From IMG/VR virus record IMGVR_UViG_3300024999_000029, positions 248,001 to 312,000 of that record: a stretch of 64,000 nt of DNA. The stretch is one strand, 5' to 3'. The translations under genes were made by a program, and so were the position numbers. Below the pieces are notes generated by a model, which had not been told where the DNA came from, did no database searches, and saw only the letters and a program-made list of their open reading frames with translations. Of this stretch, positions 1-64,000 are shown piece by piece (the first letter of the stretch is position 1; every line of letters begins with the position of its first letter).

Positions 1-1
1 G

Positions 2-673
2 TTCGAAGTTTCTAAATATCCAACACTTAATCAATATCCAGTTGAGCAAGAATTAATAGACGCTATAGATGTTTTTAAAAAGATGAAAGATATAGTGGGT
101 AATGAAGTTGAAATAATATTATTCTACGGGAATCATGATGCAAGATGGCGTAAATATATTGCAAATATGCACCAAAAAAAATTATATAAATTCATTAATC
201 CAAATGTCCTTGAAATGTTAAAATCAGGATTTACACTTTATGACAATGGTGAAGAAAAACGTTATGAAGGTGTTGCAGATTTAAAAATAATAAACTCATG
301 GTATGTGAATATAAATTCAGAATTAATTATTTGTCATCCAAATAATTTTTCAAGAGGCGAATTAAAGAATGCCAAAACCGCAATAGACCACTTTATTAGT
401 AGTGGAGAGCATTTTAATGCATTGGCGGTAGCTCATAATCACCATCAATCTGAGTGTCCTAGATATTTAGGTAAATATGCGATTGAAACAGGTTGCATGT
501 GTCAAGAATTTGATTATTCAAATGGTAATACAGGTACTAGACCACAAGATTATGGGTATGCTCTATTTTCTTTTGATGGTAATAATAAAATAAATAAAAA
601 TGAAAGTAAAATATACACATTAGACGGAAATTCTGTTGCTGATGAAAAATCTCAAGTAAAAATAATATTTTAA
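2..673 (+). CDS. Calcineurin-like metallophosphoesterase, 5'-partial
   Basis: Frame is open from the window edge through the called ATG at 83; GNHD (FYGNHDARW) and HxH (AHNHH) metal-binding motifs. Confidence 0.75.
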   Translation, partial: FEVSKYPTLNQYPVEQELIDAIDVFKKMKDIVGNEVEIILFYGNHDARWRKYIANMHQKKLYKFINPNVLEMLKSGFTLYDNGEEKRYEGVADLKIINSWYVNINSELIICHPNNFSRGELKNAKTAIDHFISSGEHFNALAVAHNHHQSECPRYLGKYAIETGCMCQEFDYSNGNTGTRPQDYGYALFSFDGNNKINKNESKIYTLDGNSVADEKSQVKIIF

Positions 674-700
674 ATATAAAAGGTATAAAAGGAGATTATT

Positions 701-1057
701 GTGGAATTAATTGAAAAAACAAATGTTTATGATGATAAAGTAGTAAAAACTTATTATATTAATGGAGTTTTAATACCAGTAGAAGATTATGATGATGTTT
801 TGGAAGCTTGTGAAAATGAAGTAGATGAAGATTGTAACAGTTGTGATTGTTGTCAAGAATATCCTGAATACATCGAAGAGATGTTGGATGATTGTATTGA
901 AGCAATATCAGACTCCGAAGGCATTTGCGAAGATTGCTTTAAATCAATTTTACATAGTCTGTATATGGAAGGCTATAAAGAAGGCTCAATAGACACTAGA
1001 TTAGAATTAATTGGTCAACTTAGTGATGAAATAGAAGAAATTGAAGATGACGAATAA
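701..1057 (+). CDS. Acidic Cys-rich hypothetical phage protein
   Basis: GTG start behind AAGGAG; 118 aa, D/E-rich with CxxC-like clusters. Confidence 0.6.
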   Translation: MELIEKTNVYDDKVVKTYYINGVLIPVEDYDDVLEACENEVDEDCNSCDCCQEYPEYIEEMLDDCIEAISDSEGICEDCFKSILHSLYMEGYKEGSIDTRLELIGQLSDEIEEIEDDE

Positions 1058-1072
1058 TTTTTAAATATATCG

Positions 1073-1103
1073 TGCTCACCTGAATTTACAGGTGAGCATT
1101 TTT
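1073..1103 (+). terminator. Intrinsic terminator
   Basis: Perfect 10-bp stem TGCTCACCTG/CAGGTGAGCA, 6-nt loop, T run. Confidence 0.8.
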
Positions 1104-1157
1104 ATGTTTAAAAATTATTATCAAATGTAAAAATTTATAGAAAAGGGTGAATATCAG

Positions 1158-2105
1158 ATGCCTAAAGTTGGTAAAAAAACTAGACAGCCTAAGCAGGTGT
1201 CTGGTAATGGTTATTGTAGAAAATGTCAAAGCACACTATCATTGGAAAAATTTTATGAAGCAACTAATCCAATGCTTGATACAAATGGTCGTATTTCAAT
1301 ATGTCGTGAGTGTTGTAATTTATTATATAAAGAATATTTTTCAATTTATAATAATTTAGAAAGAGCATTAGATTTAACTTGTCGAGATTTAGATGTAAGA
1401 TTTGATAGTCGAATATTAATACAGGTACAATCACATATAGAAAAATTATTATCTAGTGGCAAAAAAGCGGAAGCTGTTTTTGGATATTATAAAAGTAAAT
1501 TGGGATCAACTGGTAAAAATAATGAAAAATTTGATTCTTTTAGATATAAAGATAGTAATAATTTAAATTATAATTTAGAAAAAAGATTAATTGGAGAAGA
1601 AAATAAAGAGGTTGATGAAGATTTAGTATTATTTTGGGGAAAAGGATTTAATATTGAAGATTATATTTTTTTAGAAATTGAATTATCAAATTGGCAAAAA
1701 ACTCACAAATGTGACAATCATGCGGAATTAATATTGTTGAAAGAAATATGTATGAAGCAATTAATAATTAGAAACAATCGAGCTGAAAATAAAGATGTGT
1801 CTAAAGATGTAAAGGAATTACAAGAATTGTTTAAAACTTGTTCAGTAGATCCAGCGAAAGCTAATGCTATTGGTAGCGGCCAGTCAGTTGATAGATTTGG
1901 TGTATGGGTAAAAGATATTGAAGCACTTAAACCTGCTGAATGGTGGAATAAACAAGAAAAATATAAAGATATGGATGGTTTTATGCCATATATTAACAAC
2001 TATATAGTAAGACCTATTAAAAATTTCTTCACTGGGGTAAAAGATTTCTTTATTGATGGTAAAGATTTATCATTTAAAGATGAGGATGTAAAACAAGATG
2101 AGTAG
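1158..2105 (+). CDS. Putative terminase small subunit
   Basis: Directly upstream of and overlapping terL; N-terminal CxxC...CxxC zinc finger; position typical of SPbeta-like phages. Confidence 0.6.
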   Translation: MPKVGKKTRQPKQVSGNGYCRKCQSTLSLEKFYEATNPMLDTNGRISICRECCNLLYKEYFSIYNNLERALDLTCRDLDVRFDSRILIQVQSHIEKLLSSGKKAEAVFGYYKSKLGSTGKNNEKFDSFRYKDSNNLNYNLEKRLIGEENKEVDEDLVLFWGKGFNIEDYIFLEIELSNWQKTHKCDNHAELILLKEICMKQLIIRNNRAENKDVSKDVKELQELFKTCSVDPAKANAIGSGQSVDRFGVWVKDIEALKPAEWWNKQEKYKDMDGFMPYINNYIVRPIKNFFTGVKDFFIDGKDLSFKDEDVKQDE

Positions 2106-3909
2106 TATAAATAATTATCAAGGTGATTTTTATAGACATGCCAGATCATTTAATCCATCAATTCAGCCAAAGTTAATGGTGAATAAAAATAAAAGTGAAG
2201 AATGGGAAGATAACTTAATAGATTGGATTACTTTTTATCGTAGGAATATTCATAGATTTATTGAACATTATTTTCAAATTAAACTGCATTTATATCAAAT
2301 TATATGGATATATTTTATGTCCATATGTGATAGCTTTGTAACTATAGCTTCAAGAGCAAGTGCTAAATCTTGGCTTATAGCTTTATTGGCTTGTGCTAGA
2401 GCTGTGCTCTGGCCTTATTCAGAAATTGTAATTGTAGCAAAAACAAAAAAACAAGCAGGTATTATATTTGGGAAAATAGATATGCTAATGAGTGATTATC
2501 CTAATTTAAGAAGAGAAATTAGTGAGTTTAAAAATTCTCAAAATGATAGATACTGTAAATTTTATAATTCTTCTAAGATTGTCGCAGTAATATGTGACGA
2601 TGGTGGAAGAGGTGAACGTTCATGTTTTACAATTGGGGAAGAATTTCGTTTAATGGATAAAATTAAATATGATGAAATTGTAAGACCTTTTGCCGTAGCT
2701 AGACAAACACCATATACAAAAAATCCTAAATATTCACATTTAATAGAAGAACCAAAAGAAATATTAATTACATCTGCATACTATAAAAGCCTTTGGTGGT
2801 ATGGAGAAATGGAAGAAAATATTAAACTTATGCTCAAAGGTGAAAAAGCGGGGGTAATATATTTTGATTTTCCAGTAGCTATAAAACATGGTATAAAAAC
2901 TAAAAAAGTTATAGCTAAAGATAAACAAAAAATGGGTAGTATTGAGTTTCAACAAGAATATGAAAACATTCCTTTTGGTGAAAATGGTGACGCATTTTTT
3001 AAACTAGAAATGCTTTCTAAAAATAGAAATATAAAAAAAGTTTTTTATCCATTAAATAAAGATATGTTTGATAAAAAACGAAATCCATATAATATAAAAC
3101 GTGTAGATGGTGAAATTAGAATAGTTTCAGTTGATGCAAGTTCAAGAAAAGGCGAGGCAAATGATAATACAATCATTACATGTATCCGAGGATTACCTAC
3201 AGCTAAGGGATATGTAAGAGAATATGTTTATATGGAGTCTGAGCAAGGAGAACATACTGGCAAACAAGCATTGCGAATCAAACAAATTTATCATGATTTT
3301 GAAGCAGATTACATTGTACTTGACCTTCAAAATGTAGGAATTGCAATATTCGAGAGACTTGCGGTAGTTACTAAAGATGATGAGCGAGGTATCGAATATG
3401 ATGCTTTAACTGTTTATGAGCATAAATCTCTTGATAAAAAATTAATTAATGAATTAAAAGAAAAAACATTGGCTACGAAAGCAAAACCAGCAATATATCC
3501 TATTTTAGCATCGGCAAAATTAAATAGTGATATTGCGGTAAATTTTAGAGATTGTTTAAAAACAAAAATGATATCGATACCTGTTGATAATATTGATGGT
3601 GAAGAATTTTTATTAAAAACTAATAACGATTTTAAAGAAACAAATGACCTTGTTTTAAGAATGTGGTTTCTTGAACCTTATATGCAATTTTCGTTAATGG
3701 TTAATGAAACCATTAATTTAAGTTTTAGTGTTGTAAGTGGAAATATAAAATTAGAAGAACAAAGTGGAGAAATGAAAGACAGATATACTTCATGTTCATA
3801 TGGAAATTATTTTATTTCATTACTTGAACAAAAATTATTAAAAGTTGAAGATGATGAAGATTTATCTAAAATTCCACCATGTGTATCAAATTTAAATATT
3901 AAATTATAA
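2098..3909 (+). CDS. terL: Terminase large subunit
   Basis: Walker A-like SRASAKS, Walker B-like IGEEF, C-terminal RNase H-like nuclease (IRIVSVDAS, IVLDLQNVG, KDRYTS). Confidence 0.9.
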   Translation: MSSINNYQGDFYRHARSFNPSIQPKLMVNKNKSEEWEDNLIDWITFYRRNIHRFIEHYFQIKLHLYQIIWIYFMSICDSFVTIASRASAKSWLIALLACARAVLWPYSEIVIVAKTKKQAGIIFGKIDMLMSDYPNLRREISEFKNSQNDRYCKFYNSSKIVAVICDDGGRGERSCFTIGEEFRLMDKIKYDEIVRPFAVARQTPYTKNPKYSHLIEEPKEILITSAYYKSLWWYGEMEENIKLMLKGEKAGVIYFDFPVAIKHGIKTKKVIAKDKQKMGSIEFQQEYENIPFGENGDAFFKLEMLSKNRNIKKVFYPLNKDMFDKKRNPYNIKRVDGEIRIVSVDASSRKGEANDNTIITCIRGLPTAKGYVREYVYMESEQGEHTGKQALRIKQIYHDFEADYIVLDLQNVGIAIFERLAVVTKDDERGIEYDALTVYEHKSLDKKLINELKEKTLATKAKPAIYPILASAKLNSDIAVNFRDCLKTKMISIPVDNIDGEEFLLKTNNDFKETNDLVLRMWFLEPYMQFSLMVNETINLSFSVVSGNIKLEEQSGEMKDRYTSCSYGNYFISLLEQKLLKVEDDEDLSKIPPCVSNLNIKL

Positions 3910-3949
3910 ATTAAAAATATAAAATTCTTCACGAAAGGCAGGTGGCAAA

Positions 3950-5617
3950 ATGGCAAGACCAAAAGGTAGTACGAATAAGCCCAAACAAAATCAACAACTA
4001 AACTCGCAACAACAATTATCTTCAAACCCAACTATAGCATCTCAAGTAGATGATAATACATTTCTTTTAACATCACAAAAATATGAACAAAAAGCATTAG
4101 AAGAAGCTATGCTTAATTTTACAACAAAAAGTAATTTTAGGTCAACGTATTTTAATGAACAAAATACTAGTTTAAATATTAGTATTGATGATATAGATAA
4201 TTTAGCTTTAAATGCTCAAACAAATTTGAATAGTATAATGAAAATTAATAATATTGTTCGTTATTTTATAAATAAGAACGATGTTTTAGGTAAGACATAT
4301 GAGGCTTTAGAAACAAATGTAAATTCTCAATGGGAATTAATATTTCCTAAATTTAATGAAGATGAAAAAGAAATGTATAATGAAATAAAAATTATAATAG
4401 AAAATTTTAATAAATCCATTGATTTAGATAGACTTGTTGTAGAGTCTATACCTATGACTTTTATAGAAGCTAATTACATTTTTTATCTTAGAAAAGATAT
4501 TAAAAACAAATCTTATCAAATAGATTATTATCCATTGGGTGTAGCTGATATAGCTGATTATAATGAAGCTGGTGAACCATATATTCTTATTGATATATAT
4601 GAGTTAAAAAATAGATTACAAAAAATTTATAAGAAAGACAGAAAAAACAAACCGCTTTTTTATAAAGATATGGATGAAGAAGTACAAGCTACTTATCCTA
4701 AAGAAGTCTATAATGCATATATAAATAAAGAAAGATATGCTGTGTTGGATATAAAAAATACAGGTGTAATGAGAATTAATAATTTAAAACGAAAGTATGG
4801 TTTGTCACCTGTTTTTAAAGCACTTAAGCCTTCTATTAGACTTGAAAACATTGAATTATCTGATGATAAGAATACGTTAGTTCGTGGAAAAAAAATTATT
4901 TTTCAAAAGCTTAGAGAAGAATTAGTCACAAAAGCTAATGAAATGCCAAATATAACTTGGTCATCTGCGCAGGCTAAAGCACATTCTGATCTGATGGGTG
5001 CACTCTCTTCTAGTGGAGTAACTGTTTTTACAGCTCCTCCATGGACAGAAGAAATTTCTTATATTGAAAGTAAGTTAGAACCTACTAACGCACAAATAAA
5101 AAATCAATATCGTGATCAAATTATGCAAGGATTGGGTATATCTTATTTGAGTGCTACTAAGGGGAGCTATGGTTCTGCGGAAATATCAATTAAAGAGTTA
5201 ATGAAACTTATAAATCGCATAAGCGAACAGTTAGAAAAAATTCTCCATAAATTTTATATGGGATTGCTTCATGATTTGGGTTATGACGTTAAATTTGCAC
5301 CAAAGATTAAAGTTATTGATTCAGAACAACTTGAAATGGAAATAAAATTACAATTAGTTGAAGTTTTATTTAATAAACTTTCGTGTTCATATGAGAGTGC
5401 ATATAAATTTATGGGATTAAATGCAGAAGATGAATTTATGCGTAGAAAGCAAGAAAAAGAAGATGGATATGAAGAAGTTTTTGCCCCTCATTTGACTAGT
5501 TACACATCAAATGGAGATTCTAATGATGATGAAAACAAAGGTGGAACTCCTATTGAAAATAAAAATTTGGATAGGAAAGAATATGATGAAAACTATAATG
5601 AAGATAATAATAGGTAA
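3950..5617 (+). CDS. Portal protein
   Basis: 555 aa directly after terL; YGLSPVFKAL motif, acidic tail, synteny. Confidence 0.75.
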   Translation: MARPKGSTNKPKQNQQLNSQQQLSSNPTIASQVDDNTFLLTSQKYEQKALEEAMLNFTTKSNFRSTYFNEQNTSLNISIDDIDNLALNAQTNLNSIMKINNIVRYFINKNDVLGKTYEALETNVNSQWELIFPKFNEDEKEMYNEIKIIIENFNKSIDLDRLVVESIPMTFIEANYIFYLRKDIKNKSYQIDYYPLGVADIADYNEAGEPYILIDIYELKNRLQKIYKKDRKNKPLFYKDMDEEVQATYPKEVYNAYINKERYAVLDIKNTGVMRINNLKRKYGLSPVFKALKPSIRLENIELSDDKNTLVRGKKIIFQKLREELVTKANEMPNITWSSAQAKAHSDLMGALSSSGVTVFTAPPWTEEISYIESKLEPTNAQIKNQYRDQIMQGLGISYLSATKGSYGSAEISIKELMKLINRISEQLEKILHKFYMGLLHDLGYDVKFAPKIKVIDSEQLEMEIKLQLVEVLFNKLSCSYESAYKFMGLNAEDEFMRRKQEKEDGYEEVFAPHLTSYTSNGDSNDDENKGGTPIENKNLDRKEYDENYNEDNNR

Positions 5618-5644
5618 TTAATATTTATTTTAGAGGTGTTTAAT

Positions 5645-5815
5645 TTGAATAATATATTTTATTGTTACTCTAAACCACTAAAAGATTTTTTGATTGAAAA
5701 TAAGTTTAGATATTTTTCTAGTGCATTACACAATGAAACAAAGAAGAAATTCTGGATGTTTAATAAAACAGAAGAATTAAATAAATATTTAACTATATGG
5801 GTAAGCGTCAATTAG
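5645..5815 (+). CDS. Small DUF5659-like phage protein; last four codons replaced by IS66 sequence
   Basis: TTG start behind GAGGTG; FYCYSKPLKDFL...H.ETKKKFWMF...W pattern. Original end RDRK* is at 8281-8295; current end VSVN* is read from the IS left end. Confidence 0.7.
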   Translation: MNNIFYCYSKPLKDFLIENKFRYFSSALHNETKKKFWMFNKTEELNKYLTIWVSVN

Positions 5816-5884
5816 AGCACACCTACTAATAAGTTTTTTGAAGTGAGATAATTACTCCATGAAAAATCAAGGAGGAAATTATTC

Positions 5885-6205
5885 ATGACTAAAGCAGAAC
5901 AGCAAAAACAATGGGACGTTAGAGTAAGTGAATTTAAGGCTAGTGGTCAAAGCCAAGCTGCATGGTGCAAAGCCCAAAATATTAATCTTCGCACATTCAA
6001 TTACTGGTTTGTAAAATCTAAAAAAACTGTTTCGCCATCAAGAAAACCATCAAATTGGATATCCTTAAAAGCCCGTGAACGAGAAGAGAATCCGAGGGAT
6101 TCTGTCTTTAAAGTAAAAATAGGCCAGGCAGCTATTGAGGTAAAGCCTAATTTTGATTCTGTGCTTCTTTTAAACATTGTGAAAGTTCTTAGTACTTTAT
6201 GCTAA
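5885..6205 (+). CDS. tnpA: IS66 accessory protein TnpA
   Basis: W...V..FKASGQSQAAWCK HTH pattern; first IS66 ORF. Confidence 0.9.
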   Translation: MTKAEQQKQWDVRVSEFKASGQSQAAWCKAQNINLRTFNYWFVKSKKTVSPSRKPSNWISLKAREREENPRDSVFKVKIGQAAIEVKPNFDSVLLLNIVKVLSTLC

Positions 6206-6555
6206 ACAAGATTTCCGTAGAGCAGGTATATTTAGCCTGCGGAAGCACTGATATGAGGAAATCAATTGACGGATTAGCAGCTATAGTGCAGGAGGGATTT
6301 TTCTTAGATCCTTTTTCATCTTGTCTATTTGTGTTCTGCAATAAATACCGGAACAAACTGAAAATTCTTAAATGGGAACATAACGGCTTCTGGTTATATT
6401 ATCGAAGGCTTGAAAAAGGAGTTTTTCAATGGCCTAAAGAGAACACTGTATCCACTATGCCAATTAACATTAGGGAGTTAAATTGGCTATTGGATGGATT
6501 GTCATTAGACCAACATCTTGCACACAAAAAAGTATCAGCAAATGCAGTAATATGA
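6199..6555 (+). CDS. tnpB: IS66 accessory protein TnpB
   Basis: VYLACGSTDMRKSIDGL...LFVFCNK...KILKWE.NGFWLYYRRLE.G.F.WP signature. Confidence 0.95.
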   Translation: MLNKISVEQVYLACGSTDMRKSIDGLAAIVQEGFFLDPFSSCLFVFCNKYRNKLKILKWEHNGFWLYYRRLEKGVFQWPKENTVSTMPINIRELNWLLDGLSLDQHLAHKKVSANAVI

Positions 6556-6634
6556 ATACTTTCAAGAAGAAAAAACTTCTAGAAATATCACGAATTTTGT
6601 AGTCAAAATACGTGAGAAATGATATAATAAACGC

Positions 6635-8218
6635 ATGGAAAACACAGTAAATTCAACAGTTACAATAGAAAAGCTACAAGAAGAAAATGAAATTCTTCAT
6701 CAGAAAAATTCACTTCTTCAACAAGAAAAAGCGGAACTAGCAGCCAAGCTAAATTGGTTTGAAGAACAGTTCCGTTTGAATCAACATTGGCGATTCGCAG
6801 CTTCTAGTGAAAAGACAGACCCTGAACAAATTTCACTTTTTAATGAGTCTGAGGTTGAAGCAAAGCCTGATGCGCCTGAACCTACTGTTGAAGAAATCAC
6901 ATATAAACGTCGTAAAAGCAAGGGCCACAGAGAAGAAATGCTTAAAGACCTTCCTATAGAGGTTATAGAGTACCGTCTTTTAGAAGATGAAAAAGTCTGC
7001 GATTGTTGCAGCGGCGAACTTCATGAAATGAGTATTGAGATAAGAAAAGAACTTAAAATTACGCCTGCACAAGTAAGCGTTGTAGAACATAGAAAATGTG
7101 TATATGCCTGCCGTAAATGTGAACAGAATGAAATAAAAACGCCTATCAAAACCGCATCAATGCCAAGGCCTGCAATACCAGGAAGTATAGCATCATCATC
7201 GGCAATAGCCCATATAATGACGGAAAAGTTTGTTAAAGGATTGCCACTTTACCGCCAAGAACAGGACTGGAAGCGTATGGGCGTGGAGATATCCCGCCAA
7301 ACAATGTCTAATTGGATGATCCAGAGTTCTGATAGGTGGCTACGACTAATTTATGAAAGAATGCATGAGCATCTTATGAAAAGGGACATCTTGCATGCCG
7401 ATGAAACCACATTGCAGGTACTGAATGAAGCTGGAAGGCCAGCTGATTCGACCTCATACATGTGGTTGTACCGAACTGGGCGAGAAGGATCTCCTATTGT
7501 ACTTTATGATTATCAAACAACTCGGGCAGGCAAGCATCCCAAAAAATTTCTCGAAGGTTTTAAAGGTTACTTGAATACAGATGGATATTCAGGCTATAAT
7601 GACATGTCTGGAATTATCAACGTTGGCTGTTGGGCTCATGCTCGACGCGGGTTTACTGATGCTTTAAAAGCAATGCCACCTAAAAAGGATGATAAACCCA
7701 CTGCCACCGAAGAAGGATTAGCATTTTGTAACAAGCTATTTGAAATAGAAAGAGGCTTGCATGATGTAACAGTAGAAGAAAGATATGAAGGCCGCCTAAA
7801 TAAAAGTCGTCCAATATTAGAAAAATTCAAGGAATGGCTTAAATATCAGCGCCCGAGAGTTACTCCGAAAAGTGCATTGGGTAAGGCAATTCAATACTGT
7901 CTAAACCAGTGGGATAAACTGGGGTCATTTATGTTGGATGGAAGGCTAGAAATTGATAACAATCGTAGTGAAAGGTCGATTAAACCTTTTGTAATCGGCA
8001 GAAAAAACTGGATATTCTCAAATAGTTCGAAAGGAGCTACTTCTAGTGCTACAATTTATAGCGTTGTTGAAACTGCTAAAGAAAACGGGTTGAATCCATT
8101 TATATACTTGATGTATCTTTTAGAAAGACTGCCCAATATGGACATCAAGGATAAAGATGCCTTGGATAAGCTTATGCCATGGTCGGATAGTTTACCTTCT
8201 GCTTGTAGAGTTAAATAA
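6635..8218 (+). CDS. tnpC: IS66 DDE transposase TnpC
   Basis: Leucine zipper, zinc finger, LHADETT, DGYSGY, CWAHARR and IDNNRSERSIKP motifs. Confidence 0.95.
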   Translation: MENTVNSTVTIEKLQEENEILHQKNSLLQQEKAELAAKLNWFEEQFRLNQHWRFAASSEKTDPEQISLFNESEVEAKPDAPEPTVEEITYKRRKSKGHREEMLKDLPIEVIEYRLLEDEKVCDCCSGELHEMSIEIRKELKITPAQVSVVEHRKCVYACRKCEQNEIKTPIKTASMPRPAIPGSIASSSAIAHIMTEKFVKGLPLYRQEQDWKRMGVEISRQTMSNWMIQSSDRWLRLIYERMHEHLMKRDILHADETTLQVLNEAGRPADSTSYMWLYRTGREGSPIVLYDYQTTRAGKHPKKFLEGFKGYLNTDGYSGYNDMSGIINVGCWAHARRGFTDALKAMPPKKDDKPTATEEGLAFCNKLFEIERGLHDVTVEERYEGRLNKSRPILEKFKEWLKYQRPRVTPKSALGKAIQYCLNQWDKLGSFMLDGRLEIDNNRSERSIKPFVIGRKNWIFSNSSKGATSSATIYSVVETAKENGLNPFIYLMYLLERLPNMDIKDKDALDKLMPWSDSLPSACRVK

Positions 8219-8337
8219 TAACAAAATTATATCCCTATCCTTATTTCAAGGTGGGGATTATTTTACGCTTACCTATATGGAGAGATAGAAAATGATTCTA
8301 TCTCTTTTAATTTGAGAATTTAATTGGAGGTTATTAT

Positions 8338-9654
8338 ATGGGATTGATTAGTGAAACTGTGATGGTTAAGTGGTATGGTACAAATAAAAAATATTACATA
8401 AACAAAGGATATCCATTTACCAAAATGGGTGATGAATTTGAAGTTAACGTTGAAGATTTGAGTAATTCGTTTGGTGGTAGCTTTAATGTTAAATGTGATA
8501 ATTGTAATAAGGAATTGCATATACCATGGATAAATTATAAAAAATGTGTAAAAGAAGATAAAAAATATTATTGTAAAGGTTGCGCAAGTAAATTATATGG
8601 TATTCCAAAAAGAATAAAAAAACAATTAAAAAATAGCAAGTCCTTTTATCAGTGGTGTATAGAAAATAATAGACAAGATGTATTGGATAGATGGAATTAT
8701 AAATTAAATAATTGTAGTCCAATGAATGTGACGTATAGCTCTGGTAAAAAATATTGGCTTAATTGTCCTGTTGGAGTACATAATGCCGAAGAAAAGAAGA
8801 TAGATAATTTTATAAAGAATATAGAAGGTTGTATTGAATGTAAAGCTTGTAATTCATTTGCTCAATGGGGAATTGATAATTTAGGAGAGGATTTTCTTGA
8901 AAAGTATTGGTCTGATAAAAATAAAATAAGTCCTTGGGATATTAGTTATTCAGTTGATAAAAAAGTTTATATTATATGTCAAAAAAAAGAATATCATAAA
9001 GATTATTATATAGGATGCAATAAATTTATACAAGGAGCAAGATGTCATTATTGTAACAGTAAAGGTAGTAAAATTCATTATTTGGATTCACTTGGACAAT
9101 ATATAGTAGATAATTTCGGGGAAAATTTTTTAAATAAAATTTGGTCAAACAAAAATAAAAAATCTGCTTTTGAGTATTTATTTAAGAGTACCCAAAAAGT
9201 ATATTGGAAATGTCCAGATGAAAAACATGAAGACTATCTTAGAAGTATAAAAAATTCTAATAAATATAATTTTAGATGTTCAGAGTGTAATAATTATTCT
9301 AAAGGGGAAGAAAAAATTAGTCAATATTTTATAAATAATAATATAAATTACACACCTCAAAAAACTTTTGATGGATTAATTGGACTAGGTGGGGGTAATT
9401 TATCTTATGATTTTTATTTATTAAATTACAATCTTCTTGTAGAATATGACGGAGAATACCATTATATTCCAATTAGAAATTATAAAAATGAACCAATAGA
9501 ATACGCAGAAGAAAGATTAAGAAAACAACAGGAACATGATAGGCTTAAAGACGAATATGCTAAGAACAATAATATAAAATTATTGAGAATTCTATACTGG
9601 GATTTCGACGATATTGAAGAGATTCTTGAAAGAGAATTAAATAAAGCGAGTTGA
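8338..9654 (+). CDS. Free-standing zinc-ribbon / EDxHD (Vsr-like) putative homing endonuclease
   Basis: Repeated W.C...H...CxxC modules; C-terminal YDFYL...LVEYDGEYH and D..KDEY...NIKLLRI.YW nuclease motifs. Confidence 0.8.
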   Translation: MGLISETVMVKWYGTNKKYYINKGYPFTKMGDEFEVNVEDLSNSFGGSFNVKCDNCNKELHIPWINYKKCVKEDKKYYCKGCASKLYGIPKRIKKQLKNSKSFYQWCIENNRQDVLDRWNYKLNNCSPMNVTYSSGKKYWLNCPVGVHNAEEKKIDNFIKNIEGCIECKACNSFAQWGIDNLGEDFLEKYWSDKNKISPWDISYSVDKKVYIICQKKEYHKDYYIGCNKFIQGARCHYCNSKGSKIHYLDSLGQYIVDNFGENFLNKIWSNKNKKSAFEYLFKSTQKVYWKCPDEKHEDYLRSIKNSNKYNFRCSECNNYSKGEEKISQYFINNNINYTPQKTFDGLIGLGGGNLSYDFYLLNYNLLVEYDGEYHYIPIRNYKNEPIEYAEERLRKQQEHDRLKDEYAKNNNIKLLRILYWDFDDIEEILERELNKAS

Positions 9655-9658
9655 TCAT

Positions 9659-9826
9659 ATGAAACAATTAAAAGTAGAAATTAAATGTATTAATTGTGGT
9701 GAAAATTTAAACATAACCATTGAAAATAATAAAATAATATCTATTGAATTAAATGATGTTTTACATACTTCTGAAGAAGAAGAAATTAAAAATATATTAG
9801 AAGGACGTGGAATAGAATTTGGATGA
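9659..9826 (+). CDS. Small CxxC protein (55 aa, below the ORF track cutoff)
   Basis: MKQLKVEIKCINCGENL...; fills the gap between neighbours and overlaps the next start. Confidence 0.55.
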   Translation: MKQLKVEIKCINCGENLNITIENNKIISIELNDVLHTSEEEEIKNILEGRGIEFG

Positions 9827-10130
9827 AAATGAGTATGTTTACTTTATTGCTAATGGCACAGAAATAAAAATTGGATATACAAAAAATAATATTAAAAAAA
9901 GATTAAAACAACTATCTACAGGTTCTTCTAAAAAATTGTATTTATTAGGTTATATTCATGGTGACAAAAATAAAGAAAAACAATTACACAATCAATTTAG
10001 AAGAATTAATTTAGAATGGTTTAATGCTACAGATGAATTATTGGGATTTATAAACACAAATAATAAAATGAATGTTTATATTGATTGGCTGAATGGTAGG
10101 CTAATGGTCTATAACAAAATGATAGCATAA
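9819..10130 (+). CDS. GIY-YIG superfamily (T5orf172-like) protein
   Basis: YVYFI...IKIGYT...KRLKQLSTG...EK.LH..F....EWF. Confidence 0.8.
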   Translation: MDENEYVYFIANGTEIKIGYTKNNIKKRLKQLSTGSSKKLYLLGYIHGDKNKEKQLHNQFRRINLEWFNATDELLGFINTNNKMNVYIDWLNGRLMVYNKMIA

Positions 10131-10160
10131 CTTTGAAAAGCGAAAGGGGGTGAAACATGA

Positions 10161-12008
10161 TTGAAAGATATATTTAAAATACAAGGTAAAGTTGAAATAG
10201 CAGAAGAGGAATTTAACAACAATAAACCATATATTGAATTAATTACCCGTTTGTGCTATTTAGATTATCCGAATTTAAATGGAGTTGGATTATCTTCATC
10301 AGCCTCAGAAGATAGCTTTGCTTCAATTGTTGATATGCCTATTGTAGCAAAAATTAATAATTCCGAGGATGGATTTAAGGGGCATGAAGTTAAAATAGAT
10401 AAAAATGGAAATATTAATTTTGGTACGTCTGCATACGGAACAAATGTTGAATGGTATATAAAAAATGATGAAGTAGATGTACCTAACGTTGGTATAAAAA
10501 CAGTACCATGTTATTTTGCCAAAAGTAAAGTATGGAAAAGATATCCAAAAGTAATTTCTATTATTAAAAAATATATGGACGGAGATGGACTTTACAGTTC
10601 ATGGGAATTACAAGGCGAAGAGTATAATGATAATAAAGATTACAAAGATTATATAAAATTCACTATGTTGGCTAATGCACTTATTGGCGTAGCTCCTGCA
10701 TATGGTAAAAATTCTAAAACATTACAAGTAGCATCTGAAAATAATGAATTTGAAAGAGAGATTAGTATGGCATTATCAGAAGATGTTGCTATTTTATCTG
10801 AAGAAGAAAAAAAGAAAAAATATACCATAGATAATAGCAAAGAAAGTGCAAAAGATGGTTCTTGGTCTGATGTTGATTTGAGTGATATTAAAGAAAAAGT
10901 TCAAAATGCAAGTAATTCTGAATCCTTAGCTAGTGAACTAGGACTTATTTTAAAAGAAGATTGGGAAACAAATAAGTCTAATATAAAATATCCTCATCAT
11001 GTATTTGATGACAACGATACTATGATTTTACATATTAGTGGGTGTCAAGCTGCGTGGTCAAGATTTCAAGGTGAAAATGAAACAGACCAACATGCAATTG
11101 ATCATATAAAAAGTCATTATAAAGAACTTGAATTAAATATGGAAACATTTGAATCAAGTCGAGAAATTAAAAAAGGAGGAAATAAAAGAATGGGAAAAGT
11201 AAAAACTTCCGCAATAACTCTTTTTGATTTATATCAAAAGGCCAGTGATGTGTTGAATCCTAAAGGATGGAATAGTAATCCATATTATGTTCCATGGATG
11301 ATATATCCAGAAGATCGTAAAATTTTATCTTACAATATCAGTAGGGAATCCGAGGATGAGTATATTGTATTTAATTATACAATTGAAAATGATGAAATGT
11401 CTATTGATGAGGGGACTGCTACATCTCTTAGTAAAATTTTATCAGAAAAATTTGAAAATATCGTTAGTAATGTCAATATTGAGGTTAAGTTAGATGAAAC
11501 TGCAAAACTTTTAAGTCAAAAGGAAATTAAAATTTCTGAACTTGAAAAAGATAACGAAAAATTAACTAATGAAATTTCAGAAAAAACAGATGCACTTATC
11601 AAAGCAGGCGAGGAACTTGAAACTTTGAAAACAACTGTATCAGAATTAACACCTTTTAAAGAACAGGTGGAAGAAGCAGAGAAAGTTAAATTAGAGGCTG
11701 AAACTGCTCAGAAGCGTGAAAATTTGAAGAAGTTTGCGACTAAAGGTGGGTTTATATCTGAAGATGAATTAGAATCTAGCGAGGAAATTAAAAAGCTTAT
11801 TGAAGATGTAGATGAAAAATCCATTAAAGCTATTATTGCTGAAAGAGTAATTCAGAAGTTAGATATAGATAAAGGAAATGAAGGTATTGAAATTTCATCT
11901 ACAAATACTAATACTGATACAAAAACTGTCAAGTCTGATTTAAATAGCGAGGATGATGGATTACTTTCAGCGATGGATGTTATTAAAATGATGCTTAAAA
12001 ATAAGTAG
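10161..12008 (+). CDS. Prohead protease/scaffold protein
   Basis: N-terminal domain (YLDYPNLNG, GHE, SSWE, PAYG) plus long acidic coiled coil; lies between portal and capsid genes. Confidence 0.65.
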   Translation: MKDIFKIQGKVEIAEEEFNNNKPYIELITRLCYLDYPNLNGVGLSSSASEDSFASIVDMPIVAKINNSEDGFKGHEVKIDKNGNINFGTSAYGTNVEWYIKNDEVDVPNVGIKTVPCYFAKSKVWKRYPKVISIIKKYMDGDGLYSSWELQGEEYNDNKDYKDYIKFTMLANALIGVAPAYGKNSKTLQVASENNEFEREISMALSEDVAILSEEEKKKKYTIDNSKESAKDGSWSDVDLSDIKEKVQNASNSESLASELGLILKEDWETNKSNIKYPHHVFDDNDTMILHISGCQAAWSRFQGENETDQHAIDHIKSHYKELELNMETFESSREIKKGGNKRMGKVKTSAITLFDLYQKASDVLNPKGWNSNPYYVPWMIYPEDRKILSYNISRESEDEYIVFNYTIENDEMSIDEGTATSLSKILSEKFENIVSNVNIEVKLDETAKLLSQKEIKISELEKDNEKLTNEISEKTDALIKAGEELETLKTTVSELTPFKEQVEEAEKVKLEAETAQKRENLKKFATKGGFISEDELESSEEIKKLIEDVDEKSIKAIIAERVIQKLDIDKGNEGIEISSTNTNTDTKTVKSDLNSEDDGLLSAMDVIKMMLKNK

Positions 12009-12257
12009 ATGGGACTGGTTATATTGGAAAGAGATAATTTAAAATATTTCTATTGCTATAGCCCACCTTTATGTATGTTTTTAGAACAGAAAAATATAAA
12101 AAGCATTAATGAAAAAGATGGTACACATCCTATAACAAAGAAAAAATATAAAGTTTTTTTAAAGGATGAGATATTAGATAATGCTTTGAATGATTGGAAA
12201 CAAGTAAAAGTGGACGCAATTGAATATATTAAAAATAAAAATATAATACAAAATTAA
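12009..12257 (+). CDS. DUF5659-like small protein (paralog of 5645-5815)
   Basis: FYCYSPPLCMFL...HPITKKKYKVF...L..W matches the IS-interrupted ORF. Confidence 0.6.
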   Translation: MGLVILERDNLKYFYCYSPPLCMFLEQKNIKSINEKDGTHPITKKKYKVFLKDEILDNALNDWKQVKVDAIEYIKNKNIIQN

Positions 12258-12280
12258 AATATTTAAGGAGGAATTTATAC

Positions 12281-12745
12281 ATGTTTAAGTCAATTATAAA
12301 TGGTGTATCAACATCTGAGATCTATAAAATAGATGCAGTTGACATGAAAAGAGGCGCAGTTTTAACTAAGAATTATACTACAAAAATTGCTGCAAAAGCA
12401 AGTGGGGTGGGAAAGGAGATTTATTTTCTTGACTACAATAGCGTTCCTACAGGTCATCAGAGTGATATGGAGATATCTGGTTATGATACCACTATGGATA
12501 CAGTAAAGGCTAGTACTTATGGAGTAGTAAAACATCTTGTTTCTGGTACATGGGCTACAGATCAGGTTGATGCAACAGGACTTGCAGCAGGGGATTATCT
12601 TATAGCAGGTACAACTACAAACGTTGGAAAATTAATTAAAGCTGTGGCTACAAACATTGTAACACTGAGATATGTTGGAATATACGATGACGCAGGGCAT
12701 ACGCTTTATGCGTTTGAAATTATTCCAGAACACACAGTAGCGTAA
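12281..12745 (+). CDS. Putative head decoration/cement protein
   Basis: 154-aa Gly/Ala/Thr-rich beta-type protein directly upstream of the capsid gene. Confidence 0.55.
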   Translation: MFKSIINGVSTSEIYKIDAVDMKRGAVLTKNYTTKIAAKASGVGKEIYFLDYNSVPTGHQSDMEISGYDTTMDTVKASTYGVVKHLVSGTWATDQVDATGLAAGDYLIAGTTTNVGKLIKAVATNIVTLRYVGIYDDAGHTLYAFEIIPEHTVA

Positions 12746-12777
12746 TTAAAATATAAAAAGGAGGAAAATTAATAATT

Positions 12778-13785
12778 ATGAAAACAAATTTATATACAAG
12801 TGAATTGGCATCAGCTATTCAAGAAAAAAATATAATCGAATTATCAGAAAGAGCTAAATTTAATAAACTTGACGAATCAGACAAAGAAGTCATTGAACTG
12901 CTTGACACATTCGCACATGAAATAGGTAACAGTGGTAAATCAAGTGAAAACACAACTCTTGTTTCTGAACTTATTAAAAAGACTGTTGAACCTATGGTTT
13001 TTCAGCCTGATAGTTCAATATTGTCCAATATGTTCAACATGGGTTCTATAGGGGAATTTGATGAAACATCTTATACTGGTCTTCCTAAGAATACTATAAA
13101 AGTATATGATGCAGTTAGGGGCGGCAACGTACCTAAGTCATATGTTGACCCAGGTTTGTTTACACCTACAAAATTTGCACTTCAGGCTGAAACCGAATTG
13201 GATTATTCCGATTTGCGTAGGAATGGTTGGAAATCAATCTCTAAAATGACTGAACTTACTAGAGAGTCCCTTGAGCAGGAAATGTTCTATAGGCTGTTTA
13301 CTGGTGTTGACTCAGCATTAGATGCATTGACTGGGGATCAAGATATAGACACTGGTTCTGCTTTAACTTTGACTAATGCGGATACTTTTTCCAGATATAT
13401 CCGTGATATGTCTGAAGGTAATCCTTTTATGGTTGGTCTTAGTAAATATGTTGATACCATGGCTCGTATGGACGGTGCTGAAAAATATTTATCTGATGAA
13501 TTAAAGAATGAATTAAATAGGGTCGGTAGACTTGCTATGTATGATGGTGTATTACTTTCATCTATTCCTACAGCAAAGAAAACTGCTTCTGGTAAAACTT
13601 TAGTTCCTGATAAGAGAATTTTTGGTATTGCTGGACAGATTGGCGAAGCTCAGTTACGTGGTGAGTTAAGAATGTATGACACTTACGACAATGACGCAGA
13701 AAAAGTTAAACTGAAATTTACTGGTTTTGACTTCGAATATGTAATTTATTATCTTGATAAGATAGCTAGAATTACATTTGCATAG
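12778..13785 (+). CDS. Major capsid protein
   Basis: 335 aa, strong RBS, highly-expressed codon usage, synteny with SPbeta-like head modules. Confidence 0.75.
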   Translation: MKTNLYTSELASAIQEKNIIELSERAKFNKLDESDKEVIELLDTFAHEIGNSGKSSENTTLVSELIKKTVEPMVFQPDSSILSNMFNMGSIGEFDETSYTGLPKNTIKVYDAVRGGNVPKSYVDPGLFTPTKFALQAETELDYSDLRRNGWKSISKMTELTRESLEQEMFYRLFTGVDSALDALTGDQDIDTGSALTLTNADTFSRYIRDMSEGNPFMVGLSKYVDTMARMDGAEKYLSDELKNELNRVGRLAMYDGVLLSSIPTAKKTASGKTLVPDKRIFGIAGQIGEAQLRGELRMYDTYDNDAEKVKLKFTGFDFEYVIYYLDKIARITFA

Positions 13786-13909
13786 GATTAATAATCAATT
13801 TGTATTGAAATTTAAATTAATACAGCAATAATATAAGACAGAGTATAGATTCTTTATGATGAAATACTCTGTCTATAATATTATGAAAAAAATGAAAGGA
13901 AGAATTTAA

Positions 13910-14674
13910 ATGGATTCGTTAAATGGGAAAATTAAAGTATTGAATTATGAATTATCTCCAGTTGGATTCCCTAGCACAGTAAATCCTAAAGGTATTTTCA
14001 TCGAAGCAAGAGATGAAGATAATGAATATAAAATGGAACGAGTTTTGTGGGAAGATGTAGAGTTAGAAAATGGAAAATCTGATTTATTTAAAGTTGGAAG
14101 ATTAAGATTTCATCCAGATGAAGAAGAAGAAATATACAAAAAATTAGGTATTGAAGACAAAGAAAATATAAAGACAGATAAAGAATTAATGTCAATTCTT
14201 ACGAATGACAATATTGAAAACTTAAAGAAAATAAACGCAATAAAATCTATTACATTAATTACCAGAATGAAAAGCATATTATTTAAAATGGAACGAGTGA
14301 ACAAAACTCCTCCTCATAATGTGATAGCTGTAGTAAGTGAAAGATGTGAAGAGTTAAAAAATGGTGGAAAGAAAAATGAAAATAGTGTAGTTGCGAGGAT
14401 AATGGCAACGGATAAACAGCATAACGATGAAAGTAAATTACAGAATACTATAGATAGCCTTGCGAAGGAAGTTGAATTACTTAAAACTGACAAGGCGAAT
14501 ACTGAATCACAATCTCATGATGCATTACAAGATTTGTTAAAAATTGTGCAAGATTTGAAGGCAGAGAATGCTGAATTAAAAAAGGGTGTGTCTGCGGAAT
14601 CTGAAAGTGAAGTTGTAAAAGATAATGATAAAGACGAAGTTAAAAAGGCTGGTAGACCAGCTACTAAAAAATAA
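13910..14674 (+). CDS. Conserved phage head-module protein with C-terminal coiled coil
   Basis: Follows the capsid gene; ends in the KKAGRP motif common at this position. Confidence 0.5.
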   Translation: MDSLNGKIKVLNYELSPVGFPSTVNPKGIFIEARDEDNEYKMERVLWEDVELENGKSDLFKVGRLRFHPDEEEEIYKKLGIEDKENIKTDKELMSILTNDNIENLKKINAIKSITLITRMKSILFKMERVNKTPPHNVIAVVSERCEELKNGGKKNENSVVARIMATDKQHNDESKLQNTIDSLAKEVELLKTDKANTESQSHDALQDLLKIVQDLKAENAELKKGVSAESESEVVKDNDKDEVKKAGRPATKK

Positions 14675-14694
14675 AAAAAGGGGTTGGGTAAATT

Positions 14695-15183
14695 TTGAGT
14701 ACTTCTTACCAAATATTAAGTGATAAATTCACCAAAAGACTTGTGAATGATAAAAATTTCATGAATTATAGTTCAGATTTATCCCAATCAGAAATTGAAA
14801 CCTTAGTTGAAGATCATATTAAAGACTTAATTGATCAGTCTGTTGGAATGATTTATAAATATGGAACTCCTGATGTTAATTTCTATGATAAAGATGATAC
14901 AGCAGAAACTTTTAATTTTGATTTTGTAAATCAAGAAGTTAGTCTTTTTATTGAAGTCATGTACTATTGCTATATGTCTGAAGATCGTAATAAATTACAT
15001 ATCCTTGGGCTTACTTTTCGCTCAAGTGAGCTAGCAGTATTCTCTCCAGCGGCAGATAGGGATAGTTATATTGCAATGCTTAAGGGTATTGAGATAAACG
15101 TTATTAATTCTATAAGTGATTACTTAGCAAGAGATAGGTTAACATGGCAGTATAAATCAATTTATACTAGCACTACTAGTTAG
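14695..15183 (+). CDS. Putative head-tail adaptor
   Basis: TTG start; 162-aa helical protein at the connector position. Confidence 0.5.
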   Translation: MSTSYQILSDKFTKRLVNDKNFMNYSSDLSQSEIETLVEDHIKDLIDQSVGMIYKYGTPDVNFYDKDDTAETFNFDFVNQEVSLFIEVMYYCYMSEDRNKLHILGLTFRSSELAVFSPAADRDSYIAMLKGIEINVINSISDYLARDRLTWQYKSIYTSTTS

Positions 15184-15195
15184 GGGGCGATTATA

Positions 15196-16431
15196 ATAGA
15201 TATAGATACTACTTATTTAAAAAATTATATTCGCTCTAATGTAAAATCTAGTGGTGATTTACAAAATTTATCAGATAGGTATAGTCAACAATATAATGAA
15301 GCTATCTCTAAGTTTGATGTGCTTATTAATTCAGACCGTGCCGACAAAATTTTTAAAGACGATATTTCTTATAAATGCATTGTTGATTATGGAATACAAA
15401 TAAAACAAAACAATTTAAAAAACCAATATACTAAAGAAATTTGGACTACACATAGTGATGGATTTAAAGTTGGAGATTTTGTAGAATTTGAAAATAAGGC
15501 TTCTAAAGAAAAAGTTCCTTATTTATTTATCAAAGGCGCTGAGAGTAAAGAGGGTTATGATGCTTTCTTTATGCAAAAGACTAATAATAATTTGAGTTTT
15601 GTTAAAAATCATATTTCATATACAGTGCCATGTGTAATTACAGCATCTGGTAATAGTATGGGTATGGATACAGATGAGATGAAGTATATATCTGAAATTG
15701 GTGACTTCATTATAGTTAGATGTGCGAACACTTCTGAATCGCAGAATATAGATGTAAATCAAATTTTTAAATTGGGAAAATGGAATTGGAGAGTAGAAAG
15801 TGTATCGGATATAATTGAGCCAAATTTATTGGTTATGAAAATGACTTGGGTTGCTGAGAGTGCTGATACGCACACGTATACGGTTGACATATTGAATGGA
15901 AGTGCAAGTATTCAAAATGGTAGTACTCTTCAGTTAAATGTAAATGTATTAGATAATGGAGAAATTATATCACCTACCCCAACAATTACTTACGTTTCAT
16001 CAGATATAACAAAAGCAAGTGTTTCTACTTCGGGTATTGTAACTGCTGTTAGTGAAGGTAGTTGTACTATTACAGCAACATCTAATGGAGTTAGTAATAG
16101 TGTTTCAATTACGGTAACTAATGTTGTTTCTGATAATATAACATACACATTAACTTCAGTAAGCCAACCAGATTATGAAATAAAAACAGGAGTAACAAAA
16201 ACTTACATTGCTAAGAAATTTAACAATGGAATAGAAGTTACTGGAATACAATTTAATTTTGAAGTTATTGCTACTAGTGTTCCAAGTTCAGCTTATACAT
16301 TAAACATTATTGATACAAAAAGTTGTTCAATCAAATGTAATCAATATGTTTATAATATTGTACTTCGTGCTACTGAAAATACAACGAGTAATTTTGTTGA
16401 CAAGACTATTAAACTTAGAAGTCCATTGTGA
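15196..16431 (+). CDS. Head-closure-like protein with Ig-like (Big_2) domain; probable non-canonical ATA start
   Basis: ITYVSSDITKASVSTSGIVTAVSEGSCTITAT is a Big_2 pattern. Frame is open upstream of the called GTG (15319) back to an AGGGGG SD at 15182-15187. Confidence 0.65.
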   Translation: MDIDTTYLKNYIRSNVKSSGDLQNLSDRYSQQYNEAISKFDVLINSDRADKIFKDDISYKCIVDYGIQIKQNNLKNQYTKEIWTTHSDGFKVGDFVEFENKASKEKVPYLFIKGAESKEGYDAFFMQKTNNNLSFVKNHISYTVPCVITASGNSMGMDTDEMKYISEIGDFIIVRCANTSESQNIDVNQIFKLGKWNWRVESVSDIIEPNLLVMKMTWVAESADTHTYTVDILNGSASIQNGSTLQLNVNVLDNGEIISPTPTITYVSSDITKASVSTSGIVTAVSEGSCTITATSNGVSNSVSITVTNVVSDNITYTLTSVSQPDYEIKTGVTKTYIAKKFNNGIEVTGIQFNFEVIATSVPSSAYTLNIIDTKSCSIKCNQYVYNIVLRATENTTSNFVDKTIKLRSPL

Positions 16432-16450
16432 TGAAAGGAGTGTATATATC

Positions 16451-16939
16451 ATAGCTAATAAATTTGAGGATTTAAGTCTTAATAAAATAAAAATTATGGA
16501 AGCAATTTACAACAATGATAATATTATTAAAGCTTTATTATATCGAAAAGAAACTCCTAGCTTTCTTGATAGGGTTGTACCATCAGATTATGATCGTACA
16601 TCACTCCTATATTCTCAGATATGGCCTTGGAAGTACATTCCTCAGATAACTGACGAAGCAAATATATATATAACTAGCAATTTTGTTTTCAAGCCTCATG
16701 ATAATATGTATAAGATTTCAAACTTTTATCTATATGTTATTTGTCACAAAAGTTTGATGGGATGTGACCAGGGACTTGTAAATGACTTCATTTTATCAGA
16801 ATTGGATAATATTTTTAACCAGTCACGCTTGGTGGGTATAGGACGAGTACAGTTTGAGGGGATGTATGAATTTTCTACAGACAATTCATCGACTTTTTTG
16901 GGCAGCTGCATCGAATATAAAACTTTTGAGTTCAATTAG
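16451..16939 (+). CDS. Putative tail completion/terminator protein; probable ATA start
   Basis: SD AAAGGAG just after the previous stop points to ATA-GCT-AAT; the called start at 16310 overlaps the upstream gene by over 100 nt. Confidence 0.5.
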   Translation: MANKFEDLSLNKIKIMEAIYNNDNIIKALLYRKETPSFLDRVVPSDYDRTSLLYSQIWPWKYIPQITDEANIYITSNFVFKPHDNMYKISNFYLYVICHKSLMGCDQGLVNDFILSELDNIFNQSRLVGIGRVQFEGMYEFSTDNSSTFLGSCIEYKTFEFN

Positions 16940-16947
16940 GTGATTAT

Positions 16948-17676
16948 ATGAATGAAAATACAAATATAAAAGAATATATTGAAGAAGAATTATCTTTAAA
17001 ATTACTTGCAGGAGATTCAATTAATATAGATGGGATTGGGAATATTTATCCTTTAAAATTAAAAGAAATTAAAGATATGGGTGAACAAATATATAATTAT
17101 TTTTTATCTGTTTTAACTATTAAACCAGATGAGACTCCAAACAATATATCATTATTTGATTTTATATTGCAAAATTGTATATACGGTGATGAACAATATA
17201 GGTATTTAGTTTTACATGCATTGGCATGTTTTTTAAAAGATAAAATAACTTTACGTGAATTTGGTTTTATTGTAGGTGATTCTGAGGATAAATTTATTAA
17301 TAAAGACAATTATAATGAAATATATAAAATTATCTTATTGCAAAATTGCCTAAAAAATCAAATAGATGAATATAATCCTGCCAATGAAAGAGCAAAAGAA
17401 TTAATTGAAAGACTGAAAAAAAGCAAAGCAAATAAAACAATTCAAAAAAACAATGCAAATCTAGCAAGTGTAATTTCTGGAGTAGTCTGGAAGTCAAAAA
17501 ACATTGATATTTTTAACGTGTGGGATTTAACGGTTTATCAATTATATGATGCTTTGTATAGATTAAATATTTTAGATGAATTTGACAATATGATGTTTGC
17601 TTATTACACAGGGAACATCAGAAAAGAAGATATAGATTTTAAGAATTTAAGTTGGGTTAAAAAATACGAGACTTAA
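16948..17676 (+). CDS. Conserved phage tail-module protein (chaperone-like)
   Basis: 242 aa just upstream of the major tail gene; WDLTVYQLYD motif. Confidence 0.45.
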   Translation: MNENTNIKEYIEEELSLKLLAGDSINIDGIGNIYPLKLKEIKDMGEQIYNYFLSVLTIKPDETPNNISLFDFILQNCIYGDEQYRYLVLHALACFLKDKITLREFGFIVGDSEDKFINKDNYNEIYKIILLQNCLKNQIDEYNPANERAKELIERLKKSKANKTIQKNNANLASVISGVVWKSKNIDIFNVWDLTVYQLYDALYRLNILDEFDNMMFAYYTGNIRKEDIDFKNLSWVKKYET

Positions 17677-17731
17677 ATTCTTTTTATTTTATATAAAACA
17701 AAAAATAATAAAATAAGGAGGAATTATACAC

Positions 17732-18520
17732 ATGGCAACACCTAGACAATACGCTGTCCGAGAAGTAGCACTTTGCACGTTTTATAATATTACTACTGGA
17801 AATCCTATAGTATTTCTTGAAAATTTAAAAACATCTGGTGTGGAAAATACTGGAGAAACCGTCTATAGCCGAGGGGGAAGAGGAAATCCAAAGATTGTAG
17901 GATTTTCTGGAAACCGTGAAGGTAAAATAACACTTCAGGATGCAGTATTTACAAATGAAGTAATGGCAATGCTTACTGGTAATAATATAGTTACTGGTGC
18001 ACAGAATGTTTATAAGAGGGAAACTCTTATTGTAGCTTCTGGATTAACTGTAACTTTAACAAAGACTCCAGTTGGTGATCCTATTAGAGTAGCAGAACTT
18101 AATACAGACGGTGGAGATGGAACAGTTTATGTAAAAGACACAGTTTTAGGAGCAGGTAAATATACAATTGCAGGAAAAGTAGTAACTTTTAATACTGGTG
18201 ACGTAATTGTAGGAGATAAGATTATTGTTTATTACAAGATGGCAACAGATGCTACAGCTAGTAGAATGCTTGTAACTTCTGATAACTTTGCAGGAAGTTT
18301 CAAAGTTGTTTTGGATTGTCTTGTAAGAGACGTTTTAACTAAACAAGATTTTGCTGCTCAGATTATAGTACACAATGCAAAAATGGAAGACAATTGGAAT
18401 TTTTCATTCTCAGCAGATGGCGATCCTAGTGTACTTGATATACCATTAGAAATCTTGAAGCCCGCTGTTGGTACAGAGATGTGGGAGATGGTAGTTTTTG
18501 ACAATTCTTTAGCTCTATAA
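17732..18520 (+). CDS. Major tail (tube) protein
   Basis: Strong RBS; LKTSGVENTGETVYSRGG and FSFSADGDPSVLDI tube-like motifs; followed by a hairpin. Confidence 0.75.
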   Translation: MATPRQYAVREVALCTFYNITTGNPIVFLENLKTSGVENTGETVYSRGGRGNPKIVGFSGNREGKITLQDAVFTNEVMAMLTGNNIVTGAQNVYKRETLIVASGLTVTLTKTPVGDPIRVAELNTDGGDGTVYVKDTVLGAGKYTIAGKVVTFNTGDVIVGDKIIVYYKMATDATASRMLVTSDNFAGSFKVVLDCLVRDVLTKQDFAAQIIVHNAKMEDNWNFSFSADGDPSVLDIPLEILKPAVGTEMWEMVVFDNSLAL

Positions 18521-18590
18521 TAAATAAAATATAAATGTTTAAAGAGGATAAGATTAATTATTCTCTTTATTTTTGTATTGAGGTGATAAA

Positions 18591-18854
18591 ATGGCAAAAC
18601 AAGCTAAAAACACTGATTTAGAAGAACAAGTAAATATTGATAATTTTAAGATTATAGATATTGAATTAGGCGAAATATATTTGTTAGTAAACGATAAGGA
18701 AATTAAAACAACTATTGAAATTGATGAATATGAGAGAGTTTTTATAGTAAATCATAAAAATAAATATATAGGAAAATTGATCAAAGTAAAGTATTTTGGT
18801 AATATTGAAAATTATGAAATATTACCAATAAAAGAATGGATTATTAAAATATAA
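18591..18854 (+). CDS. Hypothetical protein
   Basis: GAGGTG RBS, 87-aa ORF. Confidence 0.5.
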   Translation: MAKQAKNTDLEEQVNIDNFKIIDIELGEIYLLVNDKEIKTTIEIDEYERVFIVNHKNKYIGKLIKVKYFGNIENYEILPIKEWIIKI

Positions 18855-18991
18855 CTTCAACGGGTAGGAAGAGATTCTTCTCTCCTACCTTATTTCATTT
18901 CAAAAAAACAATTCTTACAACTCAAAAAATTCAATAAATACATAGTTTTATATAAAATTAAAAACTCAAAAATGAAAGGAATGATATAAAA

Positions 18992-19441
18992 ATGGCACAC
19001 TTAAACATTTATAAAGCTTCGGACGATTCAATCGTATCTAGTGCTGGAACACTAACAAACGCCGTAGAGTTTACCCTTAGGGCAGACCTCAGTGAGACTG
19101 GAGAAATTAGACTTTATGCAATGACAGATTTTGGATATGAGACAACGAGTACGGTGATATCATTTGTAGATAGTGAATTTAGAAAAGATCCAGGAGAAGC
19201 AATTAGGGCGAAAGACGGTGGAGATGGAGTTGCAACACTTACGAGTTGGGCGTTAGCAGCGGATAATGCAGGTTCGCCTGATACATATGGGGCTTATGGA
19301 GCGTCGCTTTCGCTAGGAACTGTAGGAAACGACACAGGTAAGATTTACTTTCATGCTAAGGCAAAAGCTGAAACTAGTGAAGAAGCAATTCAAGACTGTA
19401 GTGTCGCAATCAAAGCAGAGGGAATCGAAAGAGCAACCTAA
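18992..19441 (+). CDS. Accessory structural protein, stand-alone domain A
   Basis: Shares I.IYK, W.LA.D and FH..A motifs with four downstream paralogs. Confidence 0.55.
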   Translation: MAHLNIYKASDDSIVSSAGTLTNAVEFTLRADLSETGEIRLYAMTDFGYETTSTVISFVDSEFRKDPGEAIRAKDGGDGVATLTSWALAADNAGSPDTYGAYGASLSLGTVGNDTGKIYFHAKAKAETSEEAIQDCSVAIKAEGIERAT

Positions 19442-19469
19442 ACCTAGCTTAGAAAGGAAGGTGGCTTAA

Positions 19470-20903
19470 ATGGCAATAAATTACTATGTTAGTAACCAAC
19501 GTGGAAACGATTCTAATGACGGACTCACGCAAGAAACTCCATTCTACACTATATCTAAGGCAATCCCATTAGTAACAGCAGGGTCTATAGTTTATATAGG
19601 CTCTGGTTGCTACCGAGAAAAGCCTATACTACAGGTAGCAGGTACTGACGGAAATGTAATTAAATGGATACCTGACCCGAATTCAGAATACTTAACTTCA
19701 GACAATGTAGGAATAGTACGTGTAACGGGTTGTAACACAGATGAATATCCAACAACTGGTGGCTATGGTTGGTCTTTTAATGGTAAATATTATAATGAAA
19801 TTGGCGATCCTAATAAAGGATTTGGACAGATGTATATTGATGGTTGTCATTGGGGATACACAGTTAATATTGGATTTTCTACTTTGGGTGGAAAATGCTA
19901 TGGAATTACAGCTACTGGAAACGCAACAGTATTTTATTATGGAGAACAAAAAGACTGTATAGCAATAGCTGGTCAAACCGCATTTTCAGGTGGAATACAA
20001 ACAAATTGCATTGGAATTGCAGGGAGTTCGGCATATTATGCTGGTATTCATTACAATTGTATAGGAATTGCTGGGTATGCATGTTTTAATGCAACTACAA
20101 GAACAGATATAAACTGTTTGTCAATTGGTGGTCAATATGGATTTTACGCATATTCAGGTGCAGCAACTAGCACAAATTGTGTAGCAATAGGAAGTAGTAA
20201 TGGATTTTATGCAACAGGTTCAGCAACTGTAAATTATTGTCGTGCAATAAATTGTTCATATGGATTTTATGGTAGAGATAGTGCTAATTTATTAGACACA
20301 TCAACTTGTAGTTATGTTTATTGTAATAACAAACAGCATACTACAGGATTCCCTACTCCAGCTACTTATTATGAAACTGCTGAAGTTGCTCTTGCTAAAA
20401 GTTGTACATATTATCCGATAGCATTAATTGCTGCATTTATGCCAATGTTAGATTTTAATTATACAGGTGGAAGTAGTGATGTATTAACATATGTAGCTAA
20501 AGACATGATGGGATATGCAAGGGCATTGATTGATGGTACGCCTCATTATGGTGTTCACGAATATTCAAGAGTTGGAATAGATTTTACAAATTATCGTACT
20601 AATGCTCCAAGTATAAAAATAGAACAGGCAGGACAGCAGAAGTTTACATTTTTTGCTACTGGTGGAGAAGAATTTAGTAAATCTGTTTGGGTGAAGTGGG
20701 AAAATGTGACTGGAGATAAACCTCAACTGGCAGTTCGTGGAGATTATTTAACTGAAGTTGTATCTACGGCTACAGGTGACGGAACTAGTTGGGAACAATT
20801 AATTATAACTGCTACGCCAAGCAAGGATACTGAAATTGAGTTATATTTATATGCAAGAGATACTGGATCAACTGCTATTGTTTATTTCAGTGACCTTAGT
20901 TAA
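19470..20903 (+). CDS. Right-handed beta-helix (pectin lyase-like) protein, possible depolymerase/spike
   Basis: YYVS..GNDSNDG....PF.TI..A....GS.VYI..G.YRE entry motif, many short C.AIG coils, jelly-roll-like C-terminus. Confidence 0.7.
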   Translation: MAINYYVSNQRGNDSNDGLTQETPFYTISKAIPLVTAGSIVYIGSGCYREKPILQVAGTDGNVIKWIPDPNSEYLTSDNVGIVRVTGCNTDEYPTTGGYGWSFNGKYYNEIGDPNKGFGQMYIDGCHWGYTVNIGFSTLGGKCYGITATGNATVFYYGEQKDCIAIAGQTAFSGGIQTNCIGIAGSSAYYAGIHYNCIGIAGYACFNATTRTDINCLSIGGQYGFYAYSGAATSTNCVAIGSSNGFYATGSATVNYCRAINCSYGFYGRDSANLLDTSTCSYVYCNNKQHTTGFPTPATYYETAEVALAKSCTYYPIALIAAFMPMLDFNYTGGSSDVLTYVAKDMMGYARALIDGTPHYGVHEYSRVGIDFTNYRTNAPSIKIEQAGQQKFTFFATGGEEFSKSVWVKWENVTGDKPQLAVRGDYLTEVVSTATGDGTSWEQLIITATPSKDTEIELYLYARDTGSTAIVYFSDLS

Positions 20904-20908
20904 AGGAT

Positions 20909-23884
20909 GTGATGGTAGACATGAAAATAATTAATGGTAGATTGTATTCACGTCTACCTAATAATACAAACAAATCATTAATAAACAATGGTTTATTATA
21001 TACATATATTTGGAACACAATTAAAATAGTATCTATTTTTATACAAACAAATAGAAATGTCACAGAATCAACATCGTTTTTAAAACAAACATTTAGATGG
21101 ATGGCTGATAGCTTTAAAGGTAAAACTATCAGAAAACTTATTCAGTCTATATCAAATACAAATCAAACTAACAGAGTTGTTAATACAACATCAGACACTT
21201 CGAGACAAACACGTAGGAATAATGTGAGTTTAATCACACTTTTTGGTAGTACTTTTAGGAAAATAACACAGTTAATTTCAAGTGGATATCAAACTATAAA
21301 AAACAACAATAAATTAATTAGTAGTTTATATCAAACATATCGTAAAATTCCATATATATTCAAAGGAAAAACAATAAGGAAACTAGAACAATCTATATTA
21401 ATATTAACTCAGACATACCGTAAAATTCCCGATATTTTTTTGGGTGATACAATAAGAAAACTAACACAATTGAATTCATCTTTATTTCAAACTAATAAAA
21501 ATATAAATAAAACGTCTATAAATTTATCTCAATCTGAACGCAATATTATAGGATTGATTAGTAATAAAATACAAAATAATAGAGTTATTATTAAATTGAA
21601 TTATGTTAGTAGTCAAATAAAAAGAAACATTATAGAATTAAGTGCATCAATAAAGCAGACATATAGAAAGATTAATAATATGTTTGTGCTTAATACGCAA
21701 ACAAGTAGAAAAATTAATAGTATATCTATTTTTTATGTTCAAACAAATAAAAAAATATATAAATTAATTAGTGCGCTTCATCAATCCGTAAGACATAATA
21801 TGATTATAGTTTATTGTATTAATCAAATTAAAAGGGATGTAAATAAATTATATTTTATTAATAAGCAGATAAAAAGAAATATCATCCAACAAATTGATGC
21901 TATTATTCAATCTAAGAGAAATATTAATAAAATTATCATTATTATGAATCAATTAAATAGAAATGTTGAATTATTTAAAGTATTATTAAAACAAACTTAT
22001 AGAAAAATAACATTATTAGTTTTACATAAATATCAAACTATAAAAACTAATAACAAGTTAATCAGTATATTAAAACAAACCTATAGAAAAATACCAGATG
22101 TATTTTTAGGTGATACAATCAGAAAGTTAACAAAATCAAGCTTAGTTTTATTTCAAACAAGCAAAGATATTAAAAAGACTTTTATAATTTCTAATCAAAC
22201 CAAGCAAAACATTATAGAATTAATTAGAAATAATATACAAAATGGTAGATTTATTATTGATAAAGTAAGCATTAGCAAACAAACTAAGCGTAATATTACT
22301 AAGTTAATAAGTACAAGTACAGTTAGTGTATATGGACAACTAATTCGTAAGATTAATGGATTGGTTAATTATTTTGGTCAGAGTAAACGTAATATTTTGA
22401 GCGTTGTATATTCTTATTGGCAGACTAAAAGAAATAATGGTTTATTTAGTTATTATGCTGCTCAAAGTAAGAGAAATGTTATTAAAATAGTAGATTATAT
22501 TAATCAAACAAATAGAATATTAAATAAGATTACTATTATTAATAAACAATTATTTAGAAATATTTATAATTTAACATTAATTATTAAACAAAGTAATAGA
22601 AAAACTATTTTGACTACTTATTTTAATAAACAAATTAATAGGATAATTAATCAATTAATAAGTTGTAATAGTCAAACTAAACGAAATATAAACAAAAGTG
22701 TCGATTATATTATTCAAACAAATAGAAGTATTATAAAGTTTTTATTAGAAATTTCTATTCAAACTAAGAAATTAGTTGTAGTTAAAGTTGAATCCTTAAA
22801 ACAAACTAAACGAAGTATTACTAGACTAATAAGTAATTATGAAACTACAAAGGTATCTATTCAGATTGCTAGAAAAATGGAACTATTAGTTTCACATATT
22901 GGACAGAACAAGCGAAATATTGTTAAATTGTTTAGTCGTATAAAACAGAGTGCCAGAGATATTATAAAAATATCTTATATTAATGTGCAGTCAAGAAGAA
23001 ATATAATTAGATTTGATGAATATTTAAAACAGATCGGAAGGAATGTTATAAAATTAACTGTTTTTATAAAACAGAATTATCGTAAAATATTCAAATTAGA
23101 ATCTATTATAAGCGGAAGCAAACGAGACATAATTAAGTTAGTTAAATATGATGCTCAATCAAATAAAGATATCAGAAAAATAGTATCAGATTATTATACT
23201 CAAATTAAGCGTAATACTATTGAATTGATAAGTTTTAAAAATCAGACTAATATAAAAATTAATAAGATTTCGAGTTACATTACACAAACCAAGAGAAATG
23301 TAAACGAATTTATTATTTCTACCATTCAAACAAATAGAGATATTATAAAAATTTTATTAATTTCTGTTCATTTAAAAAGGAATATTTTAAAAATTATTTA
23401 TATTAGTAAGCAAATAAAGAGAAATATTATTGTATTAATTAGTACTGATGCGGTTGTTGAGGCATTTATTCAATTGATTAGGAAAATTAATAAGATAGGA
23501 TTTAATGTAGTACAAAGTAAACGAAATATTATTAAATTATATGATATTAATAAACAAGTAAAAACTAATATAAATAAATTACAAAGTTTTATTCGACAAC
23601 AAAGAAGAGATATTGTTTTATTAGTGATGACTAAATATCAAAACAAAAGAAATGTTTTATTATTAGTTAAAATTTTAAAACAAAGTAAGAGTAATATACT
23701 AAAACTAATATCCCCTATTCGTCAATTAATCAGAAAGCTTATAACTATATGGGATGTATTTGATTTTGATTTGTTTGATGCAGTAGAGTTGGAGTTAGAT
23801 TTTTATATTGAAGAATTGAAGTTGGATTTATATGTGGCTGAAATGCCTCTCGATTTTGAGATTGAGGAGGTTAAGAAATTATGA
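20909..23884 (+). CDS. 991-aa basic protein of about 65 tandem 14-aa repeats (Q-T/S-x-R-x-I)
   Basis: Clear 14-residue periodicity from about aa 45 to 945; abruptly acidic C-terminal tail. Confidence 0.7.
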   Translation: MMVDMKIINGRLYSRLPNNTNKSLINNGLLYTYIWNTIKIVSIFIQTNRNVTESTSFLKQTFRWMADSFKGKTIRKLIQSISNTNQTNRVVNTTSDTSRQTRRNNVSLITLFGSTFRKITQLISSGYQTIKNNNKLISSLYQTYRKIPYIFKGKTIRKLEQSILILTQTYRKIPDIFLGDTIRKLTQLNSSLFQTNKNINKTSINLSQSERNIIGLISNKIQNNRVIIKLNYVSSQIKRNIIELSASIKQTYRKINNMFVLNTQTSRKINSISIFYVQTNKKIYKLISALHQSVRHNMIIVYCINQIKRDVNKLYFINKQIKRNIIQQIDAIIQSKRNINKIIIIMNQLNRNVELFKVLLKQTYRKITLLVLHKYQTIKTNNKLISILKQTYRKIPDVFLGDTIRKLTKSSLVLFQTSKDIKKTFIISNQTKQNIIELIRNNIQNGRFIIDKVSISKQTKRNITKLISTSTVSVYGQLIRKINGLVNYFGQSKRNILSVVYSYWQTKRNNGLFSYYAAQSKRNVIKIVDYINQTNRILNKITIINKQLFRNIYNLTLIIKQSNRKTILTTYFNKQINRIINQLISCNSQTKRNINKSVDYIIQTNRSIIKFLLEISIQTKKLVVVKVESLKQTKRSITRLISNYETTKVSIQIARKMELLVSHIGQNKRNIVKLFSRIKQSARDIIKISYINVQSRRNIIRFDEYLKQIGRNVIKLTVFIKQNYRKIFKLESIISGSKRDIIKLVKYDAQSNKDIRKIVSDYYTQIKRNTIELISFKNQTNIKINKISSYITQTKRNVNEFIISTIQTNRDIIKILLISVHLKRNILKIIYISKQIKRNIIVLISTDAVVEAFIQLIRKINKIGFNVVQSKRNIIKLYDINKQVKTNINKLQSFIRQQRRDIVLLVMTKYQNKRNVLLLVKILKQSKSNILKLISPIRQLIRKLITIWDVFDFDLFDAVELELDFYIEELKLDLYVAEMPLDFEIEEVKKL

Positions 23885-24171
23885 TAGAACTTTATAAAGG
23901 TGAAAAGCGTTTATGTGGTATGAAAATTTCTTCTAGAAGTGGTAAAATCTTTACGATAGAGAGTGTTTCATGTAAAGTGGTTGACAATGCAGGGATTACT
24001 ATTCAAGAAGAGGAAGAAGGAATAGTTGAAGAACATTCGGTTTTTTGTTTGGTCGATACTACATTGGATGGATATGTTTACAGCAAAGGATATATATTGC
24101 AATTTAGTATTGTTTTAAAGGATGTGCCTAAAATAATCATGGGGAAGTTAAGTATTAAAATAAAGAAATAA
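23881..24171 (+). CDS. Small beta-sandwich (BppU-N-like) structural protein
   Basis: Translationally coupled (ATGA overlap); alternating beta-strand pattern. Confidence 0.4.
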   Translation: MIELYKGEKRLCGMKISSRSGKIFTIESVSCKVVDNAGITIQEEEEGIVEEHSVFCLVDTTLDGYVYSKGYILQFSIVLKDVPKIIMGKLSIKIKK

Positions 24172-24269
24172 TAATCAATATATTTTGAAAGGAATGAAAT
24201 AAATAGTTTTTAGTGGAGAGATTTTTTATTCTCTCCTTTTAATTTAATAGTAAAGGAAGTGAAATAAAT

Positions 24270-25382
24270 TTGGCTTCGATTAAAATATATAAAGATAATC
24301 CTACTGTAGGGCTTCAAGATGGAAGCACAGTTTCAGAAAATGACTTCACTAATCCAGTAGACAGTGGCTTCCTAATTATTCCAGAAACTGGAACAGAAAT
24401 TGGAGAATGGAAAAAATGTGCCTTAAGGTGTAACGAAGGTCTCCAGACGATAAATGACCTGAACAGGAATTGTAGGCTGGCATTAGAAGGATCAAAATCT
24501 AACTGCTGGCAATTAGCTCCTGATAATTTGGGAGTAGTTGGTACTCCATCAGATTGGGGGCAACCACTCGATATAGCTTCAGATAAAATTTATGATAAAA
24601 ATTATATTTTTCATATCAGAGCTTGTACTGATGTTGGTGATGTTGTAGAGAATGACAAAACTACAAAACTGACAGCACAAGCACTAGTAGGCTTACCTTG
24701 GATTTTAGACATTAATGATATGCTTGCTGCCGAGAATGTAGGAGAGGTGTTTTCAAGTATATTCACAATACCAGAAGATTGTATTATATATGCGTCAAAT
24801 GTAGATGCTGCCAATCCAGAGTATGTTCTTAATTACATTATAAATGGCGTTGAGTTAACAATAGGACATATGGGAGGCACTACTTTTGAATGGATTCATC
24901 AAGCATTAAGTGTTTCTAAAAATTCAACCTTCCAGATACGTATACATGGAATTTTTGCGAATGAAGCTGAAGGTAATTTAAAGCTATTTTTAAATAATGA
25001 AAATGGAAAAGAATTGGCTTTTTTTTATTGGCATATTAATCAAGCTTGTTACCTTACTACTGCGTGTGTTCAGTATAAAGGATTGGAAGATAATTGCTCT
25101 GAGTTAACTGCGATGAGATTATTAAGAGAACATTATATTGATGATTTAGGCTATAGGGATTTGATTAGTGAATATTATCAATTAGCTTCGCAAATTATAG
25201 AAGCAATAAATGCGGAAGATGATCCTAGCTTGGTTTACGAGCAAATTTATCAGAGTGTTAAGATATGTGAAAGTGCAGTTAATAATGAAGAATGGCAAGT
25301 TGCTAGAGATGAATATTTGAGTATGTATTATGAGTTGGCAGAGACTTATATTGATGGTTATGTTAGGTTGATGCCTTTGTAA
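24270..25382 (+). CDS. Modular protein: domain A + domain B + CFI-box-CTERM-like domain
   Basis: C-terminal CYLTTACV...C.EL..MRLLREHY motif; A and B shared with neighbours. Confidence 0.7.
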   Translation: MASIKIYKDNPTVGLQDGSTVSENDFTNPVDSGFLIIPETGTEIGEWKKCALRCNEGLQTINDLNRNCRLALEGSKSNCWQLAPDNLGVVGTPSDWGQPLDIASDKIYDKNYIFHIRACTDVGDVVENDKTTKLTAQALVGLPWILDINDMLAAENVGEVFSSIFTIPEDCIIYASNVDAANPEYVLNYIINGVELTIGHMGGTTFEWIHQALSVSKNSTFQIRIHGIFANEAEGNLKLFLNNENGKELAFFYWHINQACYLTTACVQYKGLEDNCSELTAMRLLREHYIDDLGYRDLISEYYQLASQIIEAINAEDDPSLVYEQIYQSVKICESAVNNEEWQVARDEYLSMYYELAETYIDGYVRLMPL

Positions 25383-25401
25383 TGAAAGGAATGAGATAAA
25401 T

Positions 25402-26166
25402 TTGGCTTTTAAAATTTCTATATATAAAGGAGCCGTTGTAGCAGGGGATCAATCTGGGACTGTAATTTCGGAATTAGATTGGACAAATGCTTTAGATTCT
25501 GGTTACTTGCTAATTCCTGAGACTAATCCAAGCTATACAGAAGGAGATTGGATTCGTTTAGGAATTCGTTGTGAATCAGGACACCAGACGGTAGAAGATT
25601 TGTCTAGACATGTTAGAATTTCGCTTGACGGGTCTAATTCTTCTTATTGGCAATTAGCAGCGGACAATGGCTCTGGCTCACCTAGCACACCCGTTGAATG
25701 GAATCAACCTCTTGATATAACAACTGTAGTTACAGATGTAAATACTTTATTCCATGTTAGAGCTAGATGTGCGGATACTGAAATTGTACAGAATGATAAA
25801 ACTTGTGAAATTATGGCACAGGCTTTGGTAGGAGAAGTTCCGGGATGGACTATGCAGTTTGATGATGTGACTTTCGCTGCTGCTACATCTAATTATTGTG
25901 GTCAAGATACAGTACTAGAGGATTGTATGATATATATTTATTTTACTGGAACTATTGTTCCAAGTTATATACAAGTTATGAAGAATGGTTCGCCATGGGG
26001 TGGATATAGTGCTGGTAGTTGGATAAATAGACCTTTTAGTTTTGTGTCAGGGGATGTATTATTGTTTTCGGCAGGAGCAAATACTCCGGGTTATTTTGAT
26101 ATTATAATGCGTTTAGACGATGAAAATGGAAGAATAATTTCTAGTTTTAGATATACAGCTACGTAA
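25402..26166 (+). CDS. Modular protein: domain A + domain B
   Basis: Internal paralogy with 24270 and 26201 (EDC.IY..FTG, RLDDENGR). Confidence 0.65.
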   Translation: MAFKISIYKGAVVAGDQSGTVISELDWTNALDSGYLLIPETNPSYTEGDWIRLGIRCESGHQTVEDLSRHVRISLDGSNSSYWQLAADNGSGSPSTPVEWNQPLDITTVVTDVNTLFHVRARCADTEIVQNDKTCEIMAQALVGEVPGWTMQFDDVTFAAATSNYCGQDTVLEDCMIYIYFTGTIVPSYIQVMKNGSPWGGYSAGSWINRPFSFVSGDVLLFSAGANTPGYFDIIMRLDDENGRIISSFRYTAT

Positions 26167-26200
26167 TTAGTTATAAAATATTGAAAGGGGTGAAATAAAT

Positions 26201-27277
26201 TTGGCTTATCATATAGCGATATATAAAGACAATCCAGTTACAGGAAATCAATCAGGAACAATAGTTTCAGAGAATGACTGGACTAATGCCGTTAATTCAA
26301 ATTATATATCCATTCCCGAATCTTCGTTTACTTCTGGCGAATGGATAAAACTTGCCGTTAGGATACCAGAATCTGGAGCACAAACCATATTTGATTCAGG
26401 AAGACATTGTAGGATAAGTTTAGAAGGTGTAGGAAATACAAATTGGCAATTAGCAGATGATGACGGTAGTGGAAATCCAAGTGGTACACCAATGGATTGG
26501 GGATTACCTTTAGACATAATCGAAATGATAACTGATAGTAATAAATTGTTTCATATTCGTGCTAAAGCAAATTCTGGTGAAAATGTAATGAACGAAACAA
26601 CTATGGAGATAATCGCAGAAGCTTTAGTTGGCACTGCTCCACCTTGGACATTAGATTTCAATGATATGACTTACAATTCTGAAACAGGTCATTTTACTAA
26701 CATCGTAACTGTACCAGAAGATTGTGTGATATATATTGATTTTACTGGAACTACAACTCCTGATTATTTAACTGTATATATAAATGATTTCGACACAGGT
26801 GGATATTCTAGTAGTGCGTGGACTCCGAGACTTTTCAATTTAACACAGAATGATACATTAAAATTTGAAATTAAATTGTTGGATACTGGATATTCAGATA
26901 TTACAATACGTTTAGATGATGAAAATGGAAGATTAGTTTCTGATTTTAAATACACAGATACAGGATGGGTTTTAAATTTTGGTAGTAATCTTACATTTGC
27001 CGATCAATATACAGACCATGTTACTATACCAGAAGCATGTCGTTTACATTTTTCGTTTACGGGAACATCAACAAATCAAATAAGTGGATTTGTAAATGAA
27101 CAAGAATATTATATATGGAATTCAAATAGTTGGTGGTGGTATTATTTAGATTTTAATGCAGGTGATGATTTCTACATGTGGATTAATCCGAATACTGGTT
27201 CATCAGGAACTTTGTATGTAAGGGAAACGGATGTTAATGGAAGAATTATAGGAACGGTTGATTATTCTTATAATTAA
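26201..27277 (+). CDS. Modular protein: domain A + two domain B copies
   Basis: Two PE.C...FTG...GR.I units after the shared N-terminal domain. Confidence 0.65.
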   Translation: MAYHIAIYKDNPVTGNQSGTIVSENDWTNAVNSNYISIPESSFTSGEWIKLAVRIPESGAQTIFDSGRHCRISLEGVGNTNWQLADDDGSGNPSGTPMDWGLPLDIIEMITDSNKLFHIRAKANSGENVMNETTMEIIAEALVGTAPPWTLDFNDMTYNSETGHFTNIVTVPEDCVIYIDFTGTTTPDYLTVYINDFDTGGYSSSAWTPRLFNLTQNDTLKFEIKLLDTGYSDITIRLDDENGRLVSDFKYTDTGWVLNFGSNLTFADQYTDHVTIPEACRLHFSFTGTSTNQISGFVNEQEYYIWNSNSWWWYYLDFNAGDDFYMWINPNTGSSGTLYVRETDVNGRIIGTVDYSYN

Positions 27278-27304
27278 AATAAAATAATGAAAGGAATGAT
27301 ATAA

Positions 27305-27715
27305 ATGGCTTTAATTAATCTTTATGGAAATAATCCGGTGGCAGGAGATACATCGGGTACTTTAATTTCAAGTGGAACAGGAGTTACGCCAATAGATACT
27401 GGGTTTATTAAGATATTATCAACTGGGGAGCAGGTGGATGACTGGATTTCAATTTGCATCAGGACAGACTCAGGTTATAAGACTATTGAAGAAAATAGTA
27501 GACATTGTAGAGTAAGTATTATCGGTTCTTTGAACTGGCAGTTGGCTTTAGATACTGGTTCGCCTCTATCATGGGGCGATCCTTTGGATATTTTAACAGA
27601 AATAGGTTCGGTAAACACTTTGTTCTATATCCGTGCAAAATCTTTGAGCACAGAAACGCCGATCAACGATGACACAGTGGACATACAGTTATCTGCGACC
27701 ATAGGTGCTGTTTAA
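27305..27715 (+). CDS. Stand-alone domain A protein
   Basis: NP.AGD.SGT.IS, RHCR.S and WG.PLDI shared with paralogs. Confidence 0.65.
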   Translation: MALINLYGNNPVAGDTSGTLISSGTGVTPIDTGFIKILSTGEQVDDWISICIRTDSGYKTIEENSRHCRVSIIGSLNWQLALDTGSPLSWGDPLDILTEIGSVNTLFYIRAKSLSTETPINDDTVDIQLSATIGAV

Positions 27716-27733
27716 AAAAGGAGTTGATATAAT

Positions 27734-28513
27734 ATGTCAGTCATCACGACCTCAATTCCAACAAACATAGCAAAAACATCTATAAGTTTTCATGGCAATG
27801 CAGTAATTTGGACATTGCCATTTGATGGTGTTAATCAGCCTGGTGTAGAAATTGATGATTTAATTACTAATACATTAACAATTCCTGGTAATTGCGTATT
27901 GTACATGGAACTTACAGGCAATTCTGGTTTTGTTACTTGGTTTAAAAATAATGAAGATACTTGGGCTTATGGCCCATATCAAGAAGATCCAGAAGATCCA
28001 GAATCTCCTGTCATATGGATATGGTACAACCAAACATTTTCATTAAATGAAAATGATACATTAGCTATAAAAGTAGCTAACTTTCTTGGTGGGCCGATGG
28101 ATGGTGATATTACTATTAAATTAAATACTGTGTCTGGTCGTACATTATCTCAATTCCATTTTGCTGCAGAAGGATCTTGCTATCTTACTACTGCATGTGT
28201 TGAATACAAAGGATTAGAGGATGATTGTTCTGAATTAACATCAATGCGTTTATTGAGAGAACATTATATTGATGAACCAGAATATATCGCATTAATTTCA
28301 GAGTATAACCAATTATCAAGACAGATTATCAACATGGTAAATCAAGAAATAAATCCAGATATAATTTATGAGCAGATATATCAGAGTGTAAAAATATGTG
28401 AAACTGCAATAAATAATGAAGATTGGCAGACTGCTAGGGATGAGTATTTAGGTATGTATTATCAATTAGCAGAAACTTATATACCTAATTATGTTAGATT
28501 AATGCCTTTATGA
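27734..28513 (+). CDS. Modular protein: domain B + CFI-box-CTERM-like domain
   Basis: C-terminal 111 aa nearly identical to those of 24270-25382, both ending YVRLMPL. Confidence 0.7.
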   Translation: MSVITTSIPTNIAKTSISFHGNAVIWTLPFDGVNQPGVEIDDLITNTLTIPGNCVLYMELTGNSGFVTWFKNNEDTWAYGPYQEDPEDPESPVIWIWYNQTFSLNENDTLAIKVANFLGGPMDGDITIKLNTVSGRTLSQFHFAAEGSCYLTTACVEYKGLEDDCSELTSMRLLREHYIDEPEYIALISEYNQLSRQIINMVNQEINPDIIYEQIYQSVKICETAINNEDWQTARDEYLGMYYQLAETYIPNYVRLMPL

Positions 28514-28528
28514 AAGGCGGTGAAATAA

Positions 28529-29512
28529 TTGGCAACAGAAGTATATTTTGAGTATAAAAAATCTACAGATTCAACATGGACAGAAACTACTAAACAAACA
28601 ATAACTACAACTCAAGATTATGATTTAGATGTATCAACTTTAGATATGGGAACTATATATGAATGTCGTGCAGTTGTAAACGATGATGGTTGTGTTAATA
28701 GTGGTGCAACAATGACCTTTTTTACATGGTCGGAAGAGGTTAATAATTTTGATTCATTGAGAAAGTTATTATTAGATGATATTTTTAATGGCGACACATT
28801 AAGACAACTTTTACTAGATGATATTACAAACTTTGATACTCTTAGAAAAATTGCTTATGGTGGTTATTTTAGTGGGAAAACGTATCGTAGTATTGTCAAA
28901 TATTATGAAGAATTATTTGATTCGTTGAGAGAGTTGGTAATAGATGATAATATTAATTTTGATTTATTAAGAGTATTGATTTTATCTGAAACCGTTGATT
29001 TTGATAGTTTGAGACAATTGATCGTGGAAGATAGTAGTGATTTTGATACGTTAAGACAATTAGTAGTAGAAGATTCTCAATTGTTTGATACATTACGCAA
29101 ATTAATTGATGATAGTGGATTTTCTACTGGTTTACTTAGAATTCTTAGGTCTGCAACTGTCGAAGAAGATGAAGATGAAGGAATGGAGAATTGCTATGTA
29201 TTTTTCAAAGATGCAGAATTAGCTATTTTAGGTAATTCGCTTGATGTGTCTGGTTTTAGCGATTTCAATCTTGAATTATCATCCAAGTTTGGTTCAAGTT
29301 TTGAATCTATTATTGAAGGGAAAATCGATCAAAATTGGTATGAAATACAAAGTATAAAAAAGGACGATTTGTCTCTTATTGGCAAACCTAGTATTGTTGG
29401 GTTTTATTTAATTGATTTAACAGGTTTAAAGTTTATAAGATGTTCGTTAAATTCCGCATTATTTGATGAAATAACGGCAAGAGGTCATTTGTCTAAAGAA
29501 AGAGATTTTTAA
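28529..29512 (+). CDS. FN3-like domain + ten acidic 14-aa repeats (F-D-T/S-L-R-x-L) + jelly-roll-like C-terminus
   Basis: VYFEYKK...TIYECRAVV FN3 pattern; 14-aa periodic FDSLR/FDTLR; C-terminus resembles the next ORF. Confidence 0.65.
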   Translation: MATEVYFEYKKSTDSTWTETTKQTITTTQDYDLDVSTLDMGTIYECRAVVNDDGCVNSGATMTFFTWSEEVNNFDSLRKLLLDDIFNGDTLRQLLLDDITNFDTLRKIAYGGYFSGKTYRSIVKYYEELFDSLRELVIDDNINFDLLRVLILSETVDFDSLRQLIVEDSSDFDTLRQLVVEDSQLFDTLRKLIDDSGFSTGLLRILRSATVEEDEDEGMENCYVFFKDAELAILGNSLDVSGFSDFNLELSSKFGSSFESIIEGKIDQNWYEIQSIKKDDLSLIGKPSIVGFYLIDLTGLKFIRCSLNSALFDEITARGHLSKERDF

Positions 29513-29529
29513 AGGTAGGTGAATATAAA

Positions 29530-29859
29530 TTGAGTAATTTTCCAATTAAAATGCATACGTTTTATGACAATGTAAGTGTTAGTGGTAATGGAAACGAGTT
29601 AATAGTAGAGAGCGGAATTCAGGTTATAAATGTGGAATTCTCTGGAAACGCTGTATTTTCATCGTTGCTAGAAGGTTCGTTAGATGGGGATGAATGGCAT
29701 AGTATAATGGGGATTAATCTTACTTCTCTAGCAACATCTATAAATGTAATATCTAATGGATTATATCAAATTGATCTTACTGGCTTCCATCGTTTTAGAA
29801 TATCTGTAAATAGTTTAACATCTGGAAATTTAACAGTTATAGGATTAGCAGTTAACTAA
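29530..29859 (+). CDS. Small beta-rich structural protein
   Basis: EGSLDG..W..I...G.Y.IDLTG...R pattern shared with the C-terminus of 28529-29512. Confidence 0.55.
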   Translation: MSNFPIKMHTFYDNVSVSGNGNELIVESGIQVINVEFSGNAVFSSLLEGSLDGDEWHSIMGINLTSLATSINVISNGLYQIDLTGFHRFRISVNSLTSGNLTVIGLAVN

Positions 29860-29889
29860 AAATTTAACATAGAAAGGAATGAAGTAAAT

Positions 29890-31206
29890 GTGTCAAACAC
29901 AAGTTTTGCTAAGTTATTAGCCATAAAAGCACTTAAAGAAGGTGGAGGCAGTGGAACAGAAGGTTATAGTCCATTAACTTTAGAAGAATTTGGTCAAGGA
30001 ATTTTATGGAAAACATATACAACAACACCTTCAAATAATGATTATCGTATTAGAAAGTCAGGAGCGTCTACATTTTGGGAAAAATTTTATGATCCTTTGG
30101 GTGCTACAGCATATGCATGGCATCAAGTATCAAATGTTGAAACATCGGATGTAACACAATCTAATGATGTGCATTATTTATATGTACGAGGGGATGCAGA
30201 TACGGAAGATAGTATTAGATTTATGATTGATAATGGTACTACAAAACTACAAAAATTAGTTAATGCTATTTGGGCGGATTCTTCATTTACTTCTGGTAGT
30301 GCTACTATTAATTTTAGTAATGATGTATCAGTTGGTTCTGTTGGACACCATTTAAATATTTCTTCTAAATCAACAGGTGAAAAATATTTTGCTATACAGA
30401 TACCATTCAATAATGATGGAACAAAAGATATTGGTACTCCAAAATTAGGAGCGAAACTATTTCGTTCAATTGTGCAACCAGATGAATCAAGTGAATGGAT
30501 TGGGACTACGTTACGATATACTAGACCCATTACTTCTCAATTTATATATGACAGAATATATTTTAAAGTGGGTTCTGTAATAGCAACAAAACACATTCGA
30601 ATACGGCTGTATCGTAATATTGAAGACCGTGAACATATGTTTTATGATGAAACATTTAATTATTCTACATTTAGTCCTGTGAATACTGAAATAAGTATTC
30701 CTGCAAAACAAGACGTTTCATATATAAAAGGAATTAATATTATTGCTGTATTTGAAAGTGAAGAACCATTTAGTTTAAAAACAAATGCTGAGGGGACTAT
30801 TCCTTGGATTGCATTAGACCGATGGATTGAACATCATGAATATATTCCTAGTTGGGATACATGGACAGAAAAAGAGTGGAATATTAATGAAGCAATTGTA
30901 CAAGGTGGAATATTGTATATATGTCAACAAGATGGAGAGCAAACTGGAGATTTCCAAACCAACATATCTAAATGGAAATCTTTAGAAGATGTATTGAGTG
31001 GAATTGGTGATAGTGATAATAATGATAGTAAAGATTTAGTTGTGAATTATGGAGTTAGTGGCGGTGCTATTGCTGATGTGTATGGTAGTGATTCGTCAAT
31101 TTTAAATGGTGGTTTATTGAGTGAAAATAATTCAGACTGGCACATTATGAATGGCGGAACGTTAGATAATGACTTTAATTTCCAACTAGACGGGGGTACT
31201 TTCTAA
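29890..31206 (+). CDS. Putative virion appendage protein with CBM5/12-like motif
   Basis: W....W......V..G..Y.C......W pattern near aa 325-365; GG-repeat C-terminus. Confidence 0.45.
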   Translation: MSNTSFAKLLAIKALKEGGGSGTEGYSPLTLEEFGQGILWKTYTTTPSNNDYRIRKSGASTFWEKFYDPLGATAYAWHQVSNVETSDVTQSNDVHYLYVRGDADTEDSIRFMIDNGTTKLQKLVNAIWADSSFTSGSATINFSNDVSVGSVGHHLNISSKSTGEKYFAIQIPFNNDGTKDIGTPKLGAKLFRSIVQPDESSEWIGTTLRYTRPITSQFIYDRIYFKVGSVIATKHIRIRLYRNIEDREHMFYDETFNYSTFSPVNTEISIPAKQDVSYIKGINIIAVFESEEPFSLKTNAEGTIPWIALDRWIEHHEYIPSWDTWTEKEWNINEAIVQGGILYICQQDGEQTGDFQTNISKWKSLEDVLSGIGDSDNNDSKDLVVNYGVSGGAIADVYGSDSSILNGGLLSENNSDWHIMNGGTLDNDFNFQLDGGTF

Positions 31207-31244
31207 TTAAAATATAAAGGAATGAAGTAAAATTTAATATGGTT

Positions 31245-31341
31245 TCTATATATGGATAGCTACTGTATATAGAGTAAAACGAAGAGTCGTGCTACTACAC
31301 GGCTCTTTATCCATTTGTATAACTTTTTAGTAGAAAAGGAG
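31245..31341 (+). promoter_or_regulatory. Candidate structured 5' leader RNA (two hairpins, two pseudoknot pairings)
   Basis: Stems 31245-53/31265-73 and 31282-91/31298-307; loop CTACTA complements TAGTAG (31328-33) next to the SD; ATGGATA (31252-58) complements TATCCAT (31308-14). Confidence 0.55.
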
Positions 31342-31349
31342 TGTAAGTA

Positions 31350-32933
31350 ATGGGATTAATTAGTACAGAGGTAATAGTAAAATGGGGAACAAGTAATAAA
31401 AAATGGTATGAAAATAAAGGATATAGTTATACAAAAATAGGCAGTGAATTTGAAGTAAAGGTAGAAGATTTAAGTAATGGTAGTAGTACAAAAGTTGATT
31501 GTAAATGTGATGGTTGTGGAAAAGATTTAAACAATATTATATGGTATGATTACAAAAAACAAGTTAATGACGATGGAAAATACTACTGCCAGAGATGCTC
31601 AAATAAATTATTTGGAAACAAAAAGATGAATGAGACAATAATAAAAAACAGCAAATCATTTGAACAATGGTGCATAGAGAATGACAAACAAGATATTCTT
31701 AATAGGTGGGATTATGAATTAAATGATAATATAAAACCAAATGAAATATGTTTTAGTACACATAAAAAATATTATTTTAAATGCCCACAAGAAATACACG
31801 AAAGCGAATTAAAAAACATATGTGGTTTTACAACTGGTAATAATAAAATGATATGTAATAAATGTAATAGTTTTGCGCAGTGGTGTTTAGATAATCATAA
31901 AGAATATATTTTAGATTTATGGGACTATGATAAAAATAATAAAACTCCATATGATATTTCATATGGAACTAAATTAAAACATTATTTCAAATGCCCAAGA
32001 AATATACACGAATCAGAATTTAAAAATATAAATTCTTTCACATCTGGATATAACAATATACAATGTAATAAATGCAATTCTTTTTCACAATTTGGCATTG
32101 ACAATATTTGTGAAGATTTTCTTGAAAAGTATTGGGATTGGGAATTAAATACTGTAAATCCTTGGGATATTTCTAAATGTGCAAATGAACCCAAAGTGTG
32201 GATTAAATGCCAGAATTCAGAAAAGGAATATCATAATAGTTATGATATAGTTCCAAATAGTTTTACAGGACAAAATCAGAGGTGTCCCTATTGTAATAAT
32301 AAACATGGTAAAGTTCATTTACTAGATTCTTTGGGTACATTGTATCCAGAAGTGTTAGATATGTGGTCAGATAAAAATGGAAAAACGCCATATGAATATT
32401 CTTCGTGGAGCAGTCAAGAAGCATATTGGAAGTGTTTAGATGGGCATGAAGATTATAAAAGAAAAATATCAGAATCAAATGCAACAAATTTTCGTTGTCC
32501 AAAATGTACAGAAGAACGCACGGAAAGTTTATTATCTGAGAAGGTTAAATTATATTTAAATGAAATAGGATATGTAATTTTAGGTGAAAGAAATTGCAAT
32601 ATAATTGCCAAAAACCCCAAAACAAAACGAAGTTTGCCCTATGATATTGAAGTAGCAGATTTAAAATTGATTTGCGAAATTCATGGGAAACAGCACTATG
32701 TCATTACGGGCTATACAATACAAACCGCAAAACATAATAACACCACACCAGAATACGAATTACATTATCAAAAATTGAAAGACAGATATAAACGTATCTT
32801 TGCTAAAAAGCAAGGATATTTTTATTTGGAGATTCCTTATTGGACTGACGATAAGGATGAAACTTGGAAGCAATTAATTGATGAAAAAATTAATGAAATT
32901 TTAAATAATCAAAATATAAAAGAAGTGGTTTAA
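31350..32933 (+). CDS. Free-standing zinc-ribbon / EDxHD-like putative homing endonuclease
   Basis: Several zinc-ribbon repeats; LPYDIE...ICEIHGKQHY...D..K...GYFYLEIPYW nuclease; paralog of 8338 and 46802. Confidence 0.8.
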   Translation: MGLISTEVIVKWGTSNKKWYENKGYSYTKIGSEFEVKVEDLSNGSSTKVDCKCDGCGKDLNNIIWYDYKKQVNDDGKYYCQRCSNKLFGNKKMNETIIKNSKSFEQWCIENDKQDILNRWDYELNDNIKPNEICFSTHKKYYFKCPQEIHESELKNICGFTTGNNKMICNKCNSFAQWCLDNHKEYILDLWDYDKNNKTPYDISYGTKLKHYFKCPRNIHESEFKNINSFTSGYNNIQCNKCNSFSQFGIDNICEDFLEKYWDWELNTVNPWDISKCANEPKVWIKCQNSEKEYHNSYDIVPNSFTGQNQRCPYCNNKHGKVHLLDSLGTLYPEVLDMWSDKNGKTPYEYSSWSSQEAYWKCLDGHEDYKRKISESNATNFRCPKCTEERTESLLSEKVKLYLNEIGYVILGERNCNIIAKNPKTKRSLPYDIEVADLKLICEIHGKQHYVITGYTIQTAKHNNTTPEYELHYQKLKDRYKRIFAKKQGYFYLEIPYWTDDKDETWKQLIDEKINEILNNQNIKEVV

Positions 32934-32986
32934 TAATCACTTCTTTTTATTATTAAATTTAAATAAGAGAGGAATGATTATAAATT

Positions 32987-33853
32987 ATGCAGAAAATTTT
33001 AATCCGCAAAGGCTCGGATGCAGAAAGACTTACAATAACACCCGATAATGGTGAGCCAATTTTCACGACAGATACTAAGAAACTATATGTCGGCGATAAT
33101 AGTACGGTTGGAGGTATAGAAATTTCTGGAGGTGTTTCATCTAGTTCATTATCAACTGTGCATCTAAATGGAGCAGGTGCAGTTTTAGTTAAAGAAGAGC
33201 ATTTTGGAAATATGATTCATATAGAGTCGGGTACTTCTATTGCTCTTGCAAAAGCAGATTTTACCAAAGACGGAAGTTTATATATACAAAATCATTCCGG
33301 TACTCAATTACCTGTCAACTTTACAGGTGTATTTGAAGGGGTGTATGACGCAGGAAAACAAAGTGATTTAATAGCTACTCAAACTACAACTCTTGAATAT
33401 TTAGAAATTATGCTAGTTGTAGTTACTGAGAATAGTGGTAGTAAATTTATTAATTTTACAAAACTTAGTGGTAAAATAGAAACAGGTTCTTGGGTTCCTA
33501 CAATTACATTCACAGCCGTAGACCCCGATGTATCAGGTGCAACAGTTTCTCTTTATAAAGCAATTTATACTAGAATTGATGATAAAGTTAATTTTAATTT
33601 ATCTTTTGGAATTAATAGTTTTACGGCAGGTAGATATTTGATAGGTTCTTATACATTGCCAAAAACTAGAATTGGAACGGAGAGTATTATTTCAGTAGTA
33701 AATAGTTCATTTACATCACAATATGTACCAACATATGCATTATTATTTTTTAGTATTCCTACTATCTTTATTGGAACTCCAGATATTCGATTACCTGCAT
33801 CATCGTTAGTTACTATTAATGTAATTGGTTCATATGTAACCAACGAAGCGTAG
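32987..33853 (+). CDS. Fibre/appendage protein with Mtd_N/hyaluronidase-N-like anchor
   Basis: ILIRKG....R....P..GEP..TTDTKKLYVGD N-terminus. Confidence 0.6.
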   Translation: MQKILIRKGSDAERLTITPDNGEPIFTTDTKKLYVGDNSTVGGIEISGGVSSSSLSTVHLNGAGAVLVKEEHFGNMIHIESGTSIALAKADFTKDGSLYIQNHSGTQLPVNFTGVFEGVYDAGKQSDLIATQTTTLEYLEIMLVVVTENSGSKFINFTKLSGKIETGSWVPTITFTAVDPDVSGATVSLYKAIYTRIDDKVNFNLSFGINSFTAGRYLIGSYTLPKTRIGTESIISVVNSSFTSQYVPTYALLFFSIPTIFIGTPDIRLPASSLVTINVIGSYVTNEA

Positions 33854-33864
33854 GAGGTATAAAC

Positions 33865-35958
33865 ATGAGTGATATTCTCATAAAAAGAGGCAAAGAATCG
33901 AATAGAACTTCATTTATGCCATTAAGAGGAGAGCCAATTGTAAGTTTTGATGACACAACTGGTAAACCCCGATTGTTTTTGGGTACAGGAACTGATATTG
34001 GTGGCATTGAAATAGGCACAAGTGCCGCTCACACTCATGAAGAATCTGATATTACTAATCTGGTATCGGATCTTAGTGCTAAAGAGGTATCAGCCAATAA
34101 AAGGGATTTAATTGAAGGATATACAACATCTTCCGCTTATCCATCGACAAAAGGGTTGGCTGCATATCTACATTCTACTCTATATAAAAGACAAGGCACT
34201 CTAGCCGACGTTATTGGTGGGACAGTAACATCATATACTGAAGGTGTATATCATTATACAAAAATAAGTTTTAGTGATTATGTGCGCTTCGACTATTTAA
34301 GTATAACTCCCAATCCTCCTAATTCTTATAAAATTAAGATTGATGTTTCTCTTGACGGCACAACATGGATGTTTATAACAAGCACCTTTGATAGTGTTGG
34401 AATAATGGCTTCTAATGGTACTCTTGTGGCAACAGCAAAACACGTCAGATTCGGAGCTAGCACAGTAGATAATATACCATCAGATGATTATACTTATAAG
34501 ATTCAAGAATATAATATATCTGCGAATTCTGAAAAAATAGCTAATAAAGTAACTGCATTTCAAACAACACCAGATAATACACATTATCCTAGTGAAAAAT
34601 TACTAAAAGATCAATTAGATTATAAGTCTTCTTTTGAGTCACCTTTATGTTTATATCCAACAGAAGGGCAAGTTGTAGCTTCAAGAATTCCATATGTAAT
34701 AACTGAAGCTGGAAGTGCTATTAGATATTGTAATTTATCTGCAAATAATCAAATATTAGCTGTTTTACAAGATGTTGCATGGAGTACAGCAACTGCTGAT
34801 TATGATGCATATAATGGAATTATTAAAATAGTTTCAGGTACAACTATAGAGTTTACAGATGATGTATTCGTTTCATTAGAAGCAACTTTAAGAGCAGATA
34901 GTTTTACTGGTTCTAGTGATAAATTTTTAAGATTTGCGTGGGTATGGGCTGATAATGATGATGTTATATCTGGAACAAATACATCATATATTTTCCCGCC
35001 AACTGAAAGTTATGGTTATAATTCATTGCCAATAGTAAAAGTATCAAGGAAATTTCATAAAGGAAATAAGATTAAGCTTAGAGTTACAGGTGCAGGTTCA
35101 ACTGGCACATCAACTGCTAGTATTCAAAAAGAAAGTACAAAATGTTACATTTATGAAATTAATAATACTTCAGGATATGAAAGAGATAAAGTACGTACCA
35201 TTATTCGTAAAAAATCTGATAGTAGTATTGTTTGGGATAGTGGAGAGATAGGTAAAACTACTAATCTTATTAAACGTTCTATGAATATGGCATATTCAAT
35301 ATGGGATAAAAACCTATGTAGTGCCACAGGCAATGCAAATTCACTTGGCATGTCAAAGATTACTCTTACGAGTAATTGGGATGTGTCAGTTAATCAACGC
35401 TTATATGGATATAGAAGTGGCGATGAGTATACCTTGCAAATTATAGTAATGAATCCAACAATAAATAAAATAAAAGTATCATTAGAAGATTATATTGGAC
35501 ATCAGGGAATTTATGCGGAATTTGGCTTAACTGACAGTGGTTCTATTATATCTAGTGGTACACACGGAGTTGATTCAGGGACATTAATACAAGCACAAAT
35601 TACTTATCCGCAGACAGGAATGTATGTATTGAATATTAGGGGAACTCCTGTGGTGGACACTAGTAGTTTTAAAGACCTAGATTCACAATTGGATTTAGAA
35701 TTTGAAGATGATATTAGCGGTGAAATTTATATTGGATTTGCTAGTGTGAAAAAGGGATTATATGATATTGCTAATAATTATCATTTATTAACTGATGATG
35801 CTAATATTCCTGAGCCGACCTATGCTAAATATTTGGTGGGATTAGATACTATGTTGGATGCTTCAGAAAATTATGAAGTAATAGTTGAAGATGTGACTAC
35901 AAAGGGGTTAAAAACATCTCAAAGTGATATTGTGAGTTTTTCAACTGGTTCATCGTAA
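33865..35958 (+). CDS. Large fibre/appendage protein with the same N-terminal anchor
   Basis: ILIKRGKES.R....PLRGEP...FDD....P.L..G.G...GG N-terminus; beta-rich body. Confidence 0.6.
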   Translation: MSDILIKRGKESNRTSFMPLRGEPIVSFDDTTGKPRLFLGTGTDIGGIEIGTSAAHTHEESDITNLVSDLSAKEVSANKRDLIEGYTTSSAYPSTKGLAAYLHSTLYKRQGTLADVIGGTVTSYTEGVYHYTKISFSDYVRFDYLSITPNPPNSYKIKIDVSLDGTTWMFITSTFDSVGIMASNGTLVATAKHVRFGASTVDNIPSDDYTYKIQEYNISANSEKIANKVTAFQTTPDNTHYPSEKLLKDQLDYKSSFESPLCLYPTEGQVVASRIPYVITEAGSAIRYCNLSANNQILAVLQDVAWSTATADYDAYNGIIKIVSGTTIEFTDDVFVSLEATLRADSFTGSSDKFLRFAWVWADNDDVISGTNTSYIFPPTESYGYNSLPIVKVSRKFHKGNKIKLRVTGAGSTGTSTASIQKESTKCYIYEINNTSGYERDKVRTIIRKKSDSSIVWDSGEIGKTTNLIKRSMNMAYSIWDKNLCSATGNANSLGMSKITLTSNWDVSVNQRLYGYRSGDEYTLQIIVMNPTINKIKVSLEDYIGHQGIYAEFGLTDSGSIISSGTHGVDSGTLIQAQITYPQTGMYVLNIRGTPVVDTSSFKDLDSQLDLEFEDDISGEIYIGFASVKKGLYDIANNYHLLTDDANIPEPTYAKYLVGLDTMLDASENYEVIVEDVTTKGLKTSQSDIVSFSTGSS

Positions 35959-35983
35959 TGGATTGGTGGTGAATAATTAATAT

Positions 35984-36445
35984 ATGAATATTTTATTAAG
36001 GAGAGGAAAGGAATCTAAAAGAAATACTATAACTCCATTAAGAGGCGAATTATTGATTGGTTTTGATGATGTGACTGATAAACCTAAATTGTATATGGGC
36101 AATGGCGTTAATGTTGGTGGATTACCATTATCAGATAATATTGGTTCAACATGGACTCCAATTATTACAGGAGATGGAACTGTAGAAAATGCTATGTATA
36201 CAAGAATTGACAATATAGTAACTTTTAGTTTAAGATTAAGTTGGACTAGTAGTACAGCAACATTTACACTTCCGATTGCAAGTGATTTTACAGATATATC
36301 AGATTTAATTGGAACTGTGATTTGTTTTCCAGATGTAGGGACTGAAATGAGGGTTGAGGCTGACGTTTCGTTAAATCAAGGTAGTGTGCGTACTGTATCA
36401 AGTGCTACTAATGCGTTGATTACTGGACAGTATATTATTAGGTAA
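35984..36445 (+). CDS. Short fibre protein: same anchor plus a C-terminal domain shared with 32987
   Basis: ILLRRGKES anchor; W.P.I...A.YTRID..V.F.L shared with the C-terminal domain of 32987-33853. Confidence 0.6.
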   Translation: MNILLRRGKESKRNTITPLRGELLIGFDDVTDKPKLYMGNGVNVGGLPLSDNIGSTWTPIITGDGTVENAMYTRIDNIVTFSLRLSWTSSTATFTLPIASDFTDISDLIGTVICFPDVGTEMRVEADVSLNQGSVRTVSSATNALITGQYIIR

Positions 36446-36579
36446 AAACCCAATAAAATTAGCATTTGAACTTGAATTTTGGTCAAACAAATTAAATTTA
36501 AAAGAAAAGGAATGAAATAAAAATATAATTAGGTGTGGGAAGATTAATCTCTTCCCTGCTTTATTTAAAGGGTGGTAAT

Positions 36580-36684
36580 ATGGACTATTATGGATTAGTT
36601 CTAGCCTACGAATATTTACATTTGAGAATTAACTTAATGTTTCAAAATATAAATAAAATTATAAAGAAGAGGGGAATGAGATAA
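36580..36684 (+). CDS. 34-aa small ORF
   Basis: AAGGGTGG SD; MDYYGLVLAYEYLHLRINLMFQNINKIIKKRGMR. Confidence 0.4.
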   Translation: MDYYGLVLAYEYLHLRINLMFQNINKIIKKRGMR

Positions 36685-36686
36685 AT

Positions 36687-36842
36687 GTGCTTATCATTTT
36701 AGCTACGCTGCTAATAATATTTAATAGTTGGGTTATATTTTTCGTGTTGAAAAAGCATATTGATAAAAGATTTAATGTTGCTTTAGATAAAGTAGAAACG
36801 ACAAATGAACTTTTGGTAATGCCTAATTTAAAAAATAATTAG
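36687..36842 (+). CDS. 51-aa single-TM membrane protein
   Basis: GTG start 2 nt after the previous stop; hydrophobic first 21 aa, then KKH. Confidence 0.5.
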   Translation: MLIILATLLIIFNSWVIFFVLKKHIDKRFNVALDKVETTNELLVMPNLKNN

Positions 36843-36862
36843 TAAAGGGTGAAATTGATTAT

Positions 36863-37231
36863 GTGCTTATGAACAATTTAAGAAATTCTATTAAAGACAA
36901 ACAGGAATATATTGAGAATCTAAATAATCAAAAATTTGGACTGCGAATTAAATTCATGTATTCTATGGAAAGGGATGAAAATTGCTGGATAGAAGTACCT
37001 ACAGGAGTTGAGGTTTTGACGAATGGACATGTTTTTATATGCTATACAGATAGCAAAGATGAAATTCGAGTTCGTCATATGAATCAAGCGCAGAATAAAT
37101 CAAATAAGATTAAGATGCATGAAGAAAAAATTAGATTTAATGATTGGTTCAAATGTTTTCAATGGCTTAAAAGTTCTCACGCATACAATACAAAACTTAA
37201 GAAAGATATTTTTGATTTGTTGAAAAAGTAA
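36863..37231 (+). CDS. Hypothetical protein (weak paralog of 37734 and 55795)
   Basis: ..H.NQAQN....KMH motif resembles RN.AQN....YH in the paralogs. Confidence 0.5.
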   Translation: MLMNNLRNSIKDKQEYIENLNNQKFGLRIKFMYSMERDENCWIEVPTGVEVLTNGHVFICYTDSKDEIRVRHMNQAQNKSNKIKMHEEKIRFNDWFKCFQWLKSSHAYNTKLKKDIFDLLKK

Positions 37232-37263
37232 GATTAAAAATATAAAAGTATAATAACATTCTC

Positions 37264-37293
37264 TTGACATATTGGTATTTTTTATGATATATT
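37264..37293 (+). promoter_or_regulatory. SigA-type promoter upstream of the agr-like cassette
   Basis: TTGACA at 37264, then TGA-TATATT extended -10 (18-bp spacer). Confidence 0.5.
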
Positions 37294-37324
37294 TAAAATA
37301 AAAATATGTCGGGAGAATCTAGAG

Positions 37325-37750
37325 ATGAGAAAAATCAAATTTAGCAAATGGTCAATGTTGACATTAGTTGCTGTAGGAATTGTTACATGTAGTTTATTAT
37401 ATTATTCTGTAGTTTTCATTAAAGATAGACAATTAGAATTTATTAGTACTGATGGATTTAAGCTTCTTGGAATGATATTTCTAATTTTTTGGATTTTATT
37501 ATTTTGCACTATACTTGTTTTTAAAAATTATGAATTATTGAAAAGGGTATTTGTTTTAACAGAAAAAAACAATGAATTAATCCAAGAAAATAATAATTTA
37601 TTGAAACAAGTAATAGCACATAATAACAACCACGTACAACAATGCGAATATCAATATGACAACATCGTTCGCTCCAATATGGAAGTTAAAGAAATGATAG
37701 TAGATTCATCTATTGATTATCGGAGGACGAACGATGTTGTTGAGAAATAA
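37325..37750 (+). CDS. Two-TM membrane protein with cytoplasmic coiled coil
   Basis: Two hydrophobic segments followed by an N/Q/E-rich heptad region. Confidence 0.6.
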   Translation: MRKIKFSKWSMLTLVAVGIVTCSLLYYSVVFIKDRQLEFISTDGFKLLGMIFLIFWILLFCTILVFKNYELLKRVFVLTEKNNELIQENNNLLKQVIAHNNNHVQQCEYQYDNIVRSNMEVKEMIVDSSIDYRRTNDVVEK

Positions 37751-38066
37751 GATTAATTGGATTGATACTAATTCATTCAAAAAGAATGAAGGATATATCA
37801 ATAAACTTTTAAAATTTTATAAGTTTGAAGAGAATAAAGATTATAAATTAATATATAATGGTTATGGAGACTATGATTTACTTATAACTTGGAATAGAAA
37901 AACTTATAAAATTCAGATAGATGAAGAATCTCAATGTTATAATTTGCTTGCTAGAAATGAAGCAAATAATATTAAAAAAAAAGAAAGATACCATTTTTTA
38001 GAATCTTTTCACGGAGATGATTTAATTTTAAAAATTATAAAACATATTAAAAGTCGAGAGGTTTAA
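37734..38066 (+). CDS. Hypothetical protein, paralog of 55795-56067
   Basis: GGAGG SD favours the ATG at 37734; YG..D.L.T..R.TYK.Q...CY.LL.RN...YH shared. Confidence 0.6.
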   Translation: MLLRNKINWIDTNSFKKNEGYINKLLKFYKFEENKDYKLIYNGYGDYDLLITWNRKTYKIQIDEESQCYNLLARNEANNIKKKERYHFLESFHGDDLILKIIKHIKSREV

Positions 38067-38067
38067 A

Positions 38068-38514
38068 ATGGAAACAATAATTAAAGAATTTGTATTATTT
38101 AATTTAATAGAAAATTTATTTATTGTTTTATTTTTCTTGATGTTTAATAAAATTAAAGAAAACCCAATGATTATAATAGTTCATGTGTTTATGTTAAGTT
38201 CCCTTAATACAATTTTAAAAGTATTGTTTTCAGGTTCTATATTAATGCAATTATTTGGAATAATAGTTATTATAATATATTTTACAAGTATATATCATGT
38301 TAAAATTTCACATAGCATAATAACCGTTATAATTTCATTTTCTATTTTATTAGTATCAGAGGCAATCATAGTAATATTTTATTTAAATATTACTATGATT
38401 GATATGTCAAAAATGTCAAATGATTTTAATAAGTTTTTATGGTTTATTCCAATTAGAATTTTGGAATATATTTCATTATATATTTTGTACTTAATAAAAA
38501 ATAAAATGAGGTGA
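38068..38514 (+). CDS. Polytopic membrane protein resembling an AgrC-type sensor module without kinase
   Basis: About five hydrophobic segments in 148 aa; no HisKA or HATPase motifs; next to the peptide ORF and agrB. Confidence 0.5.
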   Translation: METIIKEFVLFNLIENLFIVLFFLMFNKIKENPMIIIVHVFMLSSLNTILKVLFSGSILMQLFGIIVIIIYFTSIYHVKISHSIITVIISFSILLVSEAIIVIFYLNITMIDMSKMSNDFNKFLWFIPIRILEYISLYILYLIKNKMR

Positions 38515-38519
38515 TATTA

Positions 38520-38570
38520 ATGATGATTAGCACTGAGAAATGGTGGTTTGGAGATATTAAAAGAAGGTAA
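38520..38570 (+). CDS. 16-aa peptide MMISTEKWWFGDIKRR, candidate AgrD-like substrate
   Basis: GAGGTG SD 6 nt before the ATG; followed by a terminator; immediately upstream of agrB. Confidence 0.6.
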   Translation: MMISTEKWWFGDIKRR

Positions 38571-38588
38571 TTTAAAAACACATTTACT

Positions 38589-38617
38589 AGGAGTAGATAA
38601 AAATCTACTCCTTTTTT
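38589..38617 (+). terminator. Intrinsic terminator between the peptide ORF and agrB
   Basis: Perfect 10-bp stem AGGAGTAGAT/ATCTACTCCT, AAAA loop, T run. Confidence 0.85.
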
Positions 38618-38648
38618 GTGTTCAATTTTATTTTAAGGATGATGGTAT

Positions 38649-39218
38649 TTGTTAGATAATATATCAGAAAAGTTTATAAATTGGCTTATAAAAATAAAAA
38701 TTCTTAAGCAAGAACAATACTCAGATTGGGATTATTGGTTTAGGATTTTTTTATTTAATTCTATAGTTGTTTTTTCTTTATTAACAATAAATATATTGTT
38801 AGGCAGTTGGATTCAGTTAATTATAATTAGTATAGTAGTAAATGTTTTACGAATGTATAGTGGAGGTTTCCATGCTCCACAAGGTAAATTAGAATATTGT
38901 GTTCTGTTAACAATTCCCTTAGTTACAATTGCATCTTTCATTGCAAAGTATCTTCAATTATATCCATTGCAATTATTCATGGTTGCAGTTTTTTTAGGTA
39001 TTCTTATAATCAGAAAAATTCCATTAATATCAGAAGAAGAAAAAGAAAATAAGTCAGATAAATATTTTAGAGATAAATATATTTATAATTTTTTAATATT
39101 TTACAGTATTAGTTGTTTGGCAATAATGATAGATTCAAATATATGCAATATTATTTCAAGCGCAATAAGCATGGGAATTATATTAGTTGCATTAGCAATG
39201 AAAAGTTCAACAAAATAA
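38649..39218 (+). CDS. agrB: Accessory gene regulator B (AgrB) family membrane peptidase
   Basis: LRMYSGGFHA...C signature with the catalytic His and Cys, multiple TM helices, 189 aa. Confidence 0.88.
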   Translation: MLDNISEKFINWLIKIKILKQEQYSDWDYWFRIFLFNSIVVFSLLTINILLGSWIQLIIISIVVNVLRMYSGGFHAPQGKLEYCVLLTIPLVTIASFIAKYLQLYPLQLFMVAVFLGILIIRKIPLISEEEKENKSDKYFRDKYIYNFLIFYSISCLAIMIDSNICNIISSAISMGIILVALAMKSSTK

Positions 39219-39348
39219 AAGTATGATTTTATGGGAAGAAAAGAAAAATCTTCCCTTATACCTCTCAAATAATTAAAGAAAGGAATGAAATAAAGATACG
39301 TTTTTAATTATAGAAACGTATTAATTTAAATTGAGAGGATGATAAAAA

Positions 39349-39684
39349 ATGGGTAATTTCCATGCAGGAACGCATTATTGTGGTGCAATTCTTAAATCAA
39401 CAGATAATTATATTTATGACCCAGTTACAAATCAAATAACTACTGGTGTAAATAGTCAAATTTTTTACTTAGAAGACCCAAGAACTGGTGAGACAACTAT
39501 TGCAAGGGTATTTCTTTTTACTCCAATCGGGAGCGATATAAATTTCGATCTAAACAATAATTCAAATAGTAGACTTAAATGCCAAGATAGTATACCTAAC
39601 GGAATCGAAAATGAAATGTTTTTAAGTTCATTTAAAGTTGGTAGTTTGGCAAACAGTATATTTGAATTCTATTGTGTCGTTTAG
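39349..39684 (+). CDS. Hypothetical protein
   Basis: GAGAGG SD, 111-aa ORF. Confidence 0.5.
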   Translation: MGNFHAGTHYCGAILKSTDNYIYDPVTNQITTGVNSQIFYLEDPRTGETTIARVFLFTPIGSDINFDLNNNSNSRLKCQDSIPNGIENEMFLSSFKVGSLANSIFEFYCVV

Positions 39685-39702
39685 AAAGGAGAAGTGAAAT
39701 AA

Positions 39703-42438
39703 ATGCCTTATATTGGTACAAAATATGGAAGTGGAAGTAGTGGTAGTTCTTCTTCAAATACTTCAACAACTTATATATCTTCAGGTACAAAAATAGCTCC
39801 AACAATTACATATAACAATGGTTTAGGAACAGTTACTATAGGTGATGGAACATATAGACTTTTTCATACTACAAATTATACAGGAGTTATATCTGAACAT
39901 GTTATATCTGGTGCAACTTTCCCTATAACAGAACATATCACAACTTATATTTGTTCTGATTATAATAGTGGAACTCCTATAATTCGTACGATTACAGATT
40001 CATCTCAATTTAATTGGTCTAATATATGTCCTATTTATACAGTAACCAGAGATGGAGATAACTTATCTTGGGTCGATTGGGACTCGCCCAGCAATGGTTT
40101 ACCTAACAAGATTCATGATCGTTTAATACGTACTGATAGATTTTCAAGAGAATCTGGATTAAGCATTGGAGAATCTAGTGTTCCAATAGCACATACTATA
40201 ATTGTATCGGCAGGTACAATTTGGCAAGGTGTTTATAAAAACTCAATGGATTCAGTTGATTCATCTATTGATATAGTTAAAATGCTATATACTGATGGTA
40301 CTGGAAATTGGATTGATAGTTTTATAACTCAATATAATAACACACAATATGATACAGGATTGGGATTAGCTACTCTTACAGATGGTAATTATGCAGTAAA
40401 TTGGATATTTAGAATGATAGGTAATACTAAAGAAATTACTGTATTTTTGGGTGATGGGGATTTTGATTTAAATACAGCAAAAGCGTCTCAATTGCCTAAT
40501 AATATTCCTGCATCAATGTCTACTAATGGTATGCTTATAGGTCGTATTATTGTTCTAAAAGGTGCGGATACAGCAACTCAAATAGATAGTGCATTTGTAA
40601 CAAAGTTCGCTGCTAGTACTGTAACAAGTCATAGTGGATTGACAGAAATTGAAGGTGGAGATGCACTTGTAGGACACTATTATCATTCAGATCAAGAAAT
40701 TAATACTGATGATGATGTTGAATTTGCTTCAGTAACAACAAATGATTATAGAAGTTTGGCTGATGATTTACATTTAAACGCAGATGTTGGCTATGATATT
40801 ATGGTTCATGACAATATTATTCCTTCTTTAAACAATTCTAAAACATTGGGTGAATCAGGCTTAGTGTATGCTGAAACATTTACACGAAAAGTAACTTCTG
40901 ATGATGATTTATCATTAGATGCTTTAACTGGTAAAAATATTGTAATTAAGAAAAGTGTTTTACCAGATTTGACAAATACTCACAGTATAGGTTCTTCCAC
41001 AAAAGTTATTAAAGAAGTTTTTACAGAGAAGGTTACTTCTGATGTTGATTTAATATTAGGTTCAGCTATTGGTTCTGATATTATTTTAAGAAATGGCAAT
41101 GTGGATGCTGGAATAATTACAGAAACAGGCAATTGGGGAATTGGCAATATTAATCCTACTAAAAAACTTGAAATAACTGGTGATGTATTAATTGATGGTG
41201 ACTTGAGTGTTGATGGAACGGTTACACAGGTAGACGTTGTTAATCTTGACGTTACAAATAAAAATATAAACTTAGCTGTAACAGATACTCCTACAGATGC
41301 ACTAGCAAATGGTGGAGGTATTGTTTTAAAAGGAACAACCGATAAAACTATATTATGGGATAATTCTAATGTTGAATGGGATATTTCTGATGGATTAGAT
41401 GTTGATGGCATAGTTAAAGCAAATGGAACTACTAGTGATGGTAGTACTAATATATTTATTGGTAAAGATTCTCTTGGCGCTGATGTATTTAAAGTAGATA
41501 CTGATGGTAAAGTTACTGCTTCGGTCATTTCACCATCAATAGATAGTACAACAGGTGTACAAATAACCAAAGCTGATAAAATAACGCCAATCATTAATGT
41601 TGATACTACTAATGAAAGAGTAGAGATCAAAGGTGCTTCTGCTTATGGTATAACACAGTTTATTGGGAATGGATTAGACGCAGAATCTTCAATTGGCTTT
41701 AAGGATTCTACTGATATAAATGATGAAGCTTGGGTTATTGGTAAGAATGTAGGTTTGAGTAATACAACAGGCAGATTTGGTATATTTTATTTAAATGGTG
41801 AAAAATTAGTTATTACAACTGATGGGAATATTGGAGTGGGAATTGGAGAGCCTGATGACAGTGCAATTTTAGATTTAACGAGTACAAGTAAAGGATTTCT
41901 TTGTCCTAGAGTAACCAAAGCTCAACGACTGTTAATAACTCCGGTTGAAGGATTAGAAGTATTTGATACTACCGATAGTGGAAAATATTGTTATTCCTCA
42001 GGCAGATGGATACAAATAAGTGGTTTAGCTCAACTTACGGTTTATAAAACTGTAGATGCTTTCATTCCAGATAATACCGATATCCCATTCGTAACTGAAA
42101 TTAACTACAATATGGGAACAGTTACGTCCCCTTCAATTCCACTTAAAGCAAATAAGACCTACCGTGTCCATGCATACGTGCAAATAGATGGGGATGGTGC
42201 CGCCGCTGGTGCAAGGTTTGCATTTGTAAACTCTTCCGATAACAGTGCTATCAGTGGTTTAAAACAAGGGTTAGTTTACACAACTACAACTACTGGACAT
42301 GCTAGTTCACAACCAGTAGTAGGAGGATTGTATAGACCTACGAGTGATATATCAATAAAGCTAAGAGTTATATCAAGTTCTGGTACACCTAAGTTAAAGT
42401 ACGATACATTCCGAATTGAGATCCAGCAAATAGACTAA
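39703..42438 (+). CDS. Long tail-fibre-like protein
   Basis: 911 aa; fibre-shaft motifs GNWGIG..NP..KLEI.G and SAILDL.STSKGFL.PR.T..QR; C1q-like C-terminus. Confidence 0.65.
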   Translation: MPYIGTKYGSGSSGSSSSNTSTTYISSGTKIAPTITYNNGLGTVTIGDGTYRLFHTTNYTGVISEHVISGATFPITEHITTYICSDYNSGTPIIRTITDSSQFNWSNICPIYTVTRDGDNLSWVDWDSPSNGLPNKIHDRLIRTDRFSRESGLSIGESSVPIAHTIIVSAGTIWQGVYKNSMDSVDSSIDIVKMLYTDGTGNWIDSFITQYNNTQYDTGLGLATLTDGNYAVNWIFRMIGNTKEITVFLGDGDFDLNTAKASQLPNNIPASMSTNGMLIGRIIVLKGADTATQIDSAFVTKFAASTVTSHSGLTEIEGGDALVGHYYHSDQEINTDDDVEFASVTTNDYRSLADDLHLNADVGYDIMVHDNIIPSLNNSKTLGESGLVYAETFTRKVTSDDDLSLDALTGKNIVIKKSVLPDLTNTHSIGSSTKVIKEVFTEKVTSDVDLILGSAIGSDIILRNGNVDAGIITETGNWGIGNINPTKKLEITGDVLIDGDLSVDGTVTQVDVVNLDVTNKNINLAVTDTPTDALANGGGIVLKGTTDKTILWDNSNVEWDISDGLDVDGIVKANGTTSDGSTNIFIGKDSLGADVFKVDTDGKVTASVISPSIDSTTGVQITKADKITPIINVDTTNERVEIKGASAYGITQFIGNGLDAESSIGFKDSTDINDEAWVIGKNVGLSNTTGRFGIFYLNGEKLVITTDGNIGVGIGEPDDSAILDLTSTSKGFLCPRVTKAQRLLITPVEGLEVFDTTDSGKYCYSSGRWIQISGLAQLTVYKTVDAFIPDNTDIPFVTEINYNMGTVTSPSIPLKANKTYRVHAYVQIDGDGAAAGARFAFVNSSDNSAISGLKQGLVYTTTTTGHASSQPVVGGLYRPTSDISIKLRVISSSGTPKLKYDTFRIEIQQID

Positions 42439-42699
42439 GTAAATAACGCAATATCATAAAACCCGATAAAACATTCGATTTATGTTAATTTTGTACTAGA
42501 AAAACGAAGTATGAGTGAGTATTAATAAGATTGAAAGAGTTACAATATTTTACAAATATAAAGAAGAGTCGGAAATGGCTCTTCTTTTAAATTTACAATA
42601 AATGCATATGCATTTTACATATAGCGAATAGGAAGATGATTATTATTTTGAGTCTTCCTATTCTATTTAATTTAAATTATTGAATGGAGGATTTTTAGA

Positions 42700-43278
42700 A
42701 TGATTAATTTTAAACAAGTAAAACCAATTGAGGTTGAGTTTCAAGGAGAAAAGATAGAAGTAAATCAGTATATAAAATTTAAAGATAAACAGGTTTTTGT
42801 AGATTTATGCGTTAATGATTATTTTATTATGGATGAAAATGGTAAAACAACTGGAACTTCTGATTTTGATAAAGATTTAACATACTTTTATTGTATTATG
42901 CATTATTTCACAAATCTAGAAATTCCAGAAAAAGATTTAATTTCAGATGTTTATGATAATATTGTTGGAAGTGGATTGTTTGATTTGATTTGCAAAACAA
43001 TACCATCAGATATAAAAGCGGATATTGACAATAAGATTTATAATAGTATTTATAATGCTGAAATAAAATTAGAAGAAGAAATGAAAAAAGAAAATAGTAT
43101 TCAAAATATAATTGTTAATACTATTCAAGGGTTAATGGAGCGAATTCCGAACGAAAAGGAAATTGGGAAGCTAATAAAAAAAGCAAAGAAAGAATTTGAA
43201 AATTTTAATCCTGAAAAGCTAAAAGTGGTTAAGGATTTATATGATTTTTCCAATGGCAAAAGTGAAAAATCTGAGTAA
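42700..43278 (+). CDS. Putative tail assembly chaperone-like protein
   Basis: Position upstream of TMP; acidic helical protein. Confidence 0.35.
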   Translation: MINFKQVKPIEVEFQGEKIEVNQYIKFKDKQVFVDLCVNDYFIMDENGKTTGTSDFDKDLTYFYCIMHYFTNLEIPEKDLISDVYDNIVGSGLFDLICKTIPSDIKADIDNKIYNSIYNAEIKLEEEMKKENSIQNIIVNTIQGLMERIPNEKEIGKLIKKAKKEFENFNPEKLKVVKDLYDFSNGKSEKSE

Positions 43279-43354
43279 AATATCGGTTTTGTTGAAATTC
43301 TAGCCTTAGAGTCGCAATGGTTCTGAGGCTTAATATTTAAGGGAGTGATGAATT

Positions 43355-43864
43355 TTGCCTTCTTTTAGGTCGTTGGACGAACTAAATAAACATTTAAGTA
43401 AAACTAATGGTTCTAGAGTGAATTTGTCTAATGGAATGAGTGTAATGAAGTTAATGAAACAAGAAGGAAAAAGACTATATGATATTATACAAAAACATAT
43501 TAATACTTATTATGCTTCATATGATCCCGTTTACTACGAAAGAACCTATCAATTTATGAAATCGCTTAGGATTGAACCAGTTAAATTATCTGGTAATATA
43601 GCAAGTGTTAAAATATATTTTGACGAAGATTTAGCGACTCATCATTCAATAATGGGAGGAAAAGATGGGTATCTTCCTATCTTGCTCAATGAAGGTTGGC
43701 AGTGGAAAAATGGGGATAAATCAAGATATCATATGAGTTTTTATCCTGGTTATCATTTTATAGAAAAAGCAATTAAAGAATATAATTCAAGCAATCCTTA
43801 TGGTTTTAAAATAATTGTCCATAAAGAATGGAATGGCAATATGATTGAACACAAGGAATATTAA
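43355..43864 (+). CDS. HK97 gp10-like tail-associated protein
   Basis: VY..YDP..YERT...M.S and L..G..W...YPG.HF.EKA patterns. Confidence 0.45.
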   Translation: MPSFRSLDELNKHLSKTNGSRVNLSNGMSVMKLMKQEGKRLYDIIQKHINTYYASYDPVYYERTYQFMKSLRIEPVKLSGNIASVKIYFDEDLATHHSIMGGKDGYLPILLNEGWQWKNGDKSRYHMSFYPGYHFIEKAIKEYNSSNPYGFKIIVHKEWNGNMIEHKEY

Positions 43865-43946
43865 TAAATGAGGTTGAAATATGCCTCATTTTTGTTTTGA
43901 AAATTATTATTTTATATAGATATAAAATATAAAAGGCGGTGACTGA

Positions 43947-44951
43947 ATGAGTAAAATAACTAGAGTTAAATACTTTACTGAAGATAGAAAATCTAAAATA
44001 AATCCTGATAATCTAAAATTATATGATAGGTATTTAAAGTCAAGTATTTTGAAAAATAAAGATGTCGAAACTACTACATATAAAGTTTATAAAAATTATA
44101 TGGATATGTTTTTAGTTTATTTGTCTGAGCAATGGGATAATGTTGGTCTATATGATCCAGAATTATTTAAAAACTCCATAGATGTAATCGAAGGATATAT
44201 GGGTTTTTGTCAGGAAGTTTTACATAATAATAAGAAAGTAATTAACACGAAGGTATCAACGATATCTTCTTTTTATTTATGGTCATTAAAACGTAGATTA
44301 ATTGATAGACATCCTTTCGATAAACAAGTAGATAGAATGAAAGGCGCTTCTGATGAGAAAATAATTAATTCTTACTTTCTAAATGATGAAGAAATAGAAA
44401 AAGTTTCTCAAGGAATAACTGAAGAAAATGGCTACGATATTATTGATAAATTGCTTTGGAATATTATGCTTGATTCCGCAAACAGAATAGGAGCAATCGA
44501 CAACTTAAAACTATCTAATTTAGACATAGAAAACTGTATGTTTACTGACATAAGAGAAAAAAGAGGATATAGAGTTGAAGTTGTAGTATCTGAGCCAACC
44601 ATGCAATTAATTGAGGAGTGGTTAGAAAAAAGAAAATCTATGGATAATTTAGAGGTAGATGCTTTATTTATCAGTAATTATGGTGGTGAGTATAGACAAA
44701 TGACAAAATCTACACTCCAAAATCGAATTAAAAACATAGGTAAGATATTAGGTTTGGAAGATTTTCATAGTCACTGTATTAGGAAAACTACTTTGAATAA
44801 TATTTATGACAAGACTGGGGATTTATCTTTAGCTGCCGAAATGGGAAATCATAAATCTACTGAAACTACTAGGAGTAGTTACATAAAGCCTAAATCAAAA
44901 ACAGAGATTAGAGACAAAATTAAAGAATTAATGGATAAAAAGAAAGAATAA
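43947..44951 (+). CDS. Tyrosine recombinase (integrase/XerD family)
   Basis: Catalytic set: R (SANRIG), K (REKRG), HxxR (HCIRK), H (GNHKS), Y (SSYIK). Confidence 0.88.
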   Translation: MSKITRVKYFTEDRKSKINPDNLKLYDRYLKSSILKNKDVETTTYKVYKNYMDMFLVYLSEQWDNVGLYDPELFKNSIDVIEGYMGFCQEVLHNNKKVINTKVSTISSFYLWSLKRRLIDRHPFDKQVDRMKGASDEKIINSYFLNDEEIEKVSQGITEENGYDIIDKLLWNIMLDSANRIGAIDNLKLSNLDIENCMFTDIREKRGYRVEVVVSEPTMQLIEEWLEKRKSMDNLEVDALFISNYGGEYRQMTKSTLQNRIKNIGKILGLEDFHSHCIRKTTLNNIYDKTGDLSLAAEMGNHKSTETTRSSYIKPKSKTEIRDKIKELMDKKKE

Positions 44952-45056
44952 AATAAAACCCTTATTTTAATCATACCGCTTTTTGTTTTAATAAATTAAA
45001 AATATAAACATCTGAGGCAACTAGCCTCTTTTTATTTTCCTGAAAGGAGGATATAT

Positions 45057-46636
45057 ATGGCAAATGACCTTTCTATAATATTAAAGTCAAAATTAGACCA
45101 ATCAGCAAAGGCTGTTGGAGATTTAAACAAGCAAATAAAAGAAATTGAATCTAAATTAAAAGAAATAAAATTAAAAGTTAATTTTGATAGTAAAAATATA
45201 AATTCTAATGTAAAAAGTAAAATGAAAGATGTTGAAACTACTGTTAAAAATACATCAAAAAAAATAAAAATATTTGACGAAAATCAACTCAATAAAGATT
45301 TTATCGGTGTAAAAGATATCGTTAATAGAATCCAAAAAACCTTTAGTAAATTAGGAGATACAAAAATTGCTATAGGTAAAAACGCAAAAGGTGAAATACA
45401 ATCAGTAACAGCAGAAGTTACAAAAGCTAATGGTGTAATTGAAAAATTTAAATATAATTTAGGTGAAATACAAAAGGGTGGAAGGAAATATGCTGGTTTT
45501 GTATCTGGTGGTTCTAAAGTTACTGATAATACTGCTCAAATTGCAGAAAGACAATTACAAGCAGCTCAAAAGACAAATTCAGCAATTGAAAAACAGAATC
45601 AATCAAGAATACGCGCAGAAAATAAAATAAATGAAATACAAGAGAGAAATCTTAGGAATAGAGAAGCAAGAGAGGCACAAGCAACACAGAGAGAGTCACA
45701 AAGAAGACAAAGACTTGAATCTTCAACTAACGAAAGATGGCAGAGAAATTTAATACAAAGAGAAGCAAGAGAAGCACAAGTAGCTAGAAGAACGGCTCAA
45801 GTTGCAACTAATACTTCAAATCAACTAGGACTTTTTCAACAGCAGCAAAATCTTAGAGCAACGTCACTCACTGGTGGTGCGGCTGGGAGATTTGTTGATA
45901 ATACTGCATTAGAGCAATTTAGAAGAAGTGTTGCATCTCTAACACGAGATACGCCTAATCTTAGAAATAGAATGGCAGAATTGAGATTGGAATTTCAAAG
46001 AATTAATTCTTCCGCACAAAACGCTAGTAGAAGTTCTTTAAATCTTGGAGAATCTATTAGACAGGCCGCAATAAAATTCCCCCTCTGGATGGGCATAGCG
46101 ACTGTCTTTATGCAAATAACAAATCAAGTAAGAGATTCTATTAAGTATATATATGATATGGATACCGCTCTTACTGAATTATCTAAGGTTACTGATTTTA
46201 GTGCAGAAAGATTGGATAATATGCGTCAATCTGCATTGGAACTTGGAAAGCAACTTGGTCATAGTTCTGTTGATGTCATGAAATCTATGGCTGAATTTGG
46301 TAGAGTAACTAAAGATCCAGAGGCAATAAAACAACTTGCTAAAACAGCAACAATGGCTTCAAATGTTACTTCTATGACAGCTCAAGAAGCAGCCAAAGCT
46401 TTAAATTCTACAATGATTTCTTTTAAAATGAACGCAACTGATAGTATGAAGATATTAGATCAGTGGAATGAGATCCAAAATAATTTTCGTGTAAGTGCTG
46501 AAGATTTGGCAGATTCAATTGGGAAAGTAGGAGCAGCAGCAGGGCAAGCAGGAGTTAAAATTGAAGAATTAGAAGGATATACGGCAGCAATTGTATCAGC
46601 AACAGGCATTACAGGTTCGGAAAGTGGAACAGCCCT
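45057..46636 (+). CDS. Tape measure protein, exon 1
   Basis: TP901-type TMP core (DTALTELSKV, EFGR, QWNE, GVKIEEL); ends in mid-codon at the intron 5' splice site. Confidence 0.9.
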
Positions 46637-47852
46637 TAAATTTAGGGGCTTGGCAGCATAATACATAAACTGCTAAGAAAAATCTATTCTAATATACGGC
46701 GAAACTCCAGAGATGGACAACGCCTTCCAATTTTTAATGTTATTTATAAAATAAAATAAAATCATCACAAATATAAACTAAAATATAAAAAGGGTGATAT
46801 AATGGCTTTTCATAAAATCAAAAAGCAAGATAGTTTTGCGCAATGGTTTTTAGATAATTTTGGTATTGATAAATTCAATACATTAATAAAACATGAGAAA
46901 AACTTAGAAGTAGGATTAGATATATGGATGATATTTAAAAGAAGCACAGCTAAAATATGGTTCTATTGCGAAAATAAAAATTATCATGAATTTTGTATGT
47001 CAGCATATAATTATTATAAAGGTCAAAGATGTAAATATTGTGCAAGAACAAAATATATTCATCCTAAGGATTCTTTAGGACAGTATATTATTGATAATTT
47101 TGGAGAAGATTTTTTAAATATAATATGGTCAAGTAAAAATATAAAATCTCCTTTTAAATATTCAATAGGAACTGAAAAAAAAGTATGGTTTTCATGTATT
47201 AATGAAATACATGAAGATAAATTAAGACAAGTAAAAAATGCGGTAAGAGGCGATTTTTATTGTCCTTATTGTATGGAAAATAATAATTCTTCAAAATTAC
47301 AAGAAAAGGTAAATCAATATATAAATTCATTAGGATATAAAATAAATACAGAATGTAATTGCACTATTATCCCTAAAAATCCAAAAACAAAATTTAATTT
47401 ACCTTTTGATAATGAAATAGAAGAATTAAAATTAATAATTGAAGTCAATGGACGCCAACACTATGATGAAATTAGCAGTAATAGTAAGTGGCTCAATGGG
47501 AAAACAGCTAAAGAATATTTACATAATAGAAAACTTAAAGACAGATATAAAAAAATCTTTGCGAAATCGCAAGGATATTTTTATTTGGAGATTCCTTATT
47601 GGTGTGATGACTATAAAGAATCTTGGAAAGATTTAATAAACAATAAAATAAATAATATTAAAAAGGGAACAACGACTGAGACGAATAGACTACATTTCTG
47701 ATGTAGATGCAACAGTCTGAACGTCACGCTATAATCTAAAAAATGAAACGTGAGAGAAATGGTCGCTGGTAATCAGACCAGCTAAAGAAGAACCGTTTCC
47801 GCTATCGAACAGATAGTCAGTAACCTTAAATCAAGGTGAAAGTAACAGATTG
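46637..47852 (+). ncRNA. Group I self-splicing intron (1216 nt) in the TMP gene
   Basis: P1 with a U.G pair at U46636/G46645; P3 (46683-88/47684-89); P7 GACTG/CAGTC (47674-78/47713-17); P8 hairpin; terminal G 47852. Splicing restores GTALKSIISR in frame (1673-aa product). Confidence 0.92.
46802..47701 (+). CDS. Intron-encoded zinc-ribbon / EDxHD-like homing endonuclease
   Basis: LPFDNE...IEVNGRQHY nuclease motif; its 3' end runs through the intron P7/P3/P8 core. Confidence 0.85.
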   Translation: MAFHKIKKQDSFAQWFLDNFGIDKFNTLIKHEKNLEVGLDIWMIFKRSTAKIWFYCENKNYHEFCMSAYNYYKGQRCKYCARTKYIHPKDSLGQYIIDNFGEDFLNIIWSSKNIKSPFKYSIGTEKKVWFSCINEIHEDKLRQVKNAVRGDFYCPYCMENNNSSKLQEKVNQYINSLGYKINTECNCTIIPKNPKTKFNLPFDNEIEELKLIIEVNGRQHYDEISSNSKWLNGKTAKEYLHNRKLKDRYKKIFAKSQGYFYLEIPYWCDDYKESWKDLINNKINNIKKGTTTETNRLHF

Positions 47853-50800
47853 TAAATCCATAATTTCCAGAACATTTCGTATAGGCGAAGAAGGTGCTGA
47901 AGATGCAGGTAAAACAGAAGAGTATCTTAATTCTATAGGTATTGCTGTCAGAAAATCAGCTACAGAATTTAGGGATTTTTCTGGCATATTAGATGATATT
48001 AAAGGTAGATGGGGTTCTTTAACATCTACGGAAAAAAGTGCTTTAGCTCAACAAATGGCTGGAACCTGGCATTATTCAAAATTTATTGCATTAATGGAAA
48101 ATTATGGAATAGCACAAGATGCAACCAATAAAGCAATGAATAGTCAAAATTCAGCATTACAAGAAAATGCAAAATATATGAATAGTGTTGCTGGTAAAGT
48201 TGGACTATTTAAAGTTTCGTTAGAAAATTTATATTCCACAATTTTATCATCTGATGCTTTAAAAAATATATTAGATGGTTTAATTAAATTTATAGAAGTC
48301 ACAAATAGAGTTGTGACAGGATTGGGCGGATTTAATACAGCTTTATTATTAATAATTAATACTTTAATAATATTTAAAAGTAAGGCAATTGCTAGTGCTA
48401 TAACAAGTGTATGGGCATACATTGCCGCTTTCGGTTTAGCCGAAACAGCAACACTTGGGTTTAGTGCGGCAGTTAGTGTATTAAATACTGCTTTATTAGC
48501 ATTGCTTAAAAATCCTATAACATGGATACTTGCGGCAGTGGGAACATTGACTATTGGTATTTTTTCATGGATTAATGCTAATCAAAAATTAAAAGAATCA
48601 ATAATTGAAACAAATAAAGCTCAACTAGATTTTAACTTGGCTGTTAAAGATTTTTATCAAGATATGTCACCTGATAAAGTAAATGCAACTGCACAAGCTT
48701 TTGAAAATTTAAAAAAGCAACTTAATTATAAAAATGATAATGATTTACAAGAAGATATTAATAAAATTCAAGAGTTAAGAAAAGAATCTGAATGGGCTAA
48801 AAAAGTTTTATCTGATTCTGGCCGTAGTTCATATGAAAAGAATTTAGCTCAAAAAATATTACAACAACTATCTGATTTAGAAGATAAAACTAAAAAATAC
48901 ACTGAAGCTCAAAAAGAATTAGATACACAAAAGGCAATTACCAACATACTAGATACAGAATCCCAGAATAATATTGCCAAAAAGGTTAAAGGGAAATTAT
49001 CTGAATTAGATGCAGACAAAGAATTGATAAAACAGTATGAAAAAAGCGTTAAAGCTGGAAAAGAAGATAAAGAGATTCGTGACCAAATTTTAGATAAATA
49101 TCCTCAATATCTTAAAATGATTGGTGAGCATTCAGATAAAATTGGCATTAACACAGATACATTAAAAATTAATATAGATATTCAAGAAACTCTTGCAAAA
49201 GCTGAAATAGTAGAAGCACAAGTAGCAATGCGGGCAAGCTTAGATAAGACAACTACAATTGTAGAACAAACTAAGCAAAGAATAACGGCGTTAAAAGAAG
49301 AGCAATCCGCACTAGTAGCTATAAGTAAACCTATTTCTGTAGCTGATGTAGAAATTTCACCAGCTACAGAAATATTTAATGATCGAATAGAAGAAAAGTT
49401 TTCTCAAATAGTTGAGGCTGAAAAGGGTTTGGAACGACTTCAGTCAGCTATTGAAATTCAAAAAGGCTCTTTAGAATTAACTCCAGAACAAATTTTAGCT
49501 GCTGCAAAATCAGGTAAAAAAGGATATTTTTCAGATTCAGATGGAGATAAATCTTCCTTGCCAACTCTTAAAGAAGCAGTTGCTCGTGAAGAGTTAACTA
49601 AAGAACTTGTTAAGGCTTATAATAAAGAAGTTGATATATCAGATGTTAAGATTAAACATCTTGAGAGACAACTTAAAATAAATGACGAACAAAAAAATTA
49701 TAATAGAGAGCTTGAATTAACTAATTCACTTATATCAAACCAAGAGGCTAAAATTGGTCAACTTGGGACAGCTAATAAAAGTATAACAAAAGAGGCAGAT
49801 AAACTACGTGCCGATAATCTTAAATTTGACACAACCAAGTGGTTTGATGTGGGTGGAGAAGCAACAGTAGATTATAGGAAACTTCTTAATTCATTTGCTA
49901 TTGAATCAGAAAAAATACGTGCCAAAGCAGAAAAAACTAATACTAAAACAGCTATTCAAGAATCAAATAAACAGATTCAGGCTTTAGAAAATCAAAAGAA
50001 AAAAATTGAGGAATTATTTAACAATATTTATGCTCTTAAAAAGGCTTATGCTTCTAATACGGACGAAATATTAAAGACTGAAGATGCAGTTGATTCATTA
50101 AAACAAAGTGTTGTTAAATTAAATGAAGAACAAAAGAAACTCCAAGAAGAACTTTACAAAAAGCAAAAAAAATCTCTTGAAGAAATTTTAGATTTAGTCA
50201 CTGAGATGATTAAGCAAGAAGCGGAAGATCAAATTGACGCACTTGAAGAACAAGTTGATAAATATAAAGAAATAATTAGTGCAAAAAAAGAAGCATTGAA
50301 GCTTACTGAAGAACAACACGATTATGAGAAGTCTTTAGCTGAAAAACAAAAAGATATATCTAAGATTCAAAATCGTCTTTTAGAATTAAGTCTTGATGAT
50401 AGTCGTGCAGCACAGGCTGAAAGACTTAAATTAGAAGAAGACTTAGCAGATAAAACATCGGATTTAGATGAGTTGCAACATGATAGAAGTATTGAACTTC
50501 AAGAGCAAGCTTTAGATAAAGAATTAAAACAGTTTGAAGATACTAAAGACAAAGAGATTAAAGAAATTAAAGATTATCTTGATAAATCTGGACGTTTAAC
50601 TGCCGATGCTATGAAATTAATTAATACTCAAGGTGATACGGTTTATAACAATTTAGTAAAATGGAATGAATTGTACGGAGATTCGATTGAAAATAATGTA
50701 AAAAATTCCTGGGAGAGTGCTAAACAAGCCTTAAATAGTTATAAAAACTCTTTGAATCAAATTGATTATAATTTTGCATCACAAACTCTTAGCGATACTT

Positions 50801-51294
50801 TAAATGAGAGCGATATTATTGCTCAAATGCAAGCAAATTCTAAGTCTTGGTCTAATGCTAGTCCTGAATATAAAAAAGAGCTTGCGGCAGAGAATCTTAG
50901 ACTTGGAACAAGTATAGGATTAACCAGAGATGATAAGACTGGCATTTGGTATGATAAAAGTGGAGTTAGAGCTTATGCTGGTGGTGGCACAAGTACTGAA
51001 ACTCAACTTGCATTATTACATGGCACAAAAGCTAATCCAGAATGGATTCTTAATTCAGGTCAAATGAAAAGTTTGATTACTAATTTGACTTTACCTCAAT
51101 TCAAGATGCCTGAAGTTAAGGGATTATCTAATGGCAGTGGGGTTCAAATTGGTAGTTTGATTACAGTAAATGGAAATGTAGATAAAGCAGCTATGCCAAA
51201 ACTTGAAACTGTTGTAAATCAAGCAGTTGATAAGTTGGTTAATACGATGGGACTTAGGGGCAATACTAGGTCGACAAAATCATATAGCATTTAG
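47853..51294 (+). CDS. Tape measure protein, exon 2
   Basis: In frame after splicing; hydrophobic segment, long coiled coils, typical TMP C-terminus. Confidence 0.9.
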
Positions 51295-51385
51295 TTTTAT
51301 AGGGTATTGCAGAAATGTAATGCCCTTTGTTTTGAGAATAATTAAAAATTTAAATAGATATTAAAAAATTAAGGTGGTGAAATAA

Positions 51386-52174
51386 TTGGCTATACAGGCT
51401 TTAAATTTTATATATGACAATATTTCAAGCGAGGTATTTTCGGTCAAGATTGTGAATTTTAACTCCAGTGGTTTACAAGAAAATAATTTTGGAGGTAACG
51501 TAATTCCGATTTATGAATCAATAAAAAGAAAACATAATGTGTTTTTGTATGGGACTCAGCCGTCACAACCATTAGAATTTGAATTGAATATTGCAACAGA
51601 GGGAGAAGAACTTGACAGTTATTCACTAGGAGCATTGGGCAAGTGGCTCTTTGGTCATCAAGATTGGAAATGGCTACAAATTGAGCAAGTTTCATATGAA
51701 GGGTTATGGTTTAAGTGTTTATTATTAGATCCTCAAGTTATTTCAGTTGGTAATATGAATATAGGCTTTAAATGTAAGGTATTCTGTGACAGTTCATATG
51801 TATATTCTGATGAGTTTACATATAACCACAATATCACTACTTCTAATCAGCAAATTACATTTAATAATTTAAGTGATGCTAACTTGTATTTATATCCCTA
51901 TATATCCTTCACAACGTCTAGTACAACTACTAGCTTCAGTATAAAAAATTCCTCAGATAGTGATAGAGAATTTAAATTTACAAGTATTGCAAATAATGAG
52001 ACTATAACTGTGAATAATGATTTAAAAATTATAACGTCTAGTACATCTAATAATAGATTGAGTAATTTTAATTTAAAGTGGTTGAGGTTAGTTCCAGGAA
52101 CTAATAATTTAGTAGTTAATGGGAATGGTAGTATGTTTTTAAGAATGAGATTCCCAGTTAAGGTTGGTGGGTAA
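51386..52174 (+). CDS. Distal tail protein (Dit)
   Basis: Follows TMP; PLEFEL, WLFG, YPYI and WL.L.PG.N.L motifs. Confidence 0.8.
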   Translation: MAIQALNFIYDNISSEVFSVKIVNFNSSGLQENNFGGNVIPIYESIKRKHNVFLYGTQPSQPLEFELNIATEGEELDSYSLGALGKWLFGHQDWKWLQIEQVSYEGLWFKCLLLDPQVISVGNMNIGFKCKVFCDSSYVYSDEFTYNHNITTSNQQITFNNLSDANLYLYPYISFTTSSTTTSFSIKNSSDSDREFKFTSIANNETITVNNDLKIITSSTSNNRLSNFNLKWLRLVPGTNNLVVNGNGSMFLRMRFPVKVGG

Positions 52175-52271
52175 ATTCCTTCGCAATAAGAAAATATTTT
52201 TTGTAGAAAATAGTAAAACAATATATTATAATCAATAATAAGAATAATTATTCATATATTATGAAATATTG

Positions 52272-52300
52272 TTGTCAAATATACCATAATATGCTAAAAT
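52272..52300 (+). promoter_or_regulatory. SigA promoter of the PemK-like module
   Basis: TTGTCA-17 bp-TAAAAT with TGn. Confidence 0.6.
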
Positions 52301-52375
52301 AAATTATACAGTTCTACAAATACTTTAATCCATTTGAGTTATATTATATTCAAATAAGCTTATTGAGGTGTTTGT

Positions 52376-52603
52376 ATGAATAAACGAATAAGAAAGAAAA
52401 AACAAATAAATGAGGAGGCGAATGATATGAGTGTTGCAACTATTAATAATAGGAGTTATAATTCACTTGATTTGAATAAATTAAAAAGTAAAAAACATAC
52501 TATTATATCCTCAAAAGAAGCACTCAAAGATATTACTCCTATTGAATGGTCTGAAGATGTTTTGTCTGGGAAAAAGAAAGTCATTATTGACTGTAACAAA
52601 TGA
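52376..52603 (+). CDS. Putative antitoxin (alternative start at 52427)
   Basis: Small ORF directly before a PemK-like gene; two in-frame starts, each with an SD. Confidence 0.4.
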   Translation: MNKRIRKKKQINEEANDMSVATINNRSYNSLDLNKLKSKKHTIISSKEALKDITPIEWSEDVLSGKKKVIIDCNK

Positions 52604-52621
52604 TATTTTTGGGGGCATACG

Positions 52622-53026
52622 ATGTGTAAGGTCGGAGACATTATTTTAATTAAGAATTATATAGTTAATGGTGTACATTTAACAAAACATTCTTTCGTAG
52701 TTTTAAATGATAAAGCGGGACAAATTCAAGGCTTAGATTACGATATAATATGCAATACCATGTCTTCATTTAAAAATGAGGAGCAACGAAAGAAAAAGTT
52801 GAGTTATTCTAGTAATTTTGAGATATTACATAATGATCAAGTTATAAGTAATGGTGGAAATGATATAGATGGCTTTATAAAAGCGGAACAATTTTATTAT
52901 TTTGATAAAGATAAAATTGATTATATGGTTATTGGCACTATGAAAGCAGAAGCTTTTAATTTATTATTAGAATTTATAGATGAATTAGAAATACCAATTC
53001 AAGATGTAGTAGATAATTTAAAGTAA
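52622..53026 (+). CDS. PemK/MazF-like endoribonuclease toxin
   Basis: GDIILI...H.FVVL...M.S...GFIK.EQFY fits the PemK fold pattern. Confidence 0.55.
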   Translation: MCKVGDIILIKNYIVNGVHLTKHSFVVLNDKAGQIQGLDYDIICNTMSSFKNEEQRKKKLSYSSNFEILHNDQVISNGGNDIDGFIKAEQFYYFDKDKIDYMVIGTMKAEAFNLLLEFIDELEIPIQDVVDNLK

Positions 53027-53040
53027 TTTTACTGATTTTT

Positions 53041-53064
53041 AAGACCTCTCTAACTAGAGGTCTT
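53041..53064 (+). terminator. Terminator AAGACCTCT/AGAGGTCTT
   Basis: Perfect 9-bp stem after the toxin-like gene. Confidence 0.75.
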
Positions 53065-53179
53065 ATTCATTGTAAATAACCTCCTTTTCAGTAATATTAT
53101 ACTTGCATAATATTTTCCATAAGATATAATAATTATATCAATATAAAAATATATAAATCACTGAGAAGGAGAGATAAAA

Positions 53180-54136
53180 ATGAATAAATGTACTAAATGT
53201 GGGGCTATCAACACAGATGAAACAATATATTGTGAGTGTGGTGAACCTTTGAATGACAATATTTCCGATAGAGATAATTCAATAAGCAAGGAACTGAGAA
53301 ATACACTTATTTTTGGTGGAATATTCGCTATTGTTGTATTATTTATAATTATTATTACTAATGTAAATAGTAAGTACCAACAGCCAGATCATAGCGAGCA
53401 GTCAAATGTAAGTATAGATGATAATGAAATAAAAATGAATAATTACAAAAATGAGCTAAAAGATAAAATGTCATCTATTATTAAAAAATATGATTTTGCC
53501 ACATCATTCGAACTTGATAGTGATATGGATGCTCATATGACGATAAAAGTTAATGATAAATTTGACAAATTAAGTAATGTAGAAAAGTATAAGGTATTAA
53601 GTAATTTATATCATGATTTTAAGGAAACAATAAATGAATGTATTATGGATAAACTTGATAGCAGTTATATAGATACTGATATAGGGAAGCGTATTTTAGC
53701 CATTTCACCAAAAGGAACATTTACACAAAATTATGATCACCTAACATTGCCAGATGGGAAAGAAGTATGCGAGGACGATACACTAACAAAAGAAGAAAAA
53801 AAGCAACAACAGGAGGAAATAGAACAATTTAAAAAACAACAAAATCTTATTGATAGTAGCGTGAATGGTTTAATTATTCAAAATGAAAAGATATGGACAA
53901 ATGATGGCGATTATAGTTATTTTAAAGGAAGAGTTAAGAATATCGGCAATTTAGACATTACATATTGGAAATTAACGCTTGAACTTTGTGATAGCAATGA
54001 AAATGTATTAGATACAGATTATACAAACTCATCGGAAACAATTAGACCTGGAAATATGAAAGAGTTTGAAATAATGCATAAATATGACTCTGAGTATAAA
54101 AAAGCAAGAGTTTTTATAGATGAAGCTAAGAACTAA
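53180..54136 (+). CDS. Membrane-anchored protein: N-terminal zinc ribbon, one TM, C-terminal FxLYD Ig-like domain
   Basis: CTKCG...CECG; TM LIFGGIFAIVVLFIIII; GRVKN.G...L.L.D....LDT...PG...FEI. Confidence 0.7.
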   Translation: MNKCTKCGAINTDETIYCECGEPLNDNISDRDNSISKELRNTLIFGGIFAIVVLFIIIITNVNSKYQQPDHSEQSNVSIDDNEIKMNNYKNELKDKMSSIIKKYDFATSFELDSDMDAHMTIKVNDKFDKLSNVEKYKVLSNLYHDFKETINECIMDKLDSSYIDTDIGKRILAISPKGTFTQNYDHLTLPDGKEVCEDDTLTKEEKKQQQEEIEQFKKQQNLIDSSVNGLIIQNEKIWTNDGDYSYFKGRVKNIGNLDITYWKLTLELCDSNENVLDTDYTNSSETIRPGNMKEFEIMHKYDSEYKKARVFIDEAKN

Positions 54137-54358
54137 TTATATTATTAATGTAAAAGATTTATTTAAACTGGTGATGAGCCAGTTTTCTTTTTATAAAAAT
54201 CTCTAATAATTTTCACCTCAACTTTTATTAAAATATTGATAATTCTAATATTTCTCTTGACAAATTATTAATATATTGATAATATTAATATATTAAGAAA
54301 TTTTATATTGATTAATTTTATGGTATAATCAAAATAAAAATGTTAATGAGGGATATTA

Positions 54359-54595
54359 ATGGAAGTAATGATTAAATTAAAAATAAATGAAAAAATTGAA
54401 GAGTACAGAAAAGACACAGGAGCAACGAAAACTTGGATTTCTCATAAACTTGGAATGAGTAAACAAAGATTGTCCAATATCGGCAACGGGGACAATATTA
54501 CTTTAAAATTATTACTAAGAGTTGCAATATTTCTAAATTGTAAAACCGAAGATTTATACGAATATAGTATTGTTGACGATAATATTCAATCTTAG
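54359..54595 (+). CDS. Cro/C1-type (XRE) HTH regulator
   Basis: KTWISHKLGMSKQRLSNI...L..LL.VA..L.C..EDL. Confidence 0.8.
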   Translation: MEVMIKLKINEKIEEYRKDTGATKTWISHKLGMSKQRLSNIGNGDNITLKLLLRVAIFLNCKTEDLYEYSIVDDNIQS

Positions 54596-54616
54596 ATATT
54601 TTTGTATTTATTTTTG

Positions 54617-54645
54617 TTGACATTATTCAAACTCTTTTGTATACT
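54617..54645 (+). promoter_or_regulatory. SigA promoter of the antirepressor operon
   Basis: TTGACA-17 bp-TATACT. Confidence 0.8.
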
Positions 54646-54701
54646 ATTAATGCAAGGTAGATTTTACCTTTTGTAAAAAATAATATATAGGAGGGTTTAT
54701 T

Positions 54702-55001
54702 GTGAGTAGATTAAAAACAATTACGATTAATGAATTTGAAAATGATTTTAGTAAATTAGAAGGAAAATCAGTTTGCGTAGATATCAAAGGGTCTATAAAT
54801 TTATTGAAGGTTATAACCAACTTCAACGTATGGCAAGACGAAAATAAAATTACATTGTTTGATCATGAAGATGAATCCGAAGTTAATATTAAAAAAGATG
54901 TTATTGATTGTATTGTAAAAGATAGACATGATACGAGTTTATTTTTAAAGAATGGTATGGAAGTTAATGTTTATGGGCAGGAGGACGTTGATCATGAATA
55001 A
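54702..55001 (+). CDS. Hypothetical protein
   Basis: GTG start behind GGAGGG; coupled to the next gene. Confidence 0.55.
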   Translation: MSRLKTITINEFENDFSKLEGKSVCVDIKGSINLLKVITNFNVWQDENKITLFDHEDESEVNIKKDVIDCIVKDRHDTSLFLKNGMEVNVYGQEDVDHE

Positions 55002-55776
55002 TTTAATGATAAAAGAAGTAAGTTTCAACGGAGATAGTTTACTGGCGGTTAAGAATAATTATGATAGTAAAATATATGTCGGAGTTAGTTATATCTGTAA
55101 TGGTATAGGGTTATCTGAAGGACAGATGAAAAATGAAAGAAAGAAAATACAGGAAGATTTAGTCCTTTCTAAAGGGGGACGAAATTTAATCCTCCCTACA
55201 AATGGTGGCAATCAAGAGGTTTTGGGTATAGAATTAGACTTCCTCCCTCTTTGGTTGGCTAAGATTTCTATCACTCCTAAAATGATAAAAGATAATCCTG
55301 ATGTAGTAAGCAAACTTGTTGATTATCAATTGAAAGCAAAAGACGTTTTAGCAAAAGCATTTATATATGGAGAATACAACTTGCCAACCACATATAAAGA
55401 AGCACTAATACAATTGCTTACTGTAGTTGAGCAAAAAGAAAAGATTGAAGAACAAAACAAAGTACTTATTCCAAAGGCTGAAGGATATGATGTATTAATT
55501 GCAGCAGATGGTTATCAAAACATGAATGAGGTAGCCAAGGCATTTTCAATTGGTCGCAATAAATTATTTAAATTACTAAGAAATGAAAAAATTCTCATGG
55601 ACAACAACGTACCTTATCAAAAATACATCAACAATAATTATTTTTTAGTTAAAGAGATATCAATTAGTCGTGGCAATTACTACTATAATGGCCTGCAAAC
55701 GTTTATTACAGCTAGAGGATTGGGCTTCTTAAAGGACTTGCTAAAAGAAAACGGCTACTTGCAAAGTATAGCCTAA
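54994..55776 (+). CDS. Phage antirepressor (P22 AR-N-like + KilAC/ANT C-terminus)
   Basis: GGAGG SD favours the ATG at 54994; LPLWLAKI and YQ...A..L; C-terminal PK...AK....GRNKLF..LR...TARG..F. Confidence 0.85.
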   Translation: MNNLMIKEVSFNGDSLLAVKNNYDSKIYVGVSYICNGIGLSEGQMKNERKKIQEDLVLSKGGRNLILPTNGGNQEVLGIELDFLPLWLAKISITPKMIKDNPDVVSKLVDYQLKAKDVLAKAFIYGEYNLPTTYKEALIQLLTVVEQKEKIEEQNKVLIPKAEGYDVLIAADGYQNMNEVAKAFSIGRNKLFKLLRNEKILMDNNVPYQKYINNNYFLVKEISISRGNYYYNGLQTFITARGLGFLKDLLKENGYLQSIA

Positions 55777-55794
55777 ACAAATATCAAACAAAAG

Positions 55795-56067
55795 ATGAGA
55801 TTTGACTTAGACTATATAATCAACTTATGCAGACCCAATAATATCTCCGTCAAAGTTATTGTTAATAAATACGGTGGAGATGATATACTATTAACACACA
55901 GGCGGGACACCTATAAGGTACAGCAAGAAGATGATTGCTATATTTTGCTAAAGCGAAATTGTGCTCAAAATCCAAAAAGACGTGAATATTATCATCTAGT
56001 TAAAAATGCTGGAGATAATGGTAAGTTTTATAGTTTGAAAGATTTGATTTTTGGGATAATTAAATAA
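55795..56067 (+). CDS. Hypothetical protein, paralog of 37734-38066
   Basis: Shared motifs as described for 37734; weak SD. Confidence 0.5.
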   Translation: MRFDLDYIINLCRPNNISVKVIVNKYGGDDILLTHRRDTYKVQQEDDCYILLKRNCAQNPKRREYYHLVKNAGDNGKFYSLKDLIFGIIK

Positions 56068-56154
56068 ATATAAAATCCAAGCAAGTAGCGGATAGTTCTC
56101 TACCCGCTTTTTGTTTTTATAGTAAATTAAAATATAATTTAGAAAGGTAGAATA

Positions 56155-56484
56155 ATGGAGTTAAAAGAAAATATTTTAGGTCAATTACATATATATTACG
56201 AATCAGTAAGTAGTGACTGTAAACCTATGGCTTTTTTCCCTATTCAAGAACGATATGTTGAAGAAATAAAAAACTATGTTTTCTCTCGGAAATTAAACAT
56301 CCATATTGAACCTTTATCAGATGGTTGGTTTACTATTTATATATATAAATATGATTATTTAATTCATATTATAGAAAATTTGCCCCAAAAACCACAAACT
56401 CCCTATGACCATTGGGTTATAGGAAAAGCCTGTGGCTATTCAGATTCAGCTATTGGTGAGTTTATCAAGTCAAAATTTAAGTAA
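56155..56484 (+). CDS. Hypothetical protein
   Basis: AAAGG SD, 109-aa ORF. Confidence 0.55.
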   Translation: MELKENILGQLHIYYESVSSDCKPMAFFPIQERYVEEIKNYVFSRKLNIHIEPLSDGWFTIYIYKYDYLIHIIENLPQKPQTPYDHWVIGKACGYSDSAIGEFIKSKFK

Positions 56485-56521
56485 TTATTGTGTTACAATT
56501 AGAGCATTTTTTTCAACATAC

Positions 56522-56549
56522 TTGACATATAACCATGCTATGGTATAAT
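56522..56549 (+). promoter_or_regulatory. SigA promoter of the repeat-RNA/PBECR4 locus
   Basis: TTGACA-16 bp-TATAAT with TGn; core identical to the promoter at 62013. Confidence 0.85.
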
Positions 56550-56595
56550 TAAATTAAGGTAGAATAAAATATCTTATGTAGTTTATATAATATCT

Positions 56596-56684
56596 GTCGG
56601 GATGGAGACGAAAAACTCATTCTCATTGGTCGGGATGAAGACCTAAAACTCATTCCCATTGCAGAGTGAACTGCTAAAAATCAG
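56596..56684 (+). ncRNA. Candidate antitoxin RNA: two 33-nt tandem repeats plus a diverged partial third unit
   Basis: 56596-56628 and 56629-56661 are 29/33 identical; each forms stem, purine loop, stem, A-tract and loop-complementary tail; unit 3 has a covarying stem (GCAG/CTGC). Confidence 0.7.
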
Positions 56685-56685
56685 T

Positions 56686-56710
56686 AAAAGATGGCTTAGG
56701 TCATCTTTTT
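56686..56710 (+). terminator. Terminator between the repeats and the nuclease gene
   Basis: AAAAGATGGC/GTCATCTTTT stem, TTAG loop, T run, directly before the AGGAG SD. Confidence 0.85.
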
Positions 56711-56730
56711 ACTTTTAATAGGAGATACAT

Positions 56731-57447
56731 ATGACAGAAGAAAAAAGTTTTAAAAAACGTGTAAAAGATGAAATTATAAATGGTGCAAAGATTTATAAGG
56801 AAAATTTTGTGGATTATGAATATCTTATATGTTCAGAAGCTTTTACTGCTAAAGAATTTTATACTATTGACGCAAAAGAAGATAATTATCAACATTTAAC
56901 TGGAGTTAATTCCTTAATTGCATCAAAAGATTTTTTTAACAAGTCATATGATAAAACTCTTCAAGAATCTGATTTTGATTTTAATAAGCGTGGGCAAAGT
57001 GAAAAATCAGTAAAAGGTTCTGTAAGAAGAAAAATTAGTGTTTTGCCTAATATTATACATATTTTTGAGAATGGTACATTAGTAGAAGAAAATCTTATAA
57101 AAAATCAAATTAAATGTTCTTTTGCAACCACCGATAAGAAATGTACATTAGGCTTTATTGACTTGACAAAATCAAGACCTATGTCTTTACTTAAAGGTGA
57201 CGAGATTGACAATACAAAAGCTAAAAACATTGACTTGCTTTTAAGGAAGCATATATCCAAAGATAAATTTAATGAAATTATAATTGGTGATTTTGTCGCA
57301 TTGCAAAAATATAGAGAAAACATAGAAGCGTTTTTAGATGAAAAAATTATAACGGAACTAGATAAAATGAAAGTACTCTTAGTCAAACAGGAATTACAAG
57401 AAGCTCAAGAGCAAGTTGCTTCGGGCGAATATGTAAGACCTCTCTGA
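56731..57447 (+). CDS. PBECR4-like (BECR-fold) predicted RNase
   Basis: A..Y...F....Y, N(F/Y).HLTG, V..K...L, LGF.....P.SLL motif order, as in PBECR4 proteins; recognised by eye. Confidence 0.68.
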   Translation: MTEEKSFKKRVKDEIINGAKIYKENFVDYEYLICSEAFTAKEFYTIDAKEDNYQHLTGVNSLIASKDFFNKSYDKTLQESDFDFNKRGQSEKSVKGSVRRKISVLPNIIHIFENGTLVEENLIKNQIKCSFATTDKKCTLGFIDLTKSRPMSLLKGDEIDNTKAKNIDLLLRKHISKDKFNEIIIGDFVALQKYRENIEAFLDEKIITELDKMKVLLVKQELQEAQEQVASGEYVRPL

Positions 57448-57552
57448 GTGGAGTTAAAAATTTGTCAAATTTAAGTAAATTAAAAATATAAATAAATCAG
57501 CATGAAGAGAGGAAAACACCTCTCTTTTATTATATAAAAAAGAGGTGAAATA

Positions 57553-60435
57553 ATGAATTTTACATATGATCTTTTTAATCGCATTGAAGCAATCCAAATA
57601 ATTCTCTGTAAAAATAACTTAGAAAAAGTTGGTGTCTTAGGTTTAGCATACGATAAAAAAGCAATATTGAGGCTTACGGACTTCTCGGAAATTTCTTTTA
57701 CATATCCTCAAAAAGTTGATAATAAAACAACTCAATATTATAATGATATTAAAACTAAAAAAATAATTTATGTTCCAGAGTTAGGTTATTTTAGACTTGA
57801 AAAAGTAAAGATTGAATCGGATGGCATCAGGGAGGTAAAAAATTGTGTTGGTTATTCTATTCAGATAGAATTAAAAAATAAACAATTAGTTAATTTCTCA
57901 GGTACGTATAAACTATATGACAGTTTAAAACCCCAAGAAAGTTTGATGGGTATTCTTATAGATTATTTTCCAAATTGGAGTATTAATGAGGTTGATGAGA
58001 ATCTTTGGAACATCTATCGTACATATGACATTTCAGAGAAGGATATCTATTCATTTTTAATGGATGATTTAATGACCTCATTTAATTGCGTGGTACTATT
58101 TGATATTATGAATCGTAAAATAAGTGTCAAAGAATTAGGAAATGTATCTAAAGAAACTGATATATATATTAGTTTTGATAATCTTATTAAGTCAGCAGAA
58201 ATTGAAGAATTGTCGGATGAAATTTGCAGTTCACTGAGGGTGAGGGGTGGATCGGAAAGTACTGACATCAGGAGTGTAAACCCGAATGGAACTGACACTA
58301 TTTATAATATAAACTATTATAAAACACTTGAGTATATGAGCCAGAGTCTAATAGATGCTTTAAATGCATATGAAATAAAATATAATAGTAATAAGACTAC
58401 ATATTCAACAAAATTAACACAAATTAAAGATAAGAATACTATTTTAATAACCAAAAATGGAGAATTAGATACACTCAATACTCAGATGGATGTGCTTGTA
58501 GCAACAAAAATGGTTAAAATACAAGGCGGTTTATCATTAACTGAAATAAATTCTCAAATATCTTCAAAACAATCTGAGATAAATACAAAAAATAATGAGA
58601 TAACGGGAATAAAAAATGAGATTGCGGTATTGCAAAGCAATCTAAATGATATAGTAGTTCAATTAAAATTCAGTAATAATTTTACAGTAGATCAATTAAA
58701 AGAGTTGGACAATTTTTTAATTGAATCCACATATACCGACTCAACATTTATAGTTGTAGACAGTATGACGGAAGTGCAGAAGCAAGAGAAAATGCAAGAA
58801 TTATATGATTATGCTAGTACTATATTAACACGACTGTCTCAACCAAGATTTTCTTTTAGTATTTCTAGTGCAAACTTTGTTTTTCTAAAAGAGTATGAAA
58901 GTTTTATGAAACAATTAGAATTAGGGTGTTTAATTAAAACTGAATTAAGAGAAGATTATATAGTAACACCAATTTTACTTGAAATTGAGATTGATTTTGA
59001 ACAGGATGATAATTTTAATCTTCGTTTCGGGAATAGATATAAGCTGAGTGACAACACGTTTACTCTAGCCGATATAATGAGTCAAACTACACAAAGTTCA
59101 AGCACTATAAGTTTTGAAAAGTATACTTATAAAGATTGGTATAAAAACAGTAAAGATTCGGTTAGTACGTTCATCGAAAGTGCCTTAAATGCTTCCGTAA
59201 ACAATATCAAATCCTCCGATAACCAGGATATCTTAATAGATCAGCATGGCATGCGCTGTAGACAATTCGATACAAGTACTAATGCATTTAAACCTGAACA
59301 ACTTTGGATAGTCAATAACATGATCTCGATGTCTAATGATGGATTTTCTAACACAGGTAAGATTGCAATCGGTAAAATTATAGATGATCGTTACGGAGAA
59401 ATTTGGGGTATAGCCGCACCTCTATTAGCAGGAAAAATTCTTACGGGCAACAACCTTCGCATAGAGAATTCAAAAAATAGTTTTGTACTGGATGAAAATG
59501 GTTGTGTGCTTACAGATGCAAAATTCACTCTCCAAACATCTAATGGAAAAGGCAAAATTATTTTAGACCCCACATTAGGTATAAGAATACAAGGAAATAC
59601 AGGGGGTACTTTTGTAGATAAATTTTATGTAGACTCTTTGGGGAATGTGAAATTTTCAGGAGAATTGTCAGCTGCTACTGGAACTTTCAGTGGAACTGTT
59701 CAAGCAGGTAGTATTATATCAAGTACTATCACTGGAGGAACAATCTCTATCGGTTCTAATTTTAGTGTTAATTCTAGTGGAATAATTACAGCTACAGGAG
59801 CTAATATTTCTGGTAATATAACTGCGAATGCTTTAACTGCAAATGCCACTATACAATCTCCAATTGTTACTGGTGGAACAATAAAAACTTCAAGCAGTGG
59901 ACAAAGAATTGAATTAAGTTCCAACAAACTACAAGCATTTGATTCAAATGGCATATCAAGAATAAAATTTGAGCCAGTAACTACTTCTGAAGTAAATTAT
60001 TATGAATTACAATTTCAAGGACAAAGTGGTAGTCAACAAGGAAGTATATCTGGAACAGATAATCAACTTAATATTGTTGGTCATAATGCACTTGTCTTAA
60101 ATGGTGGTAATGATAAGGTGTATTTTACTTCAGATGTCGATTTTCAAGGTAATATTGCTTATATTAATACGATTGAACCAGATGTTGCATTAGCTATTAA
60201 TGGAATATTAGGACATACTGGTTCTAGAATAGGATTTTTTGGAGTAGATCCAGCTATACAACAAACAGCTTCATTATTAGGCGATAAATTTACAACTGAA
60301 ACAGCAGACCTTACTTACGGCAGTATTGAGGTTTCCATGTTGACTCATTTAAAATCTGACGTAGGAAATTTGTATAATAAAGTTAATGGTATATTGACTA
60401 AATTGGCAGAATATGGATTATTTGAATTAGAATAA
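57553..60435 (+). CDS. Tail-associated (Tal/endopeptidase-like) protein with beta-helical C-terminus
   Basis: SEISF..P, GYF, DI.SVNP.G, coiled coil, G.IA, G.F.G.(V/I).A repeats. Confidence 0.75.
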   Translation: MNFTYDLFNRIEAIQIILCKNNLEKVGVLGLAYDKKAILRLTDFSEISFTYPQKVDNKTTQYYNDIKTKKIIYVPELGYFRLEKVKIESDGIREVKNCVGYSIQIELKNKQLVNFSGTYKLYDSLKPQESLMGILIDYFPNWSINEVDENLWNIYRTYDISEKDIYSFLMDDLMTSFNCVVLFDIMNRKISVKELGNVSKETDIYISFDNLIKSAEIEELSDEICSSLRVRGGSESTDIRSVNPNGTDTIYNINYYKTLEYMSQSLIDALNAYEIKYNSNKTTYSTKLTQIKDKNTILITKNGELDTLNTQMDVLVATKMVKIQGGLSLTEINSQISSKQSEINTKNNEITGIKNEIAVLQSNLNDIVVQLKFSNNFTVDQLKELDNFLIESTYTDSTFIVVDSMTEVQKQEKMQELYDYASTILTRLSQPRFSFSISSANFVFLKEYESFMKQLELGCLIKTELREDYIVTPILLEIEIDFEQDDNFNLRFGNRYKLSDNTFTLADIMSQTTQSSSTISFEKYTYKDWYKNSKDSVSTFIESALNASVNNIKSSDNQDILIDQHGMRCRQFDTSTNAFKPEQLWIVNNMISMSNDGFSNTGKIAIGKIIDDRYGEIWGIAAPLLAGKILTGNNLRIENSKNSFVLDENGCVLTDAKFTLQTSNGKGKIILDPTLGIRIQGNTGGTFVDKFYVDSLGNVKFSGELSAATGTFSGTVQAGSIISSTITGGTISIGSNFSVNSSGIITATGANISGNITANALTANATIQSPIVTGGTIKTSSSGQRIELSSNKLQAFDSNGISRIKFEPVTTSEVNYYELQFQGQSGSQQGSISGTDNQLNIVGHNALVLNGGNDKVYFTSDVDFQGNIAYINTIEPDVALAINGILGHTGSRIGFFGVDPAIQQTASLLGDKFTTETADLTYGSIEVSMLTHLKSDVGNLYNKVNGILTKLAEYGLFELE
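59923..60152 (+). repeat. Direct repeat R1, copy A (230 bp)
   Basis: 199/230 identical to 60670-60899 with no indels; the first 67 and last 52 bp are perfectly identical. Confidence 0.95.
60373..60426 (+). repeat. Direct repeat R2, copy A (54 bp)
   Basis: Identical to 61089-61142. Confidence 0.95.
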
Positions 60436-60496
60436 GGGATATTAATTAATATCCCTTTATTTTCATTAATTATATTATATTTTTATTTATGAAATA

Positions 60497-60524
60497 TTGA
60501 CAAATCTACCCAATGTGGTATACT
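60497..60524 (+). promoter_or_regulatory. SigA promoter
   Basis: TTGACA-16 bp-TATACT with TGn. Confidence 0.8.
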
Positions 60525-60567
60525 AAAAGTATAATAAAATTATATTTAATAATATTGGAGGTATATC

Positions 60568-61083
60568 ATGAAAAAATATAAACAATTTATCATAGGACTT
60601 TTACTTGGTTCATTATTATTTTCCACACTGGGAGTATTCGCTGCCAATGAATTAATAAATATTAAATTAAACAAACTACAAGCATTTGATTCAAATGGCA
60701 TATCAAGAATAAAATTTGAGCCAGTAACTACTTCTGGAGTAAATTACTATGAATTGCAGTTCTTTGGTCAAGGTGGGAATGAAGAAGGGATAATATCTGG
60801 AACTAATGGGAAACTTAATATTGTAGGTCGTAACAAACTTATTTTAGATGGTGGTAATGATAAGGTGTATTTTACTTCAGATGTCGATTTTCAAGGTAAG
60901 AACCTTAACTTTAGTAATGCAACGGTTAATGGATTAGACACAAATTCACATCTTCAAAAAAATCACAATCATGGAATTAAACCAGGAACAAAATTGGCTA
61001 TTACTGATGGACGAGGGAAAATTACAGGATATGTTGAATGGACTGAGGATGGAGGTTTTACTCATTCTCATAATATAGAATAA
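60568..61083 (+). CDS. Chimeric protein: signal peptide + copy of tail segment R1 + alternative His-rich tip
   Basis: N-terminal 34 aa paralogous to the 61923 minus-strand gene; middle homologous to the tail protein; ends HNHG...HSH. Confidence 0.75.
   Translation: MKKYKQFIIGLLLGSLLFSTLGVFAANELINIKLNKLQAFDSNGISRIKFEPVTTSGVNYYELQFFGQGGNEEGIISGTNGKLNIVGRNKLILDGGNDKVYFTSDVDFQGKNLNFSNATVNGLDTNSHLQKNHNHGIKPGTKLAITDGRGKITGYVEWTEDGGFTHSHNIE
60670..60899 (+). repeat. Direct repeat R1, copy B
   Basis: See copy A at 59923-60152. Confidence 0.95.
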
Positions 61084-61088
61084 TTGAC

Positions 61089-61142
61089 TATAATAAAGTT
61101 AATGGTATATTGACTAAATTGGCAGAATATGGATTATTTGAA
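61089..61142 (+). repeat. Direct repeat R2, copy B (non-coding here)
   Basis: Identical to the last codons of the tail gene but lies after the 61083 stop. Confidence 0.95.
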
Positions 61143-61173
61143 ATAGTTGATTAATAGGGGTGTTGAATATCCC

Positions 61174-61923
61174 CTATTTTAATAATGGTAAAACATTTTG
61201 AGTATAATAATTATATGGGATATAATAATGCAGAACATCTTCAGAATCAGTATATGTTGTAAATGGTATGTTATTTATTAATATATCTCCTTCTTGTATT
61301 TTATGAATAGCTTTGGCTTTAGAAGCCGACCTCATACTCTTATCTTTTTTTATATTTTCTAATTGTGTTAAATCTTTTTTATACAAACTCAAAGTATCAT
61401 TATCTTTATTTATTTTAGTGGTATATCCTACAGCAAGTTGTTTACCGCTATATTTATCAGGCTTAACATATTGGTTATATTTACTTCCTATATACCTAGT
61501 AGGCACATACTGACCGCCATCAATATACACTATGGGTAATCCATCAGAAGTTTTCTCAACATTTTTATTACGAGATTGTTCATAAGGATTAAGTGTTTTA
61601 ATATCTACTTTATCAATTTGTTCAGTTTCATAAACACCTTGAGTTACAGTAATATTCTCAGTTACACGAGCTATTTCTATATGACCGTTGGTTTGATTAA
61701 AAACAACTGGAATTTTTAAAACTTTACCAATATCTCCCAATTTCATATAGGTATAATCATTTATATTATAACCTTCAACGGCTACTTGCTCTCCATTAAA
61801 GAATATAGGATATTGATTTAGTTTGATAGTCAGTCCTAATTCATTAGTGGCAAATACTCCCAGAGTAGAAAATAATACTGAACCAATTAAAAATCCTACA
61901 GTAAATTGCTTATATTTTTTCAT
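61174..61923 (-). CDS. Secreted protein with copper-amine-oxidase-N/stalk-like domain
   Basis: GGAGG SD favours the ATG at 61923; Sec signal ending VFA; GYNINDYTYMKL.DI...L...V.F stalk motif. Confidence 0.75.
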   Translation of the reverse strand: MKKYKQFTVGFLIGSVLFSTLGVFATNELGLTIKLNQYPIFFNGEQVAVEGYNINDYTYMKLGDIGKVLKIPVVFNQTNGHIEIARVTENITVTQGVYETEQIDKVDIKTLNPYEQSRNKNVEKTSDGLPIVYIDGGQYVPTRYIGSKYNQYVKPDKYSGKQLAVGYTTKINKDNDTLSLYKKDLTQLENIKKDKSMRSASKAKAIHKIQEGDILINNIPFTTYTDSEDVLHYYIPYNYYTQNVLPLLK

Positions 61924-61966
61924 AATAACCTCCAAAAATTTAATAATTATAGTTTGTTTTATTTTC

Positions 61967-61994
61967 AGTATATCATACTGGTCGAATTTGTCAA
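61967..61994 (-). promoter_or_regulatory. SigA promoter, divergent from cptIN
   Basis: TTGACA-16 bp-TATACT with TGn on the minus strand; similar to the promoter at 60497. Confidence 0.8.
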
Positions 61995-62012
61995 TATTTT
62001 TGTCGTTAAGAC

Positions 62013-62040
62013 TTGACATGGTATTATGCTATGGTATAAT
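62013..62040 (+). promoter_or_regulatory. SigA promoter of the cptIN-type locus
   Basis: TTGACA-16 bp-TATAAT with TGn. Confidence 0.85.
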
Positions 62041-62104
62041 TAAATTAAGGACAGAATAAAATAACTTGTAATAGGAAACCCCTTGCCTGATAGTAGGGAT
62101 CTGA

Positions 62105-62225
62105 ACAAACACGCTTCACAATGTGCGGCAAAGAAACATTGTTAATACAAAAGTGCTTCACAATGTGCATTAAATTACATTGTTGATACAAACACGCTTC
62201 ACAATGTGCGGCAAAGAAACATTGT
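62105..62225 (+). ncRNA. cptI: Type III antitoxin RNA (CptI-like), about 2.9 repeats of 41-42 nt
   Basis: Units at 62105, 62147 and 62188; loop ACAATGT pairs perfectly with downstream ACATTGT in all three; stem CGC/GCG becomes TGC/GCA in unit 2. Confidence 0.85.
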
Positions 62226-62252
62226 AAGAAAGCCTTTTATGGGCTTTCTTTT
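62226..62252 (+). terminator. Terminator between cptI and cptN
   Basis: AAGAAAGCC/GGCTTTCTT stem plus T run. Confidence 0.85.
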
Positions 62253-62265
62253 ATATGAGGTACAA

Positions 62266-62793
62266 ATGAAAAAGAATGCCATATATTTTGGAAATAAAGA
62301 CATATATCAAAAAATTAGAAATGCTGGTGGAGTATGGAATGATTCTAAAGATAGACCTATTGTATGCTTGCTAGAATCAACAGAAACAATAGGCTTGTAT
62401 TGGGCTATTCCAGTGGGGAATTGGGAGCATCGAGATCAGACAGCTAAAAATAGAATTGAGAAATATGTGTCTTACCCAAAATCAGATTTAAGGTCGTGTT
62501 ACTATCATGTCGGCAAGACTAATGAAAAATCAATTTTCTTTATAAGTGATGTTATCCCTATAGCTAAAAAATACATAGATAGAGAATATAAAGGGTTTGA
62601 CAAAAAGTTGTATGTAATTAAAAATAAAAAACTCATACAATCTTTAGAAGAAAAATTAACAAGGATTTTAGCTTTTGAAGCTACAAATAATAATTATTTT
62701 AGACAACGTATTACTGATGTTAAACATGTGTTGATTGAAGAATTAGAACTAGAAAATACATTCGGAAAAGTTGCACCAATCAAAGAGGAATAA
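62266..62793 (+). CDS. cptN: Type III TA toxin, CptN family endoribonuclease
   Basis: RP.......G.YW.IP.. and S.F.I.D..PI..KYI.REY match CptN motifs; GAGG SD favours 62266 over the GTG called inside the repeats. Confidence 0.85.
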   Translation: MKKNAIYFGNKDIYQKIRNAGGVWNDSKDRPIVCLLESTETIGLYWAIPVGNWEHRDQTAKNRIEKYVSYPKSDLRSCYYHVGKTNEKSIFFISDVIPIAKKYIDREYKGFDKKLYVIKNKKLIQSLEEKLTRILAFEATNNNYFRQRITDVKHVLIEELELENTFGKVAPIKEE

Positions 62794-62805
62794 CTTACAT
62801 AATTC

Positions 62806-62829
62806 AGACCTCAACCTAGAGGTCTTTTT
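62806..62829 (+). terminator. Terminator AGACCTC/GAGGTCT
   Basis: 7-bp stem plus T run; same arms as the terminator at 53041. Confidence 0.8.
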
Positions 62830-62932
62830 CATGTAATCAAATGGTACTTTTATTGAGTTATTTAGACATCTAAGAAGGTGTCTTTTTATTTTGTTTATAA
62901 ATAAAAATATAATTATAGAAAGGATTTAAAAC

Positions 62933-63097
62933 ATGGATAACAAAAAAATCACAGACACATTAATGAACATTCACAGTACTCTTAACATTGTAGAAGTTAA
63001 AGGCAAACAGAATTTAACTTATCTAGTAGGTTGCATGAATGCAATAGAAAGTTTAGTACAAGAGATTTTAAATGAAAATGAAAACAAGTCTGAATAA
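62933..63097 (+). CDS. 54-aa conserved phage tail-module protein
   Basis: AAAGGA SD; L..V.VKG..N...L.GC...E pattern. Confidence 0.6.
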   Translation: MDNKKITDTLMNIHSTLNIVEVKGKQNLTYLVGCMNAIESLVQEILNENENKSE

Positions 63098-63113
63098 AAG
63101 GATGGTGATATAA

Positions 63114-63461
63114 ATGGCTATAAATGATTTATATACGTTAGAACAGATACAATTTATCGGGGGGTCGACTATGATGCTTGAATATTCAGTGTATGATTCA
63201 GATGGGTTGCCCGTAGATCTCAATGGTGCAACTTGCCAAATGAAATTACGCAGATATGGTTCATTTGGAAGTGATGCAGTATTAACAAAAGATGGTACTA
63301 TAATTACTTCTACAGATAATAATGTCTTTCAAGTGATTTTAAGTACAGCCGATACGCTTAGTTTGTACGGTAAATTCACACAACAAGTTATTGTTACTGA
63401 TATGAGTAGTAAACAGTTCCGTTTCCAAGGCATAATCGTTATAGATAAGTCAGTGACTTAA
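63114..63461 (+). CDS. BppU-N-like baseplate protein
   Basis: G.T....Y.V.D.DG.PVDL.GAT......V.L...DT..L.GKF..QV. Confidence 0.65.
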   Translation: MAINDLYTLEQIQFIGGSTMMLEYSVYDSDGLPVDLNGATCQMKLRRYGSFGSDAVLTKDGTIITSTDNNVFQVILSTADTLSLYGKFTQQVIVTDMSSKQFRFQGIIVIDKSVT

Positions 63462-63542
63462 TTTTAAAAATTAAAATATAATGAAGAAAATTTTTAAAAA
63501 AGAGCTATTAAATTAAAAATATAAAATAGGAGGAAAATATAA

Positions 63543-63956
63543 ATGTCTCAAACTTTTTCGATGAGTAATTCTATACTTGACCATTGGTTCGGATTAACAA
63601 GCCCAACCGTTCCTACGAATTGGTATATGGGAATTTCTACCAGTTCAATTTCCCCTGATGGATCGGGAATATCAGAACCAACATCAGATCCAAATTATGC
63701 CAGAGTAGCTATAGCAAATTCAAAAGTTAGCTTCACAACTTCATCGAATGGTTCTCTGTCTAATGCCGTACAATTCACGTTTCCAGAGTCTACTATTTCG
63801 TGGGGAACTATTACGCACTTTTTTTTATCAGATGCAGCAACGTCTGGAAATATTAAAGTTTATGGAGCTTTAACAGCCAGTAGAACAGTAGAGTCTCAAA
63901 CAACTCTGATTCTTGCTGTAGGAGCATTACAGATTAACTTACAAAATATTGCATAG
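63543..63956 (+). CDS. Phage tail/baseplate fibre-base protein
   Basis: YARV...N...I.FP..T..WGTITHF.L.DA.T.GN motif. Confidence 0.65.
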   Translation: MSQTFSMSNSILDHWFGLTSPTVPTNWYMGISTSSISPDGSGISEPTSDPNYARVAIANSKVSFTTSSNGSLSNAVQFTFPESTISWGTITHFFLSDAATSGNIKVYGALTASRTVESQTTLILAVGALQINLQNIA

Positions 63957-63968
63957 GCGGTGATGTAA

Positions 63969-64000
63969 ATGGCTCATCCACTATATCAACAAAAGTTACA
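63969..64000 (+). CDS. Start of next gene (3'-partial)
   Basis: GGCGGTGA SD, then ATG GCT CAT; runs off the window. Confidence 0.4.
   Translation, partial: MAHPLYQQKL

What the first reader, a model, noticed from the sequence alone, without database searches (positions are those of the whole stretch)
60497..61994. Signal peptide fused to a piece of the phage's own tail tip: possible secreted decoy
Seen: the promoter, SD and first 34 codons of 60568 are an inverted paralog of the secreted stalk-domain gene at 61923 (MKKYKQF..G.L.GS.LFSTLGVFA.NEL). They are joined in frame to R1' and tipY, giving an intact 171-aa ORF with its own terminator. Inference: a newly born chimeric gene that would export a tail-tip fragment from the lysogen, which could mask the receptor or act in superinfection exclusion; it may also be a neutral by-product of the rearrangement.
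Basis: partly seen in the sequence, partly recalled or inferred. Interest (0 to 1): 0.6.

Follow-up and report, generated by a model that had tools for sequence, protein, structure and literature searches.

The report
Signal peptide fused to tail-fibre tip
A groundwater phage carries a young chimeric gene that joins the promoter and export signal of a neighbouring secreted-protein family to a complete tail-fibre end module. That module's tip differs from the tip on the phage's own tail, so the product could coat host cells against rival phages, or it could be a leftover of tip swapping.

Summary
ORF 60568-61083 (171 aa) is a three-part chimera.
- Promoter, SD and codons 1-34 are an inverted paralog of the exported 'stalk' gene start (163 nt, 76%).
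- Codons 35-111 (R1') copy part of the 960-aa tail protein (230 nt, 87%).
- Codons 112-171 (tipY) form an HxH tip that occurs nowhere else in the record.

New findings:
- Residues ~27-171 match the whole C-terminal module of many phage fibre proteins, always at their extreme C-terminus.
- The virion protein carries the other tip type (tipX), so the gene does not encode the phage's own tip.
- Its terminator is the ancestral tail-gene terminator.
- Four loci from three other phages place the tail/fibre gene directly against a convergent signal-peptide 'stalk' gene. Only this phage has the 171-aa gene between them.
- The identical gene lies on 19 contigs from several samples of one aquifer study, so it is not an assembly artefact.
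- No other signal-peptide-to-tip fusion was found.
- The mature part is predicted to form an intertwined homotrimer (0.90; best control 0.00).
- The next gene is a CptIN-like type III toxin-antitoxin system.

Receptor masking against tipY phages is my leading reading (~0.4). A neutral by-product is close behind (~0.3).

Side finding: the 349-kb record looks like two related ~175-kb genomes joined.

The parts
57553..60435 (+). Tail tip / minor tail protein gene (960 aa). It is the source of R1 and carries tipX.
   Evidence: phrog_6211 minor tail protein, E 1.9e-64. Relatives carry PF24049 YOMG_N and PF06605 Prophage_tail.
59923..60152 (+). R1 shaft module in the tail gene (direct repeat D1).
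   Evidence: In frame.
60153..60372 (+). tipX, the virion protein's tip (IGFFG...LGLF type).
   Evidence: Alignment. 81% identical to the tip of P0051, which sits on a different fibre backbone.
60373..60430 (+). D3, the last codons of the tail gene.
   Evidence: 57 of 58 nt identical to 61089-61146.
60434..60457 (.). Terminator-like hairpin t1, after the tail gene.
60497..60524 (+). Sigma-70-type promoter of p171 (TTGACA, 16 nt, TG-n-TATACT; 11 of 12 matches).
   Evidence: The hexamers are conserved in all three paralog cassettes while the spacers differ.
60557..60561 (+). Shine-Dalgarno GGAGG, 6 nt before the ATG.
60568..61083 (+). p171, the chimeric ORF (171 aa, P0001).
60568..60642 (+). Sec-type signal peptide, codons 1-25. 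The n-region has charge +3, the hydrophobic core is about 16-19 residues, and VFA precedes the predicted cut.
   Evidence: Matches the stalk-family consensus.
60643..60669 (+). Codons 26-34 (ANELINIKL), the first strand of the stalk-family mature protein. The illegitimate in-frame junction to R1' lies at its end.
60670..60899 (+). R1', a copy of the R1 shaft module. The first 67 nt and last 52 nt are identical to R1. The middle ~110 nt is about 28% diverged.
   Evidence: dN/dS 0.38.
60900..61080 (+). tipY, the HxH tip domain (HNHGI-PGT ... GGF-H-H).
   Evidence: Found at the extreme C-terminus of about 20 phage fibre proteins. The nearest is P0011, 64% identical over the tip.
61089..61154 (+). 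D3', the remnant of the ancestral tail-gene end (YNKVNGILTKLAEYGLFEIVD plus stop). It is out of frame with p171.
   Evidence: Collinear at 90% with the tail-gene end, terminator and stalk gene of L017.
61157..61173 (.). Terminator-like hairpin t2. It is the ancestral tail-gene terminator, placed between the convergent p171 and stalk genes.
61174..61923 (-). Exported 'stalk' protein gene (249 aa), the conserved convergent partner of the fibre gene.
   Evidence: PF07833 Cu_amine_oxidN1 hit is weak (E 0.003, below cut-off). Family member P0021 carries PF07833. The same pairing is seen in L004/L005, L017 and L029.
61967..61994 (-). Promoter of the stalk gene, the mirror image of the p171 promoter.

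Best explanation
What it is (well supported): p171 is a lineage-specific, probably young chimeric gene. It arose at a recombination hot spot between the tail-tip gene and its conserved convergent neighbour, an exported 'stalk' protein gene. The 3' end of a tail gene (shaft module R1' plus the HxH tip tipY) now lies behind a copy of the stalk family's promoter, SD and signal peptide. The join is in frame and illegitimate. The tail gene itself continues into a different tip (tipX), a duplicated end (D3) and a new terminator.

How it most likely works (inferred): host RNA polymerase transcribes it from the consensus promoter. The Sec pathway exports the product, and signal peptidase cuts after VFA at residue 25. 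The 146-residue mature chain lacks the virion-attachment part of a fibre. It folds outside the cell into an intertwined homotrimer, a free fibre end. That trimer binds the surface receptor recognised by tipY fibres on the producing cell and its neighbours. This blocks adsorption by competing phages that use tipY. It leaves the phage's own tipX route open.
For: Chimeric anatomy.

The body is a complete fibre end module:
- The representative search found 35 hits. The R1-like shaft and the HxH tip are always contiguous and always at the extreme C-terminus.
- Homotrimer model: score 0.90 against a best control of 0.00, contacts agree in at least 89%, partner pLDDT at least 85. Both HxH motifs lie in the interface.
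- Monomer model: pLDDT 85.6.

Export signal: charge, hydrophobic core and VFA fit a type I signal peptide. There is no lipobox, no LPXTG motif and no second hydrophobic segment.

Lineage-specific insertion: phage A of the same record (L004; L005 and L006 show the same gene pair), L017 and L029 all have the fibre gene directly convergent with a signal-peptide stalk gene. None has a gene between them.

Real and retained:
- The identical gene and layout lie on 19 contigs from several samples.
- One of these is a variant (L014) with foreign gene-conversion patches on both sides but none inside.
- No variant with p171 deleted, and no D1 x D1' recombinant, was found among JGI metagenome contigs. This is despite the 58-nt and 230-nt direct repeats that should promote loss.

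Context:
- A CptIN-like type III toxin-antitoxin system sits next door.
- A lipoprotein gene sits at the same promoter in L017.
- Receptor-binding protein loci are reported to be encoded together with cognate superinfection exclusion genes (PMC8594841).
Against: - There is no expression, export or binding evidence.
- The near-identical repeat arms (67, 52 and 58 nt) suggest a recent event. Intactness may therefore be inherited rather than selected, and an in-frame join has a one-in-three chance.
- All 19 contigs come from one aquifer population.
- No other signal-peptide-to-tip fusion exists among about 15 billion proteins, so there is no comparative support for a function.
- It is unknown whether the tip, and not another part, determines receptor choice.
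- It is unknown whether an intertwined fibre trimer folds after Sec export without a chaperone.
- No known exclusion family matches in Pfam, PHROGs, NCBIfam or PADLOC.
Confidence: 0.4

Rival explanations
1. Neutral by-product. A tip-module swap, or an unequal recombination between co-infecting relatives, displaced the old 3' end of the tail gene (R1'-tipY). That end happened to land in frame behind a stalk-family promoter and signal-peptide cassette. The ORF is intact only because it is young.
For: - The repeat arms are almost identical (67, 52 and 57 of 58 nt) while the interior is foreign.
- D3' and t2 are the ancestral tail-gene end.
- The locus exchanges patches with co-resident phages.
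- Tips X, Y and a third type (ending AKF-) shuffle among fibre backbones.
- The fusion is unique.
Against: - Phage genomes purge useless DNA, and flanking direct repeats would delete the segment easily. Yet all 19 contigs keep it, and no deleted form was found.
- All expression signals are of consensus quality.
- The product is predicted to be a well-folded trimer.
Confidence: 0.3
2. Spare tip cassette for host-range switching. R1/R1' and D3/D3' act as homology arms. Recombination or gene conversion moves tipY into the tail gene, producing virions with a new receptor specificity. Expression of p171 would be incidental.
For: - Perfectly identical arms flank exactly the variable tip: 52 nt on the left and 57 of 58 nt on the right.
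- Tip exchange between backbones is common in this group.
- Gene-conversion patches are seen in the L014 variant.
Against: - The repeats are direct, so a crossover deletes tipX irreversibly.
- No recombinant tail gene carrying tipY was found in metagenome contigs. This is weak evidence, because assembled contigs hide rare variants.
- A silent cassette would need neither a promoter nor a signal peptide.
Confidence: 0.15
3. Programmed DNA switch. This would be either an invertible segment of the Mu G / P1 C type, using the 163-nt inverted repeat, or a diversity-generating retroelement acting on R1.
For: An inverted repeat brackets 60655-61836. The record holds serine and tyrosine recombinases.
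Against: - Inversion would only swap two equivalent promoter and signal-peptide copies, and would change no product.
- The alternative tip lies in direct, not inverted, orientation to the tail gene.
- No small Hin/Gin-type invertase is adjacent. The two serine recombinases are large (581 and 601 aa) and far away.
- R1 and R1' mismatches are not adenine-specific.
Confidence: 0.03

Closest known systems
Superinfection-exclusion or receptor-blocking genes next to receptor-binding protein genes. Examples from my own knowledge: T5 Llp beside the pb5 gene, Cor of phi80/N15, HK97 gp15, lambda Lom. From a paper: Drexlerviridae receptor-binding protein loci encoded with cognate exclusion proteins (PMC8594841).
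   Same: A small gene directly beside the tail-tip or receptor-binding gene. It has its own host-type promoter and terminator, and its product is targeted to the cell envelope. A related phage (L017) has a lipoprotein gene at the same promoter.
   Different: There is no sequence similarity to any of them. Here the exported protein is itself derived from a fibre tip, which none of those are. It has no lipid anchor or membrane segment, so it would be released rather than held on the cell. The function is untested.
C-terminal receptor-binding modules of phage tail fibres with His-x-His metal sites. From my own knowledge: the T4 gp37 tip and gp12, and the P2/phi92 spike apex.
   Same: A trimeric, intertwined beta structure with two HxH motifs at the predicted interface. 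It sits at the extreme C-terminus in all homologues.
   Different: No solved relative by sequence, and only weak fold matches (Z of 6 or less). In p171 the virion-attachment part is replaced by a signal peptide.
Tail-fibre tip switching systems: Mu G segment, P1 C segment, and mosaic tail-fibre genes.
   Same: Two alternative tips (X and Y) follow one conserved shaft module, with conserved linker sequences at the module borders.
   Different: The orientation is direct and there is no invertase. The second tip has its own promoter and export signal instead of depending on the constant part of the fibre gene.

Membership tests
Type I (Sec, signal peptidase I) signal peptide | Positively charged n-region, a hydrophobic core of about 10-20 residues, and small residues at positions -3 and -1 | tested here: met
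   MKKYKQ has charge +3. Kyte-Doolittle (15-residue window) peaks at 2.29 at residue 7. VFA precedes A26. No SignalP-type predictor was available.
Type I (Sec, signal peptidase I) signal peptide | Actual export and cleavage | not testable with these tools
   Needs expression in a host and N-terminal sequencing or secretome proteomics.
Lipoprotein or wall-anchored protein | Lipobox cysteine, LPXTG motif, or a wall-binding domain | tested here: not met
   No cysteine and no LPXTG. No Pfam domain.
Phage tail-fibre C-terminal module (R1-type shaft plus HxH tip) | Conserved motifs RI-..-YYEL-F-GQ-G..ISGT-G-LN, HNHGI-PGT and GGF-H-H, located at the extreme C-terminus | tested here: met
   Aligned end to end with P0002, P0003, P0008, P0011, P0025 and others.
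Phage tail-fibre C-terminal module (R1-type shaft plus HxH tip) | Homotrimer | tested here: met
   Model only. Score 0.90 against a best control of 0.00. 20 of 30 solved homo-pairs and 1 of 23 single chains reach the mark. Contacts agree in at least 89% and pLDDT is at least 85. My own alignment and three copies were used, so the calibration holds only roughly.
Virion tail fibre (structural protein) | N-terminal domain that attaches the fibre to the baseplate or tail tip | tested here: not met
   Homologues carry 100-800 residues upstream of the module. p171 has only the signal peptide.
Known superinfection-exclusion or defence families | Sequence match to a described family | tested here: not met
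   No hit in Pfam, PHROGs, NCBIfam or PADLOC.
Known superinfection-exclusion or defence families | Blocks adsorption or DNA entry of a phage | not testable with these tools
   Needs adsorption and plaque assays.
Invertible tail-fibre segment (Mu G / P1 C) | Alternative tips in inverted orientation, plus an adjacent small serine invertase | tested here: not met
   tipY is in direct orientation. The only PF00239 genes are large recombinases at C1:148 kb and C1:322 kb.
Diversity-generating retroelement | Template and variable repeats that differ only at template adenines | tested here: not met
   The 32 mismatches involve all four bases in both copies.

The most novel reading that the evidence does not exclude
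A phage has converted a spare receptor-binding tip into a secreted, soluble homotrimer. The trimer coats the receptor used by rival phages (tipY users) and spares its own tipX route. This would be an exclusion factor derived from a receptor-binding protein that acts as a diffusible 'public' shield. The conserved convergent signal-peptide 'stalk' genes beside fibre genes would then be an unrecognised family of fibre-linked envelope factors.
Probability: 0.25. Interest if true: 0.8.

Novelty: new variant of a known kind. Interest (0 to 1): 0.5.

Why it matters
If the product is exported and binds cells, this would to my knowledge be the first exclusion factor built from a tail-fibre tip. It would also be a clear example of gene birth by module capture at a phage recombination hot spot. 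The mature 146-residue protein would be a ready-made minimal receptor-binding trimer of a widespread but structurally unsolved tip family (HNHGI-PGT / GGF-H-H). The recurring pairing of a fibre gene with a convergent exported 'stalk' gene, seen in four phages here, points to an unstudied partner of receptor-binding proteins in phages of low-GC hosts. If instead it is a by-product, it still records step by step how tail tips are exchanged.

Tried and rejected
Searches that gave nothing useful:
- The phage collection gave only a match to the RNA repeats at 62107-62290 by blastn, and nothing for p171 by tblastn.
- Pfam, PHROGs, NCBIfam and PADLOC gave nothing for p171.
- Viral-contig scans found only the signal peptide with p171 as query, and nothing with the tail protein as query.
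- The PDB profile search found nothing.
- Foldseek and VIA-align against the PDB gave only weak, tied matches (Z of 6 or less). Beta-helix fibre pieces were among them. This does not assign a fold.
No read-level or RNA test was therefore possible, and read laying was not used.
- Exact-pattern scans of JGI metagenome contigs for a tail-tipY recombinant and for a p171-deleted form both returned 0. This is weak negative evidence.
- The word search with the tail protein's C-terminal part did not list the query itself. It therefore cannot exclude a 927-aa recombinant.

Ideas rejected:
- Diversity-generating retroelement: the mismatches are not adenine-specific.
- Functional inversion switch: it would not change any product, and no invertase is adjacent.
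- Assembly artefact: the same layout appears in independent assemblies.
- P0019 as a free spare tip cassette: it is the 3' part of a split fibre gene.

Full report
**1. Observation**

The window is G000:C1:248001-312000 of a 349,050-bp virus record with 28.9% GC. ORF 60568-61083(+) encodes 171 aa, here called p171. Three repeats define it.
- An inverted repeat, 60492-60654 / 61837-61999, of 163 nt at 76%.
- A direct repeat D1, 59923-60152 / 60670-60899, of 230 nt at 87%.
- A direct repeat D3, 60373-60430 / 61089-61146, with 57 of 58 nt identical.

The inverted repeat holds a near-consensus promoter, TTGACA-16-TG-n-TATACT, at 60497-60524(+). Its mirror lies at 61994-61967(-). It also holds a GGAGG SD 6 nt before the ATG, and about 34 codons shared with the exported 'stalk' gene 61923..61174(-). 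D1 is in frame in both the 960-aa tail protein gene (57553-60435; phrog_6211 minor tail protein, E 1.9e-64) and p171. Within the record, p171 matches the tail protein at E 8.8e-39, the stalk ORF at E 9.7e-13, and a third signal-peptide paralog at C1:128943-129560 at E 1.2e-8.

**2. What the parts are**

*N-terminus.* Residues 1-25 have the features of a Sec signal peptide. The n-region charge is +3, the hydrophobic core peaks at 2.29 on the Kyte-Doolittle scale, and VFA precedes the predicted cut. There is no cysteine, no LPXTG motif and no second hydrophobic segment. Residues 1-34 match the consensus of the stalk family, including its first mature strand. The junction to R1' is an illegitimate in-frame join at a short AAAC-type microhomology.

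*Body.* An exhaustive representative search returned 35 hits. In about 20 of them the R1-type shaft and a tip with the motifs HNHGI-PGT and GGF-H-H are contiguous, and they form the extreme C-terminus of phage fibre or tail proteins of 245-916 aa. P0034 is the one exception, with the tip internal. The nearest tip is P0011, 64% identical. So residues ~27-171 are a complete fibre end module that lacks any virion-attachment part.

*Structure.* A monomer model has pLDDT 85.6. Three copies give a complex score of 0.90 against a best control of 0.00. Contacts agree in at least 89%, and partner pLDDT is at least 85. The mark was reached by 20 of 30 solved homo-pairs and by 1 of 23 single chains. My own alignment and three copies were used, so the calibration holds only roughly. 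The interface runs the whole length and includes both HxH motifs. This supports an intertwined homotrimer but does not prove one. No solved relative was found by sequence. Fold matches are weak.

**3. The tip is not the virion's own**

The 960-aa protein continues after R1 into tipX, the IGFFG...LGLF type. That type is also seen in P0013, P0051 and the L017 tail protein. tipY occurs nowhere else in the record. Tips shuffle among backbones in three observed cases.
- P0003 and P0013 share their N-terminus and shaft but carry tipY and tipX respectively.
- P0051 has the backbone of the record's 519-aa fibre but carries tipX at 81% identity. The 519-aa fibre itself ends in a third tip type.
- The L017 tail protein has a different shaft joined to tipX.

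**4. History**

A related phage contig (L017) has its 973-aa tail gene ending in D3. A terminator follows, and 18 nt downstream of the tail-gene stop lies the convergent stalk gene, with nothing between them. L017 aligns at 90% with window 61089-61934, beginning exactly at D3'. D3', together with hairpin 61157-61173, is therefore the ancestral tail-gene end. Copy 1 (D3 plus hairpin 60434-60457) is the derived one.

Within D1, the first 67 nt and last 52 nt are identical. The middle ~110 nt is about 28% diverged, with dN/dS 0.38, and the mismatches are not adenine-specific. This mosaic, together with 57 of 58 identities in D3, points to a recent rearrangement with a foreign interior. It does not point to long divergence in place. 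The 76% identity of the promoter and signal-peptide copy is best read as origin from another family member. It should not be read as evidence of selection since the fusion.

**5. Comparative context**

The fibre gene is directly convergent with a signal-peptide stalk gene at four other loci.
- The first half of the record (C1:127387-129560; the two genes overlap by 4 nt).
- L005 and L006.
- L017.
- The unrelated contig L029, whose fibre ends in a tipY-type tip.

Only the window's phage has p171 between the two genes. In L017 the same promoter drives a 194-aa lipoprotein (lipobox SFVG-C) followed by the stalk gene.

Immediately to the right of the stalk promoter, the window holds what looks like a type III toxin-antitoxin system.
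- Three tandem RNA repeats at 62105-62225 match Rfam RF02920 at 93 bits, against a gathering score of 52.
- A hairpin follows the repeats.
- A 175-aa protein matches the CptIN toxin family at E 1.6e-13, below the curated cut-off.

The region is therefore an accessory island devoted to envelope and inter-phage functions. The literature notes receptor-binding protein loci encoded together with cognate exclusion proteins (PMC8594841).

**6. Is it real, and is it unique?**

P0001 is the only member of its cluster. No other signal-peptide-to-tip fusion appears in either protein search. The only hits that start at residue 1 are stalk proteins (P0015, P0021, P0035).

The identical protein lies on 19 contigs. 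Ten were inspected, from JGI and ENA assemblies of several runs of one groundwater study. All show the same order: 960-aa gene, then the 171-aa gene, then the convergent 249-aa gene. All are 98.9-100% identical to the window.

The variant contig L014 has two SNP clusters. One (61750-61801) is 100% identical to the L017 stalk gene. The other (60301-60360) gives the P0051-type tipX. There is no change in the 1.39 kb that includes p171. The locus therefore exchanges patches with co-resident phages while p171 is kept. Pattern scans of JGI metagenome contigs found no tail-tipY recombinant and no p171-deleted form. This is weak evidence, because assembled contigs hide rare variants.

**7. Interpretation**

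*Shown.* The chimeric anatomy, the completeness of the fibre module, lineage specificity, and presence in independent assemblies.

*Supported by a model.* The homotrimer.

*Inferred.* Transcription, export, cleavage, receptor binding and any effect on adsorption.

The tip differs from the virion's, and the product has no anchor. The most coherent function is therefore a released trimer that occupies the receptor of tipY phages, giving heterotypic exclusion without blocking the phage's own route. I put this at about 0.4. A young neutral by-product of tip exchange is at about 0.3. A spare cassette for tip switching is at about 0.15. Programmed inversion or a diversity-generating retroelement is essentially excluded.

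'Lysogen' is not established. Recombinases and an anti-repressor are present, but no integrated state was seen.

**8. Limits**

No SignalP-type predictor was available. The host is unknown. A low-GC Gram-positive host is suggested only by weak similarity to Clostridioides phage records and by YomG-like tail protein domains.

**9. Side finding**

The record's two halves are collinear and 80-92% identical in patches, at offsets of 157-177 kb. The first 127 nt and the last 120 nt of the record both recur identically around 173,265-173,602. This is the signature of a path through a shared repeat that joins two related circular genomes of about 173.5 kb and about 175.7 kb. It does not look like one 349-kb phage. 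The window lies in the second genome.

Noticed in passing
G000:C1, whole record (window = C1:248001-312000): The 349,050-bp 'huge phage' record looks like two related genomes joined through a shared ~338-nt repeat. The halves are collinear at 80-92% identity in patches. The record's first 127 nt and last 120 nt recur identically at C1:173,265-173,602. This implies circles of about 173.5 kb (A) and about 175.7 kb (B). One genome with two diverged halves is not formally excluded.
   Followed up: partly
window 62013-62793: Likely a phage-borne type III toxin-antitoxin system. It has a 12-of-12 consensus promoter at 62013-62040. Three tandem ~41-nt RNA repeats at 62105-62225 match Rfam RF02920 'Fusobacteriales-1' (93 bits; gathering score 52). 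A hairpin lies at about 62226-62252. A 175-aa protein (62266-62793) matches the CptIN toxin family (E 1.6e-13, below the curated cut-off). The repeats are the only part of the region with DNA similarity to Clostridioides phage-plasmid records. The match suggests the Rfam motif may be a type III antitoxin.
   Followed up: partly
window 61174-61923(-); C1:127387-129560; L005 6001-8174; L017 738-4414; L029 2-928: A recurring gene pair: a tail-fibre or tail-tip gene directly convergent with a signal-peptide 'stalk' (Cu_amine_oxidN1-like) protein gene, 0-18 nt apart or overlapping. It is seen in four different phages. The function of the partner is unknown.
   Followed up: partly
L017 122-706: In a related phage, the promoter homologous to the stalk and p171 promoter drives a 194-aa lipoprotein (lipobox SFVG-C) ahead of the stalk gene. 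This recalls lipoprotein exclusion genes beside receptor-binding protein genes.
   Followed up: no
window 45057-51294: The tape-measure gene is split into two ORFs (45057-46661 and 47836-51294) by an HNH or homing endonuclease gene (46802-47701).
   Followed up: no
window 43947-44951 and 52622-57447: A tyrosine integrase sits inside the virion module. Between the Dit gene (51386-52174) and the tail-tip gene lies a block of accessory genes. It includes an Ant-type anti-repressor (54952-55776) and a PBECR4 nuclease-domain protein (56731-57447).
   Followed up: no
L014 (window 60290-62113): A strain variant has two short gene-conversion patches. Positions 61750-61801 are identical to the L017 stalk gene. 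Positions 60301-60360 give the tipX version found on P0051. There are no other differences. This shows ongoing patchwise exchange between co-resident phages at this locus.
   Followed up: yes
L028 2-1438: A fibre gene of the same family is split into a 305-aa ORF and a 140-aa ORF (P0019). This may be a frameshift or a programmed split.
   Followed up: no
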